Shown: positions 1-64,000 of the stretch, in pieces | How positions within the stretch are numbered: the first letter of the stretch is position 1 | How the letters are laid out: each line of letters starts with the position of its first letter | NCBI GenBank assembly: GCA_963759275.1 | Contig: CAVWYZ010000014.1 | Span: forward strand, 865,201 to 929,200 | DNA: 64,000 bases | Origin: Candidatus Acidiferrales bacterium | GTDB lineage: Bacteria > Acidobacteriota > Terriglobia > Acidiferrales > UBA7541 | Reading direction: 5' to 3' | Position numbers and translations under genes: made by a program | Notes under the pieces: model-generated | Told to the model about the DNA's origin: nothing | Database searches by the model: none | What the model saw: only the letters and a program-made list of their open reading frames with translations

Positions 1-2
1 TC

Positions 3-3000
3 AGCACGGCTGGGCCGACCACAGGATTGGCAACTGGAATTGGCGGCGGAGGACCGATCACGGTCTCCGCAACTTTCGGTTCCATCGTCAGCAGCACAAC
101 GGGCGGCGACGGAAATTTGACGGTTGTAGGAATCACGTCGTTGGTGCTCACGCCAGCCGCACCCACGGCTTATCTGGGGGACGCGAATCCTTTGAATCCT
201 GTGGGTACGCAAAACAATACCGTGGCATTCACGGCTACGGTCAACTATAGCGACGGCACTTCGACAAACGTGACGACGGCTGCCAACTGGAGCTCCGGCA
301 CTCCGGCGGTAGCAACGATCAGCAACACGGTGGGAACGCAGGGCCAAGCGACAATATTAATAGCGGGGACGAGCACGATCACTGCGACGTATGCGGGGGC
401 TTCGGGAAGCACCCTGTTGACAGTGTCGCCAGCGTTGCTAGAGTCGATCGCGCTGACCCCGACGAGCGTGTCGTTAAGCCTGATGGGCACGCAGCAATTC
501 ACAGCGACGGGCACGTTCAGTGACGGCACAAGTCAGGACGTTACCGCGCAAGTATCCTGGCTATCGGCGGACCCGTCGGTTGGAATCGCCCCGGGCGGGC
601 TGGCAACGGCACTCGGCTACAACGCGGGTGCGGCGATAACCGCGAGCGAGATTAACGCGGCAGGGACCACGATTATTTCTCCGTCAGCGACGGTGCTGGT
701 GCCAGCACCTACGCTGGTGATGATCACAGTCACACCTCCTTCGATATCCTTAGCTGCGGGATTCACGCAGCAGTTTGCCGCGACAGGAACGTATTCCGAC
801 GCGAGCGTGAAGGATGTGACTGCTCTAGTTACTTGGGGATCGAGCGATACGACGCTCGCAAGCATAACCAGCGGCGGCCTGGCTTCCGCGCTGAAGGTGG
901 GGATGGTTACGATATCGGCGACCTCCGGCAGTGTGGTAGGTTCCACGACGTTCACGGTGACAGCGCCGATCCTGCAGTCTGTTGCTGTTTGTCTTGGACC
1001 CTATCCCTCCTCGACCTGTGGCAGCAGTACGGTTTCGGTCGGCGTTACGTTGGGTCTGAATGCCACACAGCAATTTTCCGCGCTGGGGATTTACAGCGAC
1101 AGCAGTACGCAGGACCTTACCGCGACTGCAACATGGCAAGCGCACGATCCGATCGAAGTGAACATCAACAGCGCCGGGTTGGCGACGGTGATCGGAACGG
1201 ATAACGGTGCGCACGCGATTACCGCGAGTTACGGGACGATTGGGCCGTATCTCAACTCGAACACGGGATGGGTAACGGCGTCTTCGACACTGCCGATCTC
1301 GTGCCCGTCGCCGACCATCGATATGAGGATATTGGTGGTGAACAACACGGCGCAGGGTTATGCGGATTATCCGGCGATCCAACAGATTTTGAATTATGTG
1401 GGGACGCCATACGACGTGGTCGATGTTTCGAGTGCGGCCCCCACATTGTCCGATGGTGGCTGCCACGGTTATTACCAGGGTGTGATCTTTGCCTACGGCG
1501 GTGACTACTACAACATAGGCTCGTGGCAGGCGGCGTTGATTTCGTATGAGCAGACTTTTGGAGTGCGGCAGCTGAACTGGTATTCCGCGCCGGATCCCAA
1601 CTTTGGATTGGGTTACACCGGAACGCAACTAAACACGACCCCTCCACCGACCGGAACCGGAGCGTACACGGCGCCGTTCACGCTGGCAGCCGCGCCCGTT
1701 TTCTTTTATGCAAATACGACCACGCCGCTATCGATCACATATGCGGCGGTCGATTTGGCGACAGCCGCGCCCGCGGCGGGAGGTGCGTTAACCCCGCTAT
1801 TGCAAGATACCCAAGGCAATATTGTCTCTGCGATTTACACCCTCAACGGACAACAGTTCCTCACGCAGACGTTCGATAGCAACGCGTCTCTGACACACGA
1901 TCTGATCGTGGCGTACGGTTTGCTGAATTGGGTGACCAAGGGCGTGTTCTTGGGTGACTACCACGTGTACGCCACACAGTCGATCGACGACTTTTTCATC
2001 GACGATTCAGAATGGATACCGGGCACCGCGTGTCTTGCAAACCCATTGACGTTGGACCGCACAGCTCCGGACGCATCGAATCTGCCGGTGTTCCGGGTGA
2101 ACTCCGCCGACATGGCGCAGTTGGCGAAATGGCAGACAAACAAACAAGCAGATCCTCTCCTGGCGCAGTTTGAATTGACGATAGCGATGAACGGAGTAGG
2201 GACCACAGGGAACGGCGACTGGAGCGGTCTGATAGCGCCGATCATCTCTTCGTCCGCAGGCAGCGGAGCGGCGACCTTCACGGCACAAGACTTCGCGGCA
2301 TTAGCGGGCCAGACGGTTACCGTAACAAATACAACAAACGGTGGCGGGGTGCTCAACGGGACTTGGACGATCACTGCGGTGACCTCCAGCTCGGCGACCA
2401 CTCCCGGCACAACTACGTTTGTGGTAAGCATGCCGGGTGCACCAACTCTTATTACAACGGCGGAGAGAGGAGTAGCCGACAACCCGGGGAGCGCGACCGC
2501 GAGCATTGCTGACGATCTGACCGCGAATCTGCAAAGTTATCAACAGTCCTTTCATTGGATGAGTCACACCTATGATCATCCATCCACTTTGAACGGCCTG
2601 TGCCAGAGCACGCCCACCGGTACGGGTTGCGGTGATACGGATAATCCGGCGGTCGACGACATCGACCTGGAGATTCTGACGAACCGCTATGTGGCCTCGG
2701 ACCCGAGCGCCACGGCGGCGTGGATGCTAGACAGCGATCCAAGTGACGCGGTGAAGCAGCTCACGTTCAACGATTTCAACGCAGCCAACATCGTGACGCC
2801 GGGGGTAACCGGACTGAATGACCCGAATGTGCCCGCGTACCTATATAACGATGGGATTCGCTATGCGGTGAGCGATACATCGGTGGCAACGACGATCACT
2901 CCTCCGAACAACAACGGACCGAATCCTTCGCCGAATGTGGGGATCGTCAACAGCTACGCGCCCGGAATTTACGAGATTCCGCGGAAACCCAATGACATCT

Positions 3001-3659
3001 TCTATAACGTGGCGAATTGGGCCGACGATCAGGCCGAATTTGACTGCATTTATTCGTATTATGTACCGCCAGGATCACCGGTGGGCACCGTACCGGTGCC
3101 AGATCCACCGTTCAATACTTACAATGCCGCGCAAGTGCTGGACTTCACGAGCTCGGCGTTCCTGACCAACATGCTGATGGGCGACATGGATCCGGAAATG
3201 TTCCACCAGCCGGATCTGCACTTCTCGGACAATTATGTGGCGTTGAACAACGCGGCGCCGAGCGGCACCATTCCGGCGAGCGTGTCCAATTTTGTGGGCA
3301 CCAGCGGGACGCACGTGTCGTCGCTGCTATCGGACACCTACGATCTGACGTTCAGCAAGTACGAAGCGGTGTACAAGCTGCCAGTGCTGACGCCAACGCA
3401 GGATCAGTTGGGCGTGCTGATGCAGAATCGCAACTCGTTCAACTTATCAAATGTAACCGCGAGCATAGTCGGGGCCAACACCTCAAGCGCGACAATTACA
3501 ATTACGATGCCGACATCGGCAACAGTTCCGACGGCGATCATCCCAATTACTGGACTTGCTCTGCCACCCTTGACCCCTGGCTCAGAAATATATGGTGGGC
3601 AGAACATCGCGCACATCACCCTGACGCCGGGGCAGACCATCACGTTTTCCCTGAAATGA
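3..3659 (+). CDS. Large secreted protein, 5'-partial: several Big_2 Ig-like domains followed by an Agd3/CE18-like polysaccharide deacetylase module
   Basis: The frame is open to the window edge. Ig repeats of type SIALTPTSVSL..TQQFTATGTFSDGTSQDVT..V.W.S. C-terminal half has Agd3-like motifs: YEQTFGVRQL..Y..P, TQSIDDFFI (DD), MSHTYDH (HxxxH), EIPRKPNDIFYN, MFHQ. Confidence 0.8.
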   Translation, partial: STAGPTTGLATGIGGGGPITVSATFGSIVSSTTGGDGNLTVVGITSLVLTPAAPTAYLGDANPLNPVGTQNNTVAFTATVNYSDGTSTNVTTAANWSSGTPAVATISNTVGTQGQATILIAGTSTITATYAGASGSTLLTVSPALLESIALTPTSVSLSLMGTQQFTATGTFSDGTSQDVTAQVSWLSADPSVGIAPGGLATALGYNAGAAITASEINAAGTTIISPSATVLVPAPTLVMITVTPPSISLAAGFTQQFAATGTYSDASVKDVTALVTWGSSDTTLASITSGGLASALKVGMVTISATSGSVVGSTTFTVTAPILQSVAVCLGPYPSSTCGSSTVSVGVTLGLNATQQFSALGIYSDSSTQDLTATATWQAHDPIEVNINSAGLATVIGTDNGAHAITASYGTIGPYLNSNTGWVTASSTLPISCPSPTIDMRILVVNNTAQGYADYPAIQQILNYVGTPYDVVDVSSAAPTLSDGGCHGYYQGVIFAYGGDYYNIGSWQAALISYEQTFGVRQLNWYSAPDPNFGLGYTGTQLNTTPPPTGTGAYTAPFTLAAAPVFFYANTTTPLSITYAAVDLATAAPAAGGALTPLLQDTQGNIVSAIYTLNGQQFLTQTFDSNASLTHDLIVAYGLLNWVTKGVFLGDYHVYATQSIDDFFIDDSEWIPGTACLANPLTLDRTAPDASNLPVFRVNSADMAQLAKWQTNKQADPLLAQFELTIAMNGVGTTGNGDWSGLIAPIISSSAGSGAATFTAQDFAALAGQTVTVTNTTNGGGVLNGTWTITAVTSSSATTPGTTTFVVSMPGAPTLITTAERGVADNPGSATASIADDLTANLQSYQQSFHWMSHTYDHPSTLNGLCQSTPTGTGCGDTDNPAVDDIDLEILTNRYVASDPSATAAWMLDSDPSDAVKQLTFNDFNAANIVTPGVTGLNDPNVPAYLYNDGIRYAVSDTSVATTITPPNNNGPNPSPNVGIVNSYAPGIYEIPRKPNDIFYNVANWADDQAEFDCIYSYYVPPGSPVGTVPVPDPPFNTYNAAQVLDFTSSAFLTNMLMGDMDPEMFHQPDLHFSDNYVALNNAAPSGTIPASVSNFVGTSGTHVSSLLSDTYDLTFSKYEAVYKLPVLTPTQDQLGVLMQNRNSFNLSNVTASIVGANTSSATITITMPTSATVPTAIIPITGLALPPLTPGSEIYGGQNIAHITLTPGQTITFSLK

Positions 3660-3746
3660 CAGATTTTGGGGCCGGGTTTGAGTTTTTGACAAATACCCGG
3701 GGTGCAGTCGTTCGACCTAAGTAAAGGACAGAGACGGAGGAACAGT

Positions 3747-4910
3747 GTGAGCCAGATTTTCGAAGCACTGACCATCGCGCATGATCGAGCTGTTGAGAAG
3801 CTCGTGGACCGGCAAGTCGATGCCGATGAAACGATCACCGTTGCACCGGAGCGTTTCGTTTTCACCCATCAGAAGATCAGAAATGGTTTGATCGTCGCCT
3901 TTTTTGTCGTGGGGTTGACCCTGCTGGCAACCAACTATGCTTTTAAAGGGAACGCTCTGGTTGCCAAAAGCCAGCCGATTTATGGAGTGGCGTTTGAAAG
4001 CACGGTGCATCCGGCAAGCGAATTCGGGATCACCGCGGACCTGAGCGGCACGGTGTCGAGCATTTCGGTAAAGGTGGGGGACAAGGTGCAACAGGGTCAG
4101 TCACTCTTGCACATGGATGGACGCGAAGCGGAACTAGCGCTAAAACAGGCCGGGGGAGAGCTGCGTGCGGCCGAAGCAAACCTGGAGGAATTTAATGCAC
4201 ATGCGGATGCGGACGCGCGTGTGGCGGAATCGCAAAGACGAGAACAACGCATTCCTTCACGGCAATTTCGAGATTCGCCGGAACGGGCAAAGGCCGCGTA
4301 TGACCTCGCACTGAGCAACTACAACCGTGCCAAGGCGTTAAACGATGCGGGAGTGATGTCAAAACAGGAGCTAGACGGGAAAGAGACGGAACTGCGCATC
4401 GCGCAAGATGATTTAGAGAATGCCAAGAAGCTCGCGGCGGCTTCCTCTACGCTAGAACAGGAGCAGGCGACCCAAGTTGATTCGCAGGCCGCCGTTGCCC
4501 GCGAACGATTGGAGCAGCAATTGAATCAGGCGCGGTTGACGTACGAGCGCGCCAAGGAACAAGCGGAAGCAAGAATGGTGCGGACCACGCAAGCAGGGGT
4601 AGTGTCTGAAATTCCGGTGCATCTTGGCGATCGCGTGACGGCGGGAACGATCTTAGTGCGCCTTGCAGAACTCGATCACATGATCGCAGAGGTCCCAGTT
4701 GCCGCACGGATGATTGCGGAACTAAAGGTCGGCCAGCCGGCACAAGTGATACTGCCGTCGTCGCCGCCGCAGCAGGTGGAGGGGAAGGTCAGACTTATTA
4801 ATCCACTGCCATCGGCGAACATGACGCATATCGTCGAAGTCGAATTCGACAATCCAACTCTCCTGCTGCTGGCGGGACAGAGCGCAGAGGTCCGGTTCTC
4901 CAAGCGATGA
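3747..4910 (+). CDS. HlyD-family membrane-fusion/periplasmic adaptor protein with an ExeB-like N-terminal helix
   Basis: GGAGG precedes GTG at 3747. One TM helix, biotinyl-lipoyl-like halves (SGTVSSISVKVGDKVQQGQSLL; AGVVSEIPVHLGDRVTAGTIL), long coiled coil and beta-barrel end. N-terminus reads MSQIFEALTIAHDR. Confidence 0.8.
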   Translation: MSQIFEALTIAHDRAVEKLVDRQVDADETITVAPERFVFTHQKIRNGLIVAFFVVGLTLLATNYAFKGNALVAKSQPIYGVAFESTVHPASEFGITADLSGTVSSISVKVGDKVQQGQSLLHMDGREAELALKQAGGELRAAEANLEEFNAHADADARVAESQRREQRIPSRQFRDSPERAKAAYDLALSNYNRAKALNDAGVMSKQELDGKETELRIAQDDLENAKKLAAASSTLEQEQATQVDSQAAVARERLEQQLNQARLTYERAKEQAEARMVRTTQAGVVSEIPVHLGDRVTAGTILVRLAELDHMIAEVPVAARMIAELKVGQPAQVILPSSPPQQVEGKVRLINPLPSANMTHIVEVEFDNPTLLLLAGQSAEVRFSKR

Positions 4911-6415
4911 CTGCAAAAAGACGGATATCTGTACTGTTAACGACAGAAGGCACCTATCCCTTCTACACCGGAGGTGTGAGCAAGTGGTGCGATCGACTGA
5001 CCCAGGGTTTGCCGGACGTGGATTTTGACGTGCTCGCCGTCGTCACGAACCCGTATCCGGAGGCCAAGTACGAACTCGCGGATAACGTGCGGACGGTGAC
5101 TAAAGTTCCGCAATGGGGCCTACTGCAGCCTGCAGAATTCTCGCGCCACCAACCGACATCACTGGTTCTGCGCAACATGTGGGACACAACAAGACAAGTG
5201 ATCGAGGATCGCTTCCGGCCGATCTTTGAGCGATTCCTTTCCCTGGTGTTTTCGTCGTCCTGCGACAAAGAGGAACTGGGCGAAGCGCTACTTGATCTGC
5301 AACGTTATTTTCAACACTACGATTATGCGCGCACGATGAACTCGCTGGACGCGTGGGACGTGCTTCAGCATGCGGTGCATGCCTCATGGGAATGCCGCCC
5401 GGCGGCCGCAGAGGATCCGACTTTGGCCGAGGTGAAAGAAGCGTACCGGTTGCTGTATCACCTTCTGATGGTCCTGCACTTTCCGATCCCGGAGGCGGAT
5501 ATTACACATTCTTCGTCCGCCGGCTTCTGTGGGCTGCCTTGCATCTTGGCGAAGCTGGTACACGGTACGCCTTACCTGCTGACCGAGCACGGGGTTTATT
5601 TGCGGGAACAGTATCTGAATCTGCGTCGTCAACTGAAATCGGTCTTCGTACGATGGTTCCTGTGCCGGTTGGTTGAAAACGTGGTCGAGCTGAACTATTT
5701 CTTTGCCGACCAAATTTCCCCGGTATGCGCTTTCAATTCCCGCTGGGAAGAACATTTAGGCGTACCGCGAGACAGAATCAAGGTGGTGTTTAACGGCGTC
5801 GATCCCGAGCGATTCCAGCCTAGCGAACGGGAGCACAATGACAGGCCGTTAGTTTCCACCGTAGGGCTTATTTACCCACTGAAAGGCCAACTCGATTTGA
5901 TTCACGCGGCGGCCATCGTCAAGGAGAGCTACCGGGACCTGGAAATACGCTTTTATGGCGCGTCCAACGACCCCGTCTATTACGGGGAGTGCGAGCGCAG
6001 GGTCGCCGAACTGCACCTGGAAAACAATGTCACTTTCGCGGGAACCACAAAGGAGCCCTGGAAGGCCTACAGCAACGCGGATGTTGTGGCGATTCCGAGT
6101 ATCTCCGAGGGGTTTCCATTCGCGGCGTTGGAGGCCATGTTGTGCGGGTCAGCAATTGTGGCGACGGACGTGGGCGGCGTAGCAGAGGCCATCGGCGATT
6201 GCGGACTGCTGGTCCCCGCGAAGACGCCGCAAGCGATGGCCGAGGCGATCACCTTTTTGCTGAGTGACCCAGCGACGCGCGAACGACTGGGCCGGAATGC
6301 GCGTGCGAGAGCTTTGGCACACTTTACAGAGCAACAATTTCTAGATTCCTACGAAAACACCTACCAGCAGTTGCGAGACTACCGTCCGCAGGGACTTACC
6401 AGGCGTCGCGCGTAA
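4907..6415 (+). CDS. pelF: PelF-type GT4 glycosyltransferase (DUF3492 + Glycos_transf_1)
   Basis: N-terminal VLLTTEGTYPFYTGGVSKWC, LLTEHGVYLRE, and the GT4 signature SISEGFPFAALEAM. ATGA overlap with the upstream gene. Confidence 0.85.
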   Translation: MTAKRRISVLLTTEGTYPFYTGGVSKWCDRLTQGLPDVDFDVLAVVTNPYPEAKYELADNVRTVTKVPQWGLLQPAEFSRHQPTSLVLRNMWDTTRQVIEDRFRPIFERFLSLVFSSSCDKEELGEALLDLQRYFQHYDYARTMNSLDAWDVLQHAVHASWECRPAAAEDPTLAEVKEAYRLLYHLLMVLHFPIPEADITHSSSAGFCGLPCILAKLVHGTPYLLTEHGVYLREQYLNLRRQLKSVFVRWFLCRLVENVVELNYFFADQISPVCAFNSRWEEHLGVPRDRIKVVFNGVDPERFQPSEREHNDRPLVSTVGLIYPLKGQLDLIHAAAIVKESYRDLEIRFYGASNDPVYYGECERRVAELHLENNVTFAGTTKEPWKAYSNADVVAIPSISEGFPFAALEAMLCGSAIVATDVGGVAEAIGDCGLLVPAKTPQAMAEAITFLLSDPATRERLGRNARARALAHFTEQQFLDSYENTYQQLRDYRPQGLTRRRA

Positions 6416-6429
6416 ATCGGAGAACGAAT

Positions 6430-7566
6430 GTGCGGTCTGTTTGGATCGTGTTGGCTATGATGACCATCGCAGCGACTAACCTGTCGTTCGGGCAAAACGC
6501 GCAGGCAGGGAACGCGGTATCGGTCCGGCTGGCGATTTACTATGGCTATCCAAGCCTGGTCAACGAGGCCCGTGGAGATGTGGCGAAGGCCGCGAGCGTG
6601 TTCAGTGCTTATGATGTGGTGGTGCTGGGAGACGGGTTGGAGTTTGCAGACGTGAAGCAGGGCCGTTATCCGGAAGGCGATCCCGGAGAACATCTGAAAT
6701 CGATGCAGATTATTGCTGCCGTACAGAAGCGCAGCCCTACTACCCGCTTTTACGGATATATATGCCTCGGAGAAATTCCGTGGCCGAAAGGTCAACAAAC
6801 AGTACTCTCTCTTCAACTGCTTCAAGAGCGGATAGAGCTTTGGAAACAGATGGGCGTGTCCGGGATTTTTCTAGATGAGGCAGGTTACGACTATGCGGCG
6901 GTGACCCGGGAGCGACAGAACTTCGCGGTGCGGACGATCCACGAATTGGGACTGAGCGCGTTCATGAATGCTTATTTTATCGACCACTTGTTTAGTCCTG
7001 ACGACAATTTACCCCACTCAGCGGGAACGGGGAAGAATCCAAAACATCTCGCCGCCCTATTAGATAGGCGCGATCTTTTCCTGCTTGAGTCGTTCCAAGT
7101 GAAGAGCGGCGCATACGAAAGCATCGATGCGGCGCAGTCGCGGATAGACCGCGCGCTCGGTTATAGGCGTCAATTCGGGTCTAAGGTTTTCGCGACAACG
7201 ACGACTACAGTCCAAGAACCATTTAACGGCGAAAAATTCAACTATGCCTGGTGGACCGCACGATTGTACGGCCTGGACGGATTCAGTTGGGGAGAGCCTG
7301 AGTTTTCGGCGCTGAACAACTTACTCCCCGATCGTCGGTGCGCCACGACCACAGTGCCGCCGTTCGAGCCTCGGTCCGCCGTTCAGTCCGACGGCGAACA
7401 TCTCTGGAGGAAAGCAGGGCCTTACCTGGTAGTCGTCGACACGGAGAAGCACACGGTTCGCCGGATCCTGCAGGTTGATCGCGTCGTCGAAGCAAAATCG
7501 ATTCCCGCGCTGCTGAGTCCGTCGCCAAAGAACTCTCCATTGACATGTGAGGGAGCCGCGGAATGA
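6430..7566 (+). CDS. Secreted TIM-barrel glycoside hydrolase, PelA-hydrolase/Ega3/Sph3-like (alpha-1,4-galactosaminidase candidate)
   Basis: Signal peptide. Motifs IYYGYP, YDVVVLG, FYGYICLG, GVSGIFLDEAGYD and FLLESF give two candidate catalytic acids. Context is next to pelF. Confidence 0.6.
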   Translation: MRSVWIVLAMMTIAATNLSFGQNAQAGNAVSVRLAIYYGYPSLVNEARGDVAKAASVFSAYDVVVLGDGLEFADVKQGRYPEGDPGEHLKSMQIIAAVQKRSPTTRFYGYICLGEIPWPKGQQTVLSLQLLQERIELWKQMGVSGIFLDEAGYDYAAVTRERQNFAVRTIHELGLSAFMNAYFIDHLFSPDDNLPHSAGTGKNPKHLAALLDRRDLFLLESFQVKSGAYESIDAAQSRIDRALGYRRQFGSKVFATTTTTVQEPFNGEKFNYAWWTARLYGLDGFSWGEPEFSALNNLLPDRRCATTTVPPFEPRSAVQSDGEHLWRKAGPYLVVVDTEKHTVRRILQVDRVVEAKSIPALLSPSPKNSPLTCEGAAE

Positions 7567-9104
7567 GCCTGAATCCAAGCGAGATCGAAGAACAACTGCG
7601 CAACGACGGGAATAGTAAAGCGCGATTTCTTAGTCACGGCGAGGTCGCGGCCTTGCTCGAATCGCTCGGTTACAACGATCGTTTGTCCAAGCATCTCGGC
7701 TACTCGAACATCTTCACGTTCGCAGAACATCTCTTTTTAAATCTTCAACGGGATCCGGCGGTAGCAAACCGGCCGGCACAAATATCCGGCGAGCGGTCAC
7801 TCTTAACGGAGTTGCAGTACGCGTTGCGCAAGTTCTCGCTCAGCCTTGCCTATGTCATTCCCTGGATGGCTCTGCTGGTCATGGAGTATCTGCGGCCGAA
7901 TGCGCTCAACGTCCCTCCGGAATTGGGCGGCGCCTTAAGCCTTGCGTTGATCGGGAGCCTGATCGCGACGGGTGGATTCATTCAGGTAATCTCCCGTGGC
8001 GGCAACTTCTATTTTGGTCTGAAAGAGCCTTCCCTGGCGCGACACACGTGCATGAAATTTTTGAACCTGGGATTGACTACCAGCCTACTGCTGGGGTTGC
8101 TGGGTATGATTGTGGGAGCGTACTTCCACCTTTTCGCTGGGCACTATCTCTTGCTGGCGGCGATAAACTTTGTGGCCCTTAGTGCGCTTTGGATGTACTG
8201 CGCCGTCTTATCGGTGCAAGGCCTTGGTTGGTGTGTGCTGCTGGTGTTCTTACTGAGCGCAATGATATGCGGATGCGCGAAGGTTCTGGCCGGCGCGGGA
8301 AATACTCTGCTGTTAACCCTCTGGCCGGTAACGGCTGCCTTGTGCGCCTTTGCCGCAATGCACATGGGTTTCCGCCGTGCTGAAGCTAAAATGTCTGGCG
8401 CTCGTAATAGTGCGAGACCCCGGTTCGGGGTGCAGTCCATCTCCTTGCTGTCGTTTTTCCTGTACGGCACTTTTTATTTCAGCTTTTTATTCGCAGACCG
8501 ACTCGCGGCCGGCAGCGCTGTGCCTTGGGTTTCCGGCCTGAGTTTTGGGATCGACCCGGCTTATAAGAAAGGGATGGACCTGGTTCTGCTGGCCTTCCTG
8601 ATCACCGCGGCAGTGGTGGAGTATCTCAGCGACTCATTCTTGCGATTCTGGCGGGGATTAGCAGCAGAGTTGGAGCAGTCTCGCAATGAAGAATTGGTCC
8701 TAAAACTACGGAAGCGGCACTGGAAAATGATCGGAATCATCCTGTTGATGTTTGTGGTTGTTGCCACGGGTGCGTGGTTCGCATTTTCCCGCGCGAGCGG
8801 AGCGCTACTTTCACCCCGGTTGTTGGAAACGGCGGCGATTGGGGGACTTGGTTATCTAATGTTGAGTATTGCGCTGCTGGAAATCGTTATCTTGTCGAGC
8901 ATCAATTCCACTTCTTTGGCAATGGTCGCCACTGCATTAGGACTTGCCGTGAATCTGGTCACAGGCTACGGGCTGAGTCACTTTGGAGGAGTGCAGTATG
9001 CCGCTGGTGGATTACTTGCCGGGGCGGCAGTGCTGTTATGGACCTGTAACGCGGCGGTAAGGCAAGTACTGCGCCGACCGGATTATCACTATTCCATTTC
9101 CTGA
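7563..9104 (+). CDS. PelG-like multi-pass exporter/flippase
   Basis: About 12 hydrophobic segments after a soluble N-terminal region, FYFSFLFADR motif, position in a pelF operon, ATGA overlap. Confidence 0.55.
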   Translation: MSLNPSEIEEQLRNDGNSKARFLSHGEVAALLESLGYNDRLSKHLGYSNIFTFAEHLFLNLQRDPAVANRPAQISGERSLLTELQYALRKFSLSLAYVIPWMALLVMEYLRPNALNVPPELGGALSLALIGSLIATGGFIQVISRGGNFYFGLKEPSLARHTCMKFLNLGLTTSLLLGLLGMIVGAYFHLFAGHYLLLAAINFVALSALWMYCAVLSVQGLGWCVLLVFLLSAMICGCAKVLAGAGNTLLLTLWPVTAALCAFAAMHMGFRRAEAKMSGARNSARPRFGVQSISLLSFFLYGTFYFSFLFADRLAAGSAVPWVSGLSFGIDPAYKKGMDLVLLAFLITAAVVEYLSDSFLRFWRGLAAELEQSRNEELVLKLRKRHWKMIGIILLMFVVVATGAWFAFSRASGALLSPRLLETAAIGGLGYLMLSIALLEIVILSSINSTSLAMVATALGLAVNLVTGYGLSHFGGVQYAAGGLLAGAAVLLWTCNAAVRQVLRRPDYHYSIS

Positions 9105-9113
9105 GCTCTCCCA

Positions 9114-10874
9114 GTGCCGCCAATCGATCTAGTGCGAGCCGTTTGGATCTTATTCATTTTTACCACGGTGTTTTTCTTCGCGCCGATCTATCTCACCCCA
9201 ACTCGAGAGAGCCCCATGCAACTCCTCCGAGTAGTCGGCAACTTTGTCCGCGCACTACTCGCGGTGGCGATCGTGAGTGTAGTGCTGTCGCGTCTGAAGA
9301 TTTTCAACGCCACCACAATGCTTTTGCTTTTGCTACTTACACTGGTGATCGCCTGGGTGCGCAAGCGCGCGGCAACTTCCCGCGATTGGCTTACAGGCTT
9401 GCAAGAAGCGGTAATCGGAATCGTACGCTTCAGCGAAGGTCAATCGCGCAGTCGTCTCAGGAATGCACCTGCTCCGACCGAACAACGCGAAACGACGTCA
9501 CTTTTGACGGCTCTGCGAGGGAAAGAAATGCTGGCCGTAGCCCTCGTTGTGGTGGTGATCACGACGGGCGTCCTGTTCTTTGCACATTCTTTCCGTGAAC
9601 TGCGTCTCGACCAACCCGAGCAATATGAAGAGTTACTTCGGGGGCGAGAACTGATGCTTAACCTGCCTGTCCACGATCGTCCAGTAGTGTTCCCGTCTGT
9701 GGTGGCGACGATTGCGTTCCTTAGCAGTGCGGATCCAATGGACGTTACGCGCTTCCTAACGCCGGTGTTTGAATTATTCCTGGTTTTTGCGGCTGGCCTC
9801 TTGATTTTCGTATGCACCCGTGGCGCTGTGACCGCCATCGCGGCTGTCTATTGTTTAGGAACAGCCGCTTTCCAGTTCAGCGGAGGTGACGGAGCCGTAC
9901 CGATTTCCGCCGCGGAAAAGATCGAAAGCCTCCTCCGGAGCTCGTTGACAAGAACGCGAGGAAGTCCCGAGTTCGAAATTGGGCTGTTGTGCGTGGTGTT
10001 GACCCTGGCATTTCTGACGACCTGGCTCGAAGACGGCCGGGACTGGGATTCGCTGGTGGACGCAGCGTGCTGCGTGGTGATAGTCGCGGTGGCGTCTCCG
10101 TTTTTGCTTCTCGTTTGTATGATAGCGGCGGGATCGGTGCTGCTTCGACCGGTGGCGGGAATTGCAGCGTTTGTCCTCGTTTCGTACGGCTTGGCCACCT
10201 ACGGCGTGCTGTCTGGCGATCTGAGCGTTCCGCACGGGGGGTATCTGATTCTTGCGCTCGCCGCGGTATTGGGCGTGGGCTGCCTTCTGGGAATAATCGA
10301 ATCGAGATTGCTGGTGCCCATGGGAAAGACCGCCGAGCGAACACTTTTATTTGCTTACGTAGCCGTCGCCGTTCTGGTATTCCGTCCGCACCCGGTTGCT
10401 GCCCAATACCTTGAATACGAAAAAGCGGCTCGTGAAACGCAAGTGATTGCCGATCGATTCCCGCGTCAAACATGGGCCGTTGTGGCTCCCATAGAGCAAT
10501 TGGCGGAAACCCTGGGGTTGGGAGGATACGAGGATTTAGCGAACTTTGTTGAGAAGTATAAGGATCAAGCCGCGAATCCTGAGTTTCGTATTCCTGACGT
10601 GCCGGAGGATTTGTTCATCTATGTCGAAAAGACGCCGTTCCAGTTTTTCTCGCGCGAACCCCAAGTCGTCCCGATGAGTGTACTGGCCGACAGCACCTAC
10701 CGCAGTTACCGTTCACCCGCAGGGCGGGCCAGCCTGGAGTCGGCTGCACTACGGCTCTGTGAAAGCTATCAGCAATCGCACGGCAGCTCGACGGACATAT
10801 TTTATGAGGACCAAGCTCTGCGCATCTATCATTTGCGCCGGGAACCCAATTCGAAAACGGGAACAGGAGGCTGA
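9114..10874 (+). CDS. Unknown multi-pass membrane protein with a C-terminal extracytoplasmic domain (possible GT-C-like or polysaccharide-modifying enzyme)
   Basis: Many TM segments, then a soluble C-terminal domain (EYEKAARET..WAVVAPIEQL..LFIYVEKTPF..YED..LRIY). Tightly linked to the operon. Confidence 0.55.
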   Translation: MPPIDLVRAVWILFIFTTVFFFAPIYLTPTRESPMQLLRVVGNFVRALLAVAIVSVVLSRLKIFNATTMLLLLLLTLVIAWVRKRAATSRDWLTGLQEAVIGIVRFSEGQSRSRLRNAPAPTEQRETTSLLTALRGKEMLAVALVVVVITTGVLFFAHSFRELRLDQPEQYEELLRGRELMLNLPVHDRPVVFPSVVATIAFLSSADPMDVTRFLTPVFELFLVFAAGLLIFVCTRGAVTAIAAVYCLGTAAFQFSGGDGAVPISAAEKIESLLRSSLTRTRGSPEFEIGLLCVVLTLAFLTTWLEDGRDWDSLVDAACCVVIVAVASPFLLLVCMIAAGSVLLRPVAGIAAFVLVSYGLATYGVLSGDLSVPHGGYLILALAAVLGVGCLLGIIESRLLVPMGKTAERTLLFAYVAVAVLVFRPHPVAAQYLEYEKAARETQVIADRFPRQTWAVVAPIEQLAETLGLGGYEDLANFVEKYKDQAANPEFRIPDVPEDLFIYVEKTPFQFFSREPQVVPMSVLADSTYRSYRSPAGRASLESAALRLCESYQQSHGSSTDIFYEDQALRIYHLRREPNSKTGTGG

Positions 10875-10965
10875 GCGGTCGATTCGCAGTTACCGGGTGC
10901 ATGCCGCGCATTGCTGTTGAGATAAATCCACAGATCGAAGGAAGACATTTCAAACACTAAAGACA

Positions 10966-11886
10966 ATGTACACCGACTTTTACAAGCTGACGCGCAATCC
11001 ATTTGAAATAACGCCCGATCCTTACTTTCTGTATTCCACGAAAAGGCATAAAGAGGCGCTGGCCGCGCTTTATTACGGAGTTCGCCAGCGCAAAGGGTTT
11101 GTGGTGCTGACCGGTGAAGTGGGCACGGGAAAGACGCTGCTGATCCGTTGTCTCTTGCAGCTATGCAAAGGCACGGACATCGCTACCGCGTACGTCTTCA
11201 ATAGCCGGTTGTCGACTCTAGAATTTCTGCAATACGCAGCAACTGATTTGGGCCTCGCCGCCAGTAACAAACCAAAAGGCGACATCCTGGTCGATTTGAA
11301 CCGGTTTCTCCTCAGTCGTTACCATAAAAAATTAACGACTATGATGGTCGTGGACGAGGCGCACCATCTCTCGACCGAAATTTTGGAAGAGATCCGCCTT
11401 CTTACGAATTTGGAGACAGCGGATGAAAAGCTGATCCAAATTGTTCTGGTGGGACAATCGGAACTGAGCGACAAGCTGGACTCCTACGAGTTGCGGCAGC
11501 TGAAACAGCGCATTGCACTGCGCGCTTATCTGGAGCCGCTGGATCTAGAGAACACCAAAGGGTACGTGCGCTGCAGACTTCAGCTCGCCGGAGCCAATTC
11601 CGTTGCGGCCGCTTTGCTTCCAGATGAAACGGTCGCGAGAATCCACCACTTCTCGCGGGGCATCCCGCGTTTGATCAACACCATCTGCGACAATGCGTTA
11701 CTTACAGCATTTGCAAGGCAATTAACGAGTGTGCCCGCCAGCGTCATCGACGAAGTCGCTGAAGAACTGCGATTGCATGTCGGACGGCTGCGCAGTTTGT
11801 CGCTGTTCGAGATGGCTAAGGATCCGGATCAAACGCTGTCCGCTGGACAGAGGCTGCTGGAACTGCGGCAACACCAAAGTCTGTAG
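10966..11886 (+). CDS. ExeA/GspA-like AAA ATPase lacking the C-terminal peptidoglycan-binding part
   Basis: MY..FYKL..NPFEITPDP.FLY, Walker A GEVGTGKT, Walker B MVVDEAHHL, IVLVGQSEL, GIPRLINTICDNALL. Confidence 0.9.
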   Translation: MYTDFYKLTRNPFEITPDPYFLYSTKRHKEALAALYYGVRQRKGFVVLTGEVGTGKTLLIRCLLQLCKGTDIATAYVFNSRLSTLEFLQYAATDLGLAASNKPKGDILVDLNRFLLSRYHKKLTTMMVVDEAHHLSTEILEEIRLLTNLETADEKLIQIVLVGQSELSDKLDSYELRQLKQRIALRAYLEPLDLENTKGYVRCRLQLAGANSVAAALLPDETVARIHHFSRGIPRLINTICDNALLTAFARQLTSVPASVIDEVAEELRLHVGRLRSLSLFEMAKDPDQTLSAGQRLLELRQHQSL

Positions 11887-12086
11887 GAACAACCCTGCCA
11901 TCCTAAGGGAGTTCGTAAAGTGCTTCCGACTTTGGCTCGCGACGACCAAGGACCTGCCTGTACTTCAGAACAGTTTGAGTGACACATGCCGTGTGCTACG
12001 GTGGTGCCACCTAAGCTCTCTAACCCCACGGCGTTCTCCATTCCCGGAATCTATTCTCTGTTGGCTTTCGCTCGAAGGAATTCGCT

Positions 12087-15000
12087 ATGACGTTTTGTGG
12101 CAAACGAGTGGGTAGTTGCTGCCCAACTTTATGGGCGATGCTAACGTTTTTTGTTGTCCTGACAATGACACTGCAAGGTTGCGCGACGACGAGTAAAACC
12201 AACGTTCAGACGATTCCTCCCCTCAGCGTTTCCGTTTCTTCGCTGCCGAATGGACAGGTTGGAACGGCGTACACCGCCATGCTCACCGCAACCGGCGGAG
12301 CTACCCCGTATTCGTGGACGCTGGCCAGTGGGACACTGCCGGCAGGGCTTGCGTTGAATGCTGCTACCGGCGCCATTACGGGGACACCCACGCAGGCAGT
12401 GTCGAATGCTGCGCTTAGCTTTAAGGTGACGGATTCCAGTGTTCCGCCACAGACACAAACAGCCAGCCTCACGCTAACCGTAGACGCCGCGGTGATTCCA
12501 GTGAGTATCACCACAACATCGCTACCAACTGCGACGGTGAACGTGGCATATTCGCAGCAACTGGCGGCGACGGGTGGCAGTGGAAGCTGCACGTGGACAC
12601 TGACTACGCCGGTAGCCGGCTTCTCACTGAGTGCTTCCGGGCTGTTGACTGGCACACCGACGAGCACGACGACTCTCTCGTTGCAAGTAAAAGCGACCGA
12701 CAGCAAGAGCAGCAGTAATTCCGCAACAGCGACGCTCTCGCTGCAGGTCAGCGCAGCAGTTACGCCTGTGAGTATCAGCACGACTACTCTACCAGTTGCC
12801 ACGGAGAGCACCGCCTATTCACAGCAACTCGCGGCCACCGGTGGCAGTGGCAGCTATACGTGGACGCTGACCGCGCCGGTGACTGGCTTTTCGCTGAGTG
12901 CCTCCGGACTGCTGACCGGCACACCGGCGAGCACGGCAACACTTTCGTTCCAAGTGAAGGTAACCGACAGCACGAACAGCAGTAACTTCGCGACGGCGAC
13001 GCTTTCGCTGACGGTCAATGCCACGGTGACCCCGGTGAAGATCACGACAACCACGTTGCCCGCGGCGACCGTGAACGTGGCGTACTCACAGCAACTGGCT
13101 GCGAGTGGTGGCAGTGGCAGCTACACGTGGACCTTGACCACTCCGGTGAGCGGCTTTTCGCTGAGCAGTTCTGGGTTACTGACCGGCACACCAACAAGCA
13201 CGACAACGCTTTCGTTCCAGGTGAAAGCGACGGACGCCACTAGCAGCAGCAACTTCGGGACCACTACGCTCTCGCTAACGGTCAATGCCACCGTGACTCC
13301 TGTAAGCGTTACTACAACGACGTTGCCTGCGGCCACGGTGAACACTGCCTACTCACAGCAACTGGCCGCGAGTGGTGGCAGTGGCAGCTACACGTGGACG
13401 TTGACCACTCCGGTGACGGGCTTCTCGCTGAGTAGTTCTGGGCTGTTGACCGGCACGCCGACAAGCACGACGACGCTTTCTTTCCAGGTGAAGGCCACAG
13501 ACACCAAAACCACGAGCAATTCCGGGACCGCGACCCTGTCGTTGACCGTTCATGCGGCCGCGACTCCTGTAAGCGTGACTACGACCACGTTGCCCGCGGC
13601 GACGGTGAACGTGGCGTACTCACAGCAACTGGCTGCGAGTGGTGGCAGTGGAACGTATAACTGGACGCTGACGACTCCGGTGACGGGCTTCGCATTGAGC
13701 AGCGCTGGGCTGCTGACCGGTACGCCCACAAGTACGACGACGCTTTCTTTTCAGGTGAAAGCGACGGACACCACCAGCGGCAGCAACTTCGGGACGGCGA
13801 CGTTATCCCTGAAGGTGAACGCGGCGGTGGTCCCTGTAAGCGTGACCACAACGACGTTGCCCGCGGCGACGGTGAACGTGGCGTACTCACAGCAACTGGC
13901 CGCGAGTGGTGGAAGTGGAACGTATAACTGGACGCTGACCACTCCGGTGACGGGCTTTTCGTTGAGCAGTTCAGGGCTGCTGACCGGCACACCAACAAGC
14001 ACGACGACGCTTTCGTTCCAGGTGAAAGCGACGGACTCCACCAATAGCAGCGACTCTGGAACCGCCACACTGACGTTATCGGTCAACGCTGCTATTAGCG
14101 GGTCAGCCTTCTACGTTTCTCCTTCCGGAAGCGATTCGAATACCGGCACGCAGTTATCACCGTGGAAGACCATTCAGCACGCGGCCAATTCCGTGCACGC
14201 GGGAGACACCATTTACGTGCGCGCGGGGACCTACAACGAGTCCGTGACCATTGCGGTTTCGGGATCAGCAGCGGCCGGTCCGGTAATTTTCCAGAGCTAC
14301 CCCGGAGAGACGGCGATTGTGGACGGCACCGGGTTGACGCCATCCACTTCTGACGTGCAAGGGCTGTTTAACATCGAGGATGAGAGTTACGTCACGATTC
14401 AGGGATTCGAGATCCGTAACTACCAGACCTCGAGTTCCTCAGCCACGCCGGCGGGTATTTGGATCACCGGAGCAGGGAGCAACATCCAGATCCTGAACAA
14501 CGTGATTCACAACATCGTCACCACGTCGGAGGCCAGCGGCAACGCTTTTGGTATTGCGGTCTATGGGTCGGAAGCGCCCGCTGCGCTGGACAGTGTGACC
14601 ATCAGCGGCAACCAGGTGTACAGCTTGAAGACCGGCAACAGCGAGACGGTGAACGTGGATGGGAACGTGACGAACTTCGTGATCAACAACAACATCATCC
14701 ACGACAACGACAACATCGGCATCGATGTGATCGGATTCGAGGGAGTATCGCCGAATTCCGCGTACGACTATGCGCGGAACGGGGAAGTGAGCGGGAACAC
14801 GGTATACAACATATCGGCGATCAACAATCCGGGAGAAGGGAATGAGTACGATGCCGACGGGATCTACGTAGACGGGGGATCGCAAGTGGTGATCGAGCGC
14901 AACCTGGTGCACAACTGCGATCTGAACATCGAGGTGGCCAGCGAGCACAAAGGGCACGTCAGCAGCTACGTGACGGTGCGAAACAACCTGGTGTATGCGG

Positions 15001-15530
15001 GCAATTCCGTGGGCATTTCGATTGGCGGGTATGCCAGCAATGTGGGCGGCACGGACCACTGCACCATCGTGAACAACACGCTGTACGGCAACGACACGAA
15101 GAATACCGGCAGCGGGGAACTGCAAGTGCAGTACTACGCCACCAACAACATCTTCGAGAACAACATTGTGTACGCCACGTCGCAGGGTCTGCTGATCAAC
15201 AACTACACGAACAGCGAAGCGAATCCGGTGGTGGTGGATTACAACCTGTACTTCTCTTCGGTGAACTCGGGGTCGGCCGATTTTATCTGGAACGGCACAG
15301 ATCACACGGGATTTTCCGGCTACCAGTCGGCGACGGGGAACGACAGCCATTCCCAGTATGCCGATCCGCAGTTCCTGAGCCTGACAACACCGAACTTGCA
15401 GGTGCAAGCGACATCCCCGGCCGTGAATGGTGGGACGAACCTGGGGGCCGCGGTGGTGGGCACGGTGGACTATGCGGGTAATGCTCGCGTGCAAGGCAGC
15501 ACCATCGATATCGGCGCTTACGAACAGTAG
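12087..15530 (+). CDS. Predicted lipoprotein with 7 He_PIG (putative Ig) repeats and a C-terminal right-handed beta-helix (DUF1565/PL9-like) domain
   Basis: Lipobox LQGC at residue 32; seven ~89-aa repeats (TTTLP.ATVNVAYSQQLAASGGSG.Y.W); FYVSPSGSDSN.GT..SPWKTIQHA..GDTIYVRAGTYNE followed by beta-helix repeats. Confidence 0.85.
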   Translation: MTFCGKRVGSCCPTLWAMLTFFVVLTMTLQGCATTSKTNVQTIPPLSVSVSSLPNGQVGTAYTAMLTATGGATPYSWTLASGTLPAGLALNAATGAITGTPTQAVSNAALSFKVTDSSVPPQTQTASLTLTVDAAVIPVSITTTSLPTATVNVAYSQQLAATGGSGSCTWTLTTPVAGFSLSASGLLTGTPTSTTTLSLQVKATDSKSSSNSATATLSLQVSAAVTPVSISTTTLPVATESTAYSQQLAATGGSGSYTWTLTAPVTGFSLSASGLLTGTPASTATLSFQVKVTDSTNSSNFATATLSLTVNATVTPVKITTTTLPAATVNVAYSQQLAASGGSGSYTWTLTTPVSGFSLSSSGLLTGTPTSTTTLSFQVKATDATSSSNFGTTTLSLTVNATVTPVSVTTTTLPAATVNTAYSQQLAASGGSGSYTWTLTTPVTGFSLSSSGLLTGTPTSTTTLSFQVKATDTKTTSNSGTATLSLTVHAAATPVSVTTTTLPAATVNVAYSQQLAASGGSGTYNWTLTTPVTGFALSSAGLLTGTPTSTTTLSFQVKATDTTSGSNFGTATLSLKVNAAVVPVSVTTTTLPAATVNVAYSQQLAASGGSGTYNWTLTTPVTGFSLSSSGLLTGTPTSTTTLSFQVKATDSTNSSDSGTATLTLSVNAAISGSAFYVSPSGSDSNTGTQLSPWKTIQHAANSVHAGDTIYVRAGTYNESVTIAVSGSAAAGPVIFQSYPGETAIVDGTGLTPSTSDVQGLFNIEDESYVTIQGFEIRNYQTSSSSATPAGIWITGAGSNIQILNNVIHNIVTTSEASGNAFGIAVYGSEAPAALDSVTISGNQVYSLKTGNSETVNVDGNVTNFVINNNIIHDNDNIGIDVIGFEGVSPNSAYDYARNGEVSGNTVYNISAINNPGEGNEYDADGIYVDGGSQVVIERNLVHNCDLNIEVASEHKGHVSSYVTVRNNLVYAGNSVGISIGGYASNVGGTDHCTIVNNTLYGNDTKNTGSGELQVQYYATNNIFENNIVYATSQGLLINNYTNSEANPVVVDYNLYFSSVNSGSADFIWNGTDHTGFSGYQSATGNDSHSQYADPQFLSLTTPNLQVQATSPAVNGGTNLGAAVVGTVDYAGNARVQGSTIDIGAYEQ
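12501..14090 (+). repeat. Intragenic tandem repeat, 267-bp period (He_PIG repeats 2-7)
   Basis: gtgagtatca recurs at 12501 and 12768 (267 bp apart); later units are progressively more similar to each other. Confidence 0.85.
13570..15529 (+). repeat. Direct repeat copy 1 (~1.96 kb), partner at 17063-19022
   Basis: Constant offset of 3493 bp. About a dozen mismatches by eye, all in the first ~600 bp; the rest appears identical. Confidence 0.9.
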
Positions 15531-15641
15531 CTTGGAGCGATGTAGGCTGCATGGTTTTGGCTTCGTGGACCTTCGTGGTTGTCTTGGATTCATTGGAACA
15601 AGGGTATCCGTGCGGACCAGACTGACTGCTCTCCATAACCT

Positions 15642-16367
15642 ATGACTGCAATATCGGTACAACTGCCCTCCCATTGGACCGATGAATTGCTAGCCGCCGC
15701 CCGGACGGGCGACAAAGACGCCTTCAGTGCTTTGGTGGCCGGGCTGTCTCCGCGTCTTCACCGACTAGCGCGCCGCTTGACGCGAAACATAGAAGACGCC
15801 GAAGACGTGTGTCAGGAATCGATCTTAAAAGCGTTTACCAAGCTGGACCAATTTGCGGAGACACAAGAAGCGGCAAGTGATGATTTCCGCAATTGGCTTA
15901 CGACCATCACGGTGAACTCCGCGATCGATTGTAACCGGCGGAAACGGGCTTTCCAGATTGTCGACCTGGACGAACGCTCTTGCCCACACCGCGCGTCCTA
16001 CCAGACATCATGTGGATGGTATAGCGAGAATCCAGAAGGGTTCTACGCGCGGAAAGAACAAGCTCGGATCGTTGTGGATGCCATAACGAAACTGCCGAGG
16101 CGACTGCGAAATGTGTGCCTTCTCCGGAATGTGATGGATTTTTCCACTAAGGAAGTCGCCGCTCAATTGGGGATTTCGACGAATGCCGTGAGATTACGTT
16201 TATTTCGTGCGCACGGACAATTAAGAAAGAGTCTTGGGGTGATGGCGGTGGAACGCCGGCGGAAATATCGTCGCACGACACAATCCGGCGCCGCGAATCC
16301 GAGGTGGCAGCGCAATCGTAAGATCACGAGTAGAAATGATGCGCCTCCAGTAATTCTGCCTAATTGA
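15642..16367 (+). CDS. ECF (sigma-24 type) RNA polymerase sigma factor
   Basis: Region 2 (DAEDVCQESILKAF..L..F; WLTTITVNSAID) and region 4 (LP..LR.V.LLR....STKEVAAQLGISTNAVRLRLFRA). Confidence 0.88.
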   Translation: MTAISVQLPSHWTDELLAAARTGDKDAFSALVAGLSPRLHRLARRLTRNIEDAEDVCQESILKAFTKLDQFAETQEAASDDFRNWLTTITVNSAIDCNRRKRAFQIVDLDERSCPHRASYQTSCGWYSENPEGFYARKEQARIVVDAITKLPRRLRNVCLLRNVMDFSTKEVAAQLGISTNAVRLRLFRAHGQLRKSLGVMAVERRRKYRRTTQSGAANPRWQRNRKITSRNDAPPVILPN

Positions 16368-16608
16368 TTTCAGGCAGCTCGGCTCTCATCAATTCAGTAA
16401 GCGAGTCTTTCCTTCCTGTGCGGCCGCGCGTGCAGCTACGCGCGCGAGTACTGGTATAACCAGAAGTACTCCGCTCCTGTACCCCCCTCGAAAATCGCAT
16501 TGTACTTTAATCGTACCTTTGTACAGGTATCTTCCCGCACTTCCTCACTGCTAGAGTGAAATTCCCGGTTCTCGACCCCCATACACAGTCACCCGAACCG
16601 AATCTGAA

Positions 16609-19023
16609 TTGATTTCTGGAACGCTCTCCTTGGGGGAAACGATGATAATTATGCAACATATACGGCCCAGGGCCTCCCGCTCTTTTCTGTCGATTCTATT
16701 CGCTCTTCTAATCACTGTTGTTGGAGCGACTCAAGGACTTGCCCAGAACCACCATGGTGGCGGAGGAAAGAACGCAACTCCCCTCAAGATCTCGAATACC
16801 CCTTTGCCAGGGGGACAAGTCGGCGTGGCATATAGTGCCGCACTTACAGCAAGCGGGGGAACGGAGCCCTATACGTGGAGCCTCACCAGGGGCGCGTTGC
16901 CTGGCGGTGTCAGTTTGAATTCGTCCACGGGCGTGGTTAGCGGCACTCCTACTGCGGCCGTAACCGGCAATCTGGTTTCCTTTCGGGTTAAGGACTCCAG
17001 TCATCCAGCAGAGAAAAAATCGGTCAGCCTGTCGTTGACGATAAATTCAGTGCCGCCGGCGTTAAGCGTGACCACAACGACGTTGCCCGCGGCGACGGTG
17101 AACGTGGCGTACTCACAGCAACTGGCTGCGAGTGGTGGCAGTGGAACGTATAACTGGACGCTGACGACTCCGGTGACGGGCTTCGCATTGAGCAGCGCTG
17201 GGCTGCTGACCGGTACGCCCACAAGTACGACGACGCTTTCTTTTCAGGTGAAAGCGACGGACACCACCAGCAGCAGCAACTTCGGGACGGCGACGTTAAC
17301 TCTGAAGGTGAACGCGGCGGTGGTCCCTGTAAGCGTGACCACAACGACGTTGCCCGCGGCGACGGTGAACGTGGCGTACTCACAGCAACTGGCCGCGAGT
17401 GGTGGAAGTGGAACGTATAACTGGACGCTGACGACTCCGGTGACGGGCTTTTCGTTGAGCAGTTCAGGGCTGCTGACCGGCACACCAACAAGCACGACGA
17501 CGCTTTCGTTCCAGGTGAAAGCGACGGACTCCACCAATAGCAGCGACTCTGGAACCGCCACACTGACGTTATCGGTCAACGCTGCTATTAGCGGGTCAGC
17601 CTTCTACGTTTCACCTTCTGGCAGCGATTCGAATACCGGTACGCAGTTATCACCGTGGAAGACCATTCAGCACGCGGCCAATTCCGTGCACGCGGGAGAC
17701 ACCATTTACGTGCGCGCGGGGACCTACAACGAGTCCGTGACCATTGCGGTTTCGGGATCAGCAGCGGCCGGTCCGGTAATTTTCCAGAGCTACCCCGGAG
17801 AGACGGCGATTGTGGACGGCACCGGGTTGACGCCATCCACTTCTGACGTGCAAGGGCTGTTTAACATCGAGGATGAGAGTTACGTCACGATTCAGGGATT
17901 CGAGATCCGTAACTACCAGACCTCGAGTTCCTCAGCCACGCCGGCGGGTATTTGGATCACCGGAGCAGGGAGCAACATCCAGATCCTGAACAACGTGATT
18001 CACAACATCGTCACCACGTCGGAGGCCAGCGGCAACGCTTTTGGTATTGCGGTCTATGGGTCGGAAGCGCCCGCTGCGCTGGACAGTGTGACCATCAGCG
18101 GCAACCAGGTGTACAGCTTGAAGACCGGCAACAGCGAGACGGTGAACGTGGATGGGAACGTGACGAACTTCGTGATCAACAACAACATCATCCACGACAA
18201 CGACAACATCGGCATCGATGTGATCGGATTCGAGGGAGTATCGCCGAATTCCGCGTACGACTATGCGCGGAACGGGGAAGTGAGCGGGAACACGGTATAC
18301 AACATATCGGCGATCAACAATCCGGGAGAAGGGAATGAGTACGATGCCGACGGGATCTACGTAGACGGGGGATCGCAAGTGGTGATCGAGCGCAACCTGG
18401 TGCACAACTGCGATCTGAACATCGAGGTGGCCAGCGAGCACAAAGGGCACGTCAGCAGCTACGTGACGGTGCGAAACAACCTGGTGTATGCGGGCAATTC
18501 CGTGGGCATTTCGATTGGCGGGTATGCCAGCAATGTGGGCGGCACGGACCACTGCACCATCGTGAACAACACGCTGTACGGCAACGACACGAAGAATACC
18601 GGCAGCGGGGAACTGCAAGTGCAGTACTACGCCACCAACAACATCTTCGAGAACAACATTGTGTACGCCACGTCGCAGGGTCTGCTGATCAACAACTACA
18701 CGAACAGCGAAGCGAATCCGGTGGTGGTGGATTACAACCTGTACTTCTCTTCGGTGAACTCGGGGTCGGCCGATTTTATCTGGAACGGCACAGATCACAC
18801 GGGATTTTCCGGCTACCAGTCGGCGACGGGGAACGACAGCCATTCCCAGTATGCCGATCCGCAGTTCCTGAGCCTGACAACACCGAACTTGCAGGTGCAA
18901 GCGACATCCCCGGCCGTGAATGGTGGGACGAACCTGGGGGCCGCGGTGGTGGGCACGGTGGACTATGCGGGTAATGCTCGCGTGCAAGGCAGCACCATCG
19001 ATATCGGCGCTTACGAACAGTAA
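16609..19023 (+). CDS. Secreted protein with 3 He_PIG repeats and the same beta-helix domain as 12087-15530 (start probably ATG 16651)
   Basis: Sec/SPI-type signal (..LLITVVGATQGLA-Q), no lipobox; C-terminal ~650 aa nearly identical to the upstream paralog. Confidence 0.85.
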   Translation: MISGTLSLGETMIIMQHIRPRASRSFLSILFALLITVVGATQGLAQNHHGGGGKNATPLKISNTPLPGGQVGVAYSAALTASGGTEPYTWSLTRGALPGGVSLNSSTGVVSGTPTAAVTGNLVSFRVKDSSHPAEKKSVSLSLTINSVPPALSVTTTTLPAATVNVAYSQQLAASGGSGTYNWTLTTPVTGFALSSAGLLTGTPTSTTTLSFQVKATDTTSSSNFGTATLTLKVNAAVVPVSVTTTTLPAATVNVAYSQQLAASGGSGTYNWTLTTPVTGFSLSSSGLLTGTPTSTTTLSFQVKATDSTNSSDSGTATLTLSVNAAISGSAFYVSPSGSDSNTGTQLSPWKTIQHAANSVHAGDTIYVRAGTYNESVTIAVSGSAAAGPVIFQSYPGETAIVDGTGLTPSTSDVQGLFNIEDESYVTIQGFEIRNYQTSSSSATPAGIWITGAGSNIQILNNVIHNIVTTSEASGNAFGIAVYGSEAPAALDSVTISGNQVYSLKTGNSETVNVDGNVTNFVINNNIIHDNDNIGIDVIGFEGVSPNSAYDYARNGEVSGNTVYNISAINNPGEGNEYDADGIYVDGGSQVVIERNLVHNCDLNIEVASEHKGHVSSYVTVRNNLVYAGNSVGISIGGYASNVGGTDHCTIVNNTLYGNDTKNTGSGELQVQYYATNNIFENNIVYATSQGLLINNYTNSEANPVVVDYNLYFSSVNSGSADFIWNGTDHTGFSGYQSATGNDSHSQYADPQFLSLTTPNLQVQATSPAVNGGTNLGAAVVGTVDYAGNARVQGSTIDIGAYEQ
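17063..19022 (+). repeat. Direct repeat copy 2 (~1.96 kb)
   Basis: Matches 13570-15529; the two copies diverge at the last base of the stop codon (TAG vs TAA). Confidence 0.9.
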
Positions 19024-19186
19024 ATCCGAGGTTCGCTCGGGGTTACTTGTTTTTCACGACGAAGTGATCCCGGCCCGGCGATTGACAACCGATTGGTCAA
19101 GCGGCGTTCGGTGCCCGAAGATTATCACCTGGGCGCCGCTATCGACCCGATAGGCCGTAAGACGATCATATAACCGGCTACCAACA

Positions 19187-20836
19187 CTATTTTTTTTGAA
19201 GAAGGACGGCCCACTCTTTGGAGTCCGGGGGAGCAGGTGAGGACCATGAGGGTCCTGACGCGTCCGAAGTTGAAATTCGTTCGCCCGTGAGCGGGCTGAA
19301 CCATTCGACCGAGTAGGTTCCTGGCTGGAGTTGGAGTGTGAACCGGCCGCCTTGGGGAAGATAGACGGCGTAGATATGACCGGGATCGGCGAGGCAATAG
19401 TTGCCGTGGTCGACGAGTTCGTCGTGAGGATTCGTCTTCCACCAGTCAAAGCCCGTCATGAAGTCGACGATGTGGCCGTAGCCGAAGAACATGGTCATGG
19501 AATCGTCGCCACGACCGTTGACCCAGCCGCCGCCAGTATCCGGCCAAACGTTGGTGCCGCGACGGGCGGACTCGCCGGCAGTTTGATAGGCGCCAGCCAT
19601 GACAATGTCCCAGGCGACGCGACGGAGGGAATCAGCAGACTCCTGATTCGGAAAGGCCCAGAGCGGGTAATGGTCTTCGTAACCATACTCCTCGTTGGTC
19701 TGCGGAATGATGCGGTCCGCCTGCTCCTGGAATTTGCGGGACTGGAGCATAAGGGCATGTTGATTGCGAGACCATTCCTGGTAGGAGGTGAAACCGAACC
19801 AGGCGGAAGCACGATCCTGGTGAACGGATTTGGCGTCGACGACCACATCGACGGGATGACTGGTGGCGAGGTGATGGTAAGGATCGAGTTGCACGAGGAA
19901 GGTGCCAGTGTCGTGGGTCCAGGCATCGTCGCGAAAACGTTCGAGGTCGTCGCCGAGGTCCCAGGTAATGTTGGAGAAGGAGGCGAAGCGAGCGACGGCG
20001 TAGCGGAGGAAACGGCGCTCATCCTCACTGGCGGCGACGGGGTGAATGCGCGAATCATTCATGTCGAGAACGATGGAGATGATGACGTCACGGTCGCGGG
20101 CAAAACGAAGCATGGATTCGAAGCGGCGCCAGTGGGGAATGTTGAAGCGCGAGTAATCGAAGTCGGGATGGAGAAAATCATGCGTATCGCGCGCGGGCCA
20201 AGCGGCAAGGTCCATGGTGAAGTTGTCGGACTGCATGATGGGCTCGCCGTAATAAACGTTGGTGCGGCCGGCGAGAGTGACGCGAAGCCGATTGACTTTG
20301 AGACGGTGTAGCCGTTCGATCGAATACTGCACGATGCGATCGTCCTTCCAACCAAGCAACCAATACGCCGTAGTGCCATTAAAGAAGTAGTGCTCGCCGG
20401 TGCCTTCCCATAGGAAATGCCAGGGATATTGCGGGTCGACGCGGAGAGGACCGCGTCGATGAGATGGCGTCGCTTGAAACTCACCTCGGAGGGTCTTGGT
20501 GAAGGCGCCTTGTGAAAACACGACGGCGAAGCTGTAGTTGCCGGACGCGGGAGGCATGAAGCGAATGCGAAAGACAGAACCATCGGGCGAATCGCAAAAG
20601 CCGGAGACGTGCCAGGACTGGCTTGAGGCCGTCAGATTGAAGTCACCCTCGAATGACGCGTCTGTGAAGGGATTAGCGGCGTCGGGAGACGAAAGGGAAG
20701 CGGAAAGTTCGAAAATATCAAAGACCTCAACGGTTGGAGAGGGAATGGAAAAGGAAACGTCTCGAGGTGCGGCCAGGAGAAAAGGAGAAAACAGAACGAC
20801 GACGAAGAGAGAGGCGCCGAATCGCAAGGATTTCAT
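19187..20836 (-). CDS. Secreted DUF5060 + DUF4038 (apiosidase-like GH) + putative collagen-binding domain protein
   Basis: Signal peptide; NPFTD..F...GF.D..DG..FRIRFMP..G; YAVARFASFSNITWDL; ATSHP; TNEEYGYE; C-terminal YCLADPG..YAVYLP.GG..W.SP.TG. Confidence 0.7.
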   Translation of the reverse strand: MKSLRFGASLFVVVLFSPFLLAAPRDVSFSIPSPTVEVFDIFELSASLSSPDAANPFTDASFEGDFNLTASSQSWHVSGFCDSPDGSVFRIRFMPPASGNYSFAVVFSQGAFTKTLRGEFQATPSHRRGPLRVDPQYPWHFLWEGTGEHYFFNGTTAYWLLGWKDDRIVQYSIERLHRLKVNRLRVTLAGRTNVYYGEPIMQSDNFTMDLAAWPARDTHDFLHPDFDYSRFNIPHWRRFESMLRFARDRDVIISIVLDMNDSRIHPVAASEDERRFLRYAVARFASFSNITWDLGDDLERFRDDAWTHDTGTFLVQLDPYHHLATSHPVDVVVDAKSVHQDRASAWFGFTSYQEWSRNQHALMLQSRKFQEQADRIIPQTNEEYGYEDHYPLWAFPNQESADSLRRVAWDIVMAGAYQTAGESARRGTNVWPDTGGGWVNGRGDDSMTMFFGYGHIVDFMTGFDWWKTNPHDELVDHGNYCLADPGHIYAVYLPQGGRFTLQLQPGTYSVEWFSPLTGERISTSDASGPSWSSPAPPDSKEWAVLLQKK

Positions 20837-21014
20837 GGTTGACCTCTGCGGATGGGACTGATGGACCTTGAGAGACTTTAACGCAAATTAAAATAAAAAG
20901 GGAAAAGAGGTAGAGTCGACTTAGGTAGTGCTATTTGTTGGTGTTGATGGAACGCAGTGGCATGGTCCGTCTCTTGTTGAGCGCTAAACGGGGCACACGC
21001 GCGTTTGTCCTTGC

Positions 21015-21581
21015 CTACAGGGGAGCACTGCTGACGACGTCATTCTTAAAATCTTTAAAAAGAACCAACTTTGGGGCGCTTAGTCCGTCCTTCAGATTCT
21101 TCTGCCAGAGAAGGCCGGATAGTTTCCCTTGCGGATTCTGGGAGTAGACGCAGATCATGTCCACGTTTGGACTGGAATCCGCGACAGGTACGAAGCCGGC
21201 CTCGGGCTTTTGCGAGGGCGATAGCGGGCGGGATGACGGAATCCCATTGCCTGCACTATTCGCGCTGCGAATATTCACCACGCGGCCCTTCCGAACGAAT
21301 ACGACCAAGTCCGCCTCACTGCGGCGAATCGTTAGTATGTAATAACCCCAATTCTGCACGGCGTTCTGGACGTTGGCCACCGCCTCCCGGTCCTCAGGAG
21401 TGACACGGGGATCGCGGACAGCGCCTGGACTGTCTGGCCCGTCAAAGGCTTCGACGAAAATGAACTTTGCGGACGCAAGAATCGCGAGCGGCTCAGGCTT
21501 CTTGGACTGTTGGCCAGATTGGGCGCCGGAAAGCGAGAGGCAAATCAACATCACGAGACCCGGAAACACGAAATAGCGCAT
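21015..21581 (-). CDS. Hypothetical exported protein
   Basis: GAGGAGGG RBS before ATG 21581; signal peptide MRYFVFPGLVMLICLSLSGAQ. Confidence 0.6.
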   Translation of the reverse strand: MRYFVFPGLVMLICLSLSGAQSGQQSKKPEPLAILASAKFIFVEAFDGPDSPGAVRDPRVTPEDREAVANVQNAVQNWGYYILTIRRSEADLVVFVRKGRVVNIRSANSAGNGIPSSRPLSPSQKPEAGFVPVADSSPNVDMICVYSQNPQGKLSGLLWQKNLKDGLSAPKLVLFKDFKNDVVSSAPL

Positions 21582-22128
21582 GTTCCCTCCTCGACGAAAA
21601 AGGGTAACCGGATATCTGGGTGTGCGGGGATGACCACCAGAGTTGCGGGGGACTGAGAGAATATGGCAATGGGGTCCAGTCCGCAACATTATTATTAAGC
21701 AGGAGACGCCAGGCGATGGCTCAGTCGACCTCGAACGCGACCCTGGGAACTATTGGGTACTCGTGCGCAGTTCTCGGTGTCACAAAGTTTAGCCGAGCTT
21801 CCCGGGTGCACCCCGTTACGATGAAGACGGTCACGAACATCGAGACCGGGGGCCAATCTTAGAAATCGCTACAAAGAGTTCGCCCCGAAGACCCTGGAAA
21901 CACTTGTGACGCACGTACTATCCCTCGTCCTGCCGCTGGAGGATAAGTACTCCTGGTGCCACTAATGAGCGAGGACGTGGCTAGGCGAACGCTTCCGCCT
22001 TGCGGAGCTAGCAAACTGTCTCGCTTCGTTTCGCGGCAGATGCAACGGGCGAGAACGTCCTGTTGGTCTTTGTGACATGAGTTCTGATTGTGGCGGTGGC
22101 GGGTGCGAAAGGAACGGAGGAGACCGTT

Positions 22129-22629
22129 GTGACGAGCGAGAAAAGCATCGAGTTACTCAACAAGTCCGTAGCAGATGAACTGGCGGCAGTCCACCAGTAC
22201 ATGTACTTCCACTTTCACTTGGAGGATCTGGGCTTCGCGCCGTTAGCGAAACTGTTCCAGCGCACAGCGATAATGGAGATGGGCCACGTGGAATCGTTGG
22301 CGGAGCGGATTCTATTCCTGAAAGGCGAAGTCAGGATGGCGGTAGCCGAGCCGGTCGAGACGGTCACCGACCCTGCAAAGATGCTGTCCAAGGCGATCGA
22401 CATGGAACAGGGAAGTGCGCGCGATTACAACGGTGCCGCGCAGATCTGCGGGGCCAACGCCGACGCCGTGTCGAAGCAACTTTTTGAACATTTAGTAGCC
22501 GATGAAGAAGGACACCAGAACGAATTTGAGCGGCAACGGGAAAACATTCAACGCTTTGGTCCAAGTTACCTCGCGCTCCAGTCGTTCGGCACCGTCGCGG
22601 CGCCAGAACCGGAGCGGAAGAAAGAATAG
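22129..22629 (+). CDS. bfr: Bacterioferritin
   Basis: GGAGG + GTG start; ELAAVHQY, EMGH (heme Met), ERILFLKG and EEGH ferroxidase-centre motifs. Confidence 0.88.
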   Translation: MTSEKSIELLNKSVADELAAVHQYMYFHFHLEDLGFAPLAKLFQRTAIMEMGHVESLAERILFLKGEVRMAVAEPVETVTDPAKMLSKAIDMEQGSARDYNGAAQICGANADAVSKQLFEHLVADEEGHQNEFERQRENIQRFGPSYLALQSFGTVAAPEPERKKE

Positions 22630-22686
22630 TCTGAGCATTGGGCCCCGGGAGCCTTGCTGAAGACTCGTGAAGAGCCGGAGGATCAG

Positions 22687-23820
22687 GTGGCTCAACGATC
22701 GGAGCACATCCTAGGCGCAGATCAGTTGGACAAACTGATTGAGGTGTTGGTGCGTAAGGGCTTCGAGGTCATCGGACCGACCCTGCGTGACGGAGCGATC
22801 GTCTATGACCATGTTGCGTCCGCCAGAGATCTGCCTAGTGGGTGGACTGACGAACAGGAGCCGGGGCGTTACCAGCTGAAGCGTCGCGAAGATGAGGCTC
22901 TGTTCGGATACGCGGTGGGACCACAGAGCTGGAAGAAATACACGCACCCAGCGGAAGTGCGGCTCTGGTCGGCCGCGCGTGACGATGGGACGTTCCGAAT
23001 CCTGAAGAATGAAGTGAAACCAGAACGTTCATATGCGTTTCTGGGGGCGCGAGCATGCGAGCTGGCAGCAATCGCGATTCAAGACCGCGTGCTGATCGAG
23101 GACCAATACCCTGATGCGACGTACGGCAAACATCGCAGAGGAGCGTTCATCATTGCCGTGCAATGCACTCAGGCCGCGGCAACATGTTTTTGTGCGTCAA
23201 TGGGAACAGGGCCGCAGGTGTCCGCTGGGTTAGACCTTGTGCTCACCGAGTTGCTTGGGTCCAAAGGGCATCGGTTCCTGGTAGCCACAGGCAGCGATCG
23301 CGGCGCCGAGGTACTCACCGAACTGGAATCGGTTCCCGCCACTGGAGAAGACCGTCAAGAGGCTGAAACGAGGGTCGCAGCGGCGGGTCGCGAGCAGGTG
23401 CGCAGCATCGACACGATAGGCATCAAAGAGCTCCTCTACGAAAACTTTGAGCATTCGCGCTGGGACAACGTGGCCAGCCGCTGCCTGACGTGTGCCAACT
23501 GCACGATGGTTTGCCCCACGTGCTTTTGCACGTCGGTGGAGGATGTGACCGACATTACCGGGGAGTACGCGGAACGGTGGCGCCGCTGGGATTCCTGCTT
23601 CACGCAGAGCTTTTCTTACATCCACGGAGGGAGTGTCCGAACCTCAGCCAAATCACGTTACCGCCAGTGGATGACGCACAAGCTGGCCTCGTGGATCGAC
23701 CAGTTTGGCAGTTCCGGATGTGTTGGCTGCGGGCGTTGCATTACCTGGTGCCCGGTGGGCATCGACATTACGGAAGAGGTCCGGGCGATTCGGGAGGGAG
23801 TGAAGAATGGAAACCCTTGA
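22687..23820 (+). CDS. hyhB: Group 3b [NiFe]-hydrogenase (sulfhydrogenase) beta subunit, 4Fe-4S dicluster
   Basis: [32 protein letters not shown] and [12 protein letters not shown] motifs. Confidence 0.9.
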
Positions 23821-24268
23821 GCGCATCATCACGGAGCACCCATTTTTCGTGGGGCTGGACGACGCCTTCACAAATCTGATGGTGGGTTGCGCGTCTAACG
23901 TACGCTTCCAAGCCGGCACCTACATCCTTAAGGAAGGAGACCCGGCAAACACGTTTTACCTGATTCGAGAAGGGAAGGTGGCCGTAGAGGTGCTCGCGCC
24001 GCAGCGCCCGCCGATCATCATTTCGACTCTAAGCAACGGAGAAATCCTAGGGTGGTCGTGGCTGTTGCCACCCTTTCAATGGAAATTCCACGCGCGGGCT
24101 GTCGAGGACGTGCGCGCCATCGCCCTCGATGGAAAGTGTCTGCGCACAAAGTGCGAGGAGAACCACGATCTCGGCTACGAAATTTTGAAGCGATTTGCCC
24201 GGATCATCGAATTGCGGCTCGATGCCACGCGCTTACAGTTGCTCGACGTATACGCAGTCCGGCGATAG
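23807..24268 (+). CDS. Stand-alone cyclic-nucleotide-binding domain protein (no HTH)
   Basis: [33 protein letters not shown]; ends without a Crp HTH. Confidence 0.85.
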
Positions 24269-24270
24269 TC

Positions 24271-25116
24271 ATGATGGCAACAAGAATCATCACCGACCCA
24301 ATGCTTCCGGAGCCTTTTGCGGTGCGAGAGGTAGCCAAGGAGACACCGGACACATTTACCCTAAGTCTCGAGCCCGAGAGGACTGTTAATAGAACTTTGT
24401 TCCAGCCCGGACAGTTCAGCATGCTGTGGGTTTTTGGAGTCGGTGAGTTGCCGATCTCGATTAGCGGCGATCCTGCATTGCACGATCGCGCGGTGTACAC
24501 GGTGCGATCCGTTGGTCGGGCCACGCACGCGCTGGTAAACCGGCGAGTGGGTGACAGCGTGGGCGTGCGAGGTCCATTCGGCGCGGGCTGGCCGTTAGAG
24601 GCCGCTCGGGGACGGGACGTCATCGTGGTCGCTGGCGGGATCGGCCTGGCGCCTCTGCGACCGTTGGTCTACGAGGTCTTGCAGAATCGGAAAGACTATG
24701 GGCGTTTGGTGATTCTATACGGAGCGCGCAGCCCGCATGACCTGCTCTATCGCAAGGAACTCGCGGCATGGGCGCGCAACCATGAGACGCAAGTGCTGGT
24801 CACGGTCGATTATGGTGGCCTGAACTGGCGGGGTCACGTGGGTGTGGTGACGACGTTGTTCAAGTACTCTCGGCTGCAACCTGGTCGTTCAGTTGCGATG
24901 GTGTGCGGGCCAGAGATTATGATGCGCTTCGTTACACGCGAACTCGAAACACACGGGCTCAGCCGCGGAGATATCTACGTTTCAATGGAACGCAATATGA
25001 AGTGTGCCGTTGGTTCTTGCGGGCATTGCCAGTATGGGCCACATTTCATTTGCAAAAACGGACCGGTGTTCTGCTACGAACAGCTACGGCCGCTATTGGA
25101 GAAGTATGAGCTCTGA
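24271..25116 (+). CDS. hyhG: Group 3b hydrogenase gamma subunit (FAD/NAD(P)-binding, 2Fe-2S)
   Basis: [52 protein letters not shown]. Confidence 0.9.
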
Positions 25117-25906
25117 ATCCAAGCGCAAGTCGGCGCATAAACCACGAATCGGCGTCTTCAAGTTCGCTTCCTGCGATGGCTGCCAGTTAAGCCTGCTTGA
25201 TGCCGAGGATGAATTACTCGGCGTTGTCGGAGCGGTGGACATCGCCTATTTTCCGGAAGCATCGCGCGCCATGTCGAAAGGTCCATACGACATCGGCCTC
25301 GTGGAAGGATCGATCACTACACATCAAGATGCCCAGCGCATCCAGGAAGTGCGGAGGCAATGCAAGACACTGATCACTATTGGGGCGTGCGCCACGGCCG
25401 GCGGCATTCAGGCTTTGCGTAATTGGAAGGATGTCGACGAGTTCATCCGAGTGGTGTACGCCACGCCGCAGTTCATCAGCACCCTGAAGCTCTCGACTCC
25501 GATAGCCGAGCACGTCCCTGTCGATTTCGAACTGCGCGGCTGTCCGATCAACAAATATCAACTTATAGAATTAATTACGGCGACGTTGGTCGGGCGCAAA
25601 CCGAATATTCCTTTATATAGCGTGTGCATCGAGTGTAAGCGAAAGGCGAATGTGTGTATCGCGGTGGCGCGCGGGATCCCTTGCCTGGGCCCGGTGACGC
25701 AGGCCGGGTGCGGAGCGCTGTGTCCCAGCTACGACCGTGGCTGCTATGGATGTTACGGACCGATGGAAACTCCCAATACACCGTCGCTGACGAGCCAGCT
25801 TCGGATTCTAGGGCAGTCGGATAGTCAGGTCGCACGGGCATTCCGTGGATTCAATGCCTGGTCGTGGCAGTTCCGCAAAGCCAGTGAGGAGTGCGAACGG
25901 ACATGA
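25106..25906 (+). CDS. hyhS: Group 3b hydrogenase small (delta) subunit
   Basis: [43 protein letters not shown]...GCYGCYG. Confidence 0.9.
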
Positions 25907-27213
25907 GCGTACACGGAGCGAGAACGATTCGTGTTGATACATTGGCTCGCGTGGAAGGCGAAGGTTCTCTCTACATCAAAATCGTGGGCGAACGCGTAGC
26001 CGATGTGAAATTCAAGATCTACGAACCTCCACGGTTTTTTGAGGCTCTTCTCCGCGGTCGTCACTTTTCCGAAGCACCGGATATCACGGCGCGGATCTGT
26101 GGCATCTGTCCTGTCGCTTACCAGATGAGCGCCGTGCACGCGATCGAACGGGCGCTCGGAGTCCGGATCGAACCCGCGGTTCGCACGCTTCGTCGTCTGT
26201 TTTACTGTGGCGAATGGATTGAAAGTCATACCCTTCACGTCTACATGTTGCACGCGCCGGATTTTCTCGGCTACCCGGACGCGATCGCCATGGCGAGAGA
26301 TCACCGAGCGGTGGTCGAAAAGGCGCTTCGGCTGAAAAAGATTGGCAACCGGATTGTGCAATTGCTCGGAGGACGCGAGATCCATCCCATTTCCGCCGCA
26401 GTTGGTGGCTTTTACAGGACGCCCACCAAGCAACAGTTGTCGGCTTTAATCAGCGATTTGGAATGGGCGCTCGAGGCCTCCCTGGAAACCGTGCGCTGGA
26501 CGGCCGGTTTAGAATTTCCCAACTTCGAGCAAGACTACGAGTTCGTCGCGCTTCGTCATGCGGACGAATATCCGTTCAATGAAGGGCGCCTGGTCTCAAA
26601 TCGTGGGCTAGATATTGACGCGGCGGAATACGAAGATCACTTCGTCGAGTCGCATGTGAAACATTCGAACGCCTTGCACTCCGTGGTGCGAGGTCGTGGT
26701 TCGTATTTGGTTGGGCCATTGGCGCGATTCAACTTGAATTTCGATAGATTGCCGGAGGTCGCACGCAAGGCGGCGCTCGAGGTGGGCCTACGACCGCCGG
26801 TAAAGAACATTTTTCGGAGCATCGTGGTCCGCGCAGTCGAAATCGTCTTCGCATGTGCGGAGGCATTGCGGGCTATCGACGAATACGAACCACCAGCCCT
26901 ACCGCGGATCGATGCGCCTAATCGGATGGGCGTTGGCCAGGCAATCACGGAGGCGCCGCGAGGTATTCTCTACCACCGTTATGCCCTGGATGACAACGGA
27001 CTGATTGTCGCCGCCAAGATCGTGCCGCCCACCTCGCAAAATCAGAAGCGGATCGAGGACGATCTCCGCGAGTACGCGGCCCAGTTGGTGGCTTGGCCCA
27101 TCGACGACGCGACCTGGAAATGCGAGCAGGCGGTGCGAAGTTATGACCCGTGCATCTCTTGCGCCACCCACTTTCTGAAAGTCGTGCTGGACCGGGAATC
27201 CGTTGGGGAGTGA
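25903..27213 (+). CDS. hyhL: Group 3b [NiFe]-hydrogenase large subunit
   Basis: LARVEGEG, L1 motif [11 protein letters not shown]2 motif [10 protein letters not shown], followed by a cleavable C-terminal extension. Confidence 0.95.
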
Positions 27214-27216
27214 AAC

Positions 27217-27654
27217 ATGCGGATCATTGGTTGCGGGAATCGGGAGCGAGGCGACGATGGGGTTGGAATTCTGGTCGCAGAGCGACTACGGGAGTGTGGC
27301 CTAAAGGCGGACATGCGTATCGGCGAGACGGCGAGCCTCATCGAGGATTGGAACGGCGCCGACGACGTGATCGTGATCGACACCGTAATAACCGGTGCGC
27401 CAGTCGGCACTGTGCAGGCCTGGGACGGCCAGCAGCCATTGGCTCTCACCACTGCAACTGCTTCGACCCATGGCCTCGGCGTGGCCGAAGCGATTGCACT
27501 GGCTCGCGTGCTTAATCGTCTTCCAACCCGGTTACGGGTTTACGGAGTGGAGGGGCGGCGATTCCAACGCGGGGCTGAGATGTCTCCTGAAGTACAGCGT
27601 GGCGTCGAAGAAGTGGTGCGACGAATTATCAGCGACCTGAGCACCAACCGGTAG
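27217..27654 (+). CDS. Hydrogenase maturation endopeptidase
   Basis: IIGCGN..RGDDGVG, VIVIDTV and STHGLG motifs; directly after the large subunit. Confidence 0.9.
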   Translation: MRIIGCGNRERGDDGVGILVAERLRECGLKADMRIGETASLIEDWNGADDVIVIDTVITGAPVGTVQAWDGQQPLALTTATASTHGLGVAEAIALARVLNRLPTRLRVYGVEGRRFQRGAEMSPEVQRGVEEVVRRIISDLSTNR

Positions 27655-27925
27655 CCTGAACTGCGGGGTCTGCGAAACAGTGTCTCGGAGCGAACCTTAT
27701 TTTTGGCCTCTGGTTCAGGAGAGAGTTCGATATGCGCGGAGGAACCATGGCCTTGTCACAGAGAGCCACCGCTGATAAGTGCAGCGAGCAAGCCAGTGCG
27801 TGACGCAGGTCACCGGAATCGGCTGCCGTCCAGCTCAAGTACTGACGCGTCGTCGATCGGATTCTGCTGTCCCCGATTCTTCAGCGTGCTAATATGCACA
27901 CGGGTTTACGATTTGGAGGTGCTCT

Positions 27926-28282
27926 ATGCCATTCAACTTCATGACCCTATCAAGAGTGGATTTGCCGGTAAGCCAAACTGAAGGCCGGAAGATTCTGGAA
28001 CGCGATCAATTCTGCTGCAGGTACTGCGGATTGGACGGCAAGACCAGCTTTGAAAATGCGCTGGTCATGTCCGTTGATTTCGTTGTGCCAAGGGCTCGCA
28101 AGGGAAAGAAAGATCCTGCCAACTTGGTGGCGTGCTGCCGTCCGTGCAACATCATCAAGGGCAAGCGGGTCTACAAGAGCTTCGAGGATGCCAAGAAATA
28201 TGTGCTCGCGCGGCGCGAAGAGATTCGCAAGTCTTGGGAGGCCGAGCACTCTCAGCCGATGGCGAAGGCGGCTTCCGCTTAA
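27926..28282 (+). CDS. Small HNH-fold protein (CxxC...CxxC zinc sites), catalytic His position occupied by Phe
   Basis: RDQFCCRYCG...SVDFVVPRARKGK...NLVACCRPCN..KG. Confidence 0.75.
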   Translation: MPFNFMTLSRVDLPVSQTEGRKILERDQFCCRYCGLDGKTSFENALVMSVDFVVPRARKGKKDPANLVACCRPCNIIKGKRVYKSFEDAKKYVLARREEIRKSWEAEHSQPMAKAASA

Positions 28283-28602
28283 TCGGTTTCGAATGGGCGC
28301 GGACACCACGGACCGAAAAAACGATTCGTGATTTGCGAATTTGGTAGCCTTGGTGCCCGGGCCACCTCGTTGGTCTCGGCATTTGCCGAGATGAGAGTTC
28401 ATTGGGCGTTGGTGATCGTTCCGATAACTCATTGTCGACCTTGCCCTGAACTCTTTGTGGATGCCTGCGCCGGTTGTTCCTAAAATTCAAAGACAGTGGG
28501 ATCACGCGGCCGCCGGTCGCCCCTGAACATGCGGTTTAATTCTTGACAGGCTGTCTGTCTCGCCGATCCTACAATTTAGTGCAAGCGGGAGGTGATTCAG
28601 GG

Positions 28603-29316
28603 ATGCGGGTGACCAGATTCATTCTCGCTTGTTTCATCATTGTCTCGGTCGCGCTCCCTCTCCGTGCTAGGCCTAATGGCGGCACAGTTATCGGTATCGT
28701 CAGGTTTCAGGGGACCCCACATAAGAGGGCACCGCTCGACCTAGCCAAGGAACCCGCCTGCGTGAAAATGCACGCAGCCGATCCGCTATTGAACGAAACG
28801 GTCGTAACCGGTCGCGGAAATGGGTTAGCCAATGTGGTCGTGTATATTTCCGCTGGCGAGGCAAATACCGATATGAGCCCGGCCGGCACTGCGGTCTTCG
28901 ATCAAAAAGGCTGCCGCTGCAAGATGCATGTTCTCGCGGTCCGAGTCGGTCAGGAGATCAAGATCGGGAATAGCGACCCAGTAGCTCACGACATCCATCC
29001 GCTCGCCAAGGTGAATCGCGAATGGAGCCGCATTCAGCCTCCGAAAACGCCGCCTTTTTCCTACTCCTACGAAAACGAAGAGTTCATTCCCGTTAAATGC
29101 AATATTCATCCTTGGATGCAAGGTTATTTTGTGGTCTTGAAGACCAGCCATTTGGCCGTGACCGCTGAGGACGGGGTATTCCGCTTGCCGGATCTTCCGG
29201 CGGGTAAGTACACGGTTGCCGCCTGGCATGAATCGCTGGGAACCCAGAGCCAGGAGATTTCAGTCACCGACGGGGAGACCACCACCATCTACTTCACCTT
29301 TCCCGCAAGGCCCTGA
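28603..29316 (+). CDS. Secreted carboxypeptidase-regulatory-like / cupredoxin-like protein
   Basis: Signal peptide; G.ANVVVYI, FDQKGC, CNIHPWM (type-1 Cu-like C-x-x-H-x-x-M), DG.F.LPDLPAGKYTV.AWHESLG. Confidence 0.75.
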   Translation: MRVTRFILACFIIVSVALPLRARPNGGTVIGIVRFQGTPHKRAPLDLAKEPACVKMHAADPLLNETVVTGRGNGLANVVVYISAGEANTDMSPAGTAVFDQKGCRCKMHVLAVRVGQEIKIGNSDPVAHDIHPLAKVNREWSRIQPPKTPPFSYSYENEEFIPVKCNIHPWMQGYFVVLKTSHLAVTAEDGVFRLPDLPAGKYTVAAWHESLGTQSQEISVTDGETTTIYFTFPARP

Positions 29317-29546
29317 AGGTGAAGAACCCATTCCCTACGGACCGATATTCCCAGTTCCAACCCTCCAGCTAGGAGCAATTGGTACCGGGAGTTCCGTATC
29401 TTGACTTTCCCTTCAATGAGAAACAAGATTCGCAAACCTCTGGAGGTACCCGCGCCCTCTGGGAAGTGGAGCAGGGTATGTCCGTCATCCGCAGAATTGC
29501 TCCAAGTGTATTCGTAGTTTTGCATCTGCAGTGACAGGAGCCCGCC

Positions 29547-29780
29547 ATGACCAGTCATCTACAGCCAAGTACAACGGAATGGAAAGTAGAAGGAATAGGG
29601 TCGGCAGCGAAGATCATAGCTACCTGCCAGCTGTGTCACACGTCACGGACGTTTCAGGGTGTACCCGTTAAGGTCGTTAAACAATTATTGAAACACAATC
29701 TCTGCGATGGACTTGTTGAATCTATCCCGACTGAGATCCGAAACTTGTATTGGGACCGTACGGTTGTTTCACAGTGTTGA
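29547..29780 (+). CDS. Small hypothetical protein with a CxxC motif
   Basis: AGGAG RBS 7 nt before ATG; CQLCH motif. Confidence 0.4.
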   Translation: MTSHLQPSTTEWKVEGIGSAAKIIATCQLCHTSRTFQGVPVKVVKQLLKHNLCDGLVESIPTEIRNLYWDRTVVSQC

Positions 29781-29918
29781 GTTAACGGATTGGGGCAGTA
29801 GTGCTGCTCTAGCCAGTAACACGTGGCCCAAGTCGCGAGTTTCGAGTGCGGACCGACCTCCGCACAAAAGATGGAAAAGTCACGTCACTGGAAATATGCC
29901 TTCGATCGGAGGGGATAG

Positions 29919-30713
29919 TTGAGCGAACGACTTAAGGGAAAAGTCGTTATCGTCACGGGCGCGGCACAGGGCCTCGGGTTCGGCTGTGCAAGCCTGATCG
30001 CATTTGAAGGTGCAACGGTAGTGCTGGGGGATTTGCAGGTGGAGCGAGGGAAGCTCGCCGCCGCGAAGATTCTAGCGGCCGGGGGCAAAGCGCAATTTTG
30101 CGAAGCAGACGTAAAGAGTGAAAAAGCATGTTCCTTGCTCGTAGAGAAAACGGTGAAAACTTTTGGAAAGCTCGATGGCCTGGTGAACAACACCGGTTGG
30201 TTTCCACGCGCCACCCTAGAGGCAACGACCACTGAACTTTGGGACGAGGTTATAAACGTCAACCTTCGTGGATCGTTCTATTGCTGCAAATATGCCATGC
30301 CTGTGATGCGAAAAGGTGGGGGCGGAAGCATCATAAATATGGGATCGATCTGTGGGATCCAGGGCTTGCCAAACCTTGTGGCGTATGGCGCAGCCAAAGG
30401 TGGGCTGCTGTCGCTGACTCGCACCCTGGCCGGTGCACTCGCCGAGCATCGAATCCGAGTGAATTACGTTATTCCCGGCTGGGTACTGACCGAGGGAGAA
30501 CTGGCACTACACGAGGCGCAAGGCCGAACGGAAGAAGCTCTAAGAGAGGAAGGAAAAAAGCTGGCGTTGGGGCGCCAACAGACACCGCTCGATACGGCCT
30601 TTGCCGTTGTGTATTTGTTAAGCGACGAAAGCTCGCAGGTTACCGGGTCTGCTTTGCACGTTGATGCCGGAGCTTCCAGTTTGCCCATCGCACCCGGCAC
30701 ATATCCGGGATAG
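29919..30713 (+). CDS. Short-chain dehydrogenase/reductase (SDR)
   Basis: TGAAQGLG, LDGLVNNTG, NMGS, YGAAK and VNYVIPG motifs. Confidence 0.92.
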   Translation: MSERLKGKVVIVTGAAQGLGFGCASLIAFEGATVVLGDLQVERGKLAAAKILAAGGKAQFCEADVKSEKACSLLVEKTVKTFGKLDGLVNNTGWFPRATLEATTTELWDEVINVNLRGSFYCCKYAMPVMRKGGGGSIINMGSICGIQGLPNLVAYGAAKGGLLSLTRTLAGALAEHRIRVNYVIPGWVLTEGELALHEAQGRTEEALREEGKKLALGRQQTPLDTAFAVVYLLSDESSQVTGSALHVDAGASSLPIAPGTYPG

Positions 30714-30899
30714 AAGCCAGCAATTCATGGAAGTCAGCTAAACGGGCCGACAAGTTCGAACTAGAACGGCCGTGTCAATCCAAGGGATCTTGCCGTTTAG
30801 CCATGTCACCTACCTCTGCGGTGAAAACGTTCCGCTTAGACTGGCAACTCCGCTAGTCTTTGGCTGATCACGAAGCGGATTACTCCTGGATTCTCTCTG

Positions 30900-31620
30900 G
30901 CGGGATCAGGCAAAGTTCGGGCTGGCTCATTTGACCGGGACCGTGCAAACGCGTGGTGACGCAGAAGTGGTCAACCTCAAGTTGAACGCTCCAGGTATGC
31001 CCATCGAAGAACTGGAGGCGATGTTGCCAGCACTGGGCATCGCGCTTCCCAGCGGGTCACAACTGAAGGGCGGCACGCTCTCACTGAAGCTCGATGTGGC
31101 CGGGCCTGTAGATAAACTCGTCATCACAGGTCCGGTGCAACTATCCGGCAGCAGCCTCGCCGGCTTCAACCTGGGAGAAAAAATGGGTGCAATGGCGGCT
31201 TTTGCAGGTAAGGCAGCGTCCAAGCCCGACACAGAGATCAAAAATTTCAGCCTCAATGCTCGCGTCGCACCGGAAGGTACAAAAGCGGACAACATCAACC
31301 TCGATGTACCTGCCATCGGCGTGATCACTGGAGCCGGCACTGTAAGCTCAGCGGGAGCTCTTGATTACAAGATGCTGGCGAACCTGAGCGGCGGAGCCGT
31401 AGGTGGCGTGACAAAGGTGGCAACCGCAGGCAGCGGCAAAGGTGGAGTTCCTTTCGCTATAACTGGCACAACCTCGGACCCGAAATTTGTTCCTGATGTT
31501 GGAGGAGTCGTGGGAGGTGTGGCCACCGGCGCAGTCAAAGAGGCTGCTAAAGCCCCGGGAACCGCCGTATCAGCGCCGACCAAGGCAGTCGGTGGCCTGG
31601 TCAGCAAGAAAAGCAATTAG
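30900..31620 (+). pseudogene. 5'-truncated AsmA-family gene (C-terminal ~230 aa only)
   Basis: AHLTGTVQTRG..VNLKL....MP..EL.AMLPALG..LPSGSQLKGG is typical of the AsmA C-terminus; no N-terminal domain or good start upstream. Confidence 0.6.
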
Positions 31621-32047
31621 TACAATTCACCGGGCATTCGCAGACAAGGCATTATCACGCTGCTCAGCAGTCTGACTATCCAGAGAATCGACGTCCAGAC
31701 ATTTGCCCTCAGACCATGTTTGTGGGCCAACCGCGCCGCCGGTCTCGTGCTGCTCGTCTGGCGTCCCAGTACCGGGAAGGGAAGCCGGTACCAAGTTCCC
31801 AAGAATCGCACGCGCGTGCCATCTACGAATTCATCGGTTGGTACTGTTCCGAGCCGCGCTTGGGCTTCAACAGTAGTGTTGTCCTTCGACATCGATTCTT
31901 TCTCGAACAGAAGAACTCCGCGCCTTTGACAATAAACGCAACTTGGGACTGGAAGACGCCTGACAGAGCATCTACGTCTCCGAACCGGACCCCGGGACCG
32001 TCTCGGTGAATTCGCGCCAAACGCAGAGCGAGGACGAAGAAATCTAG

Positions 32048-32344
32048 TCACACCAACTCAATCATCACCCTGCGTCCGACCATCGCCGCCGCACGTTGAA
32101 GGCTAGAAAGCGTGATGTCATTTTTCGGATTGAGGAGCCGGTCAACCTGGGTACGGCTCGTCTTGAGCAGTGTGGCCATCTTGTTTTTGGATATCTTCTG
32201 CTTCCTCATGGCTTCGTCGAGCTGCCACGCGACCACCTCCTTGATTGCTTGCGCTTGCGATTCCTCAAAGATGCCCTCTTCCTTCAGGAAGTCATCAATG
32301 CTCGAACCCATGTATTTCTTGCGATTCTTGTGCTTTTTGCTCAT
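32048..32344 (-). CDS. XRE/HTH antitoxin (HigA-like)
   Basis: GSSIDDFLKEEGI.EE..A.AIK.V.AWQL..AM....ISK..MA..LKTSR.QVDRLL.P...TL.SL.RAA. Confidence 0.85.
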   Translation of the reverse strand: MSKKHKNRKKYMGSSIDDFLKEEGIFEESQAQAIKEVVAWQLDEAMRKQKISKNKMATLLKTSRTQVDRLLNPKNDITLSSLQRAAAMVGRRVMIELV

Positions 32345-32703
32345 CCTCGTAACTCCTTCCGGCGCTTCCGCGCCAAGGCCAAATCATCATCCAGCGTCGT
32401 ACGTGTTTTCTTGATAAACCCGTGCAGTGCGACAAGGTGCTCCTCGTGAAGGCAGCGCAGCACACGTGATGTCCGTTTCGTGGGGAGGTCCGTCCGGACT
32501 TCCCACAAACCGTTCCCCATCGGCCGGCAGAGCGGCATCCCGACGGGCCACCTCCATTGCGCACGCAAGAGGTCTTTCCCTATGGCGTGGCGCTCGATTT
32601 CAGGCAACCCTTTCAACCACTCTCGCACGGGCTCAGTTCCCGATTGCAGCCGGCAAAAAATCAGTGGGATCTTTCGCGGCCGCTGCTCTTCTTCTGCCAT
32701 CAT
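32341..32703 (-). CDS. RelE/ParE-family (Gp49/DUF891-like) toxin
   Basis: SGTEPVREWLK.L...ER..IG.DL..Q..WP.GMPLCR.MG.GLWEVR..L..LHGFIKKT; ATGA coupling to the antitoxin. Confidence 0.85.
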   Translation of the reverse strand: MMAEEEQRPRKIPLIFCRLQSGTEPVREWLKGLPEIERHAIGKDLLRAQWRWPVGMPLCRPMGNGLWEVRTDLPTKRTSRVLRCLHEEHLVALHGFIKKTRTTLDDDLALARKRRKELRG

Positions 32704-32999
32704 GCACCTTATGTAGTACAACTGTACCATAACAAGTACAACCATGCAAACATTTTGGCGAGAAAGGATTTTGTGGTCGATTGATGGTCCGACAACTGTT
32801 CTCGAGGTTATCCAAAAGGGGTTCTCTTACACGAGGGCAAGGGCTCGCAGCACGGCTACTACAATAACGTCCACACTGATAACGGCTGGGAAGGGAAGTA
32901 CACGCTCGCCAAGGCGCAGTCCCGCTGACCAATGAGAAAACTACTCTACTAAGGTTGCACTCGGTCGGGTTGTGATCTGTCCGGGATTCCCTTGCCACT

Positions 33000-33153
33000 G
33001 GCTCGCAAGGGGAAGAAAGATCCTGCCAACCTGGTGGCTTGCCGTCCGTGCAACATCATCAAGGGCAAGCGGGTCTACAAGAACTACGAGGATGCCAAAA
33101 AATACGTGCTTGCGCGGCGCGAAGAGATGCGCATGGCTTGGGAAGCCGAGCAC
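33000..33153 (+). pseudogene. 3' fragment duplicating 28093-28249 of the HNH-fold gene
   Basis: ARKGKKDPANLVAC-RPCNIIKGKRVYK..EDAKKYVLARREE.R..WEAEH; a 3-nt deletion removes one Cys. Confidence 0.8.
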
Positions 33154-33662
33154 GCAACGCTGCCGCTTCGCCATACGCGACTAGAACAACTCCAAGTGGA
33201 CGAAATCCGCCGCCACGTTGGTCCCCCCTATTGGCACGTTTCGTTCAATACGTCGCGGCACTGACCGTTAATCTCAGTTCCAGCACTTTGGTACCACTAA
33301 CAAGATGGAATCGGCCACTTTTTTGCGGGTACCGTCTCACCATGGGTTTTGCGGAATAGTCCATCTAACCTTTCCCATGCATCAGGAAGTCTGAGTGCCA
33401 GAGGTAAAGGCCGTGGACTCCTATTTCGGTTTCATAAAGAAGACAAATTAAAAGAGGAATCGATTCATGGAATCAATATATCTTGTAATCTGGCTCGCTG
33501 GCGGAGGTCTTGTGACCTACGTCAGCTTCTGTTTGCTCAAGTCTGCTGAGCGTCGCGATGATGCCGAGAATGAAAGATTGTGGCAATATTTGCTCCACCC
33601 CGGCACGCCTTGATATCGGCATAAAATCCCTAGAACCCGACGCGACGCCCGAATTCTAACGG

Positions 33663-33810
33663 CTATGGCAGCTTGGCGTACTTCGCCTTTGCACCAATCA
33701 GAATGGGGATGTCGGGGTCAGGCCACGGCATCTTTCCAGACTGTGAGAAAATCCTGATACGCCGCCTTGGCTTTTGCGGTGTCGCCCTGCATCGCATAAG
33801 CACGGGCGAG
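33663..33810 (-). pseudogene. 3' tail remnant of an acidobacterial Ser/Thr kinase-TPR gene
   Basis: LARAYAMQGDTAKAKAAYQDFLTVWKDA, a 7-nt insertion, then DPDIPILIGAKAKYAKLP*. Confidence 0.75.
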
Positions 33811-33912
33811 ACCTCACCGCGCAAGTGGTTTCCACGGAAAGTTCACACCAGTCCTCGATGGTCGGTGGACTTCTGAAATTCTGCTGCGGCGCTGCCGTCA
33901 CACTACCCTGCT

Positions 33913-34071
33913 CTACCGCTTGACCGCGTAATAGATGACGTACAGCCAACTGAGGATGCCGTGGAGAATCATCCAAAGAATGGAATGTTTGACGCTCCAA
34001 GAAATTGTGATTGCGAGCATGCTTCCGAAGCCCCAAAAACCGACGCCCGCCGACCCGCCTCTATTTTCCAT
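33913..34071 (-). CDS. 52-aa small membrane protein (absent from the ORF track)
   Basis: MENRGGSAGVGFWGFGSMLAITISWSVKHSILWMILHGILSWLYVIYYAVKR*; GGAG RBS; two hydrophobic helices. Confidence 0.7.
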   Translation of the reverse strand: MENRGGSAGVGFWGFGSMLAITISWSVKHSILWMILHGILSWLYVIYYAVKR

Positions 34072-34580
34072 GTCATCTCCGCCACGATTGCTGCTCTGAC
34101 TACCTTAGCAAGGGATATTCTACTCCGACGTACGACCTTTCACTTTGGGCCAGATTACCAAGACACGTGAAGGCCACTATTCCGGATGGTTCTACCGTGA
34201 ATTTGGCGATGCCAAGGCGGGGCGACGGCTTACTTCGTCGGTCGATAGTCGTGGCACTTGCACCCGGGGAAGTTGCAGGGACTGCGGACTGTGTCCTTTT
34301 TATTAATCGTCACTCGCCGGGCGTGGTGAATGGCTTTGCCATGGCCACAGCGGCACGGCTGCTTCGTGGGTCCTCTTGCCATCGGCAGAGTCTACCACGA
34401 CGGAAAGACACCTTAACGCAGGAGATACGGATTCGGGGGTGGTACTAACGGCGATTTGGGGTGTTAGGTAGGTTTTGGACTCCGTCAGCACCACCGTCCG
34501 TTGGCCTGAGCGTAGTCTTTAGTTTTGTGGGCTACAAGCGATTAACGCGGGCTGCCGGAAAAGTAGCTCCGTCCTTGGGG

Positions 34581-34814
34581 CTAGGTGCTGCGATTGGCGG
34601 ACGCGGGACAAAGTGAACACATGAATTCGTAGCCGATATGGTCCGACCGTCCTTGCGTGGTCGTCACCCAATGACGATTAGTCCACGGTGGGTTTAGGCG
34701 AACGTGCTGTTGATGTCCGCACTCGAGGTCAGCAACCCAGTCGAAGCGTTCATCCAAGTGGAAACCCACGATTTTTCGGAGGGAACCAGCAACTGGTGCA
34801 CGCATGGGCTTCAT
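34581..34814 (-). CDS. DUF3565-like small protein (start uncertain)
   Basis: IVGFHLD...WVADLECGH.QHVR.NPPW.NR.WV...GR...G....C..C pattern. Confidence 0.7.
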   Translation of the reverse strand: MKPMRAPVAGSLRKIVGFHLDERFDWVADLECGHQQHVRLNPPWTNRHWVTTTQGRSDHIGYEFMCSLCPASANRST

Positions 34815-34873
34815 TCTATTCCATTCCCTTTATGTTCTGCGGAAGGAGAACTTGTTCCGCTATGAGCGCGTAA

Positions 34874-35122
34874 CTACTGGAGGCGTGAATATTCAGCTAT
34901 GAATCGAACCTCCGGCGCATGGTGTCCATTCATGCCTGTCCTGAGTGTTTCTAATTCAGTCGCGGGAACAACAGACTCGCTAAACCCGCAACTCAGGCAC
35001 ACGAGCATCTCCTGACAGACATAGACCGGCGACAGTCTGAATCTTTGAATACCGGGAAAGGCGACGGCTAATTCTACTGGGAACTTCTGGAGGTTCTCCG
35101 AAGAGCAGGCTTTACAGGCCAC
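34874..35122 (-). CDS. Small Cys-motif hypothetical protein (CxxC...CxxC)
   Basis: GGAGG + GTG start; MACKACSSENLQKFPVELAVAFPG...LVCLSCGFSE..VP..EL..L. Confidence 0.65.
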   Translation of the reverse strand: MACKACSSENLQKFPVELAVAFPGIQRFRLSPVYVCQEMLVCLSCGFSESVVPATELETLRTGMNGHHAPEVRFIAEYSRLQ

Positions 35123-35382
35123 ATTTCCTCCAAGCCGAAGGTGTAGTTGTGAGGTAGGCGGCCTTGCAACTGCAGGAAGTCTAGCACAGCAAGCATTTCT
35201 GCTGTAATTCACCGGAGTTATTTTCGCGTGACACATGACAACCAAGTTGTGTAATCCGGGAGAAGGAGCGACCGTCAATCGCCATCTACGGTGATGAACG
35301 GACAAAAACCCAGTGGCCCCTTTTCGTGCTGCTTGTAGATGTCGATTTGTGAAGTTGCTCGTACGCTAGCCACGGATGTGCA

Positions 35383-37461
35383 TTAGGGTGCTTTATTCGA
35401 CGACGTTTTGGCCGCGGCGGCAGCCTGTGACAAGACATAGGCTTGAATCGCGTGCACTTGATCAGGCTTAAGCGCGTCATGGAACGAAGGCATGCCGCGT
35501 GATTCGCGAGCGCCTTCCAGCACGATGGATTCGAATTGATCTTGCGTCTCTGGAGTGGCATAGCGCAGGTCAGGAACGCTGGAGCCAGAGATTACGCCTA
35601 CTCCGTGGCAGTAGAAGCAGTAGCGCATATATAGGACATTGCCTTCGTGGATGGTGGCTGGTGCGGCATTCTTGTGAACCGCAACCGTCGGAAGCCCCTT
35701 GCGTCCGAATGGCGGAACTTCGAGGCTTGCGTTGGCACCAAGGGAAAAGGTCAGGACGCGGCCAAAGCCCCGCTTGACCGGGCCGCTGCCCGGGAGATTG
35801 ACTAGTCCGGCGGCGCCTCCCCAGCCAACCATGAGGGTCACATACTGAACTCCGTCCTGAAGATAAGTGACGGGCGGAGCCATGATGCCGGTGCCAGCGT
35901 CGAACTCCCAGAGTTTTTTCCCGTCGGTCGCGCGATAGGCGCACAGTATTCCGTCGGAGCGGCCTTGAAACACCAGGTTGCCTCCAGTCGCCAGGACTCC
36001 GCCGCTCTCGACCAATGGTAGGTCAGCACGCCACACTTCACGTTGCTCCACGGGATTCCACGCGATCAAATGGCCCGTCATGGGTGGAGCGGCCCGCAAT
36101 TTTGCCATCATGGGTCCGTCGTAGGATGCATCTTCACCGCGGTTCCAAAGCGTTGGGTTCGACTTCCAATTTCTGTCTGGAGCACTCAAGAAAGCTGAGC
36201 CTTCTCGTGCCGGTACATAAACCAGGCCTGTGGTGGGATGAAACGCCATGGGATACCAGTTATGTCCACCACCTGGCGATGGGGAAACGATGACGGCCTG
36301 CCAGCCATCGTGCGCGCTTGCCGATTCCTCTGGGCGCCCAGTTTTAGGGTCGATTCCATTGGCCCATGTGATCCCGTTTATGAACGCTTTTGCTGAGATG
36401 AACTGGCCGGTCTGGCGATCGAGCACGTAGAAAAATCCATTCTTCGACGCCTGCATAATGACCTTGTGCGTAACGCCGCCAATCGGCAAATCCGCGAGCA
36501 TCAGCGGTTGCGTGGCGTCATAGTCCCAGTTGTCTCCCGGCGTTACCTGATAGTGCCAAACCAGCTCGCCGTCGCTCGCTCGCAGCGCCAATATCGACGC
36601 CAGGTACAGATTGTCGCCCCCGCCTGGGCTACGCAGATCTCGGAACCATGAGATTCCGTTGCCCGTACCGGTGTAAACCAGATCGAGGTCGGGGTCGTAG
36701 ACTATGGAGTCCCATGGCGTGCCTCCGCCGCCTGCAACCCACCACTGTCCGTTCCAGGTTTTCGCTGCGGCTTCCAGTGCTTTGGACTCGAAGCCGCGGG
36801 CCGGATCGCCCGGCACTGTGAACGTACGCCAAATGAGTTTTCCGGTTTCCGCATCGTACGCGGAAATAAAACCCCGGACACCAAACTCTGAGCCAGCGTT
36901 CCCGATGAGAACTTTTCCTTTGGCGATTCGCGGAGCGCCAGTAATCGCATATGGTTTGGATTGGTCAACTGTGATTACATCCCACACGGGTTTACCGATC
37001 TTGGCATCCAGTGCGATCAGCCGTCCATCCAGCGTGCCGAGATAGACTTTGCCGTTGTAGAGTGCAACTCCTCGATTCACAACGTCGCAGCAAATCGTCC
37101 GGGCACGTGCACGAGGTACTTTGGGATCGAAGGTCCAGAGAATTTCGCCAGTCTTTGCCTCCAGCGCATACGCAACGCTCCACTCGCCCGTTGTGTAGAT
37201 CACCCCATTCGAGACAAGTGGTGTTGCTTCCAGCCCTCGCGTGGTGCCGAGTTCGCGATCCCACAACAGGCCGAGTTGGCCGATGTTTTGTTCGTTGATC
37301 TGGCTCAATGGGCTAAATCGTTGCTCGTCATTGGTCCTTCCGTGCATTGTCCAATCGACTCCCGCCGCGACTGCCGCTGTGGGAGAGGATTTCTTGCAAG
37401 CTCCCATGGTGAGGACCAGTGCGCCAACAAATAGCAGCGACATTTTGAGGTGCATCCTCAT
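35383..37461 (-). CDS. PQQ-dependent quinohemoprotein (type II) alcohol dehydrogenase, lipoprotein, with C-terminal cytochrome c
   Basis: Lipobox MGAC; GLEATP, vicinal CC (CCDVVNRG), GSEFGVRG, GTGNG, TPGDNWDYDATQP; heme motif CFYCH...VPDLRY. Confidence 0.92.
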   Translation of the reverse strand: MRMHLKMSLLFVGALVLTMGACKKSSPTAAVAAGVDWTMHGRTNDEQRFSPLSQINEQNIGQLGLLWDRELGTTRGLEATPLVSNGVIYTTGEWSVAYALEAKTGEILWTFDPKVPRARARTICCDVVNRGVALYNGKVYLGTLDGRLIALDAKIGKPVWDVITVDQSKPYAITGAPRIAKGKVLIGNAGSEFGVRGFISAYDAETGKLIWRTFTVPGDPARGFESKALEAAAKTWNGQWWVAGGGGTPWDSIVYDPDLDLVYTGTGNGISWFRDLRSPGGGDNLYLASILALRASDGELVWHYQVTPGDNWDYDATQPLMLADLPIGGVTHKVIMQASKNGFFYVLDRQTGQFISAKAFINGITWANGIDPKTGRPEESASAHDGWQAVIVSPSPGGGHNWYPMAFHPTTGLVYVPAREGSAFLSAPDRNWKSNPTLWNRGEDASYDGPMMAKLRAAPPMTGHLIAWNPVEQREVWRADLPLVESGGVLATGGNLVFQGRSDGILCAYRATDGKKLWEFDAGTGIMAPPVTYLQDGVQYVTLMVGWGGAAGLVNLPGSGPVKRGFGRVLTFSLGANASLEVPPFGRKGLPTVAVHKNAAPATIHEGNVLYMRYCFYCHGVGVISGSSVPDLRYATPETQDQFESIVLEGARESRGMPSFHDALKPDQVHAIQAYVLSQAAAAAKTSSNKAP

Positions 37462-37643
37462 GGGATCTCCCGAAAAGCCCGATTCAATTTCTCTTGGTTT
37501 CCACCTGACCGAATTGCGCACGCTGGCGAAGAGGATATGGGTGATTAGAAACTGAGATCAGTAGCGTGTCAAGAAGCGGAGCGGTCGCCAACGATGCAGG
37601 CTCTAGTTCAATCACCGAGCATGGTGCCTGATTGACGCTGCCA

Positions 37644-37762
37644 GCTCAGACGGTCGAAAGCTATTAACTAGACTTCGGATAGATCCAGCTGACAGAGCGG
37701 TCCTCTAAGAAGAGGTACTGTCGGATCGACTGATTCAATGGTGTTGCATCGACCGTCTGAGC
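37644..37762. other. 119-nt element with a perfect 14-bp terminal inverted repeat and nested internal stems (candidate structured RNA or MITE)
   Basis: gctcagacggtcga at 37644-37657 pairs with tcgaccgtctgagc at 37749-37762; internal gatcc/ggatc, gacag/ctgtc and cctct-aaga-agagg stems. Confidence 0.6.
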
Positions 37763-37806
37763 GCGCACGACTAGCCAGGCGCTTGGAATGTGAGCCTGTC
37801 CTGAAG

Positions 37807-38754
37807 TCAGGTGTTTATCAGGCGGCAGGAGTCCGACTCTTCGTCGAAAGGGATATCTGGCGCTGGGGGATTGGTTTCAGCGATCGTTGTTAAGGGCCGC
37901 CCCTCCGCAGCTGGCTCGGGCGTTGGGGACTCTGGTAGAGCCGGACTTCTTGCGTTGATGAGGGGCGTGAGCCAGGGACTCTGCAGTGCGGCTAAAGCAA
38001 GCTCTTCTTCGAGGTCGTTGTAGAGCGAATCTGCCAACTCCTCTCGTGCTCTGTCCACGCAGTTTTCCCCATGCGTTCTTCGGAGTGACTCAAAGATGCA
38101 CCGTGCCGTGGTTGCACCGACCTTTGATTCGACGAGGTTTCGGGGTTTGCCGGTCTTGTAGGTCCGGAGTGCATTGCGGAACGTGACTAGCGAATCGCCT
38201 TGGCGCTCATCGAAGACTTCGGCAAGTGCCTGCACAAACTGCATTTGAAAATCGGATCGATCTTTGAGGTTCTGCTCGAGTTCCGTGAACTGTACAGTCA
38301 GTGTTTCTCTCAGCTTCTTGGCATCGGCCACATTGGAATCCCACAGTTTCTGGACTTCCTTGGCTAAAGCCCGTGCGTATTCGTTGCGCATTTGAACAGT
38401 GGCTCCGGCCGTAGCTGTTTTCGTCTGTTCGTCGATCATTTTCAGGCTGAATCTGGCGACAAGGACAAACACGCCTGTCAGGATCAGTCCCATGATTCCC
38501 AGTGTCCACATTTGCGTGTTGAGGACTTTTTGGTAGTAAGACTCGTACTGCTTCTGCGTACGCGTGATGTAGTCCTTTTCCATCACTGCGCTGCTTGCGG
38601 CTTTTTCGGCGGCATCGGCGCGCTCCTCGAGCTTCTTGAGGCGGTCCTCCTGGGTGGCGCGCGGGGCTCTTGGTGGCTGCTCAGAACAAAGAGCAGGGCT
38701 GAAAAAAGCCAGAACTGCAGCCAGAACCAGTAGGCGTTGGCGTATGGTGGTCAC
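37807..38754 (-). CDS. Hypothetical protein: signal peptide, coiled coil, one TM helix, cytoplasmic coiled coil
   Basis: Long ORF with a signal peptide and a TM segment ([19 protein letters not shown]). Confidence 0.65.
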
Positions 38755-38873
38755 GGGTCCGACTCCTGGCTGGGCCTCCCAATCTAGTTGCTGGAGGGTG
38801 TGTTGTCACCGTTTGGAGCCGGGAGCGGTGTCCGAAGGGATACCGGCCGAAAGGGCTAGGCGTTTCGGTTGGC

Positions 38874-38997
38874 GGCTGGCTGGCGCAGTGGCAGGAGATG
38901 CTGGAAGACCCGGAACAGAAGATTGCCCGGCCGCGTCAAATTTACACCGGTTCCGCGGAACGGAACCTCGTGCCGATTCGAGAAGCGTACGGCATAG
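38874..38997 (+). pseudogene. gltA: 3' tail fragment of citrate synthase
   Basis: [30 protein letters not shown], then EKRTA* after a +1 shift; this matches the conserved GltA C-terminus. Confidence 0.75.
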
Positions 38998-39029
38998 AAA
39001 TTGGCAGCAGGACGATAAGCGTGAGCGTC

Positions 39030-39086
39030 TCACTGCAGTTTCGCGTACTCCGCTTTGGCTCGTTTCAGGATGGGGATGTCGGGGTC
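39030..39086 (-). pseudogene. Second kinase-TPR 3' tail remnant
   Basis: [18 protein letters not shown], same family as 33663-33810. Confidence 0.7.
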
Positions 39087-39087
39087 A

Positions 39088-39243
39088 TCATTGAGGCAGC
39101 CCGATCCGGCGCAGCAGGTCGGCGTAGCGGAGGTCGGAGCGGAGATTGTCAATTTCCGGGTCAGTTTTGATTAAATCGACACTTTGGCCAAGGGCCGCGG
39201 CTTTCTCCAGAGCCGCGAACGCAGCATCCCTTCCGCCGAAACC
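39088..39243 (-). pseudogene. 3' tail remnant of a TolB-N/TPR-family gene
   Basis: RDAAFAALEKAA....[28 protein letters not shown], same family as the C-terminus of 41902-43821. Confidence 0.7.
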
Positions 39244-39325
39244 ATTCTGTCCGTTTCGAAGCTATTCCAGGCTCGGCCAGTTGGATGAGCCGAGCTCCTT
39301 CGGGCGCGCCACAACGGGCTTGTAT

Positions 39326-39348
39326 TGATATATATCATTGGTATATAT
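39326..39348 (+). promoter_or_regulatory. Likely vapBC autoregulatory operator
   Basis: Perfect palindrome tgatatatatca (39326-39337) plus a second gtatatat half-site just upstream of vapB. Confidence 0.55.
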
Positions 39349-39368
39349 TATGTAGCGAGGTCTGCTGA

Positions 39369-39614
39369 ATGGCTAAAATCCGGGTCGCCAAACTATTCCG
39401 TAATGGACGCAGTCAAGCTGTCCGACTGCCGCAGGAGTTTCGCTTCGAAGGTGATCGTGTGCGTATTCGGCGTATTGATCAAGGTGTTCTGCTAGAACCC
39501 CTGATCCCCGATGCTGAGAGTTGGTTTGATGTACTGGATCGATTCAATACGGAACCGTTCATGGCCAAACGTCGCAGTCAACCAGTCACACCGCGCCGCG
39601 AGATCTTCAAGTGA
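39369..39614 (+). CDS. vapB: VapB (AbrB/MazE-type) antitoxin
   Basis: AKLFRNGRSQAVRLP.EFRF.GD.V.IRR...GV.LEP. Confidence 0.9.
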   Translation: MAKIRVAKLFRNGRSQAVRLPQEFRFEGDRVRIRRIDQGVLLEPLIPDAESWFDVLDRFNTEPFMAKRRSQPVTPRREIFK

Positions 39615-40042
39615 ATTACTTGCTGGATACCAACGCGTGTATCGCGCTCATCAACGGGAAGCCACCTTCTGTCCGCGCCAAATTTCAAAAGGCGACAGAA
39701 GCGGGAGCTCAAGTCTTCGTGTCTTCCGTGACCTTGTTTGAACTTTGGTACGGTGTTGCAAAGAGTTCACGCCGAGAATTCAATCGCAAGCGCCTTGAGG
39801 CCTTTTTTGCAGGCCCCGTCGATCCGCTCTCATTCGAGGATGGGGACGCCGAAATCGCTGGTTCCATTCGAGCTGACCTGGAGGTCGTGGGAAAGCCAAT
39901 CGGCGCTTACGATCTCCTGATCGCCGCACAGGCGATGCGCAACAAGCTCACGCTGATTACCGCAAATATCTCAGAATTTGCTCGAATTGAAGATTTAGTC
40001 TGGTCAGACTGGGGGGAATCCTTGACATCCCGAGCGCGGTGA
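39611..40042 (+). CDS. vapC: VapC PIN-domain toxin
   Basis: YLLDTNACI, SSVTLFELWYG, IGAYDLLIAAQA, LITAN..EF.RI; GTGA overlap with vapB. Confidence 0.92.
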   Translation: MNYLLDTNACIALINGKPPSVRAKFQKATEAGAQVFVSSVTLFELWYGVAKSSRREFNRKRLEAFFAGPVDPLSFEDGDAEIAGSIRADLEVVGKPIGAYDLLIAAQAMRNKLTLITANISEFARIEDLVWSDWGESLTSRAR

Positions 40043-40173
40043 CCTCATTTTCGCTCCGCCACGGAACTGTCCTTCCTTGGAAGGCGAAGCGCGAGGCCCC
40101 AAGGGAGGCGGTGGGTGTATCCTGTCTGTGGGCGAAGAGGCAAAATCGGAATCGTAGATCATGGGAGTGGATC

Positions 40174-41166
40174 ATGCGCAGTTTTAGCTCGTGTCGGAGA
40201 TCTAGCTGCCCCAAGGGGGCGCTACTCGCCCTCGTTCTGAGTGCTCCGATTTCCCTGCTTGCGCACAGCGCATCCCCACCGCAATCGCAGCCGGCACAAT
40301 CGCCCTCTCCGCCGCCGCCCGCAACCCAATCGCAATCCCAGGACACGCCTGCTTGCTCCGACGCTCCTCCCATCTTGAAACGAGGGAAACAGCCGGATCT
40401 GCCTCCCTGTCCTGACCCGCCGCCGGCCGCGTCGGCCCCCGCGAACTCCGCACACGCGCGTTCGCAGAATCCCTCGGCGCCCTTAATCGAAAGGGCCAGA
40501 GAAGCGGCATTCGAGTTTTCACAGAATCTTCCCAACTTTATTTGTAAAGAGGTCATGGCCCGCTACATGCAGCGCGGCCGCGACGAAACGCCCCTGGACG
40601 TTGTTTCGGCCGAAATTATTTACGATCATGCCAAGGAAACTTATCGCAACGTAAAGATCGATGACCGCCTCACCGACAAGAACCTGGAGGAAATCAGTGG
40701 TTCCTGGTCCACGGGAGAATTTGCATCCACACTCCTGGGCCTTTTTTCCCCCGATACGAACGCCCGCTTCCGGTCCGGCGGGGCCACTTCCATTTCAGGT
40801 TTCCCCGCCCAGGTTTACGACTTCGACGTGCCAAGGGCAAATTCGCGCTGGACGGTGCACGCTGAGTCCCAGACTCTGGTTCCCGCTTACAAAGGCTCGG
40901 TATGGGTCGATCCCAGCACCGCGCGTGTCCTGCGCATTGAGATGCAGGCCCGCAACCTACCATCAGACTTCCCGATGGATACCATCGAATCCGCGGTCGA
41001 TTATTCCTACGTGATGATTAGCGGCAAGTCGTTTCTGCTTCCCGTCCATGCGGAAAGCTTAGGATGTCCCCGAGGCGCCGGTAGCTGCAGCCACAACATC
41101 ATCGACTTCCGCAACTACCACGAATTCAGAGTCGACGTGAAGATTGGTAATGTGCAACGTCCCTGA
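40174..41166 (+). CDS. Hypothetical secreted protein with a Pro/Gln-rich N-terminus and a beta-rich domain
   Basis: Signal-like segment; FSQNLPNFIC.E, SWSTGEF, YKGSVWVDP.T.RVLRI and N.IDFRNY..F motifs. Confidence 0.7.
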   Translation: MRSFSSCRRSSCPKGALLALVLSAPISLLAHSASPPQSQPAQSPSPPPPATQSQSQDTPACSDAPPILKRGKQPDLPPCPDPPPAASAPANSAHARSQNPSAPLIERAREAAFEFSQNLPNFICKEVMARYMQRGRDETPLDVVSAEIIYDHAKETYRNVKIDDRLTDKNLEEISGSWSTGEFASTLLGLFSPDTNARFRSGGATSISGFPAQVYDFDVPRANSRWTVHAESQTLVPAYKGSVWVDPSTARVLRIEMQARNLPSDFPMDTIESAVDYSYVMISGKSFLLPVHAESLGCPRGAGSCSHNIIDFRNYHEFRVDVKIGNVQRP

Positions 41167-41171
41167 AGGAA

Positions 41172-41203
41172 CTGTCACGGCAGAGGCCGCGGGTTCGAGT
41201 CCC
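41172..41203 (+). other. 3' half of tRNA-Asp(GTC), probable att-site scar
   Basis: CTGTCAC (anticodon loop)-GGCAG-AGGCC-GCGGG-TTCGAGT-CCC; no D-arm or 5' acceptor strand upstream. Confidence 0.7.
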
Positions 41204-41312
41204 AGTCGCAAACGCCTGACCATCAACTCCTCCGGAAATCGGAAAAGTTCCTGCTAGTACTCACTTTAGCGTGGCCGCTCTCAGGCCCGGAATTTCCTTG
41301 GCCGACTTATTT

Positions 41313-41564
41313 TTAGCGGTGAGGACAGCCTGGCCAGCAACAAGGTCGCCGCATTCCTTCCTTGATTTCCGTGCGTACCCGCTTAATGTGCTGCCTTCTC
41401 GTTTTCGGTTTCTTGACGGAGATAACCCAGCAGATCCACTCATTGCGCGCGAGTGGTGTAATGTCCTCCCATTTTGCCCGAGCAACGGGGTCGGAAATGA
41501 GAACCTCTCGTAAATCCGATGGTACATTGTGTACCGCTCCAGGTGAGATCGCTTTCTTGCTCAT
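41313..41564 (-). CDS. YdeI/OmpD-associated (bacteriocin-protection) family small protein
   Basis: VP.DLR..L......W..ITPLARNEWICWV.S.KK..TR...I.R...G.RRPCCW.GC.HR. Confidence 0.8.
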   Translation of the reverse strand: MSKKAISPGAVHNVPSDLREVLISDPVARAKWEDITPLARNEWICWVISVKKPKTRRQHIKRVRTEIKEGMRRPCCWPGCPHR

Positions 41565-41662
41565 GGATTTCATTTTACGCAGTCGATCTAGGAGTCCTCG
41601 GATGCTTTGAACGTTAAGCCGGCAGCAAACTCCTTCCATGAGAAGGCCGGCCCCAGTCAAGA

Positions 41663-41873
41663 GTGTTTTCGCGAAACCAGCCCTTTCCAGTCTGCCGATA
41701 AGGGCGGTGGTGGCAGCCCCGGTCAGACCGATCCTCTCGCTGAGTTCCCCGGCAGACATAGCCTCATCCCTCAACGGACGCAGACAGTTCACATCGGTCG
41801 CGTTCAGGCGTAGCCGGGCTGCTACGGCAGACCGGAACAGCAAGACCCGTCCCGCAAATCCCCGCTCCTGCAT
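41663..41873 (-). pseudogene. Internal MarR-family HTH fragment
   Basis: LF..AVA.RL.LNATDVNCL..L...MSAGEL....GLTGAATT.LI.RLERAGF; the wing and C-terminal helix are missing. Confidence 0.65.
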
Positions 41874-41901
41874 CCGAAACGGTCGCCTCGGGTTTTGAGT
41901 G

Positions 41902-43821
41902 CTAAGGCGTCAGACCGATTTTCTTTACGAGTGCACGATAACGTTCGTCGGAATGCAGGAAGTCGAAGACGGGCTCGTCTTGCAGAAACACGAGGTACTC
42001 TGAATGCTCGAGATAAGCTTCTTCCAGTTGTTGGAGCGTTTCGTCCTTCATTCCAAGGGCCGCGTAAGCTTCCGCCAAGTCCCAGCGTGAGACCTGCTGT
42101 TTGCGGTTGCGCGTCTTAAGGTTGTTTAGCTGCCATTGCAGGACTGCTCGTCTCCCCCCGCGCTCATAGGCACTTTGGATCACTGCTGCGGCTTCCTCTC
42201 CACGATTAATTCGAGTGTCCTCTTCAAGTTCATGCTCTGATTCCTTCTCCATGCCCTTGAACCCGTAGACCGTGGAAAGGAAAGAGTGGACCCACAACGC
42301 AGCCGTCCCGGCTTTGGCGCGCATGCGAAACTCTTCAAGCGCAGCGTCATACTGCCGCACGTAGTAATAAGCCCTGCCCAGGGCCCAGGGCCTCTCAAAA
42401 GGATCAATCTCAGTGGCCAGTTTTTGTTCCTGCAGCGCCTCCTCCGGGCGGTTCATGGCGAGAAGAATGTAGGAACGGATGTGGTGGGCTTCGGAGAAGT
42501 TTGGATCCAGTTCCAGCGAGCGGCGCGATTCCGCGTCCGCACGGCCCCAATCCCATTTACCAAACAGGTACACAAATGCCATGGCGTGGTGCCCCTCAGC
42601 GAAGGTGTCGTCCAGTTCAATCGCCTTACGGCCGGCGGCTTCCGCTTTATCGACGACTTCGCGCATGGGAGTGCGGCCGGTCTCGGCGAGCATGACGCTC
42701 ATGCAAAGACCTCCCCACGCCGGTGCGTAGTCACTTTGCAATTGGATCGCCTTCTCAAAATACTTCTGGCTTTCCAGCCAATTACCGGCCATCCACAAAT
42801 AGCGCCCCCGTAAATAGGCGTCGTGCGCTTCAGGATTGACGTGGCGCTGCGGCTGCGCCGGAACGGCAGAAACCTTAGCTTCCCGGGCGATGGTTGCAGA
42901 GAGTTCCTCGGGCAGTGACAGGGCGTTGTTCAGATCACGGTCATAGCTCTGTGCCCAGATGTGGGTGTCAGTGGGCGCATAGATCAACTGAAGATTTATG
43001 TGCACCTGCTTTGCGCCACGATTCACCGAACCTTCCAGAATTCCGTCGACTCCAAGCGCCTGCGCGATCTCCCGCAGCGGCCGGCTGACGCCTTTGTACT
43101 GCATGGCGGAAGTCCGTGAAACTACCCGCAGAGAACGGTTTTCCGCCAGCGCGGTGATTAGTTCGTCAGTCATGCCATCGGCGTAGTAATCCTGGGAGGC
43201 ATCGCCGGAAAGATTCGCCAGAGGAAGCACAGCAATAGAGTGAATCGGGCCGATGCTGTTTTTCGTAAAAACGTTTTTCGCAAAAACCCGGTCGCGCAGC
43301 CCCGCAACATTAAGTGCCCACGTCGCCCCTGCCGCCACGAGCAAAGCAACCGCCGCCCAGAGCCACTTTCGTGATGCTAAACCTTCGCCAGCACTGATCG
43401 GGCCAGCTTCCACGCTCGCTGGCGTTGAGACTTCATTCTCGGGAACCGGATTTGCGGAAGGGAGGATTTTCGCGGACGCTGCCGTTCCGTTCGCGTTCGT
43501 ACTCACGGCGTCAGATGCAAACCTGTAACCCTTGCCTGAAACCGTCTGTATGAACCGCGGCCGCTCTACGTCTTCCCGCAACGCGGTCCGAATCTTGCGA
43601 ATGGCAGTATTGATGCCGTGCTCGGTATCAAGGAAAACATCTTTGCCCCAAAGTCGCTCGATAATCTCCTGCCGGCACACCACCTGCCCATTTTTTTCCA
43701 GCAACAGGATGAGCAATTCCATGGGAATGCGTTCGAGCTTCAGAGGGCGATCATGGCATCGCAATTCGAAGCGGGAGCTGAGCAGTTCAAAATCGCCAAA
43801 GTTGTAGGTGGGCTCGGGCAT
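41902..43821 (-). CDS. Winged-helix (OmpR/CadC-type) + TM + TolB-N-like + TPR regulatory protein
   Basis: KLERIPMELLILL..RQEIIERLW..GINTAIRKIR.AL..RFIQTV.GKGYRF; SIAVLPLANLSGD.SQDYYADGMT; TPR tail. Confidence 0.88.
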   Translation of the reverse strand: MPEPTYNFGDFELLSSRFELRCHDRPLKLERIPMELLILLLEKNGQVVCRQEIIERLWGKDVFLDTEHGINTAIRKIRTALREDVERPRFIQTVSGKGYRFASDAVSTNANGTAASAKILPSANPVPENEVSTPASVEAGPISAGEGLASRKWLWAAVALLVAAGATWALNVAGLRDRVFAKNVFTKNSIGPIHSIAVLPLANLSGDASQDYYADGMTDELITALAENRSLRVVSRTSAMQYKGVSRPLREIAQALGVDGILEGSVNRGAKQVHINLQLIYAPTDTHIWAQSYDRDLNNALSLPEELSATIAREAKVSAVPAQPQRHVNPEAHDAYLRGRYLWMAGNWLESQKYFEKAIQLQSDYAPAWGGLCMSVMLAETGRTPMREVVDKAEAAGRKAIELDDTFAEGHHAMAFVYLFGKWDWGRADAESRRSLELDPNFSEAHHIRSYILLAMNRPEEALQEQKLATEIDPFERPWALGRAYYYVRQYDAALEEFRMRAKAGTAALWVHSFLSTVYGFKGMEKESEHELEEDTRINRGEEAAAVIQSAYERGGRRAVLQWQLNNLKTRNRKQQVSRWDLAEAYAALGMKDETLQQLEEAYLEHSEYLVFLQDEPVFDFLHSDERYRALVKKIGLTP

Positions 43822-44018
43822 GACACTCCACCAATTGGGGCAGCAACTATACCATCGATTGGAAGCAAGAAGTAAACAACCTGCCAAATCAGCAACTTAC
43901 AGCTTCACCTTTCTTCACCTCAATTCATTCGCCAGTCCTTGCCTTGTTGCGCCCTTCAGCTCACGATTCGCTCCCGCAGCCGCCAGCGTTTAGCGCGGCT
44001 CGATACAAAGGAGACATC

Positions 44019-44705
44019 ATGAAATCCAATACATCGATGCGAACTCTTGGGAAGTCCACATGCGTTGCGGCATTGCTCGCCGTTGGAATTACCGGGGCCA
44101 TAGGAGCTGCCCGTGCCGGCGGCTCGGGAGACGATGAAGAGCGGCTAGCCCAGGTGGCTGAACTGGAGCACCAGATTCATGCAACCTTTCACGCGGCAGT
44201 CAGCGTGCACGATCCGATAAATGGCGATTCACCGGAAGTGATTACCCAGCGAATCCGCGACGTACTCTCGATCTGGACTAAAGACGCCGAACTCACGGTT
44301 GTCAACACTACTGCCACGGCAGGAAACTATATCGGCAACGGGGATCCGGATGATCCCGCAAGTTGCCCTCTACCCTCGGGCGACACGTCCGCCAGTGGTC
44401 AACAGGGCACGCTGTGCACGTTCTTCAAGTATGTTTCCGGCGGGTTGCAGCCAACCAATAAGTTTGTGTCGCTTTCCCCGGCGTACAAAACGAAGTATGT
44501 CCCTGTAAGGGATGATGACGGCCAATGGAAATCATCGGTGTATTTCGAATGCCATTACTTCGACGTGTCATTGAATCCAGCCACCGGCCAGCCGTTTTGG
44601 ACAGCCAAGAGCCACGTAGACCTTGACGGTGAAGCCAAAAAGATCAACGGGCGGTGGTTGTTGACGAAGGTCAGCTCATCCGCCGTTCCAGTTCCGGTTC
44701 CGTAA
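44019..44705 (+). CDS. Hypothetical secreted protein (possibly NTF2/SnoaL-like)
   Basis: AAGGAG RBS, signal peptide, followed by a terminator. Confidence 0.65.
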   Translation: MKSNTSMRTLGKSTCVAALLAVGITGAIGAARAGGSGDDEERLAQVAELEHQIHATFHAAVSVHDPINGDSPEVITQRIRDVLSIWTKDAELTVVNTTATAGNYIGNGDPDDPASCPLPSGDTSASGQQGTLCTFFKYVSGGLQPTNKFVSLSPAYKTKYVPVRDDDGQWKSSVYFECHYFDVSLNPATGQPFWTAKSHVDLDGEAKKINGRWLLTKVSSSAVPVPVP

Positions 44706-44787
44706 AGCGGCACACTCGGTGCGATAAGACAGGTCCGCTATAGCAACTACAAGCCGTAACGCAAAGGAATACCCATCATCAGAATGG

Positions 44788-44817
44788 AGGCAGCTCGAAT
44801 AGGGCTGCCTTTTTTTT
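44788..44817 (+). terminator. Rho-independent terminator
   Basis: aggcagc/gctgcct stem followed by a T run. Confidence 0.7.
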
Positions 44818-44935
44818 GTGTGCCGAGCATGTTCGTTGTTGTTGGAGTACGCACGGGGAAGCCAAGAAGCTGCCGACAAGCTGATTCCAGATTTCCGTGA
44901 TGGTCTCTCTCTAGGCCTTTGCGACTTTGTTTACC

Positions 44936-45028
44936 TTGCGCGAGTATCGTCCCGACGTCGTTTTGCTTGACGTGCGAATGCAGAAGATGAGTGGCATTGA
45001 CGTCTTGCGGGTTCTGCACGACTGCAAG
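44936..45028 (+). pseudogene. Internal response-regulator receiver fragment
   Basis: LREYRPDVVLLDVRMQKMSGIDVLR; no start and no output domain. Confidence 0.6.
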
Positions 45029-45218
45029 GACACCCTCGCAAACCTCGGCCCCCATTCGACCCGAAAATGTTCGGATTAGTACCCGGAGGTCCCGATGTAG
45101 GAAGCGAGGTCTCGGCGAGAATCTTTGAATCTCTTGCGTTCTCATCTCCTCGAACGCCGTTACCAGAACTTGACCCGTTAATTCGTGACTTTCAGGATTG
45201 TTTCCGGGTTGGCGGCGG

Positions 45219-46691
45219 TCAATATTGGCCGTAGCGTCCGTTCGCGGAGTCGATGAGCTTTTGCGAGTCATAGCCGACACCGTCCTTAAAGACGATCTCC
45301 ACTTTTTCAATATCTGAAATCGTTGTGCCTGGATCGCCTTTGATGATCACGAGGTCCGCATTCTTCCCGGCGGCAATGGATCCAATCTGATCCTGCTTGC
45401 CCAGGTAAATGGCCCCGTTTAGGGGCGCAATTCTAATGGCCTGGACGGGCGAGAACCCGGCCTCGACCAGGAGTTCGATCTCGCGCTGATCGCCTAATCC
45501 GGGTACGACGCCCCCGCTGCCTGTGGGATCTGGCCCCGCCAACAGCAACCCTCCAGCTGCGGCGAACGCATATTCCATCTGCAAGTCGTGCTTGAACAGC
45601 ATGGCCCGGTCGGTTTTTGGCGGTTTCATTGTCGCAGGCCGCTCGCGGCTGTAAAGGTAGGCCTCGCGCGCTTCTGGCGCCATTGCTTCAACAACCTGCT
45701 GTCGGAGCGGAGGACGACCCGGCATTTCTTCCTCAAACACCGGAAGCGTCGAGGTGATCGCGACATGATGTTTCACCAGCGTATTGATCAGGTCCTTCGC
45801 CTCTGGAGTATTGGGATCCATATGCTCAAGGGTGTAGTCGCCCATGCTTGAGCTGCACTCGTCCGGCTTCTTGTCAGGATCGAGTTGCGTATTCACAAAA
45901 AAACCATGTTCCAAGTCGTCGATGCCAAGCTCCGCCGCTTCCTTGTATGTCACCGAGCACAGGTGCCCTGTAATCTTGATCCCGCGCTTATGAGCTGCTT
46001 CAATCGCAGCCTTCAGTTCCGCGCGGGTGATATTCATGTATGCCTTGAACGAGGTCACACCACGGTCTGCCCAATAATCGACCATCTGCCTCGCCTCGTC
46101 AGGACTACTCAGCTCATGCATCTGAATGAAATAGCTGTGCGGTCCTTCCAAATAAGGTCCTGTCACGTCGATGTGGGGACCAGGCAACTTGCCCTCGTCG
46201 ATCGCACGTTTCAGATTCAGGTCTGCATAGGTCTCGACGCTTCCCGTAGTGCGCATCGTGGTCACGCCCCCAGCCAAATAGAGACGAGGCGCGGAGAATG
46301 TCATCTGCGGCAACAGCATCGGCGGCTCGAAGTTCCACTGGCTGTCTTCATTCGGCTCGGCGATGTAAAAAAGGTGGTTGTGCATGCCGACGATTCCCGG
46401 CATCACCGTATATCCGCGCAGGTTGAGGACCGTCGTTCCGTCGGCGGCCGGAGTTTCCGAACTCGCTTGCACCGAGGAGATCTTGCCCTGTTCGATGATC
46501 AAGTTCTGGTCCTCGACTGGCGGTCGTCCCGTACCATCAATTACACGCACGTGCTGGAGCACCACTCTCGGCGTGTTCACCCGCACATACTTCTGCACCG
46601 GCGGGGATAGCGATGCGGCCTGTTGGGCGTAAATGTCAGGAAGGATAAAGAGCTGAAACGCGCACAAGATCAGGAACCGACTAACACGCAT
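45219..46691 (-). CDS. Secreted metal-dependent amidohydrolase (imidazolonepropionase-like)
   Basis: VIDGTG, PGIVGMHNH, GVTTMRT.G, FKAY, GHLCS, LEHG, GPDPTG, GKNADLV. Confidence 0.88.
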   Translation of the reverse strand: MRVSRFLILCAFQLFILPDIYAQQAASLSPPVQKYVRVNTPRVVLQHVRVIDGTGRPPVEDQNLIIEQGKISSVQASSETPAADGTTVLNLRGYTVMPGIVGMHNHLFYIAEPNEDSQWNFEPPMLLPQMTFSAPRLYLAGGVTTMRTTGSVETYADLNLKRAIDEGKLPGPHIDVTGPYLEGPHSYFIQMHELSSPDEARQMVDYWADRGVTSFKAYMNITRAELKAAIEAAHKRGIKITGHLCSVTYKEAAELGIDDLEHGFFVNTQLDPDKKPDECSSSMGDYTLEHMDPNTPEAKDLINTLVKHHVAITSTLPVFEEEMPGRPPLRQQVVEAMAPEAREAYLYSRERPATMKPPKTDRAMLFKHDLQMEYAFAAAGGLLLAGPDPTGSGGVVPGLGDQREIELLVEAGFSPVQAIRIAPLNGAIYLGKQDQIGSIAAGKNADLVIIKGDPGTTISDIEKVEIVFKDGVGYDSQKLIDSANGRYGQY

Positions 46692-46859
46692 GGAATCCCC
46701 CAAGTCTCGTAATTGTAGCCCATAAGCGCAAGCTGACTGAGAGGAGGCTGAAACTAAAGCCCACCGTTGCGCAGTTCAGTCGGTACCGCCGGAGATGTGA
46801 CTGTTCGAGATACCTAGCGATGGCGATTGCAGCTTGGTTGGTTTGACAGCAGCTCCGAT

Positions 46860-47075
46860 GCACTGCAGTTGTTGCTCAATGGGTCCGCCCTCTTCTTTCG
46901 GCTAAGGTCACCGGGCCTGCCCTTCGCCGAAATTGTCATGTTGTGGTTCGCCATCGTGGCAACATCGACCGAATTCTGGAATGCAGTTCCGGCCGCAGGC
47001 TGGTTGCTGTTGCCAAACTTGGTATGGGTTAACTGTGCGGCGACGCTCAATTTTTCAATATGGCGGTTGAACCCT
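46860..47075 (+). pseudogene. tspO: C-terminal half of TspO/MBR
   Basis: ALQLLLN...FF.LRSPGL.FAEIV.LW.AI.AT...FW.....AGWLLLP.L.WV..AA.LNF.IWRLN; N-terminal helices absent. Confidence 0.7.
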
Positions 47076-47550
47076 AAATTATGTTCGCAGGGACAGAGTC
47101 GGCCAGGTATTGAACGTTGGTCCTTAATATTTCCGTTCACGCGGACGCGGAGAATGTTTTCGAGTTCTCTGAAGTGACGTTCCCCTCAGTTCCGCTGAAG
47201 GCTTACCCTCCTTCGCCACTCTGTGGAACCTCTTTGAGGTGTGATGCCCAGGTTCTCCATTCGGTTTCGGCTTCTTTCCAATTGCGTCCGCCGGTTCGGC
47301 TAGCTATAGCTAGACGATACCGTCTAGAGAAGGGACCGAGCCGTACCCCTTGTGACGATTTATCTTGACACTACCATCGGATGCGTACATGAATCGTTTT
47401 AACATGTGCCTCGGAGACTGCCCGCAACAACTCCCTCTGGAGTGCGCGACTTCAGTCCCACAAGCTCGGATGTGTTGGTCCATGCGGAGGCGCGACGCGC
47501 AAATTTTTTGTGAGCGACAGTCCACGACTTCCACGCGCAAGGAGCTAATC

Positions 47551-50500
47551 ATGACTGGGAATTGTTTCACGAAGCTTTCGAAACGGCTGGGCAGAATTTT
47601 CTTCGGGGGGTTCTTCCTTTTCCTGCTAGGTTTCCCCTCGATACTACTGGCACAGGGGTATTTCGGGACAGTGAGCGGCGAACTCACCGATCCGAGCGGC
47701 GCAGTGGTACCCGGTGCCAAGGTAGTCATCACCGACGTGGCCAAAGGTTTCACGTTTGCGGCTACGTCCGATAGCGCGGGACGTTATCTGCTGACTTCGG
47801 TTCCTCCCGGCGTGTACACCTTGACGGTAACCGTCGAAGGGTTTCAACGGGAAGTACGCACGGAGGTGAAGATCACCGTCAGCGAGAATGCCACGGCAAA
47901 CTTCCGCCTGAAGGTGGCGACTGCCACGCAGAGTGTGGAAGTGCAGGCGCAGACGCAGGCGCTGGCAACCGAGGACGCAGTGACGGGACAGGTGGTCAAC
48001 CGCAAGTTCATCAACGACCTGCCACTGGTTGACCGATATGTACTGGACTTTGTCATGCTGGCTCCCGGCATGAACGCCATGAGCGACCAGAACTCCGTGG
48101 GCGATACCGGAACAAACTTCGTCTCGAATGGTAGCCGCGGCGCTAGCGCGGACATTCTGATGGACGGCGCCTCCATCACCAACTTCGAACCCAATGGCGG
48201 CATCACGGCAGTGACCTATACTCCGTCCGCAGAAGCAGTCGAAGAGTTCAAAGTCGAGCAGACCAATTTCAGCGCGGAGTATGGGTTCACGGGTTCCTCG
48301 GTGGTCAACATGATCACGCGCTCGGGCGGTAATTCGTTCCATGGCGGAGTCTACGACTTTATTCGCAACAGCATGACTGACGCCAACAATTGGTTCGCCA
48401 ACGCGGCGGAGCAACCCATTTCTCCGCTGCACCGGCATAATTATGGCGGCACCCTTGGCGGGCCGATCAAGAAGGACAAGCTCTTCTTCTTCTTCGACTG
48501 GGATGGCACGCGCGACACGAGCATGGCCACCGCACAGGCTGGCGTTCCCACCGACGCGGAACGCCAAGGAAATTTTGGCGGACTTTGCGCGGCGGCCGGC
48601 GGCACCTTTAATTCCGCGGGAGAGTGCATGTCCGGCCAGCAAGTTGATCCCGCGGGACAGCTTTGGGATCCTTATTCGGGCGTTTATTACTCTAATGTTC
48701 CAAACGCGCCCGCGAATTACCCTACCTATTCCAGCGATCTGGGTTCTGGCGCATACCGCAGCACCTTTATCCCGTTTAACAACCTTGCTACCTACACAAG
48801 TCCGGGCAATCCCAACCTTAACGGCACGAGTTATCAGTTGCCCCAAGTCCGTGGCAATTTGATCGATCCGGTCGCCCAGAAGATGATGTCCTATTTCCCG
48901 GAGCCGAATTACGCGGGTAACGGCATCTATGACAATTGGGTTGGCGCCGGTTCCAATCGCGGCGCGAACGACCAGTTCGACCTGAAGATCGATTACCGCA
49001 TCAGCGAAAAGAACCTGCTTAGCGGGAAATACTCGCAACAGTGGTGGAATAACACTCCGTACAACTGCTTCAAGAATTTCACCGACCCCTGCGGCAGCGG
49101 CACCAATTCTGGTACGGCCCACTTGTTCGCCCTCAACGATACGTACACGTTCAGCCCCACGCTGATCCTCACCAGCACTCTTGGGTTTACCCGCGGCACG
49201 TGGAACATTGATGCCTACAACTCGAGCCTAAATTCGAATCCCCTTAGCACACTGGGCTTCCCGTCCTATTTAAATAGCAACGGGTTTATGGGGGTTCCGT
49301 CGATGTTTATCGGCGACTACTATTCCGCTGGCTATACCAGCATCGGCCAGGATCCCTATGGCAATTACCGGCAAGGCCAGGACACTGGGCAGTTGAGCGA
49401 GCTGCTAACGAAGATCAAGGGAAAGCACGAACTGAAATTCGGTTTCGAAGGACGCATCCACCAGATGAACTACATTCAGACCAACGCACCGAACGGCACC
49501 TTCGGTTTTAACAACCAAGGCAGTTCACAATGCCCGCTCGGCGATATCAGCCAGTGCGGCGGCGATTCCATGGCCAGCTTTATGATGGGGCAGATGGGTG
49601 GTAGCCAAGGCTATGAAATCCAGTTCCGGCCCGCCACCCAAAATTACCAGTTTGCGGGATTTGGCCAAGACAACTGGAAAGTGACACCCAAGCTGACTTT
49701 GAATATCGGGCTGCGCTATGACGTTAACCTGCCACGCACGGAACGCTATAACCGGCTGAACTCGTTCGATCCGGACGTCGTTAGCCCGCTAAATGGCGGC
49801 AAGATCTCCTACACCGACCCGCTTACGGGAAAAGCCGTGACGCGCACGCTGTACGGTGGTGAGGTCTTCGCAAATTCCAGCCAACGCACCAACTTCGACA
49901 CCGACTGGAAGGATATCCAACCTCGTTTTGGCTTTTCATATCTACTGACACCGAAGACCGTGATGCGTGGTGGATACGGGATCTACTTCGGCCAGTCGCG
50001 GTCGGGCGCCAGCGGCGTGTTGCCTTACGGTTCAGAGGGATTTAATCAGTGGACCGGGGCAATCGGCACCTACAACAACGATGGCGCCACGCCCTATTTG
50101 CATTTTGGGAACCCCTTCCCTAATGGCTTGATCCAGCCGCCGGGAAACACACTGGGCTTGCTGAATGACGTAAGTTACGGAGCCGTGGGTCCGATCCTGA
50201 CGCCGTTCTGGGCAAGAACACCTTATGAACAAGGATGGAGCTTCGGGTTCCAGCGTCAACTGCCGGGCGAAATAGTGGTTACGGCGGATTACGTAGGAAA
50301 GAAGGGAACGCGATTGCCGTACAACGGTGGCAACATCCTTGACATTTTGGGCCCCTCGGTCGAGAAGCTGTCTACCACGCAGATCGCCAGCCTTACCAAC
50401 TATGTGAACAATCCCTTTGCTTCGATCCTGACCACTGGCTCGATGGCCTCCTACTATGCCAACAGCTCCCTTACGGCATCGCAAGTTCAGGCCTATCAAC

Positions 50501-51330
50501 TGGAGTTGCCCTATCCGCAATACACCAGCGTCACGAGCGACGTGCCACCCATTGCCAACTCGATCTACAACGCCCTGCAACTGACGATCGAAAAGCACTA
50601 CTCCAACGGCTTGCAACTCTCCGCCAATTACACATGGTCCAAGTCCATTGACGATTCTTCCATGTACGACACCAACGTGGCATGGCTCGCGGGCACTACC
50701 GGTGGTCTCTGGGAACCTCAGGATCCCAACAAGCCTTGGCTCGACCGCAGCCTCTCAACCTTTGATGTACCGCAGATGCTCAAAATCAACTACACCTACG
50801 ATCTGCCAATCGGCCACGGGCGCCCTTATCTTAACGACATGCCTCGTGTGCTCGAGCTCATCGTGGGCGGGTGGAAAACTGCCGGTGTCTGGACCTTCCA
50901 GAAGGGATTTCCACTTAACTTTGAAACTTACGGAGCCTCGATACCGACCTACGGACCCCAGCGCCCCAATCTGGTCTGCGCACCGAAGCGTACGGGCGGT
51001 GGCGACGGCAATTGGGTGTACAACTACTTCGCGAACCCCAACTGCTTCCAGACACCGGATGCCTACACCCTGGGCAATGCGGCTCGGGCCCTCAGCTCGA
51101 TCCGGAGTCCGTTCTTCTTCACCACCAACCTGTCCATTTCTAAGGATTTTGGACTTGTGCCCAGCCACGAGAACGTGAAGCTGGAACTGCGCCTGGAGGC
51201 ACAGAATGCCTTCAACCACCCGGTTTTTGGCACACCGGACACGACTGTGGGCGATGCGAACTTTGGAGTCATCAGCTACACAACGGTCGGGCCCCGGCAA
51301 TGTCAATTGGCGCTGAAACTATCGTTCTAA
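47551..51330 (+). CDS. Oar-like TonB-dependent receptor (carboxypeptidase-regulatory-like N-domain + barrel)
   Basis: AAGGAG RBS; G..SG..TDPSGAVVPGAKV, EAVEEFKVEQTNFSAEYG, TRSGGNSFHG..YDF.RN, QDNWKVTPKLTLNIGLRY; C-terminal PRQ.QLALKLSF. Confidence 0.92.
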   Translation: MTGNCFTKLSKRLGRIFFGGFFLFLLGFPSILLAQGYFGTVSGELTDPSGAVVPGAKVVITDVAKGFTFAATSDSAGRYLLTSVPPGVYTLTVTVEGFQREVRTEVKITVSENATANFRLKVATATQSVEVQAQTQALATEDAVTGQVVNRKFINDLPLVDRYVLDFVMLAPGMNAMSDQNSVGDTGTNFVSNGSRGASADILMDGASITNFEPNGGITAVTYTPSAEAVEEFKVEQTNFSAEYGFTGSSVVNMITRSGGNSFHGGVYDFIRNSMTDANNWFANAAEQPISPLHRHNYGGTLGGPIKKDKLFFFFDWDGTRDTSMATAQAGVPTDAERQGNFGGLCAAAGGTFNSAGECMSGQQVDPAGQLWDPYSGVYYSNVPNAPANYPTYSSDLGSGAYRSTFIPFNNLATYTSPGNPNLNGTSYQLPQVRGNLIDPVAQKMMSYFPEPNYAGNGIYDNWVGAGSNRGANDQFDLKIDYRISEKNLLSGKYSQQWWNNTPYNCFKNFTDPCGSGTNSGTAHLFALNDTYTFSPTLILTSTLGFTRGTWNIDAYNSSLNSNPLSTLGFPSYLNSNGFMGVPSMFIGDYYSAGYTSIGQDPYGNYRQGQDTGQLSELLTKIKGKHELKFGFEGRIHQMNYIQTNAPNGTFGFNNQGSSQCPLGDISQCGGDSMASFMMGQMGGSQGYEIQFRPATQNYQFAGFGQDNWKVTPKLTLNIGLRYDVNLPRTERYNRLNSFDPDVVSPLNGGKISYTDPLTGKAVTRTLYGGEVFANSSQRTNFDTDWKDIQPRFGFSYLLTPKTVMRGGYGIYFGQSRSGASGVLPYGSEGFNQWTGAIGTYNNDGATPYLHFGNPFPNGLIQPPGNTLGLLNDVSYGAVGPILTPFWARTPYEQGWSFGFQRQLPGEIVVTADYVGKKGTRLPYNGGNILDILGPSVEKLSTTQIASLTNYVNNPFASILTTGSMASYYANSSLTASQVQAYQLELPYPQYTSVTSDVPPIANSIYNALQLTIEKHYSNGLQLSANYTWSKSIDDSSMYDTNVAWLAGTTGGLWEPQDPNKPWLDRSLSTFDVPQMLKINYTYDLPIGHGRPYLNDMPRVLELIVGGWKTAGVWTFQKGFPLNFETYGASIPTYGPQRPNLVCAPKRTGGGDGNWVYNYFANPNCFQTPDAYTLGNAARALSSIRSPFFFTTNLSISKDFGLVPSHENVKLELRLEAQNAFNHPVFGTPDTTVGDANFGVISYTTVGPRQCQLALKLSF

Positions 51331-51610
51331 GTCCAGCAGCCTTACCAGGCGTGGGCTGGAGAGGTTGAAACCAACAGAGTATGGATTGAGGTAGGTGGTC
51401 GAACTCACTGAGGTTCAGCGAGTTGGTTTGGAATTAGCAACTAAATTCCGGGGAAGCCGGATTACCGAAAAGGTTTATTTTAATAGCTGTCCGCCGGTTT
51501 GAAATTCCCAATCCGAGCTATTGCTTCGACTTCAATCGAAGATTAATTTCAATTGGGACCTTCGTGGGGACTTGCCTCGTTGCGCTATATTTGAGCCTCG
51601 AGTTCCATCA

Positions 51611-51751
51611 ATGATCAAGATACTGATTGCAGATGACCACGCCATTGTCCGCGCTGGTCTGCGGAAACTCCTGGACCCGGACCGCGCTGTTACCGTGGTT
51701 GGCGAAGCCACCAACGGCGCCGAGTGTGTCGAGATGCTCGGCCGTCTCAAA
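51611..51751 (+). pseudogene. N-terminal fragment of a NarL/LuxR-type receiver domain
   Basis: MIKILIADDHAIVRAGLRKLL....TVVGEA.NG.E...M...LK; truncated before the phospho-Asp strand. Confidence 0.7.
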
Positions 51752-51820
51752 ACCTTCCATAAACCTGTAACGGAAGGTTTGCCGACCACTCGTCCGGAAC
51801 CCGGACTCGCGGATAAGTCA

Positions 51821-52366
51821 CTATTTGATGCGTTCCCATAGAAGCTTAAACGTCGCATTCTTTCGATCAATTACTCCTCCTTTCCCATCCTCGCGGGGGA
51901 TAAGGAGAAGGCGATCATCGCCTTGAAATTCGAACCATCGGACATTATTGACGCCGCGCCAATTTGGCGGGCTTGCGTCTTCCAAGTGGTGAGTGACCGT
52001 TTGCGCCTTCAAATCCAGCGTGTATGTGCCGTAATACGAAATGTAATTATCGAAGGCAGCCACCTTCTCTTCGCCAGTACCGCCGGCGGGCCCGTTAACG
52101 AAGGGCTTGCGAATACCCTTAATGTCGATCTGGACAGCCATCCAGCCGGACCGATCGTAGATGATGAGGCCCGTAGGGTGATCATAAGCAAAGTGAAAAG
52201 TGGCGTCTGTGCCCTCTACCGAAACCAATCGCCAAGCTGCGATCAATTTTTGGGCGACCTTGTCCTGTTGCGACTCGGCGTGTATTCCGAACCACGCACC
52301 ACTGAGGACGCAGAGACCGATTACGCATAAGGATAGAACGCGGTGCTTTGCCAGTTGGGGCTTCAT
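51821..52366 (-). CDS. Secreted lipocalin-like domain protein (Lipocalin_5 type)
   Basis: KLI.AWRLVS, P.GLIIYD.SG.MAVQI, YISYYGTY, VTHH, and L.WER at the end. Confidence 0.8.
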   Translation of the reverse strand: MKPQLAKHRVLSLCVIGLCVLSGAWFGIHAESQQDKVAQKLIAAWRLVSVEGTDATFHFAYDHPTGLIIYDRSGWMAVQIDIKGIRKPFVNGPAGGTGEEKVAAFDNYISYYGTYTLDLKAQTVTHHLEDASPPNWRGVNNVRWFEFQGDDRLLLIPREDGKGGVIDRKNATFKLLWERIK

Positions 52367-52517
52367 CTTCAGTCTCCCTATCAATCTCAAGTAACTCCAA
52401 AGAAGACGCCGCGGCAAACCGGGATTTCAGCGCTGCCGCCTTAGGAGCTAAGGCGTACCGAGTCGTGAGATTGTACAGTATTGAAAAGCGCGGGATATGG
52501 ATTGTGCATGGATGACG

Positions 52518-52751
52518 CTAGTGCTTAATCGGACGCGCGTTTTGGCGGGGCAGTGGAGCTGGTCTCTGCGCGCGTTCGATTAAGCCGTTAGCAGGGAGCC
52601 GCCCGTGGTTGCGGCGGACGCGGGCCCTAACTACGGCAGCGGTTGGCACAGGGTTCGTGGACGCTTTCCTCGTCTTCACTGGTTTTATCGTGACCTTACT
52701 CCGCTTCGAATTCTTCGTTGTCTTCTCGGACCGCATCGATTTCTTTGCCAT
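52518..52751 (-). CDS. Small, very basic hypothetical protein
   Basis: GGAGGG RBS; K/R-rich sequence MAKKSMRSEKTTKNSKRSK... Confidence 0.35.
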   Translation of the reverse strand: MAKKSMRSEKTTKNSKRSKVTIKPVKTRKASTNPVPTAAVVRARVRRNHGRLPANGLIERAQRPAPLPRQNARPIKH

Positions 52752-52923
52752 TTCGTTCCCTCCATGGAACTCGCGAACCATACGCGTGTTTAGAGACAAG
52801 TAAAGCGAAAATAATGGGATGCTCCAGAATTGTGCGGAGCCGCACCCGGCACTCCACCAACAATTTATTGACTTCCCTTCCACCCCCTCTCTAACATCGC
52901 AGCGCGGAGTTGCGCTCCCAACC

Positions 52924-54916
52924 ATGATCGGCAAAACCATCTCTCACTACTGCATCCTTGAAAGACTCGGCGGCGGTGGTATGGGCGTTGTTTATAAAGC
53001 AGAGGACACCAAGCTCCATCGCTTCGTTGCCCTGAAGTTCCTTCCTGACGGTTTTGCGACTGCGCTATCAGCACGCCTCGGAAATGCGTTCCGAACTGAT
53101 GCGCCTGAAGCGCGATTCCGATTCCGGCCGGACCTCTTCATCCGCGAGCCGTGCCGCTAACGAACTCCCTGCGGAACCTTTCGCTCGTTCGGTTACGGCA
53201 GTTGCCCCGTCAACGAGGATTGCGCTGAGCCGATTCATGGTTTTGGGAGTTTGCGTCGCTCTACTCGCTTCAGCTTTTGCGGCGTATCACTTCTGGCCCC
53301 GCCCTAACACGCCGAGCGGCACCCTGAGCGTTAGGCGAATCAGCCAGTGGAACAAACCCATCAACAACGCGCGGCTCTCTCCCGATGGCCACGCCTTGGC
53401 ATTCGATTCACCTGTTGGCGGCATTCCACAAATCTTCCTCATGCTCGCCTCCGGTGGCGAGCCCCTTCAACTCACGAATGACGAAGGCGACAAATTCGTG
53501 AATACCTTTTCCCCGGACGGCAAGGAGATCTATTACGGAAGGATGCTGGGTCGCGAGGAGGTTTGGGCGGTGCCTACGCTCGGTGGTACACCTCGACATG
53601 CGGCGTCTGCCGGCTACGTGGTTCCGTCGTTGGATGGCAGCTCCATTTTTTATGGCAAATATGGAAGCTCGGGAATCTATCGTTCCGAGAAGTCTGGACT
53701 GAACGAAGAATTGGTGTACGACTCCGAAAATACCGGCTTGGTCTTTAGGCCGCTTCTACTGTTTCCCGGCGGCGACGACCTCCTAGCTTATGCTACTCGC
53801 GATTTCTCGGCCACCGTCAGCTTTTACAAAATCAAATTGACCAGCCGCGCAGCCGTTGAATTGGGTGAAGTGTCCGGCAACCCCGTCGATGCGGTTTGGG
53901 CCGAACCGGGTAAAACCCTTCTCTTCAGCCGCAACATTAATGGTCTGACCAACATTTGGAGCTACAATCTGAACGATCGGAGGCTCACGCAGATTACCTT
54001 CGGAACTGGCCCTGACTACTCACCGATGGTGGATTTGTCCGGCAAGGGAATTTACTTTGTTAACGGCAGATCCTCTGGCTCCTTGACCGTATACCACGTC
54101 CAATCAAAGGAATCGACGGACATCGTGCCGGAGGAGGCCACGCAGCCATCCATTTCGCCGGATAACAAACGCGTCATGTATATTACGTCCCGCGGACACG
54201 ATAGAAGCGAACTTTGGGTGGCAGATATCGACGGAGCCAACAAAGTGAAGGTCGCGGGCGGAGATACGCTTGGGACTGGTGCCTGGGCACCCGATAATCT
54301 TCATCTGTCCTTTAGCGAGGCGCCAGCCGCCGGAGGCGGCAATGAGTACCTGGTCGCAAGCGATGGCAGTGGTCTTCTGAAGATGCCTCAACTCGGCGGT
54401 ATCCCCTACGATGCGGTGTGGAGTCCTGAACAGAAATCCGTTTTTGCAAGTGTGTTAGGAAAAGCGAATACCATTACCGTGTGGAGATTAAACGCCGACG
54501 GTTCGAGTCCAGAAATGCTCGTCGACAACTGCGGCTATGTTTCCGACGCTGACCCCAGCGGCCAGTACTTGCTCGGCGTCGAACGCTATGGAGAAAAGAA
54601 CGGAATCTATCAAATCTCTGTTTCCGACCGGAGGTGTACCAAGCTGCTGCCAGACATTGCAACGGAATCCGCGCGCTTTGCTCGCGATGGCAAATCCTTC
54701 TTGTACGCCGTTGCCGCTCGCGGGGAGGTCACGATTTATCGCCAACCCTGGAAAGACGGGAAAACCATCGGAGCTCCCCAAATTGCATTGAAGATTCCAT
54801 TCACGTTCCCCCTGGATTACGGCGGCAATGCTTACGATTTTTCCCGGGACCTCTCCACGCTGGTGTATGCGCGACCCGGCGGTCACGCCGACCTCTACCT
54901 TCTGAGTCAGAAATGA
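52924..54916 (+). pseudogene. Ser/Thr kinase + TolB/PD40 beta-propeller gene with most of the kinase domain deleted and a frameshift
   Basis: [39 protein letters not shown] is joined out of frame at ~53058 to [18 protein letters not shown] (kinase end); TM and propeller follow intact. Confidence 0.85.
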
Positions 54917-54980
54917 CGGCCCTAATTCCGATGCGCTGTGGAATTTCTTCACCTGTAATTTCACCTGTAAGAGCTGCGGT

Positions 54981-55382
54981 TTAGCTGTACTTCCACGTAC
55001 TTAGGCAGTCCTCCCACATCCTTCTAAGTTGATGATCTTTGAAGGACAAGTGAAAAGTAGTCGGAAAGAATCCAAGGAAATGAACCGAGCTGAGAAATGG
55101 GAGTGACGTTGGAATCTGAAATACAGCAAGACCGAAGCATGGCACTGGTATTGACGGACGAGACCAAGACCGATCCTCGGGCGTCACCGTTTCTTCAACG
55201 CCGCTGAAGGCATAGAGAACCAGCTTCACATGGCTCGAGATGCCCAGTTTGTCGAAAACAAGGAGCAGATAGTTCCGTACCGTGTGTTCGCTCAGGTTGA
55301 GCTGAATGGCAATCTCCTGATTCCTCATGCTGTGCGCGACCCGCCGCACGACATCTCGTTCGCGCGGCGTAAGACGGGCCAT
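54981..55382 (-). CDS. LuxR-type HTH protein, probably the C-terminal remnant of a response regulator
   Basis: LTPRERDVV..VA..MRNQEIA.QLNLSEHTVRNYL..VFDKLGISS.V.LVLYA. Confidence 0.6.
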   Translation of the reverse strand: MARLTPRERDVVRRVAHSMRNQEIAIQLNLSEHTVRNYLLLVFDKLGISSHVKLVLYAFSGVEETVTPEDRSWSRPSIPVPCFGLAVFQIPTSLPFLSSVHFLGFFPTTFHLSFKDHQLRRMWEDCLSTWKYS

Positions 55383-55995
55383 CCCACCTCCTTTGTTGCG
55401 TGACCCGAAGGGCCACAAATTTGCCGTTACTGAGGTCACCGATACACCCGCGAAAGGAGCATGGACCCGTTTACGAAACCAGACAGTTCGCATTCCAGTG
55501 CCCCGCATCAGCCGCTACCGCGTTCACTAGAACTCGGCAAATTTCTGCTGTGTCTTGGTCGGCCAGGAACCACGGTTTATTCGGGTTGACGCAGAAGCTG
55601 CTGTTCCGAGGCACAATCAGGCAGGAAGGGGCTCCGCCAGGCCGGTCAATATCGCTCTGTCCCACCGTCCCGTGTGCATGTTAGAAACCGCCGCCGATGT
55701 GCGCTGTTCACTTTTGCACAGTCATGCGGAACGCTTCATGCAAAGTCCGCGGCCCGGACTGGCCTCGATTTGGCTCAGCACCCGCGGCGCGCAATTCCTT
55801 GGAGGCTCTCCGAAGGGCTCAAGATGTGGATCGTGGTTGAAGAAGATGGGTGCGTACTCGCATCGAAGTGTCCCGTCAAAAGGCAGAAGATCGAGAGCTA
55901 CTCCGCCTGCGGGCCTTGTTGCGGCACCGTCATCAGTGGGTATGCGTCATGCCGAAGCAGAATAAGCTCTGGTAGGCGGGAGAGCTATGTTTTCC

Positions 55996-56099
55996 TCAAC
56001 GCCGCTGAAGGCGTAGAGGACCAGCTCTACGCGGCTCGAGATACCCAGCTTGTCGAAAATGCGAATCAGATAATTCCGAACCGTGTGTTCCGTCAGGTT
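55996..56099 (-). pseudogene. Second LuxR HTH 3' fragment, degenerate direct repeat of 55195-55298
   Basis: EHTVRNYLIRIFDKLGISSRVELVLYAFSGVE; offset 801 bp. Confidence 0.7.
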
Positions 56100-56442
56100 T
56101 GGCCCGTCTATGCCGACTTCAAAAAAGAAGGCTTAATCGCCGATTACAAAATGTGGTTGAACGACACGACTGATCACCCGGGGAATTGGGACGTCGCTGT
56201 GGGAATCCTGTTCCCGAACCGTAGTAGTAAAAATCTAAATGCTTTCCCTGGTCTCGCTTATGGGACCCAGAGCATCATTTTTCCTCTCTCAGTTGTACGG
56301 AGGCTGTACTTAGAAATATCCGACCTCCCTATGTCTCAGGCTGAATGATTATAAGAGTTTGCGCATCGACTCTGACGATGTCTCCCATCTCACGGATGAC
56401 ACTCGGCTCTTCCCGCAGTTGGTAACTATTCTTCCCGAGACA

Positions 56443-58506
56443 TCATTCCATGTAAGGGTCGCGCAGGGGGCTGACCCCTGTGAGAGCTTCGCGGGATACC
56501 CGCTGAATTTGATTCTCGAGCGCAGAGCGAAGCTCCAGCTCTTCGGGCGCGTACCTGAGTGCATCCGAATAAGCGCGCACGCAATCCTGGCGGGAGCCGC
56601 GCTTCAGATAGAGATTTCCCAGCTGAATATAAACGAAGTAGGCTGTCGGATCAATTTCCACGGAGCGGCGAAACGCTTTTTCCGCCTCCGCATCATCAGG
56701 TTTCTCGCCATAAATCTTGTTGATTCCGAGCCAGTAAGAATCAGAGGCCGCCTGGCCGGGCAAGTAAAAGTTGCCTCGAAAGATGAAGAGATTCCCCAGT
56801 CGCTTTACGGGAGTTGCTTCCCGCAAGGCGGCACTATCCCAAAAACTATTTCTAATAAAGTCGGCCGGGCCGGCAAAGATCGCGCCCGACCTATTCGGGA
56901 GCTCCATGAGCCCACGGTCCCGTTTCTCATCGCTACCAAGACAGTCGATGCCTCTTGCGGCCTTTTCCTCGTCCCAAACCCAATAGAGACAGACAGGCCG
57001 TAGACCATTTGGTTTCAGCTCCTGCCTGTAGTATTCCACGAGCTCTTTCGACCTTTGCAGAAGATCCACGCCTTCATCGCTAAAGTACTTGTAAGCATTC
57101 GCGGAGCCACCCACGAATTCATTGAAATACTCCCAGGGCCGCAGCTGCGGCAGCGCTGACGCGGCCGCTGCGACGAGACCGAGCGCCACGAAAGCCTTGA
57201 GTTGCGGAGGTGTGGAAGATAGCGCCGCCTCAAAGCCGACACCCGCAAAAACGGCGAGCAAAACAACGGCAGGTAAAGCGTGTCGGATTCCTGCGTAGGT
57301 CGCTCCTTGAGAAAGAACCAGCAGAAACAACACCACGACTGCAAACACGACTCCACAAGGAAGGAACCAGTCTGGCGGAATGCGACGAGTGAAAAAGAGA
57401 AACAACCCGAGCAGCACCAGTGCGATCAGGCCGATTGGCACTTTCACGGCAATCATTGCGGGGAAGAAATATTTGGGGCCCTTGAAGTGATATAGCCTGC
57501 CAAAAAACAACTTAGGACTCTCCCGGCCCTCCATTCCCGCACGGATGGTGTCTGCAAAACCCCAGAGATAGGCTCGGGGCACCACATGAGTCGCGGCCAT
57601 TGTTGCTAACACGGCGTGATAACGGGGTGAAGCTACGTCGTTGATTTTTTGTACCAGCGGGCGGTTGAACGACTCCAGCCCAGAAGGAGACTCGGAATAG
57701 CGGAACAGATAGGAAGCCCATAGGACAACCACTGCTCCGCCTAGCACCATGCCAAGCTTTACAAATCTTGGCCATCGAGAGTCCTCTGGCGAGGAAAGCG
57801 GTTGAAGAATGGCAAGCGCGGTACCAATGAGGGCTACGCTCAAGAGCACCACGGGGGCAGAATGTTTGGCGGTCAGAGCAAGCCCGAGAAATGCCGAGCA
57901 AGCCGCAAGGTCGGTCCAGATCCATTCGCGAAAGGCTCTTGCGGCGAGAACGACGGCGGTTGTTGAGAGCAGCGCCACCGGTAGATCGGTCATAACGACG
58001 GGCAGGTGCGCCGCAACCGTCGGGTCAATAGCAAGGAACAGAAGTGTGCCGAGGGAAACGCCCGGATTGAATACACGTTCCAGCGCAAATGCCAGGGCAA
58101 GCAACAAAACGCCATTCAAGGCGTACATCGCTGCCCTCGCACGCCTCTGCACGGAATCAGGGTCGTTCTCCCTAAAAACTGTACGTTGTGTGAACTTCCG
58201 TTCACCCGGCTTATCGTTGAATCGCTGAAGGGAATCCAAACGAAATCCCGACGCCGCAATGATACTGCCCACCCAAAGTTTTACGAGTGGAGGATGCTCC
58301 GGATTGATTCGGAAATCGTGAAACTTCACGTAAGAGACGCCTGCTGTGATGTGATAGGCCTCGTCGATGGTAAAACCGTCGAGTCGCGTCGCGATTGCCG
58401 AACGCAAGATCGCCAGAGCAATCAGGAGCAACGCAAGCCACACAAAACCTTTTCGGCTCAGATTCAATCGCTTCACCAACCGCACTACAAACCCTCGATA
58501 GTTCAC
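56443..58506 (-). CDS. GT-C fold (PMT_2/ArnT, GT39/83-like) membrane glycosyltransferase with a C-terminal TPR
   Basis: T.DE.YHI.AG.SY....DFRINPEHPPL.K, V.TDLP, LAL.AKHS, YAGIRH.LP, YFNE.VGG; TPR at the C-terminus. Confidence 0.8.
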   Translation of the reverse strand: MNYRGFVVRLVKRLNLSRKGFVWLALLLIALAILRSAIATRLDGFTIDEAYHITAGVSYVKFHDFRINPEHPPLVKLWVGSIIAASGFRLDSLQRFNDKPGERKFTQRTVFRENDPDSVQRRARAAMYALNGVLLLALAFALERVFNPGVSLGTLLFLAIDPTVAAHLPVVMTDLPVALLSTTAVVLAARAFREWIWTDLAACSAFLGLALTAKHSAPVVLLSVALIGTALAILQPLSSPEDSRWPRFVKLGMVLGGAVVVLWASYLFRYSESPSGLESFNRPLVQKINDVASPRYHAVLATMAATHVVPRAYLWGFADTIRAGMEGRESPKLFFGRLYHFKGPKYFFPAMIAVKVPIGLIALVLLGLFLFFTRRIPPDWFLPCGVVFAVVVLFLLVLSQGATYAGIRHALPAVVLLAVFAGVGFEAALSSTPPQLKAFVALGLVAAAASALPQLRPWEYFNEFVGGSANAYKYFSDEGVDLLQRSKELVEYYRQELKPNGLRPVCLYWVWDEEKAARGIDCLGSDEKRDRGLMELPNRSGAIFAGPADFIRNSFWDSAALREATPVKRLGNLFIFRGNFYLPGQAASDSYWLGINKIYGEKPDDAEAEKAFRRSVEIDPTAYFVYIQLGNLYLKRGSRQDCVRAYSDALRYAPEELELRSALENQIQRVSREALTGVSPLRDPYME

Positions 58507-58841
58507 TATATTCCCCGTTGTTCACTGGTATAAGGCTTGCCTCTTGGTCCCAATCGACTTTTCATTCTCTTGCAACCAGCGTCCCTCCGGGACAATTTGC
58601 GCCTTCATGCGGATCGACTTCAGGCTTTGCAGCCCACTAGCAAGTTGGCCACATCACTCCATGCAAAGGCGTTTGTCGGTACTAACCCAACGGGCGAGTC
58701 GATAACTTCCGGGTTGCCCGTGATCCGCCCGCAATCGGCGAAATGCAAAAACCCGGGGAGGGGAATTCCCGGTCTACTCGATAGACTATCAGCCCGCGCC
58801 GTACCCGCCCCCGGTCCGCTGAGCATCGTTACCGCGCCGTA

Positions 58842-60416
58842 CTATTCGAAACCGGATGGCGCCACAAATCCGCCCTGTACCCGTGCCAGCAGCTTCGCAA
58901 AGACAATTGGCGTGGCGTCTTCCCAATACGGTCCCATGATTTGCAGCCCGATCGGCAAGCCGCCCTCGCCTCGTCCGACCGGCGCTACCGTCGCCGGACA
59001 TCCGGTCAGTGTCGCAGGTGCGATCCACCGCAACATATCGTTGTACGCGCGCGGCCCGTGTACCGTTGCGATCGTGCGCTTACTGTGCGGTTCGCTGTGG
59101 TCATGAACAAACGCGCTGGTAAATGCTACGGGCGATAGGAACACGTCGACCTCGTCGAAATAGCTCTGCCACTCCGCGCGATATCCCAGCCGCCGGAAGT
59201 TTTGCTGTTGCCAGTCGGCAAAGCTCGCCAGACCCGGCACTACTTTGCCGCTCGCTGCGGCCTCTTTCCGCTCCACCTCTTGCTGCTCTGCTGGCGCAAC
59301 GCTGAACATGAACGCATTCAGATGAAAATTATAATTCTGGCATAGCTCATCAATCTTGAATCCTGCGGGCCAGCCGCTTTTCAGCTTGGCACCCGCTTTC
59401 TCAAGTTTCTGGATCGTATTCTCCAGCACTGCTTTGGTTTCCGAAGTCACTGGACAATAGGGATCGTCCAGCACGTAGCCGACCCGAAACTCCCGCAAGC
59501 TTTCGTGTCGCGCCGCGGGCAGTTCCCATTTCCACGCTTTCGCGGAGTAGTCCGCAGGACCGCCCAGAAAACGCAATGCTGCCAGCAAATCCTCCGCGCT
59601 TCGCGCCAGCGGACCGCCTACTGCCAGCAGAGTCGAGAAACCCGGAGCTTGGCGCTGCCCGCCCGGGAAGTGTCCCTGCATGTCTATCAGATCCAGAGTC
59701 GGCTTGTGCCCGTAGACGCCGCAGAAATGCGCTGGCACGCGAATCGATCCCCCGATGTCGCTGCCCACGCTCAAGTAGCCGAGGCCTGCAGCCAGAGCTG
59801 CAGCGGTCCCGCCGGAGGATCCTCCCGGCGACCGCTTCACATCCCACGGATTGTTTGTTGTGCCGTAAATCTGGTTGTAGCTTTGCCAATCGTCCAGCCC
59901 GAGCGGAACATTCGTCGCCCCAATCAGCACCGCGCCCGCGCCCCGGAACCGCGCCACAACCTCCGAATCGCTTGACGCCCTGGAGTCTTTCAACGCCGGA
60001 ATTCCCCAGGTACAAGGATGCCCCGTCACTGCAAAACTTTCCTTTACGTGAACCGGCACGCCGTGAAGGACGCGGAGCGATTTCCCGCTTGCCTGCGTTT
60101 CATCCGCTCGCTTCGCCTGTGCGAACGCGTCTTCACGAAGTTGATATGCAAACGCATTCAGTTTCGGATTGTATTTGTCGATCCGCGCGAAGGTTTGTTG
60201 CGTCAGCTCGAACGAGGAAATGTGCTTTTTGCGAATCGCCTCAGCAGCTTCCAGCGCCGACGCGAATTCCAGCCGTCCGGCCGGACTGGCGGTCGGACCA
60301 ATAACATTCGCGTTGGCGCTACCCGCTTCGACATCGGATACGCCGTTTTCGGCAAAAACTGGAAGACCCGCCGCCAAACCCAGAGATACAGTGCTGACAA
60401 AATCTCGTCGATTCAT
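58842..60416 (-). CDS. Amidase-signature family amidase with a Tat signal peptide
   Basis: MNRRDFV Tat motif; GVP.HVKES, PGGSSGG, GSDIGGSIRVPA and GLPIG.Q motifs. Confidence 0.9.
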   Translation of the reverse strand: MNRRDFVSTVSLGLAAGLPVFAENGVSDVEAGSANANVIGPTASPAGRLEFASALEAAEAIRKKHISSFELTQQTFARIDKYNPKLNAFAYQLREDAFAQAKRADETQASGKSLRVLHGVPVHVKESFAVTGHPCTWGIPALKDSRASSDSEVVARFRGAGAVLIGATNVPLGLDDWQSYNQIYGTTNNPWDVKRSPGGSSGGTAAALAAGLGYLSVGSDIGGSIRVPAHFCGVYGHKPTLDLIDMQGHFPGGQRQAPGFSTLLAVGGPLARSAEDLLAALRFLGGPADYSAKAWKWELPAARHESLREFRVGYVLDDPYCPVTSETKAVLENTIQKLEKAGAKLKSGWPAGFKIDELCQNYNFHLNAFMFSVAPAEQQEVERKEAAASGKVVPGLASFADWQQQNFRRLGYRAEWQSYFDEVDVFLSPVAFTSAFVHDHSEPHSKRTIATVHGPRAYNDMLRWIAPATLTGCPATVAPVGRGEGGLPIGLQIMGPYWEDATPIVFAKLLARVQGGFVAPSGFE

Positions 60417-60427
60417 GTGTGGTCCTT

Positions 60428-60637
60428 TCATGTGTGAATGATAAGGCAGACGATCCCGCCCGGTTCAAAGTCATAGGTTGTGGACCACTTGCCCGCGAGC
60501 GCCTTTTCCAAGCTCTGCATCTCGGCCGGAGGTTGCGGAGCATTGCTGAGAGACTGGTCGAGTGCTTTTTCAAAGCAGGCCACCCACATGGTCAGAAGGC
60601 CGACCCAGATTAGCCCGATCCTGAGCATCGTCTTCAT
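60428..60637 (-). pseudogene. 5' fragment of a secreted protein gene
   Basis: Signal peptide + PQPP.EMQSLEKALAGKWSTTY.FEP, abruptly fused into the amidase upstream region. Confidence 0.4.
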
Positions 60638-60678
60638 AGAAACTTCCTTTTCAAAATGTTCCTTCTGGAATCTCCCGG

Positions 60679-62199
60679 TTAGTCCACCCCGACAAGGCCA
60701 CGGACAGCCTGAAACAATTTCGCCGAGCTGTAGCCGACGCCATTGCGGAAGACAATATTGACACTACGAATGTCGGAGACATTTTTTGAGGGATCGCCGG
60801 TTACGACGACTAGATCCGCTTGCTTTCCTTTCGCGATGGTGCCGATACGGTCATTTTGTCCGAGGTATTCCGCGCCGTTGGCCGTTGCGATGTGAATCGC
60901 TTCCACAGGAGTAAAACCTGCTTTGACGAGCAACTCAATTTCGCGCTGATCGGCATAGCCCGCGACCGTACCGCCGTCACCGGTAGGATCGGAGCCCGCG
61001 AGGAGAAGGCCTCCCGCAGCGACGAAGTCGCGCTCGAACTGCATTTCCTTGCCCATAAGGTGATGCATGACGATTCTCGGCAGGACGACCTTTCTTATGA
61101 TTCGGTAGATTAGCGCGCTCTTAAAGCAAAGCGCGCGCATCTCGCGATCCTCGAGGGCAGACATGGGCTGGAGGTTGTCGGTCGCATCCTCAAATACGGC
61201 CATGGTCGAGGTGATTGCCACGTGGCGCTCTACGAGGTGATGGATTAATCGCTGCACTTCCGGGCTTTCCACGTCAACGCGTGCGTCGAAGTCTTTTTCG
61301 GCGGCTCTGTCTGGAGGGCAAACGCCCGGTTGTTTCCCCGGGAAAAATTCCGTGTCAACTCCAAGTCCGTGCTCAAGACCGTCAATTCCCATGTCGGCCG
61401 CCTCTGTGAATCCCACCGAGCACAGGTGCCCTGTAATTTTCAGACCCTTGCTGTGCGCTTCGTCGATGGCGGCTTTGAGTTCTTCCGGCGTGAGATGTAT
61501 ATAGGCTTTGAAGGAAGTCATGCCCTCGGCGGCGCCATGGTCAACGGCGCGACGGACTTCGTCCGGGCTGGCGAGGGCGTGCATTTGCGAAAAAGTGAGC
61601 GGGTTGGATTCCAGATATGGCGCGGTGAGAAACATGTCTGGCCCGGGGTGTTGGCCGGAATCGATGGCGCGCTTGATGGCAAGGTCGGCCTGTGCATCGA
61701 TACTCCCGGCAGTGCGGAGAGTGGTTACGCCCGCTGCCAGATACAACAGCGGAAACGAAACAGGCTGCTCTACCAAGAGAATCTTGCTTGGCTTGCTGTC
61801 GGGTGAAATAGTAAAAAGATGCTCGTGAAGCATCACGAGGCCGGGGAATACGGTTTTGCCAGAAAGATCGAGAACGCGCGCGCCCGGAGGCACGGAGACC
61901 GATGACGACGGGCCGAGATCGGCGATCTTTCCGTTGTCGAGTATTACCGCTTGGTTTTCTAGCGCTGGTGATCCTGTGCCGTCTATCATCCGTGCATGGA
62001 TCAGCGCAATCACCGGCGCGTTCTCGACAATGAAGGCCGATGGCGGTCGCTGAGCGGCTCTCAAGTGGTAGGCGCGCGATATGCGCGTTCCCGCCCATAC
62101 CAGCACAAGGACTAAAATCACGAAAAGACTAGCGCGGAAAACCCACTTCCAAAATGAACGAAACGCACTCATCGGCCGCCCCTCCTTGTGGTGATGCAA
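60679..62199 (-). CDS. Metal-dependent amidohydrolase, paralog of 45219-46691, with an N-terminal TM anchor
   Basis: MIDGTG, PGLVMLHEH, GVTTLRTAG, FKAY, GHLCS, LEHG, GSDPTG, GKQADLV. Confidence 0.88.
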   Translation of the reverse strand: MHHHKEGRPMSAFRSFWKWVFRASLFVILVLVLVWAGTRISRAYHLRAAQRPPSAFIVENAPVIALIHARMIDGTGSPALENQAVILDNGKIADLGPSSSVSVPPGARVLDLSGKTVFPGLVMLHEHLFTISPDSKPSKILLVEQPVSFPLLYLAAGVTTLRTAGSIDAQADLAIKRAIDSGQHPGPDMFLTAPYLESNPLTFSQMHALASPDEVRRAVDHGAAEGMTSFKAYIHLTPEELKAAIDEAHSKGLKITGHLCSVGFTEAADMGIDGLEHGLGVDTEFFPGKQPGVCPPDRAAEKDFDARVDVESPEVQRLIHHLVERHVAITSTMAVFEDATDNLQPMSALEDREMRALCFKSALIYRIIRKVVLPRIVMHHLMGKEMQFERDFVAAGGLLLAGSDPTGDGGTVAGYADQREIELLVKAGFTPVEAIHIATANGAEYLGQNDRIGTIAKGKQADLVVVTGDPSKNVSDIRSVNIVFRNGVGYSSAKLFQAVRGLVGVD

Positions 62200-62271
62200 C
62201 TCTCAGTTTCATCTTCACTCACCATCGATATGTAGAACTCAGTGGAGCATTTTATTCGAGCGATTGAACTG

Positions 62272-63903
62272 CTAACGAACGGTCAACAATTTGGAGTCGT
62301 AGACAACGTAGCCACCGACCATTGTCAGAATGGATTCGGTTTTCGGCAGATCCTGTGGCGACACCTGGAAAATGTCTTGCGAGAGCACGGCGAGATCAGC
62401 GAGTTTGCCGGGCTCCAGGCTCCCTTTCTCTTTTTCAGCAAACTCGGCGTAGGCCGCAGTCAGCGTGTAGGCCACCACCGCTTGCTCGCGTGTTATCGCT
62501 TCTGATGGACGGTCTCCATGGATTGTCGCGAACATAATATTCAAAAACGGATTTGTGGGGCCGTCCGACCCAAGCGCCACGGGGATTCCCGCAGCCAGTA
62601 GCGATCTTAGCGGTTGGGCTTTGCTAAATGCGGCACCTCCAGAGCTGGCAACGCTGGATAAACCCATCAGGTGCGAGGGGTTTTGCACTACTACAATTCC
62701 GTACTCCTTCACCCTGCCCACAAGGTCCGGAAACAGGCTGTCACCGTGCTCAAATCTCACGCGCCGGCCCGCCCAGACGCTTTTTCCACCTGTCGCATCC
62801 ATCGCGTCAAGGACTGCCTTCGCGGCACGATAACCCGAAACATGCAGGATGAGCTGATCGTTGTCTTTAAGTGATTCCTTCAACATGGCCGCGATCTCTT
62901 TTTCCGGGAACGTCAGCGGCAAGTCCCCGAAAATATCATCGAAGGGCGGAGAAGTTGGCATTTTGATTGCCTCGCGCGGAGTAAACGTTCCTTCGATCGG
63001 CACTCCATCCGTCATCCACTTCGTTCCACTCACCGTGATCAACCCATTGGGATTCCGTGGCACTCCCTTACCTTCTTCAATGTCCCTTCCTGCGGCTGTC
63101 GTTCCCGGCATCCGAATTACGCGGATCCTAATACGTGTGGGAACTTCTTCAAGTAACGCCACGGCACGCGCGGGAGGAATTCCATTCGACATATCTTGAA
63201 TTGAAGTGATCCCGAATCTCTCCGCGTCGTCGAGCGTAGACCGGAGTTGAGCGACCGCATCTTTTTCCGGCACCGCATTCTCGACGGTTCGATCCATGTC
63301 TATGCCGGCGTACTCCCGCACCACGCCAGTTAGCCTACCCCTCGCATCGCGCTCAAAGCGTCCTCCCACGGGATCCGCTTGATTGTCCGCAATACCAAAA
63401 AACCTGAGCCCAGCGCTGTTTAGAATGAATCCATGGCCGGTTAAGGTAACCAAAAGGACCGGATTCTCGGGTGCTACCTTGTCGAGCGAATTCCTATTGA
63501 CGGAAACATCTTGAAAGATCGCGGACCCGATTGTGACCACAATCAATGACTTGTTGGGAGATTTACCTGACGTCGCGGCTATGGCATCTCTGACCTCATC
63601 CCATTTGGGGTTCATTGTTTTCAGGTGCACTTCCACTTCATTTACTGGCTGGAGCTCCAGGTGATTGTGCGCGTCGTTTATGCCGGGGATTACCGTGCGG
63701 CCGGCAAGATCAATTTGTTTTGTCTGCGGGCCAGCGAGAGATTTTATTTTTACAGAATCGCCGATACCGATGATCCGCTCGCCGCGTATGGCCAGTGCTT
63801 CGACGTATGGCTGGCCAGAATTGCTGGTAAATATTTTGCCGTTGAACAAGATCAGCTCCGGTGCAGATTGCTGGCCATGACCGGCGGAGCACAAGAACAG
63901 CAA
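62272..63903 (-). CDS. Amidohydrolase_3 (YtcJ-like) protein, start uncertain
   Basis: LILFNGKIFT, DLAGRTVIPGINDAHNH, KWMTDG, LHVSG, RFEHG, GSDGP, EKGSLEPGKLADLAVL. Confidence 0.85.
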   Translation of the reverse strand: MLFLCSAGHGQQSAPELILFNGKIFTSNSGQPYVEALAIRGERIIGIGDSVKIKSLAGPQTKQIDLAGRTVIPGINDAHNHLELQPVNEVEVHLKTMNPKWDEVRDAIAATSGKSPNKSLIVVTIGSAIFQDVSVNRNSLDKVAPENPVLLVTLTGHGFILNSAGLRFFGIADNQADPVGGRFERDARGRLTGVVREYAGIDMDRTVENAVPEKDAVAQLRSTLDDAERFGITSIQDMSNGIPPARAVALLEEVPTRIRIRVIRMPGTTAAGRDIEEGKGVPRNPNGLITVSGTKWMTDGVPIEGTFTPREAIKMPTSPPFDDIFGDLPLTFPEKEIAAMLKESLKDNDQLILHVSGYRAAKAVLDAMDATGGKSVWAGRRVRFEHGDSLFPDLVGRVKEYGIVVVQNPSHLMGLSSVASSGGAAFSKAQPLRSLLAAGIPVALGSDGPTNPFLNIMFATIHGDRPSEAITREQAVVAYTLTAAYAEFAEKEKGSLEPGKLADLAVLSQDIFQVSPQDLPKTESILTMVGGYVVYDSKLLTVR

Positions 63904-64000
63904 CGCGAAAATTGTGAGCCATTCTCAGTGTTGCCGTCGGCAAGCTCCGCGAAGCACTTGGCGATGATGCGGAGAACCCCCGATTCGTCGAAACCGTACC

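Follow-up and report, generated by a model that had tools for sequence, protein, structure and literature searches.

A probable Pel/GAG-type exopolysaccharide operon with a conserved membrane-fusion adaptor in an uncultured soil acidobacterium

Judging by profile, alignment and predicted-structure evidence, a gene cluster in an uncultured soil acidobacterium (order 'Acidoferrales') is, at a probability of roughly two in three, a Pel/GAG-type operon for synthase-dependent exopolysaccharide production. Its most likely product, made and secreted by the cell, is a cationic, galactosamine-rich biofilm polymer comparable to Pel of bacteria or GAG of fungi. The cluster encodes a PelF together with a membrane protein of the PelG superfamily, a complete Agd3/CE18 module and a TIM barrel resembling galactosaminidases, in keeping with the Pel/GAG-type interpretation of an earlier note on this DNA; that note's identification of g4, its weight on the ATPase and its estimate of novelty need correction.

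The plus strand of the window (the whole 64-kb stretch of DNA analysed) carries seven long ORFs, co-oriented and tightly packed (Table 1). Four-nucleotide ATGA overlaps join g2 to g3 and g4 to g5, and the gaps measure 14 nt between g3 and g4, 9 nt between g5 and g6, and 91 nt ahead of g7. Since every ORF has numerous full-length homologs, g1–g7 are real genes rather than chance ORFs, and the mostly coupled arrangement first described is confirmed. Neither g4, g5 nor g6 has a Pfam, NCBIfam or PDB sequence match, even at E<=10; the labels "PelA-like" and "PelG-like" given to g4 and g5 are thus not directly readable, and required deeper tests.

Table 1. Features of the locus and its downstream flank, in window positions.
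Feature	Position	Strand	Attributes
g1	3(27)-3659	+	ORF clipped at the window's 5' edge
g1 Ig-repeat stalk	3-1262	+	Big_2 domains; in-window part of the secreted protein, 5' end upstream
g1 C-terminal Agd3-like module	1263-3659	+	CBM87-like, CE18 deacetylase, C-terminal beta domain
g1 catalytic DD	1986-1991	+	by alignment to Agd3
g1 metal-binding His	2565 and 2577	+	by alignment to Agd3
g1 catalytic-acid His	3204	+	by alignment to Agd3
g2 periplasmic membrane-fusion (HlyD/RND-adaptor) protein	3702/3747-4910	+	TIGR01730; HlyD_D23, HlyD_3, Biotin_lipoyl_2; 3747 is the start chosen by gene callers
g3 PelF-type cytoplasmic GT4 glycosyltransferase	4907-6415	+	NF038011; DUF3492 + GT1; EX7E at residues 401-409
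g4 secreted (beta/alpha)8-barrel protein	6430-7566	+	small C-terminal beta domain; AF2 model; distant GH135/GH114 relation
g4 candidate catalytic pair	D149 (6874), E220 (7087)	+	both invariant in family
g5 divergent PelG-superfamily polytopic membrane protein	7563-9104	+	about 11-12 TM segments; soluble N-terminal extra domain of ~90 aa
g6 polytopic membrane protein, core gene	9114-10874	+	about 10-11 TM segments; highly conserved C-terminal alpha/beta domain of ~160 aa
g7 soluble GspA/ExeA-like AAA_22 ATPase	10966-11886	+	Walker A GEVGTGKT, Walker B MMVVDE
g8 secreted protein	12087-15530	+	He_PIG Ig repeats, right-handed beta-helix (DUF1565, pectate-lyase-like), choice-of-anchor-Q domain
ECF sigma factor	15642-16367	+	TIGR02937 94.1 bits; between two beta-helix paralogs
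g8 paralog	16609-19023		

The earlier call of a PelF GT4 is borne out by g3, which passes NCBI's PelF model over its full length (NF038011, 157.8 bits; cut-off 100), scores 161.6 bits against DUF3492 and shares 25-38% identity with annotated PelF proteins of Deinococcus, Streptomyces and Paraburkholderia. The link between its membrane partner g5 and PelG is indirect, because the window's own g5 lacks a Pfam match. Within a g5 family of 573 representatives, Pfam PelG is matched by 19 of 52 diverse members (best 2.8e-15), and hhalign against two canonical PelG proteins gives 75% over 394 collinear columns. Unlike PelG of Pseudomonas aeruginosa, g5 has an extra N-terminal domain, common to the PelF-adjacent protein of Deinococcus ficus (96%, hhalign). 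On these comparisons g5 is a divergent PelG relative, linked through intermediate sequences only: "PelG-like" holds at the superfamily level and cannot be read from g5's own sequence.

The deacetylase is carried by a giant protein. Identical metagenome contigs give g1 a full length of 2895 aa; the complete gene in locus L005 (1226-9913) encodes the N-terminal signal peptide MKVNRRFRVAVGFSILILLLGMAAP, 13 Big_2 stretches and ASH/DUF1573-type Ig domains, and PDB sequence matches to the stalk are Ig repeats only. As had been proposed, the C-terminus is Agd3-like, scoring 40.4 bits with Pfam Agd3_CE (cut-off 27.6) and 18.3 bits with CBM87_Agd3. A profile of 15 homologs matches the Agd3 structure 6NWZ at E=8.2e-43 across profile positions 19-618 of 629, and Agd3 residues D377/D378, H510, H514 and H668 align with the invariant D242, D243, H435, H439 and H648. 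By alignment, then, this region is a complete Agd3 homolog in which no catalytic residue is missing.

The suggested HlyD adaptor is equally recognizable: g2 scores 117.3 bits against the HlyD/RND membrane-fusion protein (MFP) model TIGR01730 (cut-off 94.9), with a single N-terminal TM helix at residues 44-62, a coiled-coil stretch of ~150 aa, a highly conserved periplasmic part and a cytoplasmic tail that is not conserved. In related loci the MFP gene always lies directly upstream of PelF, even where gene order is otherwise shuffled. These features identify g2, at the level of sequence, as a true membrane-fusion adaptor.

A gene-neighborhood comparison across Acidobacteriota reveals strongly conserved synteny. 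The comparison set comprises 60 related loci, all from MAGs, in Acidobacteriota and two cyanobacterial MAGs. A six-gene core (Agd3 module, adaptor, PelF, g4, g5 and g6) is kept in 30 of them, spanning Acidobacteriota classes plus the two cyanobacterial MAGs. The invariant non-Pel parts are the adaptor and g6; every one of the 30 complete loci has g6, and 5 loci carry it with g4 as its sole companion. The description of g6 as an unknown polytopic protein still fits: its 102 homologs are, without exception, unnamed. Its AF2 model (pLDDT 70.4) has only GT-C enzymes as best Foldseek matches, all weak (E 1.6e-3 to 3e-2, TM-score 0.22-0.36), which faintly suggests a GT-C-like fold.

An alternative would be a standard Pel system scattered over the genome, in which PelB/C (outer-membrane export) and PelD/E (c-di-GMP platform) lie at other sites and the adaptor, g6 and ATPase are additions to them, not substitutes. 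Genome coverage here is the 64-kb window plus 1.2 kb upstream, diderm cells require an outer-membrane route that the locus does not provide, and g4-family genes can occur in canonical pel operons; in locus L052, for example, a pelCDEFG-epimerase-glmS operon ends with one. Yet PelA-E were detected neither in the window nor next to a core locus, and PelB, C, D and E were likewise not detected in the 1.2 kb upstream or in the neighborhoods of the 30 complete loci (flanks of at most 10 kb, as contig ends permit), even though the same search readily picked up the set's one canonical proteobacterial pel locus. Moreover, g2, g6 and g7 show no similarity to PelC/D/E profiles (at most 0.3%), and the adaptor and g6 are conserved to PelF's level. 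We consider a split Pel system improbable. The earlier note had recognized no PelB, C, D or E, and held that their presence just upstream, or a lack of conserved synteny, would count against it; the search returned conserved synteny and no PelB/C/D/E, and neither result refutes it. The locus yielded neither an outer-membrane channel nor an ABC/RND partner nor a c-di-GMP receptor; export and regulation thus remain conjectural, and that adaptor and ATPase replace PelBCDE in these roles we can only infer.

The hydrolase assignment required revision. The AF2 model of g4 is a TIM barrel (pLDDT 85.7), and its own sequence matches no GH family. Of 20 diverse family members, 15 are matched by Pfam Spherulin4 (best 3.3e-8), although members scanned singly reach 15-25 bits, under the 30.2 cut-off; in hhalign the family scores 83% with true Spherulin-4 and 90.6% with GH114, and the spacing of the candidate Asp/Glu pair resembles known galactosaminidase families. 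The model's top 50 PDB matches consist of GH168 fucanases and generic TIM barrels (TM-score about 0.5) and include neither Sph3 nor Ega3 nor PelA. We reject the assignment of g4 as a PelA/GH166-like hydrolase; by sequence and model it is a new TIM-barrel family, distantly and weakly linked to GH135 (Sph3, Spherulin-4) and GH114.

What, then, is the polymer? Related loci add GH114 (nine loci, 290.8 bits), a GalE-like 4-epimerase, GlmS and true Spherulin-4 (95.2 bits). These additions speak for a GalNAc/GalN polymer, with the caveats that the window itself holds no epimerase, GH114 or GlmS and that the sugar specificity of the PelF family is not readable from sequence. This accessory set is also that of fungal GAG clusters and of the Paraburkholderia pel locus. 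A different hexosamine polymer, for instance one based on GlcNAc, with PelF-like and Agd3-like enzymes acting on another sugar or linkage, would suit a window that holds no 4-epimerase or GH114, a g4 outside every characterized GH family, and bacterial Agd3 homologs that so far lack biochemical characterization. We judge it unlikely, as sister loci with the same core have GH114, a GalE-like epimerase and GH135, each of them associated with alpha-1,4-GalN(Ac) polymers, and the CE18 catalytic motifs and CBM87-like region are conserved.

Of the other genes, g7 and g8 appear to be accessories. The proposed GspA/ExeA-like AAA identity of g7 stands (AAA_22, 89.2 bits; TIGR03015, 283.5 bits across the whole profile, under the 324.5 cut-off; no TM segment predicted), but g7 does not belong to the conserved core: found in only 16 of the 30 complete loci, the ATPase is an accessory gene. 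Genes like g8 adjoin 10 of the 30, and L026 has one between PelF and g4; g8 may act on or bind the polymer. The ECF sigma factor does not recur in related loci; it may act locally as a regulator. Upstream of g1 lie an UpxY-type antiterminator (NusG paralog) and a divergent gene.

Acidobacteria are known polysaccharide degraders, three products of the cluster are secreted glycan-modifying enzymes, and beta-helix lyase-like proteins adjoin, so one might imagine a catabolic or attack locus, degrading fungal GAG or foreign Pel and importing the products through its membrane proteins. This is very unlikely: a cytoplasmic PelF is translationally coupled within the cluster beside a PelG-type protein, sugar-uptake and catabolic genes were not found, and hydrolases and deacetylases are standard in biosynthetic Pel and GAG clusters. 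Scarcely credible is that HlyD-type g2 serves type I secretion of giant g1, in the manner of RTX-like adhesins, instead of polysaccharide export: giant Big-repeat adhesins are classic T1SS cargo and the type I HlyD model gives g2 a weak match (52.9 bits), but that score is far under the 208.65 cut-off, g1 bears a Sec signal peptide, ABC transporter and TolC genes are absent from the locus, and the MFP-PelF pair persists where the Agd3 protein is stalkless, at about 650-700 aa.

For a Pel/GAG-type operon, a plausible sequence of events can be outlined. From UDP-GalNAc, alone or together with UDP-GlcNAc, PelF would build an alpha-1,4 chain at the inner membrane, and g5 would move the chain into the periplasm. 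There g2 may form a sleeve passing it to an outer-membrane channel encoded elsewhere, as in Alg44 and tripartite-pump adaptors, while g4 would trim it and the stalk-borne Agd3 module of g1 would deacetylate it outside the cell, rendering it cationic and adhesive. A further obligatory membrane subunit would be g6, with g7 and g8 as putative lineage-specific accessories; the UpxY-type NusG paralog probably sustains transcription through the roughly 20-kb operon. Alg44 is the PilZ-TM-MFP co-polymerase of the alginate synthase, and the resemblance lies in a single-TM, MFP-fold periplasmic protein encoded beside the polymerizing enzyme in a synthase-dependent system; unlike Alg44, g2 has no PilZ or conserved cytoplasmic domain, and its partner is of the PelF/PelG type rather than a GT2 synthase.

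The locus shares with P. aeruginosa pelABCDEFG a PelF passing the equivalog model, a PelG-superfamily partner, and a predicted product (a partially deacetylated GalNAc polymer) handled by hydrolase and deacetylase. PelB, PelC, PelD and PelE are missing, however, and where P. aeruginosa PelA combines GH166 with a CE4-like domain, separate Agd3/CE18 and GH135/114-like proteins occur here. From the fungal GAG cluster (uge3, gtb3, agd3, ega3, sph3) come further parallels: homology to Agd3 spans the entire protein, g4 distantly resembles Sph3, and sister loci add Ega3-type GH114 and 4-epimerase. In contrast, the single fungal synthase Gtb3 is split into PelF and a PelG-like protein, the envelope is diderm with an MFP adaptor, and the window lacks both additions.

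Bacterial Agd3 operons with a cytoplasmic GT and a multi-pass membrane protein have been published from Actinobacteria, Deinococcus-Thermus and a few Proteobacteria, not from Acidobacteriota, and the Gram-negative examples bore Pel outer-membrane parts (Bamford et al. 2020, Nat Commun, PMC7229062). As in those operons, GH114 and Spherulin-4 genes are often nearby; unlike them, the loci here have an obligatory MFP adaptor, the new families g4 and g6, and a deacetylase fused, in g1, to an Ig stalk of about 2100 aa. Likewise, "pel-like" clusters in which only pelF and a relative of pelG remain from the pel operon are already described in the epsSMASH preprint (10.64898/2025.12.21.693542), from whose main text the word "Acidobacteriota" is absent; in the present locus, g2, g6 and g7 were negative when compared with PelC/D/E by profile. 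Given both reports, the locus is less new than the earlier note's "undescribed system" implied. In essence, the locus combines known Pel/GAG parts with several undescribed ones.

The seven co-oriented genes at the start of the window (g1 to g7) are real and operon-like, as the earlier note proposed, because full-length homologs of each ORF number from dozens to hundreds and the junctions between the genes are tight. A 4-nt ATGA overlap joins g2 to g3, and likewise g4 to g5; the spacing is 14 nt between g3 and g4, 9 nt between g5 and g6, and 91 nt ahead of g7. Directly upstream of g1 lies a 192-aa NusG paralog that passes the NCBI model for UpxY antiterminators (121.7 bits; cut-off 100), a type best known from Bacteroides capsule loci, and the gene beyond it is on the opposite strand. 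The operon therefore starts at the UpxY paralog, and pelBCDE do not lie just upstream, a placement that the earlier note had regarded as fatal to its proposal. In at least 8 related loci, the giant gene likewise has a similar NusG paralog ahead of it. Scans for promoters and terminators stayed at background level and carry no information on operon limits, and a search of RNA runs for the locus returned soil and peat DNA metagenomes only.

Table. Features of the window and of related loci (window positions unless a locus is named)
Feature	Position	Strand	Remark
UpxY-family NusG paralog	466-1044 of identical contig L005, upstream of window		heads operon
g1, Ig stalk and Agd3-like module	3-3659	+	window opens inside ORF
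g2, MFP adaptor	3702/3747-4910	+	long ORF
g3, PelF	4907-6415	+	long ORF
g4, predicted TIM barrel	6430-7566	+	long ORF
g5, PelG-like	7563-9104	+	long ORF
g6, polytopic protein	9114-10874	+	long ORF
g7, ATPase	10966-11886	+	long ORF
g8, He_PIG/beta-helix/choice-of-anchor-Q secreted protein	12087-15530		pectate-lyase-like beta-helix
ECF sigma factor	15642-16367		between g8 and g8 paralog
g8 paralog	16609-19023		secreted He_PIG/beta-helix/choice-of-anchor-Q
Four-gene cluster resembling soluble [NiFe] hydrogenase	22654-27213		Fer4_22 protein, NAD-binding/DHODB Fe-S protein, Oxidored_q6 small subunit, NiFeSe large subunit
PQQ-dependent dehydrogenase	35383-37521	-	C-terminal cytochrome c domain
Canonical proteobacterial pelC-D-E-F-G/epimerase/glmS operon	187-12637 of control locus L052		last protein 917 aa, N-terminal domain of g4 family
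Divergent g6/g4 pair	about 8000-11000 in each of L033, L035, L037, L041, L043
Second giant g1-like gene	about 16000-21100 in Acidoferrales loci L008-L012, L045		downstream of g7
Core genes in many short ORFs	3400-14300 of L061
Deinococcus ficus plasmid pDFI1 cluster	8995-19316 of L006

Two identical metagenome contigs (L001 and L005) supply the whole of g1, a protein of 2895 aa in which an N-terminal signal peptide is followed by 13 Big_2 stretches and other Ig-type domains. This stalk of about 2100 aa precedes a C-terminal Agd3-like module that other lineages encode as a free-standing protein of about 650-700 aa. A plain PDB sequence search with g1 returns only the Ig repeats, and Pfam yields Agd3_CE at 40.4 bits (cut-off 27.6) together with a sub-threshold CBM87 match. 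A profile of 15 homologous C-terminal modules from related loci aligns to Agd3 (PDB 6NWZ) at E=8.2e-43, over profile positions 19-618 of 629 and chain residues 23-669 of 684, and the g1 module has the three-domain architecture of CE18/Agd3: CBM87, CE domain, and C-terminal beta domain. The active site of Agd3 comprises the base D377, the metal triad D378/H510/H514, and the catalytic acid H668 (Bamford et al. 2020, PMC7229062). In the alignment, their counterparts in the window module are D242, D243, H435, H439, and H648, each of which is invariant across the module family. The whole-module alignment and the invariant active site thus argue that g1 ends in a complete, probably active CE18 deacetylase. 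Secretion of this giant protein by a T1SS was rejected on account of its signal peptide and the absence of an ABC or TolC gene from the locus.

The next two genes fall into recognized families. The MFP adaptor g2 scores 117.3 bits with the RND-adaptor model TIGR01730 (cut-off 94.9), also matches HlyD_D23 and Biotin_lipoyl_2, and combines the lipoyl/alpha-hairpin/beta-barrel organization of membrane-fusion proteins (HlyD/RND adaptors) with an N-terminal anchor, in the form of a single TM helix, and a long coiled-coil stretch. Conservation is high in the periplasmic part and lacking in the short cytoplasmic tail, so that a conserved cytoplasmic sensor, whether PilZ-like or not, was rejected for g2. 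Over its full length, g3 passes the PelF equivalog model NF038011 (157.8 bits; cut-off 100), with DUF3492 and GT1 domains, an EX7E motif, and 25-38% identity to annotated PelF proteins. The Agd3-like deacetylase, HlyD adaptor, and PelF GT4 named in the earlier note are accordingly all borne out.

The PelG-like exporter that had been proposed for g5 survives as a distant link made through diverse relatives, but the window protein itself has no Pfam PelG match. Sequence searches of Pfam, NCBIfam, and the PDB with g5 return nothing even at E<=10, and a Pfam PelG signal is present in 2 of 39 members when the window protein is taken with its close homologs. An exhaustive g5 profile search reached 573 cluster representatives, and Pfam PelG matches 19 of 52 diverse full-length ones (best E 2.8e-15). 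With a shallow g5 alignment and one PelG template, hhalign gives no signal (0.2%); the 75% obtained over 394 collinear columns (g5 residues 93-510, PelG 27-452) arises only with a deep g5 alignment and two canonical PelG templates. The protein has about 11-12 TM segments, preceded by a soluble N-terminal domain of about 90 aa that is not in canonical PelG and is common to the PelF-adjacent protein of Deinococcus ficus (96%). This indirect evidence points to g5 as a distant PelG-superfamily relative with an added N-terminal domain. On the D. ficus plasmid pDFI1, the gene after an annotated pelF encodes a PelG-like hypothetical protein with the g5-type N-terminal domain. Behind it come an SDR family oxidoreductase, perhaps an epimerase, as well as a nucleotidyltransferase, an Agd3-like protein, and two GH114 genes; together these make up a compact Bamford-type cluster on a plasmid.

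The earlier note's view of g4 as a PelA-like hydrolase probably does not hold: its weak links lead to GH135 and GH114. The protein matches nothing in Pfam, NCBIfam, or PDB sequences even at E<=10. An AlphaFold model from 30 homologs (pLDDT 85.7) shows a (beta/alpha)8 barrel to which a small beta domain is appended at the C-terminus. Foldseek places GH168 fucanases and generic TIM barrels first among its PDB matches, with TM-scores of about 0.5 that are insufficient for a family assignment. Sph3, Ega3, and PelA are absent from the top 50 matches, in which none of the families GH114, GH135, GH166, and GH191 is represented. Pfam Spherulin4 (GH135, the Sph3 family) matches 15 of 20 g4-family members (best E 3.3e-8); scanned singly, relatives reach 15-25 bits over profile positions of about 28-110 of 239, short of the cut-off of 30.2 for the GH135 (Spherulin-4/Sph3) model, and window g4 itself has no match to it. 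By hhalign, the family aligns through the first half of the barrel with true Spherulin-4 (83%) and GH114 (90.6%), and its invariant GIFLDEAG strand falls on the catalytic-Asp strand of Spherulin-4/GH114. Two residues invariant in the g4 family, D149 and E220, are 71 residues apart; the Asp/Glu pairs of GH114, GH166, and GH191 are separated by 58-69 residues according to a 2025 galactosaminidase paper, which gives four galactosaminidase families as a possible clan. A g4-family protein also ends the canonical pel operon of the proteobacterial control locus, L052. Spherulin4 matches, hhalign, D149/E220 spacing, and the L052 operon together make g4 a probable separate family within the Pel/GAG galactosaminidase supergroup, and probably no relative of PelA (GH166).

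In the window, phmmer with Paraburkholderia Pel queries found PelF alone; PelA (its C-terminal part, without the N-terminal GH166 domain), PelB, PelC, PelD, PelE, PelG, GH114, and GalE were among the queries. The C-terminal part of PelA gave a single chance-level match (E 0.0044) in a short ORF at 63 kb, and the CE18 module supplies deacetylation in PelA's place. Neither PelB nor PelC was found by phmmer in the window or any core locus, and the PelD/PelE c-di-GMP platform was likewise negative in both; among all loci, PelC, PelD, PelE, and canonical PelG were detected in L052 only. TPR, porin, and lipoprotein families do not occur among g1-g8 or the downstream genes. The lack of recognizable PelB/C/D/E claimed previously therefore extends across the window, the 1.2 kb upstream with the UpxY paralog and opposite-strand gene, and the core loci. 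That g2, g6, and g7 are hidden PelC/D/E homologs is ruled out, as their families show no profile similarity to these proteins (hhalign at most 0.3%).

The last two genes of the operon differ in how readily they are named. As in the earlier note, g6 is a polytopic protein without a family: it has no match in Pfam, NCBIfam, or PDB sequences even at E<=10. Its TM segments number about 10-11, and it closes with an alpha/beta domain of about 160 aa that is very conserved. GT-C enzymes (AftA, STT3, AglB, DPY19) are the only Foldseek matches of its model (pLDDT 70.4) with any probability, and these are weak (E 1.6e-3 to 3e-2, TM-score 0.22-0.36); the first loop is short and without a conserved DxD motif. 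The g7 product, a soluble ATPase of the AAA_22 family, has both Walker motifs intact and aligns over the whole TIGR03015 model at 283.5 bits, below the cut-off of 324.5. With this sub-cut-off score, and no exosortase among the scanned genes, it is not assigned as an XrtA/PEP-CTERM-associated ATPase, and "GspA/ExeA-like" is a fair, and the best, label. The ExeA ATPase of the earlier note thus keeps its name, but lies outside the conserved core.

That core emerges from 60 loci encoding g4 relatives, drawn from species-representative genomes and scanned with the window proteins. All six members (Agd3 module, MFP, PelF, g4, g5, g6) occur in 30 of the 60, several more being truncated by contig ends, so that the conserved synteny expected in the earlier note is present. 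Complete loci span Acidoferrales, Terriglobales, subdivision 2 and 6 MAGs, Vicinamibacterales, Pyrinomonadaceae, and two Cyanobacteriota-labelled MAGs. Gene order is shuffled in some loci, yet the MFP invariably keeps its place directly upstream of PelF. Of the 30 complete loci, 16 have g7 and 10 have g8-like genes; the UpxY paralog can be seen in 8. Clustering of neighboring genes and annotation of representatives identified GH114 (9 loci, best 290.8 bits), GalE-like epimerase (5-8 loci), GlmS (3-4 loci), true Spherulin-4 (3 loci, best 95.2 bits), LuxR-type response regulator (7-9 loci), and BBP2 porin (2 loci) accessories. Fungal GAG clusters and the Paraburkholderia pel locus have the same accessory set, which is the best evidence that the product would be a GalNAc/GalN polymer.

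Several variants of the locus were observed. Five loci hold the g6/g4 pair alone, without PelF, MFP, or Agd3 nearby, and g4 and g6 may therefore form a functional unit of their own. Three of these carry Blastocatellia or Acidobacteria labels and two Clostridia (perhaps mis-binned); the neighbors in the two inspected, L033 and L037, include Ser/Thr kinases, one of which in L033 matches PilZ weakly, and in L037 a PilZ protein. The MAG CAWAPN01 has two copies of the locus, L045 and L013, the former lacking PelF between MFP and g4. The second giant gene of some Acidoferrales loci has its own Agd3 module in L012 and L045 and its own NusG paralog in L011; in the window, g8 occupies its position. A g8-like gene sits inside the locus in L026, and beside 10 related loci in all. 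L061, in which all core genes seem to be split among short ORFs, is either a decayed locus or a frameshift-full assembly.

By homology, the locus encodes PelF with a distant PelG-like partner as synthase pair, a CE18 deacetylase, a barrel resembling galactosaminidases, and an MFP adaptor. In the mechanism we envisage, PelF would build an alpha-1,4 GalNAc-rich chain, g5 would pass it across the inner membrane, and g2 would serve as periplasmic conduit to an outer-membrane channel outside the known locus genes. The nearest precedents for such a conduit are Alg44 and pump adaptors. The chain would be trimmed by g4 and deacetylated by the stalk-borne Agd3 module at or beyond the cell surface.

Parts of this arrangement have been described before. 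In Actinobacteria, Deinococcus-Thermus, and a few Proteobacteria, Agd3 homologs share operons with genes for a cytoplasmic GT and a multi-pass membrane protein, with GH114, and in some cases with Spherulin-4 (Bamford et al. 2020, PMC7229062), and pelFG-only "pel-like" clusters are reported in the epsSMASH preprint (10.64898/2025.12.21.693542). Searching the literature turned up no paper that describes a pel locus from Acidobacteriota, an MFP coupled to PelF, or the g4 or g6 families. The Pel/GAG variant with a different export architecture put forward in the earlier note is thus partly supported: the Pel/GAG-type locus is conserved, but the ATPase is not core and the whole is less novel than held, leaving two undescribed core proteins and a putative export route. 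Tentatively, with a probability of roughly 0.3, we suggest that in Acidobacteria and certain other soil diderms a cationic polymer of the Pel/GAG type leaves the cell via an unprecedented synthase-dependent machine. In it, a PelF/PelG-like synthase would be coupled to a pump-style MFP and a new GT-C-like membrane subunit, g6, in place of PelB/C/D/E, and processing of the polymer at the cell surface would fall to g4, as a fifth galactosaminidase-like family, and to a deacetylase borne by a giant Ig stalk.

Acidobacteriota rank with the most abundant bacteria of soil, where their matrix polymers influence aggregation and the retention of carbon, yet almost nothing is known of how these polymers are made. 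Two protein families without assigned function, g4 and g6, now have a clear biochemical hypothesis, and g4 may be a new source of enzymes for cutting Pel or GAG biofilms. For the exopolysaccharide field, the question posed is whether an MFP adaptor is able to replace the PelB/PelC export pair. The locus would extend the Pel/GAG cationic adhesive polymers to Acidobacteriota.

Follow-up and report, generated by a model that had tools for sequence, protein, structure and literature searches.

The 64,000-nucleotide stretch analysed here (Candidatus Acidiferrales bacterium, contig CAVWYZ010000014.1, positions 865,201 to 929,200), referred to as the window, begins inside a long gene. The reading frame at 3-3659 on the forward strand is open at the window start and constitutes the 3' 42% of a gene of 8.7 kb, which starts at genome C14:860172, 5028 bases 5' of the window. 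The full reading frame, recovered upstream, encodes 2895 amino acids. It comprises a cleavable Sec signal peptide (cleavage between MKVNRRFRVAVGFSILILLLGMAAPGAKA and Q), four choice-of-anchor-D Ig domains, 18 Big_2 domains and, at the C-terminal tip, an Agd3-type module. The first-pass annotation, made from the window's letters, had described a protein of more than 1200 residues with a deacetylase carried on a stalk of at least four Ig domains. Four complete Big_2 domains do lie in the window, and that count understates a protein with 22 Ig-like domains ahead of the enzyme head, which is preceded by 2106 residues including the signal peptide. The four choice-of-anchor-D stretches scored 202.6 bits, and the Big_2 domains of the window reading frame 59 bits (Pfam); over the full 2895 residues, Pfam recognised Ig-type domains and Agd3_CE, and nothing else. 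Of the signal or anchor that had been expected at the true N-terminus, the Sec signal was recovered, and beside it neither a membrane anchor nor a recognised outer-membrane sorting signal was found. The full protein is also devoid of a lipobox, a PEP-CTERM motif, a beta-barrel or a recognised outer-membrane secretion signal, and no sorting signal follows the C-terminal domain. In public records, its relatives go by the labels "hypothetical" or "choice-of-anchor D domain-containing protein".

The deacetylase gene is the head of a conserved acidobacterial operon (Table 1), which shows the same gene order in three unrelated metagenome contigs. Upstream of it lie genes for an UpxY antiterminator and a TviC/GalE-like 4-epimerase, and the operon contains no ABC transporter. 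Within the genus, relatives have 1-3 copies of the operon.

Table 1. Features of the deacetylase gene and the downstream operon genes, in window positions.
Feature	Position	Strand	Evidence or remark
Ig stalk, last part	3..1289	+	Four complete Big_2 and the end of a fifth
Big_2 units in the window	183-413, 447-671, 723-947, 1026-1247	+	
CBM87-like alpha/beta domain	1314..1934	+	Profile alignment to 6NWZ chain residues 23-220; AF2 pLDDT >90; PF25116 18.3 bits, under gathering score
CE18-type deacetylase barrel	1935..3389	+	PF25115 40.4 bits; profile and Foldseek against 6NWZ
CM1, DD (SIDDFF)	1986..1991	+	D233/D234 of the module, D2339/D2340 of the full protein; predicted catalytic base and metal ligand
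All-beta insertion, ~90 aa, between CM1 and CM2	2226..2504	+	Module residues 313-405; at the site of the Agd3 helical beta2-insertion; clade-specific
CM2, H426-T-Y-D-H430	2565..2579	+	H2532/H2536 of the full protein; predicted metal ligands
CM3, R565 (IPRKP)	2982..2984	+	R2671 of the full protein; predicted to position the catalytic base
CM4, MFHQ, H639	3198..3209	+	H2745 of the full protein; predicted catalytic acid
C-terminal beta-sandwich domain of the Agd3-type module, with stop codon	3390..3659	+	Profile to 6NWZ; AF2 model
HlyD/RND-type periplasmic adaptor (membrane-fusion protein)	3702..4910	+	Pfam, NCBIfam; adjoins the deacetylase in relatives too
PelF-like GT4 glycosyltransferase (DUF3492 + Glycos_transf_1)	4907..6415	+	NF038011 PelF 157.8 bits (cut-off 100); Pfam
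Secreted 378-aa (beta/alpha)8-barrel protein, candidate glycoside hydrolase	6430..7566	+	AF2 pLDDT 81.6; fold search
513-aa polytopic membrane protein, possibly PelG-like	7563..9104	+	Faint precomputed PelG match on L002 ortholog
586-aa polytopic membrane protein, no family match	9114..10874	+	Conserved in operon
AAA_22 ATPase, ExeA / PEP-CTERM-associated type	10966..11886	+	TIGR03015 283.5 bits, under cut-off 324.5; AAA_22

The Agd3-type head and its catalytic residues

Window positions 1290-3656 encode residues 2107-2895, a complete three-domain Agd3/CE18 homolog made up of a CBM87-like domain, a deacetylase barrel and a C-terminal beta domain. The Agd3_CE model (PF25115) scored 40.4 bits in Pfam, above its gathering score of 27.6, and matched profile positions 174-306 of 366 only, because an insert splits the domain. 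For CBM87_Agd3 (PF25116), the 18.3 bits obtained fall short of the gathering score of 27.6; the domain is nonetheless covered when the profile and the fold are aligned to PDB 6NWZ, and a precomputed PF25116 match is present in several orthologs. A profile of 71 family sequences matched Agd3 (6NWZ) with E=7e-80, aligning residues 23-679 of the 684 in the chain. With the head sequence alone as query, phmmer returned nothing from the PDB; Agd3 was reached by the 71-sequence profile only.

A superposition of an AlphaFold model on Agd3 had been named earlier as a check of the CE18 assignment, and the assignment held. With the AF2 model of the head (pLDDT 90.2, pTM 0.93), Foldseek gave 6NWZ as the best PDB match (E=9.5e-33, TMt 0.73, 844 aligned columns), followed by the heparan sulfate N-deacetylase NDST1, with PelA (9CGY) far behind at TM 0.22. 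By sequence profile and by fold, the match to Agd3 is far beyond chance, and the head is an Agd3/CE18-type module, not one of PelA/CE21 or CE4 type. Its identity to Agd3 is ~16%, and the substrate could therefore differ. The label "fungal-type" in the first-pass annotation is misleading, given this identity and the bacterial Agd3 homologs already reported in putative EPS operons of Actinobacteria, Deinococcus-Thermus and Proteobacteria (Bamford 2020, PMC7229062).

The DD, HxxxH, R and MFHQ motifs follow each other in Agd3 order, as had been noticed from the sequence, and the profile alignment pairs them with QIDDMF, ISHTFTHE, NPRW and MFHQAN of 6NWZ. Residues D233, D234, H426, H430, R565 and H639 correspond to Agd3 D377, D378, H510, H514, R613 and H668, respectively. 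The HxxxH motif has two overlapping candidates, HWMSH and SHTYDH; the conserved pair is H426/H430, aligned to Agd3 H510/H514. Of 71 diverse homologs, 67 keep the full DDHHRH set, pointing to selection on catalysis. The encoded protein is a secreted relative, in a bacterium, of the fungal biofilm enzyme Agd3, which strips acetyl groups from a sticky sugar polymer, and it is predicted to have deacetylase activity. We regard it as very improbable that the protein chiefly serves as an adhesin or a scaffold of the matrix, with the head as a non-enzymatic, carbohydrate-binding tip. Its architecture is reminiscent of giant Ig-repeat adhesins with ligand-binding tips, and the head does contain a CBM87-like domain, but all six catalytic and metal residues are retained here as in those homologs. 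Additionally, RTX repeats, a T1SS signal and an N-terminal inverse-autotransporter barrel are all absent from the 2895 residues (Pfam), and a Sec signal is present.

CM1 and CM2 are separated by 191 residues in the head versus ~132 in Agd3. The beta insert between them has no family match in Pfam or NCBIfam, even at E<=10. This clade-specific element, which would lie beside the active-site groove, may alter substrate handling. The insert was also considered as a companion of the stalk; this is not a rule, as 36 stalked homologs are without it.

The neighbouring genes and the proposed polymer

Among the genes of the operon, the GT4 gene scores over the curated cut-off of the PelF equivalog model (NF038011). 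The polymer produced would be a Pel/GAG-like N-acetylhexosamine polymer, probably alpha-1,4-GalNAc. The 4-epimerase would supply the UDP-sugar; the PelF-like GT4, the PelG-like protein and the second polytopic protein would polymerise it and move the polymer across the inner membrane, with the HlyD-like adaptor as the bridge through the periplasm. The tip enzyme would then remove some of the N-acetyl groups, yielding a cationic, adhesive polymer, as Agd3 does with galactosaminogalactan.

The hydrolase and the deacetylase had been placed in separate genes by the first-pass annotation, and no PelA-like fused enzyme was found. The separate secreted TIM-barrel protein at 6430-7566 could plausibly be a hydrolase. 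In the fold search it came closest to GH168 fucanases (TM 0.54) and to the GH166 domain of PelA (5TCB, TMt 0.54), a moderate likeness, and phmmer against the PDB found nothing for it. The 378-, 513- and 586-aa neighbours have nothing in Pfam or NCBIfam, even at E<=10. The HlyD-like neighbour was considered as part of a T1SS for the giant protein and rejected; the protein carries a Sec signal and lacks RTX repeats, the operon has no ABC transporter, and the adaptor also lies beside orthologs with a short spacer.

A true CE18-type de-N-acetylase could also act on another polymer, for example one containing GlcNAc or uronic acid, in an operon that is not a Pel/GAG equivalent. The low identity to Agd3, with NDST1 as next structural neighbour, is consistent with such a substrate, as is the epimerase, whose best match is TviC, a UDP-GlcNAcA 4-epimerase, at a score far under the TviC cut-off and under every curated cut-off. 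Additionally, much of Pel is not recognisable in the operon: among the seven operon proteins, neither Pfam nor NCBIfam recognises PelA (GH166 + CE21), PelB (TPR + porin), PelC, PelD or PelE, PelG matches only the L002 ortholog of the 513-aa protein, as a faint precomputed match, and the hydrolase candidate is as close to GH168 fucanases as to PelA GH166. We nevertheless consider another polymer quite improbable, in view of the PelF match over its cut-off and of a GH114 gene in another ortholog operon (L002); Bamford et al. (PMC7229062) link GH114 to Agd3 homologs acting on deacetylated GalNAc polymers.

The stalk and the position of the enzyme

The N-terminal spacer varies among orthologs from 0 to >2100 aa, and the Ig-domain number of stalked orthologs from 5 to 22. 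Across the homolog family, N-terminal extensions of 0 to >1200 aa were recorded. In the present gene, eight-domain blocks are duplicated within the stalk; their DNA identity of merely 68% argues against an assembly artefact. Tandem Repeats Finder reported no repeats in the gene, because the Ig repeats are too diverged at the DNA level. Several stalked orthologs start with a lipoprotein-type signal, an N-terminal lipobox ahead of the stalk, which points to tethering at the end opposite the enzyme. In ortholog P0057, a ~200-aa Pro-Thr linker and one Big_2 replace the Ig array. P0057 (809 aa) had been taken as a "stalkless" operon ortholog; this was rejected, since its start is miscalled and the frame runs upstream through the Big_2, the Pro-Thr linker and a signal peptide. 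Orthologs P0112 and P0121 have a plain signal peptide and no stalk, so the chemistry does not depend on one. In rods such as invasin, each Ig domain accounts for ~3.6 nm, and 22 domains would span ~80 nm if extended, an estimate rather than a computed length, and several times the usual periplasm width of 20-30 nm.

Taken as a whole, the protein is, in our judgement, probably a secreted, stalked CE18 de-N-acetylase with its enzyme at the C-terminal tip, belonging to a Pel/GAG-like operon whose polymer is modified outside the periplasm. Action outside the periplasm is plausible on circumstantial support, namely the length of the stalk, the choice-of-anchor-D domains, and the orthologs with a Pro-Thr spacer or a lipobox. 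The ~80-nm spacer would keep the enzyme off its N-terminal end, so that modification would take place in the surface or matrix layer and not on a PelB-type periplasmic scaffold, which is absent from the operon.

It is unlikely, in our view, that the same enzyme works in the periplasm like PelA, with the Ig array folded back or contacting peptidoglycan or the export machinery (the adaptor and polytopic proteins). The Sec signal peptide stands alone, with no outer-membrane targeting signal; the periplasmic adaptor gene lies directly 3' and is always syntenic; stalkless orthologs are known; and periplasmic modification is the rule in the diderm synthase-dependent systems Pel, PNAG and alginate (PMC12022489). 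Yet the array would have to fit a space several times shorter than itself, the operon is without a PelB-type TPR scaffold (Pfam, NCBIfam), and occurrence in surface proteins is what defines choice-of-anchor-D domains (NF012200).

A more specific proposal is that the stalk is a spacer, bound to the surface at its N-terminus and holding the enzyme tens of nanometres out. The polymer would be deacetylated only after export, at a fixed distance from the outer membrane, following the fungal, extracellular logic of GAG maturation in a diderm rather than the periplasmic PelA/PelB logic. The spacer length, grown by duplication of eight-domain blocks, would tune the thickness of a non-adhesive inner layer. 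This proposal is speculative, and we rate it as unlikely.

Significance and comparison with known systems

The enzyme itself is not new, because bacterial Agd3 homologs in EPS operons were reported earlier (Bamford 2020). The literature searched made no mention of so long an N-terminal spacer (with a Pro-Thr linker in its place in one ortholog and a lipid anchor in others), of the ~90-aa beta insert, or of an acidobacterial host, and a search for Agd3 or PelF together with Acidobacteria found nothing relevant. Pel and galactosaminogalactan owe their positive charge and stickiness to partial de-N-acetylation, and in diderms this step has so far been described as periplasmic, with coupling to a TPR-porin. 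An operon that has none of PelA, PelB and PelC, and places a CE18 enzyme at the far end of a ~80-nm spacer, suggests a second way to organise it. The ortholog series, with no stalk, a Pro-Thr linker, a lipid-anchored stalk, or 5-22 Ig domains, is a natural set for testing enzyme position. Additionally, the range of CE18 is extended to Acidobacteria, which are abundant in soil and known for copious exopolysaccharide. If the ordinary reading alone holds, there is still an annotation gain for the relatives with uninformative labels.

Giant Ig-repeat surface proteins, such as invasin/intimin, SiiE and MpIBP-type adhesins, present a functional module at the far end of a long Ig rod. Unlike them, the acidobacterial protein has a predicted enzyme at its tip and an N-terminal Sec signal, with no beta-barrel anchor, RTX repeats or T1SS signal.

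Agd3 of Aspergillus fumigatus (CE18 + CBM87, 6NWZ) shares with the head the layout of CBM, deacetylase barrel and C-terminal beta domain, as well as the four catalytic motifs in identical order, and both genes lie beside polysaccharide synthesis genes. The acidobacterial protein differs in its bacterial, diderm host, its ~16% identity, its 2106-aa N-terminal addition, and the ~90-aa all-beta insert replacing the helical beta2-insertion. Agd3 acts extracellularly (PMC7229062). The bacterial homologs described there (Bamford 2020) have GH114 in some operons, as in L002; in the text consulted, Acidobacteria are absent from the list and neither an Ig stalk nor a barrel insert comes up. The Gram-negative operons it reports carry Pel outer-membrane components, whereas the acidobacterial operon carries a HlyD-type adaptor and an ExeA-like ATPase instead.

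With pelABCDEFG of Pseudomonas aeruginosa, the operon shares the PelF-like GT4 and, presumably, the chemistry of partial de-N-acetylation of an amino-sugar polymer. PelA combines GH166 and CE21, whereas the acidobacterial deacetylase is CE18-type and encoded separately from the hydrolase candidate. PelA is also a compact enzyme of the periplasm that docks on the PelB TPRs (PMC12022489), while the acidobacterial enzyme stands on a long Ig stalk. Finally, Bacillus cereus PelA_DA (CE26 + CBM114; PMC13254593) is an extracytoplasmic Pel deacetylase whose three-domain arrangement recalls Agd3, and whose gene is separate from that of the hydrolase, as in the acidobacterial operon. It belongs to a different CE family (no match in the profile search of PDB sequences), to a Gram-positive host, and has no stalk.

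The head and its catalytic residues

The frame open on the plus strand at window 3-3659 has no stop back to the first window base, and in the host genome (5.95 Mb, 22 contigs; the window is C14:865201-929200) the same frame continues upstream into a single 2895-aa open reading frame starting at C14:860172. This giant gene is the second-longest open frame of the genome, and its product is the sole carrier of a long Big_2 array there. The C-terminal part, or head (residues numbered within this module), scores 40.4 bits with Pfam Agd3_CE, against a gathering score of 27.6, and 18.3 bits, under threshold, with CBM87_Agd3. As a single-sequence query against the PDB, the head gave zero matches. A family profile built from 71 homologs of wide diversity (29-80% identity to the query) matched Agd3 (6NWZ) at E=7e-80 over chain residues 23-679 of 684, which takes in all three Agd3 domains, followed by human NDST1, in its N-deacetylase half, at about 2e-5. 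The AlphaFold2 model of the head (mean pLDDT 90.2, pTM 0.93) bore out the match to CE18 expected in the first-pass annotation, its best PDB match being 6NWZ (E=9.5e-33, TM 0.73 normalised to Agd3). The head is almost certainly a CE18-family deacetylase module. The second structural neighbour of the model is human heparan sulfate NDST1, again in its N-deacetylase half (8CCY, 9F6Z; TM about 0.45), with PelA (9CGY) well behind at a TM of only 0.22.

The Agd3 motif residues are described as the base D377, the metal triad D378/H510/H514, R613 and the acid H668 (searched text of PMC7229062). All four motifs named from sequence beforehand (DD, HxxxH, R and MFHQ) align with them, as D233/D234 (SIDDFF), H426/H430 (SHTYDH), R565 (IPRKP) and H639 (MFHQ). 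An overlapping HWMSH also fits the HxxxH pattern, but H426/H430 is the conserved, Agd3-aligned pair. The six catalytic and metal residues are retained in 67 of the 71 homologs.

The DD and HxxxH motifs are 191 residues apart in the head and about 132 in Agd3. In the model, residues ~313-405 of the module fold with confidence into an all-beta unit with six strands, which occupies the place of the 64-residue helical "beta2-insertion" beside Agd3's active-site groove (searched text of PMC7229062). This insert, which matches no Pfam family, is clade-specific; the long spacing occurs in 92 of 245 homologs, with about 60-120 residues in the others. Insert-bearing homologs are mostly stalked, but the coupling of insert to stalk is not strict, 36 stalked homologs lacking the insert.

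The stalk and its variation in the family

The N-terminus of the giant protein, MKVNRRFRVAVGFSILILLLGMAAPGAKA/QS, has on reading by eye a basic n-region, a hydrophobic core of ~16 residues and an A-x-A site, and is predicted to be a type-I Sec signal peptide. Of the signal or anchor sought at the true N-terminus, the upstream frame therefore supplied the Sec signal, and no lipobox cysteine was seen by eye. Beyond the Sec signal, the giant protein carries no recognised signal for outer-membrane crossing or anchoring. Within the stalk, a block of eight Big_2 domains occurs twice, at 66% protein and 68% DNA identity; the repeat is an old internal tandem duplication and not an assembly artefact. 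Because of this duplication the giant protein is ~740 aa longer than its same-genus relatives, with open frames of about 2000-2180 aa.

The sequence before the head spans 2106 aa in the giant protein; in complete-looking family members its length is between 0 and about 1230 aa (a maximum set by the length limit of the search), with a median of ~200 aa. Some members, P0112 and P0121 among them, are genuinely stalkless and have a plain signal peptide. Another member, P0057 (809 aa, syntenic operon), appeared stalkless through a miscalled start; its frame extends upstream through one Big_2 domain and a ~200-aa (Pro-Thr)n linker to a signal peptide, so that a low-complexity spacer stands in for the Ig array. 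As Ig array and Pro-Thr linker occupy the same position in different orthologs, the N-terminal region is supported as a putative spacer or tether, rather than a second activity. Several stalked orthologs open with a lipoprotein-type signal (P0042-44, ...LLLLVSC/GG; P0096; P0016), which would place the membrane tether N-terminally and the enzyme distally.

The head family comprises 1011 representatives (50% clustering, E<=1e-3), and the close relatives, where named, are Terriglobales, Candidatus Acidiferrum or Acidobacteria. Its distribution over species-representative genomes is patchy, with 2 of 301 positive when the phylum is sampled evenly (possibly an undercount, given a loose first pass) and 5 of 201 in the order (again possibly an undercount), all from the genus of the window with at most three copies each. 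In some same-genus genomes, two stalked Agd3-type genes lie ~13-15 kb apart, with up to three copies in all, an arrangement suggesting putative duplicated operons.

Features of the giant protein, its operon and related loci (window positions unless stated; L001, host locus including DNA upstream of the window; L002, metagenome contig)
Feature	Position	Remarks
NAD-dependent 4-epimerase, TviC/GalE-like	upstream, outside window	under every curated cut-off
LuxR-type response regulator	upstream, outside window	opposite strand
Small PilZ-domain protein	L001:8725-9255	upstream of window, before antiterminator
UpxY-family NusG-like antiterminator	L001:9412-9990	directly 5' of giant gene; 121.7 bits, cut-off 100
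Choice-of-anchor-D Ig domains (4)	first after signal peptide	NF012200, 202.6 bits, 4 stretches; Pfam Cep192_D4/ASH/HYDIN-type
Big_2 domains (18)	residues 435-2092	counted by profile made from the giant protein itself
Duplicated stalk blocks	L001:11729-16120	residues 520-1244 and 1263-1983; second ends at ~920
Head, 789 aa	1290-3656	after Big_2 array
All-beta insert	2226-2504	
HlyD/RND-type adaptor	3702-4910	
PelF-like GT4	4907-6415	NF038011, 157.8 bits, cut-off 100
378-aa protein	6430-7566	signal peptide
Two polytopic membrane proteins	7563-9104; 9114-10874	
ATPase	10966-11886	ExeA / PEP-CTERM-associated type
Stalked beta-helix genes	12087-15530; 16609-19023	ECF sigma gene between
[NiFe]-hydrogenase set	22654-27213	Fe-S protein, NAD-binding/Fe-S protein, small subunit (Oxidored_q6), large subunit (NiFeSe_Hases)
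P0057 frame, extended	L002:9056-12430	
Paired stalked genes, genome G368	C1:5901245-5919322	
Paired stalked genes, genome G385	C4:620114-636087	

Operon context and proposed action

UpxY-family antiterminators are a usual feature of long polysaccharide operons, and the one here, with the PilZ protein, hints at possible processive antitermination and c-di-GMP control. The downstream genes are tightly packed in the orientation of the giant gene, and the order deacetylase, adaptor, PelF-like protein and proteins of ~360, ~510 and ~590 aa is retained in three independent metagenome contigs. A GH114 gene is added in one of the three. Pel9A-like beta-helix genes are found nearby in L002 and L004, contigs with ortholog operons. 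GH114 is reported to co-occur with bacterial agd3 homologs (searched text of PMC7229062).

The 378-aa protein has no Pfam or NCBIfam match and more than 450 homologs; its motifs FLDEAG and LLESF are invariant. It is modelled (pLDDT 81.6) as a (beta/alpha)8 barrel, whose nearest neighbours are GH168 endo-fucanases (TM about 0.54) and which also resembles PelA's GH166 hydrolase domain (5TCB, TMt 0.54). On this modelled fold it is a reasonable candidate for the separate hydrolase assumed in the first-pass annotation, and may belong to a glycoside hydrolase family that is so far unclassified and linked to the operon. Adjoining the operon, two paralogous right-handed beta-helix enzymes (DUF1565 / pectate-lyase-like) with He_PIG Ig-repeat stalks make a second "enzyme on a stalk" case; the window also holds a [NiFe]-hydrogenase set.

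Beyond the demonstrated homology, fold, catalytic residues, architecture and synteny, family knowledge suggests that the operon would make an N-acetylhexosamine polymer related to Pel/GAG, from which the head would strip part of the acetyl groups by a divalent-metal mechanism. PelF uses UDP-GalNAc, and alpha-1,4-GalNAc is de-N-acetylated by Agd3 and PelA (searched text of PMC7229062 and PMC12022489). That the head modifies a GalNAc-type polymer of its operon is, by analogy, probable. Ig domains measure ~3.6 nm each, and 22 of them ~80 nm, several periplasm widths. Because the stalk is several times as long as the periplasm is wide, the enzyme probably acts at or beyond the cell surface, as first proposed; geometry mildly inclines us to place the predicted deacetylase outside the periplasm.

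Comparison with known Agd3 systems

Agd3 homologs have been reported by Bamford et al. (2020) in 45 bacterial species of Actinobacteria, Deinococcus-Thermus and Proteobacteria, the majority of them inside or close to operons that encode a cytoplasmic GT together with a multi-spanning membrane protein and, in many cases, GH114 (searched text of PMC7229062), so the enzyme and its general operon context are already known. The literature text searched makes no mention of Acidobacteria as hosts, of an export set of adaptor and ATPase replacing PelB/PelC, or of two features for which the cartoons of Fig. 8c (PMC7229062) could show extra domains, namely an Ig or Pro-Thr spacer at the N-terminus, up to 2100 aa long, and the beta insert. 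In the host operon, such an adaptor/ATPase set stands where the Pel system has PelB/PelC.

Follow-up and report, generated by a model that had tools for sequence, protein, structure and literature searches.

Secretion, pilus and exopolysaccharide loci commonly carry ExeA/GspA-like ATPases, and the literature that we searched holds no description of how these ATPases recognize their partners. The question is raised afresh by an operon of Candidatus Acidiferrales bacterium (CAVWYZ010000014.1), in which the gene for a HlyD-type periplasmic adaptor opens with a short peptide of the kind that begins ExeB and in which an ExeA-like ATPase is encoded in the same gene array. Is this peptide the element by which the ATPase finds the adaptor? 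The original prediction held that it is, proposing that the adaptor gene starts at 3747, that its product has an N-terminal helix ahead of the transmembrane (TM) segment and that this helix docks the ATPase. In our analysis the observation is confirmed and its interpretation is partly supported. All coordinates given here refer to the stretch of DNA that was analyzed, 64,000 nt in length (the window).

The peptide, hereafter the tag, comprises residues 1–18 of the adaptor, (f)MSQIFEALTIAHDRAVEK, as delimited by conservation among orthologs and by a helix in the AlphaFold2 model. It is encoded on the + strand at 3747–3800 by GTG AGC CAG ATT TTC GAA GCA CTG ACC ATC GCG CAT GAT CGA GCT GTT GAG AAG, which translates as (f)M-SQIFEALTIAHDRAVEK; the first ~17 residues of the adaptor read MSQIFEALTIAHDRAVE. 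A Shine-Dalgarno sequence, GGAGG (3736–3740, + strand), is separated from the GTG by six bases (3741–3746), and 24 of 43 distinct orthologs likewise have an SD-like sequence. The list of open reading frames offers an alternative, earlier GTG at 3702; the supported start is nonetheless 3747, as predicted. In the 43 distinct orthologous DNAs the codon at the tag is always a start codon (GTG in 35, ATG in 6 and TTG in 2), and an in-frame stop lies upstream at a median distance of 12 codons (minimum 4). Because the tag codon is always a start codon and an upstream in-frame stop is close by, the tag peptide is the true N terminus of these proteins. The database gene calls of the orthologs start at the same residue.

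Conservation among orthologs, the point on which the original prediction had itself invited refutation, is extensive and shows the motif to be no accident. The pattern ^[MVL]S.I[FY][EDQ]AL is matched by 95 of 120 orthologs, some of them as low as 55% identity, and a looser form of it by 110 of the 120 (55–100% identity); the remaining 10 comprise four truncated gene calls, four near variants and two degenerate sequences. In the alignment the consensus is M-S-x-I-F-[ED]-A-L-x-x-A-x-D-x-x-V-[ED], in which L8 never varies and S2 and A7 hardly ever do. Residues 20–60, by contrast, are unalignable among orthologs: the linker drifts freely while the tag is kept. Synonymous variation is seen at tag codons 5–8 and 11 (for example, GCC/GCG/GCA/GCT and TTG/CTG/TTA/CTA/CTC) and the encoded residues stay constant; the constraint therefore acts on the tag peptide, and the pattern points to strong purifying selection on it. 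AlphaFold2 places a helix at residues 4–21, albeit at low confidence (pLDDT about 50), and a TM helix at 41–67, in agreement with the predicted N-terminal helix ahead of the membrane segment. The hydrophobic moment of the tag helix does not exceed the values obtained for shuffled sequences, and an amphipathic character for it, which had been considered, was dropped on these grounds. Pfam contains no model for these N-terminal peptides.

The remainder of the protein is that of an ordinary adaptor. The tag is followed by a variable cytoplasmic linker (residues 19–40; 3801–3866, + strand) that is predicted to be disordered, with pLDDT below 50 for residues 17–39 and disorder at 22–40 in the AlphaFold2 model, which is based on 22 orthologs; in most relatives the linker is longer, with 20 to 50 unalignable residues. 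A basic pre-membrane motif, S/T-H-x-K-I-R-N, and the TM helix come next (residues 41–67; 3867–3947, + strand; alignment and AlphaFold2), the motif taking the form S-H-K-K-I-R-N with H41 and R45 invariant among orthologs. Past the TM helix the model contains a lipoyl domain, long helices (126–167, 178–200 and 206–274) and a beta-barrel, and its best Foldseek matches are MacA and EmrA (4tko, TM 0.52/0.60). The whole gene (3747–4910, + strand; 387 aa) scores 117.5 bits against TIGR01730, above the cut-off of 94.9, and also matches PF16576 (72 bits), PF13533 (38 bits) and PF13437. Its product is thus a bona fide HlyD-EmrA-MacA-type periplasmic adaptor, as had been proposed. The adaptor gave no PilZ match, and its cytoplasmic part measures ~40 residues.

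The adaptor gene belongs to a set of eight co-directional genes, with short or overlapping gaps, that occupies the first 15.5 kb of the window. Ahead of it, at 27–3659 (+ strand), lies a gene for Big_2 repeats and an Agd3-type (CE18) deacetylase (PF25115, 40.4 bits; PF02368), and a gene of this type precedes the adaptor at every orthologous locus. The 27–3659 frame is open at the left end of the window. Immediately downstream, the ATG of a PelF-like GT4 glycosyltransferase gene (DUF3492; 4907–6415, + strand) overlaps the adaptor stop codon (ATGA); its product matches NF038011 at 157.8 bits (cut-off 100) and PF11997 at 161.6 bits. Two proteins of the operon have no family match and are kept across the cluster, a 378-aa protein with a signal-peptide-like N terminus (6430–7566, + strand) and a 586-aa polytopic protein with a soluble C-terminal part (9114–10874, + strand). 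Between them is encoded a 513-aa polytopic protein (7563–9104, + strand) with a predicted MOP-superfamily fold (Wzx/MATE/MurJ-like; AlphaFold2 pTM 0.74), the model of which finds WzxE (9g9n, E 1e-5) as well as MATE and MurJ in Foldseek. In profile searches this protein matched no sequence-family model, PelG included; a PelG-like role would fit its modeled fold. The ATPase gene follows at 10966–11886 (+ strand), and the last of the eight genes, at 12087–15530 (+ strand), encodes a lipoprotein with He_PIG repeats and a right-handed beta-helix (family matches), which probably belongs to the locus as a polysaccharide lyase or hydrolase. Genes like this last one are found close to the cluster in relatives.

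Family searches of the operon and its neighboring genes revealed neither an ABC, RND or MFS transporter nor a gene of the TolC type. The genome does contain 39 OEP-domain matches (~20 genes), all of them elsewhere and none near C14:865–881 kb. Profile searches likewise found no member of the PelB, PelC, PelD or PelE families among the proteins of the operon. With its PelF, its Agd3-type deacetylase and its MOP-fold PelG-like protein, the locus resembles Pel and galactosaminogalactan (GAG) systems. Orthologous loci share the neighbor layout of the adaptor operon. The cluster is present in only 4 of 151 surveyed genomes of the same order, all 4 from one genus, and the relatives were therefore drawn from metagenomes.

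The prediction of an ExeA-like ATPase encoded alongside the adaptor is borne out as well. The 306-aa product of 10966–11886 contains a Walker A motif, GEVGTGKT, and a Walker B motif, VVDEAH, and matches PF13401 (AAA_22) at 89 bits; its best model is TIGR03015, at 283.5 bits and hence below the cut-off of 324.5. Seven TIGR03015-type paralogs are found in the source genome, all under the same 324.5 cut-off, and the TIGR03015 search gave no useful matches in control genomes. A search for the exosortase family PF09721 found no match in the source genome (97% complete), and in the strict sense the ATPase therefore does not belong to an XrtA system. No transmembrane or hydrophobic segment and no peptidoglycan-binding domain (PF01471) was detected in the ATPase. 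The PDB holds no ExeA-family structure, and the best match there is a transposition ATPase (E 2e-5).

If the tag is a feature of ATPase partners, it should not be confined to this operon, and a scan centered on the ATPase bears on this point. One genome per species was taken and a three-sequence ATPase alignment was used, a six-paralog alignment being too divergent, and the scan yielded 80 loci. At 68 of the 80 the next gene downstream starts MSRI[HFY][ED]AL[KQ][KR][AS]E, although most of these are cases of orthologous synteny and so represent far fewer independent observations than 68. The tag-bearing gene at these loci encodes a stand-alone tyrosine-kinase-like protein of ~300 aa (TIGR01007 above cut-off; TIGR03018), and the loci come mainly from Acidobacteriota, with additional MAGs labeled Binatia, Methylomirabilota and Bacillota. 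Of the other loci among the 80, one is an orthologous adaptor cluster and about 10 have no neighbor with a tag. Annotated records extend the association to other systems. In Aeromonas caviae ExeA is followed by an ExeB that starts MSTLLKALRRADQ, and in Ideonella a GspA-like ATPase is followed by a GspB that starts MSYILDALRRADAER. On pDV of D. vulgaris Hildenborough the XrtA-associated autokinase, MSRIEEALARAARE, adjoins the XrtA-associated ATPase. Weaker tags are seen after Legionella MshM (MSLLNEML) and at loci of Rhodovulum (MEKLQAALEKARQ) and Photobacterium (MSIIQKAMEKT), and GspB of E. coli K-12 is without the tag. In these unrelated families and phyla the peptide is written with different codons and ATG starts.

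Within the source genome, a six-frame pattern scan returned only two clear tags, that of the adaptor and that of a kinase-like protein (C1:145697). The latter, the best kinase-like tag of the genome, sits after a chain-length determinant and 64 kb from the nearest ATPase. A variant, MSRNYELLRQAQ, begins kinase-like genes immediately after ATPases on C3 and C6. When candidate starts were scored with a kinase-tag profile from other genomes, the adaptor start ranked second of 67,675 in the source genome, a ranking that is partly circular, the training tags having been chosen by a pattern to which the adaptor itself conforms. The original prediction had treated MS.I..AL.KA-type N termini as an established hallmark of proteins that co-occur with ExeA-like ATPases. 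In the data this premise holds, for the 68 of 80 loci and for ExeB, GspB and the XrtA kinase; in the papers searched it was not found. Searches with the motif as text, and with ExeA, exopolysaccharide and kinase in combination, found no paper stating that this N terminus marks partners of ExeA-like ATPases, and the PEP-CTERM paper makes no mention of the ATPase (PMC1569441). The association of tag and ATPase is an empirical regularity in sequence data that is absent from the literature searched.

How closely do tag and ATPase travel together within the adaptor family itself? Our family survey covered 80 metagenome loci and six assembly loci. The ATPase is present in the operon at 31 of the 34 distinct loci with enough downstream sequence, its orthologs being 61–82% identical and lying +7.2 to +8.6 kb beyond the start of the adaptor gene. 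A maximum-likelihood tree places the ATPase as ancestral and lost at least twice, with two independent losses that can be placed. In L003, which lies on a long branch, the ATPase is lost and the tag has decayed to MIQRLSALEKAQ. In the L005/L085 clade, which has also lost the ATPase, the first eight residues persist (MSKIFDAL and MSKISDAL) and the remainder has changed. Two further loci, L071 and L084, have good tags and no ATPase directly after the last membrane-protein gene. The gene found at the ATPase's place in L003 and L004 was considered as a possible ExeA-like gene and rejected, as it is unrelated to ExeA.

A good tag thus survives in at least four lineages (L005/L085, L071, L084 and P0133) in which no ATPase occupies its usual position. 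The co-occurrence of tag and ATPase is therefore not obligatory, and the expectation that adaptors with the motif would always be accompanied by ExeA does not hold. In the genome that holds L006, of the lineage of L005, at least six further ATPases are ExeA-like, and their identity to the product of 10966–11886 never exceeds 46%, so the dedicated copy is missing there. The tag of L085, MSKISDALTVAREERL, outscores the canonical adaptor tag on the kinase profile, and P0133, which heads the same gene cluster without the ATPase, has a purely kinase-type tag, MSRIHDALKRAEEER. These sequences, which represent two events only, suggest that the tags of ATPase-less lineages may have been retuned to a paralogous ATPase.

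A further connection between the two elements comes from proteins in which they replace each other. A search of 1.84 billion cluster representatives was carried out and 150 representatives were assessed. The tag is limited to the closest adaptor clade (P0067, P0133, P0134, P0149 and the variant P0142, all within the top 20 matches) and was found on none of the more than 100 distant adaptors among the 150. Seven other relatives, at ranks 30–65, carry a receiver domain at the N terminus in place of the tag, so this position hosts cytoplasmic input modules. In two further proteins, both from Blastocatellia, the module at the N terminus is an ExeA-like ATPase. The first, P0171, is a 729-aa protein encoded by a single ORF on a 163-kb contig of a MAG, and it consists, in order, of the ATPase (TIGR03015 positions 1–262), a linker, a TM helix and an adaptor that is 37% identical to the product of 3747–4910. 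The second, P0280 (736 aa; 10 member sequences), is likewise a single ORF with the same architecture and is 59% identical to full-length P0171. In both fusions the ATPase occupies exactly the position of the tag. Like the tag itself, its conservation, its linkage and its presence on other ExeA-linked families, the fusions are direct observations. They parallel the natural GspA-GspB fusions reported in Vibrio (PMC9239104).

Collectively, these data lead us to favor, with a probability of about 0.6, the reading that the first ~17 residues of the adaptor are a cytoplasmic recognition (docking) peptide for ExeA-family AAA ATPases. The docking proposed originally is supported, at the level of sequence, by the natural ATPase::adaptor fusions and by the kinase-like tags that appear where the operon ATPase is missing; from these and the preceding observations we infer physical binding between tag and ATPase and a role for ATP hydrolysis. 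In the mechanism that we propose, the adaptor would be anchored N-in by its one TM helix, with the tag and the floppy linker in the cytoplasm. The soluble 306-aa ATPase, which has no membrane anchor of its own, would bind the tag and so be tethered to the inner membrane beneath the adaptor. The periplasmic part of the adaptor, with its lipoyl domain, long alpha-hairpin and beta-barrel, would serve a Pel/GAG-like polysaccharide machine made up of the PelF-type glycosyltransferase, the MOP-fold PelG-like protein, the second polytopic protein and the Agd3-type deacetylase. Rather than pumping polymer, the ATPase may drive or license the assembly or multimerization of the envelope complex that contains the adaptor, or may gate that complex. 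The analogy with ExeA-ExeB is the reason for assigning it an assembly or gating role, and by this analogy assembly, multimerization or gating is most likely, over the powering of export. ExeA is described as a factor that assembles ExeB and the secretin and not as a transport motor, and formation of the ExeA-ExeB complex requires the ATPase domain of ExeA (PMC4098917). The notion of an energized export conduit for exopolysaccharide consequently goes beyond the evidence, and the operon also provides the adaptor with neither a classical transporter nor a TolC-type partner.

The tag could instead bind some other shared component or act alone, through homo-oligomerization, as an in-plane membrane helix or by contacting a glycosyltransferase or co-polymerase, in which case its linkage to the ATPase would be indirect and would reflect only that both occur in envelope-export loci. 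The lineages that keep the tag without a cluster ATPase would be explained in this way, as would the ATPases that lack a tag-bearing neighbor and the distance of 64 kb between the best-tagged kinase-like protein and the nearest ATPase. Against this, the carriers of the tag (GspB, tyrosine-kinase-like proteins, MshN-like proteins and the adaptor) have no other domain or partner in common and include both soluble and membrane-anchored proteins, and the natural fusions place the ATPase itself where the tag sits; the version that invokes a membrane-surface helix is further weakened by the nonsignificant hydrophobic moment. We regard this alternative, the main rival to docking, as unlikely.

A role confined to the past is less probable again. 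The adaptor clade has exchanged its N-terminal modules (tag, receiver domain and whole ATPase), which is what would be expected if domain shuffling had left the tag behind as an exon-like fragment, derived from a kinase or GspB, that no longer has a role in the adaptor. A leftover, however, would hardly be held by strong purifying selection down to 55% identity beside a linker that drifts, nor would it be expected to be mostly lost in precisely an ATPase-less, long-branch lineage such as L003, and we consider this explanation improbable. The conservation might, finally, belong to the nucleotides and constitute a translation-initiation signal with no function for the peptide. The prevalence of GTG starts and of the rare codon ATA for Ile4, each in 35 of the 43 distinct orthologs, is in its favor; the frequent synonymous changes at codons 5–8 and 11 with residues fixed, and the recurrence of the same peptide in unrelated families and phyla, where it has other codons and an ATG start, make it very improbable indeed. 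The docking peptide remains our preferred reading.

Comparison of this docking arrangement with characterized systems shows both what is shared and what is distinct. ExeA-ExeB and GspA-GspB likewise combine an AAA ATPase of the ExeA type with a bitopic inner-membrane protein whose cytoplasmic N terminus is short. ExeB and GspB start MSxLLxAL in Aeromonas caviae and Ideonella, the tag beginning the short stretch ahead of the ExeB membrane segment, and their periplasmic part reaches towards the outer membrane. However, unlike ExeA, the ATPase here is soluble, with 306 residues and neither a transmembrane segment nor a peptidoglycan-binding domain, and in place of GspB the partner is a HlyD/EmrA-type adaptor in a Pel/GAG-like operon without a secretin. 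The GspB domain PF16537 had no match in the source genome, a weak negative given that the same search matched 0 of 14 control genomes. What is new here is the ExeA-ExeB theme with an adaptor instead of GspB and with a Pel/GAG-like polysaccharide system instead of type II secretion. The XrtA/PEP-CTERM trio of chain-length determinant, tyrosine autokinase and TIGR03015 ATPase has the same ATPase subfamily and the same tag on a neighbor; in contrast to that trio, the ATPase here scores below 324.5, no exosortase was found in the source genome and the tag is carried by an adaptor rather than a kinase.

On the side of the adaptor, Alg44 of the alginate system is the closest functional analog. It has a cytoplasmic N-terminal input module, one TM helix and a periplasmic part that has been likened to membrane-fusion proteins (PMC4436075), and the adaptor has the same sequence of input module, one TM helix and periplasmic part inside a synthase-type polysaccharide machine. 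The input differs, being in Alg44 a PilZ domain that binds c-di-GMP, with the GT2 synthase Alg8 as partner, and here a 17-residue tag with a proposed ATPase partner and a PelF-type GT4. With EmrA, MacA and HlyD of tripartite pumps the adaptor shares the periplasmic fold, the domain order and the N-terminal membrane anchor; unlike theirs, its operon and flanking genes supply neither an ABC, MFS or RND partner nor a TolC-type protein. To Pel (PelA-G) and to the fungal galactosaminogalactan (Agd3) system the locus is linked by its PelF-type GT4, its Agd3-type deacetylase and its putatively PelG-like protein of predicted MOP fold; the adaptor, the ExeA-like ATPase and a polytopic protein without a family stand where PelB, PelC, PelD and PelE would be in Pel.

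A broader reading, which we advance tentatively and at slightly less than even odds, is that the peptide M-S-x-[IL]-x-[EDK]-A-L-x-[KR]-A-[ED] serves as a portable client tag that defines the targets of ExeA/GspA/MshM/XrtA-type ATPases, that has moved between at least four unrelated scaffolds and that is retuned to a paralogous ATPase when the dedicated one is lost. The four scaffolds in this reading would be GspB of type II secretion, MshN-like pilus proteins, the stand-alone tyrosine kinases of Wzy-type export and the HlyD-type adaptor of the Pel/GAG-like system. If it is true, the ATPase family would consist of assembly factors that serve envelope-spanning machines in general and are recruited by the tag. 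A tag of 12–17 residues common to all partners would supply a sequence rule by which clients of the ATPases could be predicted in any genome, and would open an inexpensive experimental handle on those partners; the natural ATPase::adaptor fusions make the link between tag and ATPase directly testable. For the soil Acidobacteriota, the shared tag would be a first clue to how a widespread, uncharacterized Pel/GAG-like machine spans the envelope without PelB and PelC.

The ExeA-like ATPase and the HlyD-type adaptor are joined within one natural ORF in two relatives of the adaptor, P0171 (locus L199:10001-12190) and P0280, both from Blastocatellia MAGs. The linker of P0171 contains, at approximately residue 286, the sequence TSLFERLAEPQ, a possible vestige of the tag (the conserved first ~17 residues of the adaptor). 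A different N-terminal addition is found in P0159, P0167, P0176, P0177, P0186, P0189, and P0194, relatives of ~600-670 aa in which a response-regulator receiver domain lies ahead of the membrane helix. To our knowledge, this receiver-adaptor architecture has not been described.

The genome that contains the window also harbors ExeA-like ATPase and kinase-like genes on other contigs. Two of these share an almost identical stretch of 12 kb or longer (C3:6080-22900 and C6:112389-124330), which was duplicated either in the genome itself or in its assembly. Among its genes are those for a chain-length determinant, an ExeA-like ATPase of 380 aa and a kinase-like protein of 255 aa that starts MSRNYELLRQAQ. 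On a third contig, the kinase-like gene whose product carries the best tag (C1:143-147 kb; L173:8143-10612) comes after a chain-length determinant, and the nearest ExeA-like ATPase gene, at C1:209809, is 64 kb away. Downstream of this ATPase gene, in the place of the kinase gene, lies a convergent ORF of 263 aa. In contrast to this C1 pair, the kinase-like and ExeA-like ATPase genes adjoin in 68 other genomes.

Two further proteins are conserved in the window cluster, a secreted protein of 378 aa (6430-7566) and a polytopic protein of 586 aa with a soluble C-terminal part (9114-10874), and neither matches any Pfam or NCBIfam family, even at E=5. In the version of the cluster that encodes the adaptor relative P0133 and lacks the ATPase, a convergent GH114 hydrolase gene (L200:12237-13010) occupies the position of the window ATPase gene. 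An ExeA-like ATPase subfamily with the start MYNAFFGF, found mainly in MAGs of the Bryobacterales/Solibacteraceae type, lacks a tag-bearing neighbor at L149, L154, L155, L157, L163, and L168. At several of these loci the ORF that precedes the ATPase has an N terminus resembling translation factor IF-3. At two loci, the genes immediately upstream of the ATPase (L149:5164-7893 and L170:5113-7849) resemble, by eye only, CRISPR type III RAMP proteins.

The first codons of the adaptor gene itself (3747-3758 in the window) were compared across 43 distinct orthologues. GTG is the start codon in 35 of them, and 35 encode Ile4 with ATA, a rare codon. These preferences hint at selection on the rate of initiation or early elongation, in addition to the constraint on the peptide.

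Follow-up and report, generated by a model that had tools for sequence, protein, structure and literature searches.

Why should two neighbouring genes that begin with different export signals end in sequence that is nearly, and over its last part exactly, the same? The question is raised by gene A (12087-15530, +; 1147 aa) and gene B (about 16642-19023, +) of the window, that is, of the whole 64,000-nt stretch of DNA analysed. Comparison of each position i with position i + 3493 shows that nucleotides 13587-15529 match nucleotides 17080-19022 with 8 mismatches in 1943 nt, and local alignment of the two repeat copies extends over 1960 nt at 99.4% identity. The 8 mismatches (13779, 13806, 13808, 13940, 14120, 14126, 14129 and 14147) are confined to the first 561 nt, the last 1382 nt (14148-15529) contain zero differences between A and B, and the shared parts of the proteins differ by two amino acids only (G565S and S574T). 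The repeat ends at the third base of the stop codon (TAG vs. TAA), beyond which the 3' flanks of A and B are unrelated (31/100 matches). These results bear out a sequence-only reading of the locus in its claims of about 1.96 kb of near-identical 3' sequence, of a last 1.4 kb or so without differences, and of a 3493-bp repeat geometry.

The N-terminal parts of A and B differ, as that reading had also claimed (LQGC lipobox and seven repeats in A vs. SPase-I signal and three repeats in B). Gene A encodes a lipoprotein signal, seven He_PIG Ig-like repeats, and a beta-helix module (DUF1565 plus Beta_helix). The lipobox, ...TLQGC followed by A, has its cysteine at residue 32 (codon 12180-12182), and a lipobox of form L/M/F-x-G-C is present in seven of the eight A sequences shown (window, L001, L002, L005, L006, L008 and L081; variants LQGC, LYGC, LSGC, MQGC and FQGC), the printed N-terminal stretch of the eighth, L007, stopping short of the expected lipobox site. 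The product of A is predicted from these residues to be a lipoprotein, the membrane-anchored form. Gene B encodes an SPase-I-type signal, three He_PIG repeats, and the same beta-helix module as A. Its signal comprises a hydrophobic stretch and then ...ATQGLA followed by Q, with an AFAQ/GLAQ-type cleavage site conserved in all B orthologues, and the B product is predicted to be the form released via an ordinary signal peptide. The candidate starts of B are ATG 16642 (or 16651) and, for the longest open reading frame, TTG 16609; the start codon lines up with the starts of orthologues, and the start is probably ATG 16642 or 16651. The He_PIG array of A (12501-14036, +) consists of tandem 267-nt (89-aa) units (period 267, 5.8 copies, 79% matches), and eight He_PIG units stand in matching register across A and B. 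The further suggestion of a long anchored and a short secreted form does not hold as a conserved trait: the number of repeats spans about 2-8, and B exceeds A in length in all six relatives.

Non-coding sequence 5' of each gene is also conserved. The block 5' of A (11957-11998, +; CCTGTAC-N4-GAACAG ... TGTGCTA) has invariant columns in seven genomes in which coding DNA is only 72-96% identical, and the GTAC-rich block 5' of B (16447-16530, +; AGTACTGG..CCAG.AGTACT, TCCTGTAC, TTGTAC, TACCTTTGTACAGGT) has invariant columns in eight genomes, whatever spacer content stands upstream. A consensus scan gives a weak terminator-like hairpin spanning the stop codon of A (15527-15550, +) and a terminator-like hairpin directly 3' of the stop codon of B (19025-19041, +).

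A and B stand at the end of a Pel/GAG-like exopolysaccharide (EPS) gene cluster, consistent with the neighbouring EPS operon of the sequence-only reading. The cluster encodes a PelF-equivalog protein (NF038011, 157.8 bits vs. cut-off 100; DUF3492 and GT4 domain), an Agd3-type deacetylase domain, an HlyD-like adaptor, and multi-pass membrane proteins, two of them encoded by unassigned open reading frames (7563-9104 and 9114-10874); PelA-E and PelG have no Pfam or NCBIfam matches in the cluster. The last conserved gene of the cluster before A, which serves as synteny anchor, encodes an ATPase of the XrtA/PEP-CTERM-system-associated type (10966-11886, +; TIGR03015 and AAA_22; TIGR03015 E 1.7e-84 and 283.5 bits, under the 324.5-bit equivalog cut-off).

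To place the pair in time, we use the orthologous loci. Six other genomes of Ca. Acidoferrales (Terriglobia, Acidobacteriota; all genomes are metagenome assemblies) contain the same A, B tandem after the PelF-like/ATPase gene cluster, with ATPase orthologues directly upstream of A in each (L001, L002 and L005-L008). The order ATPase, A, B is thus found in 7/7 species-level genomes including the window, and examination of the loci for one vs. two copies finds both genes in all seven. The N-terminal 420 nt cluster by position in the tandem, not by genome (A-A 58-91%, B-B 57-91%, A-B 49-62%). Because synteny is conserved and the unconverted parts are orthologous, the duplication predates the species splits. 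We conclude that A and B are, very probably, an old tandem paralogue pair with recombining homologous 3' parts, and not a recent duplication.

The beta-helix DNA, in contrast to the N-termini, clusters by genome: A and B are 99.6-99.9% identical in five of seven genomes, vs. 72-96% between genomes, and dS (NG86) for A vs. B is 0-0.012 in five of seven, vs. 0.14-1.6 between orthologues. Genomes L005, L006 and L008 have a mutual dS of about 0.15, yet A equals B inside each, indicating that homogenisation went on after their split. L007 is a mosaic in which A and B are 99.9% identical over 1787 nt and then 73.5% identical over the 3' 700 nt, with the diverged A half nearest to the window and L001 and the diverged B half nearest to L005, L006 and L008; in L002, A vs. 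B is a patchy mosaic at 86%. Within the species, sister contigs L080 and L084 have common B-type alleles at six sites at which window B has lost them and carries A sequence (A-coordinates 14459, 14519, 14536, 14585, 14625 and 14686). That sister strains retain B alleles absent from window B suggests a recent conversion from A to B in the window; we infer A to B as the direction of the latest conversion from four strain-level contigs that are metagenome consensus sequences, L083 being visibly noisy. Six sites (13779, 13806, 13940, 14120, 14129 and 14774) are polymorphic in both paralogues within the species, and short-read contigs of run X3 give independent evidence of some of these alleles. 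Because near-identical repeats can be made uniform, or strains mixed, during long-read polishing, the precise number of differences and part of the shared polymorphisms may be artefacts to some extent. We conclude that the near-identity of the 3' 1.9 kb reflects, with high probability, recurrent gene conversion, that is, concerted evolution. Of the two origins offered by the sequence-only reading, ongoing gene conversion is the one strongly supported, by dS, mosaics, and paralogue-shared polymorphisms.

According to this interpretation, non-reciprocal homologous recombination between two direct repeats, repeated over time, would homogenise the 3' 1.9 kb, presumably by a RecA-type mechanism of intrachromosomal gene conversion. 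In the latest event in the window strain, at least 1.38 kb of A would have been copied over B, with repeat copy 1 (13587-15529, +; the last two Ig repeats and entire beta-helix module of A) as probable donor and repeat copy 2 (17080-19022, +; in B) as probable recipient. The 3' limit of each tract is the end of homology, at the stop codon, and the 5' limit varies, falling within the Ig repeats or, in L007, within the beta-helix. The identity of A and B may be a neutral by-product of 2-kb direct repeats 1-3.5 kb apart, or it may be selected.

The spacer between A and B raises the question of whether the repeats do something other than convert. As the sequence-only reading had stated, a sigma factor gene lies between the repeats: an ECF-type sigma-70 family gene (15642-16367, +; 241 aa; Sigma70_r2, Sigma70_r4_2 and Sigma70_ECF) with regions 2 and 4 only and a TIGR02937 score of 94 bits vs. 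a cut-off of 42.9. A cognate co-transcribed anti-sigma factor is typical for ECF sigma factors, though not universal; no anti-sigma-like open reading frame adjoins this gene, which is followed after 275 nt by B. The sigma gene is at the same position in L081, L082 and same-species contigs L080, L083 and L084, is represented in the L001 spacer by a decayed 3' remnant, and is absent from the spacers of L002 and L005-L008. The spacers of relatives contain nothing, IS110, IS4-like plus IS630-like elements, or the sigma remnant. The sigma gene is a variable spacer passenger that the system does not require.

We consider it improbable that unequal recombination at the 1.9-kb repeats yields a tandem amplification or a 3.5-kb circle with a complete secreted-form gene plus the ECF sigma gene, as a heritable, reversible copy-number control. 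If true, this would control the dosage of the released enzyme together with its regulator, while gene conversion kept both forms of the enzyme, anchored and released, in step with the fast-evolving polymer of the lineage itself. Slightly more doubtful is a functional switch, a possibility raised by the sequence-only reading. In the form considered here, a 3493-bp unit (sigma gene and 5' part of B) would be deleted or amplified, leaving a single lipoprotein gene, or giving extra copies or a circle with an intact B-type gene and the sigma gene, and so changing EPS processing or regulation. The 3493-bp geometry is correct, and 2-kb direct repeats are expected to undergo RecA-dependent deletion and duplication at some low rate. 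In addition, JGI contig L082 (3905 bp) is terminally redundant by 144 nt, and its topology is the one predicted for the circle or tandem unit (5' end of B, repeat, 3' flank of A, sigma gene, 5' end of B again; unit 3761 bp). However, the same topology results when a de Bruijn graph forms a cycle through a repeat that has been collapsed, and L082 is not diagnostic. Neither a deletion nor a circle form was found, and spacer depth equals flank depth in runs X1-X4, the short-read contigs of which do not span the 1382-nt identical tract. The spacer and B are retained in all seven genomes and in L080, L083 and L084, and both genes are kept in 7/7 genomes and 3/3 readable same-species contigs (A has an intact call in L084, carries a frameshift in L080, and is unresolved in noisy L083); this long-term retention of both genes argues that deletion is selected against. 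There is no recombinase gene within the A-B segment of the window (12087-19023), the sigma gene standing alone between the repeats, and the cargo of the spacer is not conserved (sigma gene, sigma remnant, IS elements or nothing); in most relatives where A and B are still being homogenised, the sigma gene is missing or decayed. The switch finds no support.

A still smaller probability attaches to the possibility that one gene was assembled as two, or that diverged copies were polished to identity. The sequences are metagenome assemblies, contig names suggest long-read assemblers, and reads within the 1.4-kb identical tract are not assignable to either copy. Against this, independent short-read contigs of four soil metagenome runs cover each of the four distinct repeat/unique junctions (A-left, A-right, B-left and B-right), with repeat depth 1.4-2.2x that of the flanks; in run X2 the repeat is a single 1648-nt contig at 10.6x, vs. 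about 4.7x for the flanks. No variant bubble is present over the identical tract in X1, X2 and X4. Four junctions and about twofold depth indicate two real copies, the identity of which is not an artefact of assembly of the window contig; misassembly of one gene, the concern of the sequence-only reading, is thereby answered. The within-genome identity is found in five independently assembled genomes, and L002 and L007 retain diverged segments, indicating that assembly pipelines do not homogenise by default.

Less probable again is a very recent tandem duplication in this lineage that made B (or A) and left too little time for divergence. Such an event would account for the dS of about 0.01 between copies and for the perfect 1382-nt tract, but the signal peptides and first domains are non-homologous between A and B and orthologous by position in seven genomes, the pair is syntenic in 7/7, the 3' halves in L007 are 26% diverged, older B alleles persist in sister strains, and the repeat breaks off precisely with the stop codon, the flanks being unrelated. 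The recent origin suggested by the sequence-only reading is refuted, specifically by the synteny and by the approximately 26% difference in unconverted parts. Extreme purifying selection on protein and codon usage without recombination has a negligible chance of being the explanation: the module is strongly conserved in its family (about 110 invariant protein columns), but the same constraint leaves orthologues at dS 0.14-1.6 vs. 0-0.012 within genomes, and sharp tract limits and mosaics are not made by selection alone.

What recurrent gene conversion keeps the same is a right-handed beta-helix carbohydrate-active module (14076-15527 in A, +; DUF1565/Pel9A-like/Beta_helix, with a C-terminal choice-of-anchor-Q motif). 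The AlphaFold2 model of the module has pLDDT 82 and pTM 0.82, and Foldseek matches it to GH136, GH120, PL9, PL6 and the Vibrio biofilm lyase RbmB (E 3e-10 to 3e-5, TM about 0.4-0.56). Only the N-terminal cap resembles solved structures in sequence (XylC and PL9 rhamnogalacturonan lyase), NCBIfam PelN scores 42 bits, far under its cut-off of 740, the Pfam Pel9A-like_beta_helix match is precomputed, and the module reaches no curated family threshold, generic domains aside. The model points to a putative glycan-cleaving enzyme close to GH136, GH120 and PL9 folds. The earlier guess of a lyase or hydrolase is consistent with this fold and with the gene context. A glycan-cleaving enzyme encoded inside an EPS cluster is a usual arrangement, and the module would cleave the polymer of its own cluster.

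Among known beta-helix carbohydrate-active enzymes, the module shares its fold with GH136 LnbX (5gqc, lacto-N-biosidase), GH120 XylC (3vst, xylosidase), PL9 lyases (5olq and 1ru4) and PL6 lyases, though at TM values of only about 0.4-0.56, and with the Vibrio cholerae matrix lyase RbmB (9ozl), which is likewise encoded beside EPS biosynthesis genes. The locus resembles Pel and fungal/bacterial GAG systems (PelA, Sph3, Ega3 and Agd3 processing) in its PelF-equivalog glycosyltransferase and Agd3-type deacetylase domain, and differs from them in that its candidate processing enzyme is a beta-helix, duplicated and carried on an Ig-repeat stalk, and in also encoding an ATPase of PEP-CTERM-system type.

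Prokaryotes are known to undergo concerted evolution by gene conversion, and Wang and Chen (2018) catalogued 26 such genes, studying full-length cases and leaving partial cases for future work (PMC6053082). A and B are like the known bacterial cases (tufA/tufB, amoCAB copies and the 26 catalogued genes) in having within-genome similarity greater than between-genome similarity, identity at synonymous sites, a duplication that predates speciation, and recurrent, lineage-by-lineage homogenisation. They differ from those cases in that only the catalytic module and the adjacent one to three Ig repeats are homogenised, the targeting signals remaining distinct, and in a time depth that lies within a single order of uncultured Acidobacteriota instead of spanning hundreds of millions of years. 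In these terms A/B is a clear, if ordinary, example of concerted evolution. Segmental gene conversion, mosaic alleles, and paralogue-shared polymorphisms are known from outer-membrane or adhesin paralogues, Helicobacter babA/babB and homA/homB and Brucella omp2a/omp2b, systems usually discussed as makers of surface variation in pathogens. A and B resemble these systems in all three respects, their conversion tracts covering part of a gene, but the net effect is sameness, not variation: two proteins with different targeting in a soil bacterium keep one and the same enzyme module.

The ORF map of the window places gene A at 12087-15530 (+ strand, 1147 aa), a 241-aa sigma gene with ECF-type regions 2 and 4 (Pfam) at 15642-16367 (+ strand) and gene B, as its longest ORF, at 16609-19023 (+ strand). 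Window positions 13587-15529 align, base i against base i+3493, with positions 17080-19022; the two copies of this repeat differ at 8 sites, all in the first 561 nt and only 2 of them changing an amino acid, and the last 1382 nt are identical. The copies cease to match at the third stop-codon base (TAG vs. TAA), beyond which the flanks are unrelated. Both proteins carry He_PIG repeats (Pfam; seven in A, three in B), encoded by a 267-nt tandem array and followed in each by DUF1565 and Beta_helix, and their signal peptides end differently, at LQGC in A and at GLA|Q in B. The sequence-only reading, which had reported the near-identical 3' sequence, the domains, the distinct N-termini and the sigma gene between the copies, was thus correct in every element of what it observed. 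Antisense ORFs of 411 and 351 aa run through the beta-helix copies (14439-15674 and 17932-18987, both - strand) and are most likely a by-product of sense-frame composition.

To assess whether both copies are real, we aligned to the window short-read contigs from four soil metagenome runs (X1-X4). Such contigs cross all four boundaries between repeat and unique sequence: A-left (13355-13634), A-right (15500-16027), B-left (16644-17092) and B-right (18993-19227). The depth of the collapsed repeat contig is 1.4-2.2x that of its flanks; in X2, the collapsed repeat is a single 1648-nt contig at 10.6x vs. ~4.7x. The four crossed boundaries and the doubled depth exclude a single gene misassembled as two. 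No variant bubble is reported over the identical tract in X1, X2 and X4, and we conclude that the identity of the A and B copies is supported independently of the window's own assembly. Being too short to span 1.4 kb of identity, the contigs bear on junctions and depth and not on deletion or circle forms. One X2 contig that links B-type SNPs with A's flank was considered as a recombinant and rejected as an arbitrary path through the collapsed repeat.

The sequence-only reading offered very recent duplication or ongoing gene conversion as the source of this identity, and proposed a comparison of orthologous loci for one vs. two copies. Scanning one genome per species, we found the closest relatives among Ca. 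Acidoferrales MAGs; both genes are present in all seven genomes, and the order PelF-like gene, ATPase, A, B is the same in the six relatives (L001, L002 and L005-L008). The lipobox cysteine is kept in A orthologues and an A-x-A-type cleavage site in all B orthologues, and the first 420 nt of the genes group by position rather than by genome (A-A 58-91%, B-B 57-91%, A vs. B 49-62%). Because the N-termini cluster by position and the export sites are kept, these alignments identify the A/B pair, including the two different export signals, as ancestral to this clade. The accompanying description of a long anchored and a short secreted form holds for the window's species and fails elsewhere: B exceeds A in length in all six relatives, and the long-A/short-B arrangement is therefore peculiar to the window's species. 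Estimated from protein lengths, the number of 89-aa He_PIG repeats (12216-14075 in the window) lies anywhere from ~2 to 8, differing from orthologue to orthologue and from A to B, and unequal recombination in the 267-nt array appears to be changing stalk length rapidly.

For the beta-helix module, the DNA groups by genome and not by position. A and B are 99.6-99.9% identical within each of five genomes (the window, L001, L005, L006 and L008), and beta-helix identity between genomes is 72-96%, the same range as for the adjacent ATPase gene; correspondingly, dS (NG86) is 0-0.012 for A vs. B within these five genomes and 0.14-1.6 for orthologues between genomes. L005, L006 and L008 have a mutual dS of ~0.15, yet A equals B in each, and homogenization therefore continued after their split. 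The homogenized tracts differ in length (1.7-2.5 kb) and in five genomes end at most a few bases away from the stop codon. The other two genomes are mosaics: A vs. B is patchy at 86% in L002, and in L007 a 1787-nt stretch at 99.9% gives way to only 73.5% over the 3' 700 nt. In the unconverted part of L007, A is closest to the window and L001 (82%) and B is closest to L005, L006 and L008 (87.5%). On the simplest reading, two old paralogue types would exist, the A type having been fixed in both genes in the window and L001 lineages and the B type in both genes in the L005/L006/L008 lineage. A distant locus with two beta-helix genes (L067) was considered as a second case of homogenization and rejected, its two copies being 76% identical.

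Exact-protein look-ups extended the comparison to strains of the window's own species. Besides the window, same-species contigs, ~99% identical, are L077/L080, L083 (noisy) and L084; in each, the sigma gene is followed by B, and upstream of the sigma gene A is intact in L084, present as two frameshifted ORFs in L077/L080 and not called in L083. Over the window's identical tract, 13 differences from A, clustered in 14459-14909, are found in B of L080, and a larger number in B of L084; L080 and L084 have in common the B-type alleles at 14459, 14519, 14536, 14585, 14625 and 14686, and at these six sites the window's B has the A sequence. Farther upstream, at 13779, 13806, 13940, 14120 and 14129, and also at 14774, both paralogues vary from strain to strain, and alleles of both kinds are seen independently in X3 short-read contigs. 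Window and L080 are almost identical over A and the region upstream of it (~1 difference in the 3.7 kb upstream of A) and diverge by ~2% downstream of B, from 19197 onward, implying that recombination between strains has a boundary at or close to the A/B locus (window 9000-21000 compared with L080). Given this uneven divergence, A-to-B conversion would best explain those parts of B that are identical to A in both strains, with the caveat that the sequences are metagenome consensuses in which strain mixing could blur individual sites. Two reading-frame breaks were seen in these contigs: a 1-nt deletion at window-equivalent position 13878 splits gene A of L080 into ORFs of 616 and 527 aa, and a frameshift splits the sigma gene of L084 (L084:8001-8727) into ORFs of 169 and 77 aa; either long-read consensus errors or real pseudogenes could account for them.

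Criteria for concerted evolution by gene conversion are synteny, synonymous-site identity and recurrence (PMC6053082), and the A/B locus displays each of them. The same observations bear out ongoing gene conversion and refute very recent duplication.

The sequence-only reading further proposed that the direct repeats may act as a one-way or copy-number switch. With direct repeats of 1.9 kb, homologous recombination is bound to delete or duplicate the 3493-bp unit now and then; for any 2-kb repeat the expected background of junction reads is roughly 1e-4 to 1e-3. The chromosome would be left with an intact A-type gene, and an intact B-type gene plus the sigma gene would be carried by a circle or extra unit. 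A functional switch or amplification is nevertheless highly improbable: both genes are retained in 7/7 genomes, the deleted form occurs in none of the same-species contigs, spacer depth equals flank depth in the short-read contigs, the window's A-B segment (12087-19023) has no recombinase gene, and the cargo between the repeats is not conserved. An ATPase-anchored scan of metagenome contigs for single-copy (deleted) states found a beta-helix gene downstream in 0 of 80 loci, the contigs of close relatives being ≤5 kb and ending before or within gene A. A JGI contig (L082:1-3905; a 3761-bp unit with 144-nt terminal redundancy) has the topology of the predicted circle, in the order B 5' end, repeat, A's 3' flank, sigma gene, B 5' end again. 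This contig is not evidence for a circle, because the same sequence would come out of a de Bruijn graph that cycles through a collapsed repeat; it is either such a graph cycle or a real circle or tandem unit. In practice, such gene pairs fragment short-read assemblies, may generate contigs that falsely look circular, and seem younger than they are, which misleads the dating of duplications.

What varies at this locus is the A-B spacer. In L005, L007 and L008 it is 0.4-0.6 kb and contains no gene; in L002 it contains an IS110-family transposase (11987-13054, - strand); and in L006 it contains IS4-like (DDE_Tnp_1_4; 4916-6349, - strand) and IS630-like (DDE_3; 6623-7711, - strand) transposases, with A and B still 99.8% identical across 3.35 kb of spacer. 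We conclude that the spacer is an insertion hotspot. A sigma homologue lies in the spacer of L081 (order ATPase, A, sigma, B) and of L082, and all that survives in the spacer of L001, at L001:11547-11630, is a frameshifted stretch of the sigma 3' end (LRLFRAHGQLRK / KNLGVVTFERRRPYRRT), comprising LRLFRAHGQLRK plus 17 further residues. From these homologues and the decayed remnant we infer that the sigma gene is ancestral to the sub-clade and was later lost in L001; the same data lead us to reject it as a lineage-specific insertion. The sigma gene is not universal, and the A/B relationship does not depend on it. It has no neighboring anti-sigma gene, no convincing conserved motif for an ECF-type or shared promoter was found upstream of it in the window, L081 and L082, and a sigma-70 promoter scan gave matches at chance level.

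A and B are each preceded by a short non-coding block (11957-11998 and 16447-16530, respectively) that does not vary across 7-8 genomes (the window, L001, L002, L005-L008 and L081), against 72-96% identity for coding sequence. CTGTAC/GTACAG half-sites are common to both blocks, which suggests a common regulator of A and B other than the spacer sigma factor; the block upstream of B also has a palindrome, AGTACTGG...CCAGAAGTACT, plus TACCTTTGTACAGGT. The blocks are probably an operator or promoter for one regulator of A and B. They have no Rfam match, a scan of 11800-19300 against Rfam gave nothing credible, and an 8-mer from the conserved blocks, TCCTGTAC, is not enriched in the window.

The genes upstream of the pair encode a large protein (Big_2; Agd3-type deacetylase domain), an adaptor resembling HlyD, a GT4 glycosyltransferase that is a PelF equivalog (157.8 bits against a cut-off of 100) and an XrtA/PEP-CTERM-associated-type ATPase. 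The PelF-like gene and the ATPase are separated by three genes without family hits (6430-10874), one for a predicted secreted protein (6430-7566) and two for multi-pass proteins (~9-11 predicted membrane spans). In a homologue search that covered the two membrane-protein genes (7563-9104 and 9114-10874), homologues were present in L001 and absent from L002, L005, L007 and L008, in which the ATPase directly follows PelF. Convergent with gene B is a DUF5060/apiosidase-like (GH140-type) gene (19187-20836, - strand), which is absent at this position in L007, where the next conserved gene, the homologue of 21015-21689, directly follows B. Placing the pair next to an EPS operon of Pel/GAG flavor is a fair description, although most Pel core genes went undetected.

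AlphaFold2, run on a 42-sequence alignment, models the module as a right-handed beta-helix (pLDDT 82, pTM 0.82), with low confidence over the final 50 residues. An acidic cluster, HDNDN...D...E (model residues 221-234), is invariant. Foldseek against the PDB ranks (TM ~0.4-0.56) GH136 lacto-N-biosidases, GH120 XylC and PL9 lyases (5olq, 1ru4), followed by PL6 lyases, alginate epimerases and phage tailspikes, with the Vibrio matrix lyase RbmB further down. Protein and profile searches find sequence similarity to solved structures only in the N-terminal cap (XylC, PL9), so no catalytic residues can be transferred. Pel9A-like_beta_helix is among the precomputed Pfam hits of the module, and the PelN model scores far below threshold. 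Going by modeled fold and gene position, the role would most likely be cleavage or trimming of the cluster's own polysaccharide, with the A form lipid-anchored on an Ig-repeat stalk and the B form free. This large, uncharacterized family counts >5000 members at E ≤ 1e-20, for the most part unnamed and of soil acidobacterial origin; its tie to a Pel/GAG-like cluster in this clade makes it a reasonable target for the biochemistry of acidobacterial matrix turnover.

The locus provides a well-resolved case of domain-limited concerted evolution in uncultured soil Acidobacteriota, and shows one way to hold a membrane-anchored and a released enzyme to one catalytic sequence while their targeting parts evolve independently. 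The phenomenon is of a known kind, concerted evolution; what stands out is that homogenization is confined to the catalytic module shared by two differently targeted proteins, and that it is visible at three evolutionary depths: species, sister species (dS ~0.15) and strains of one species.
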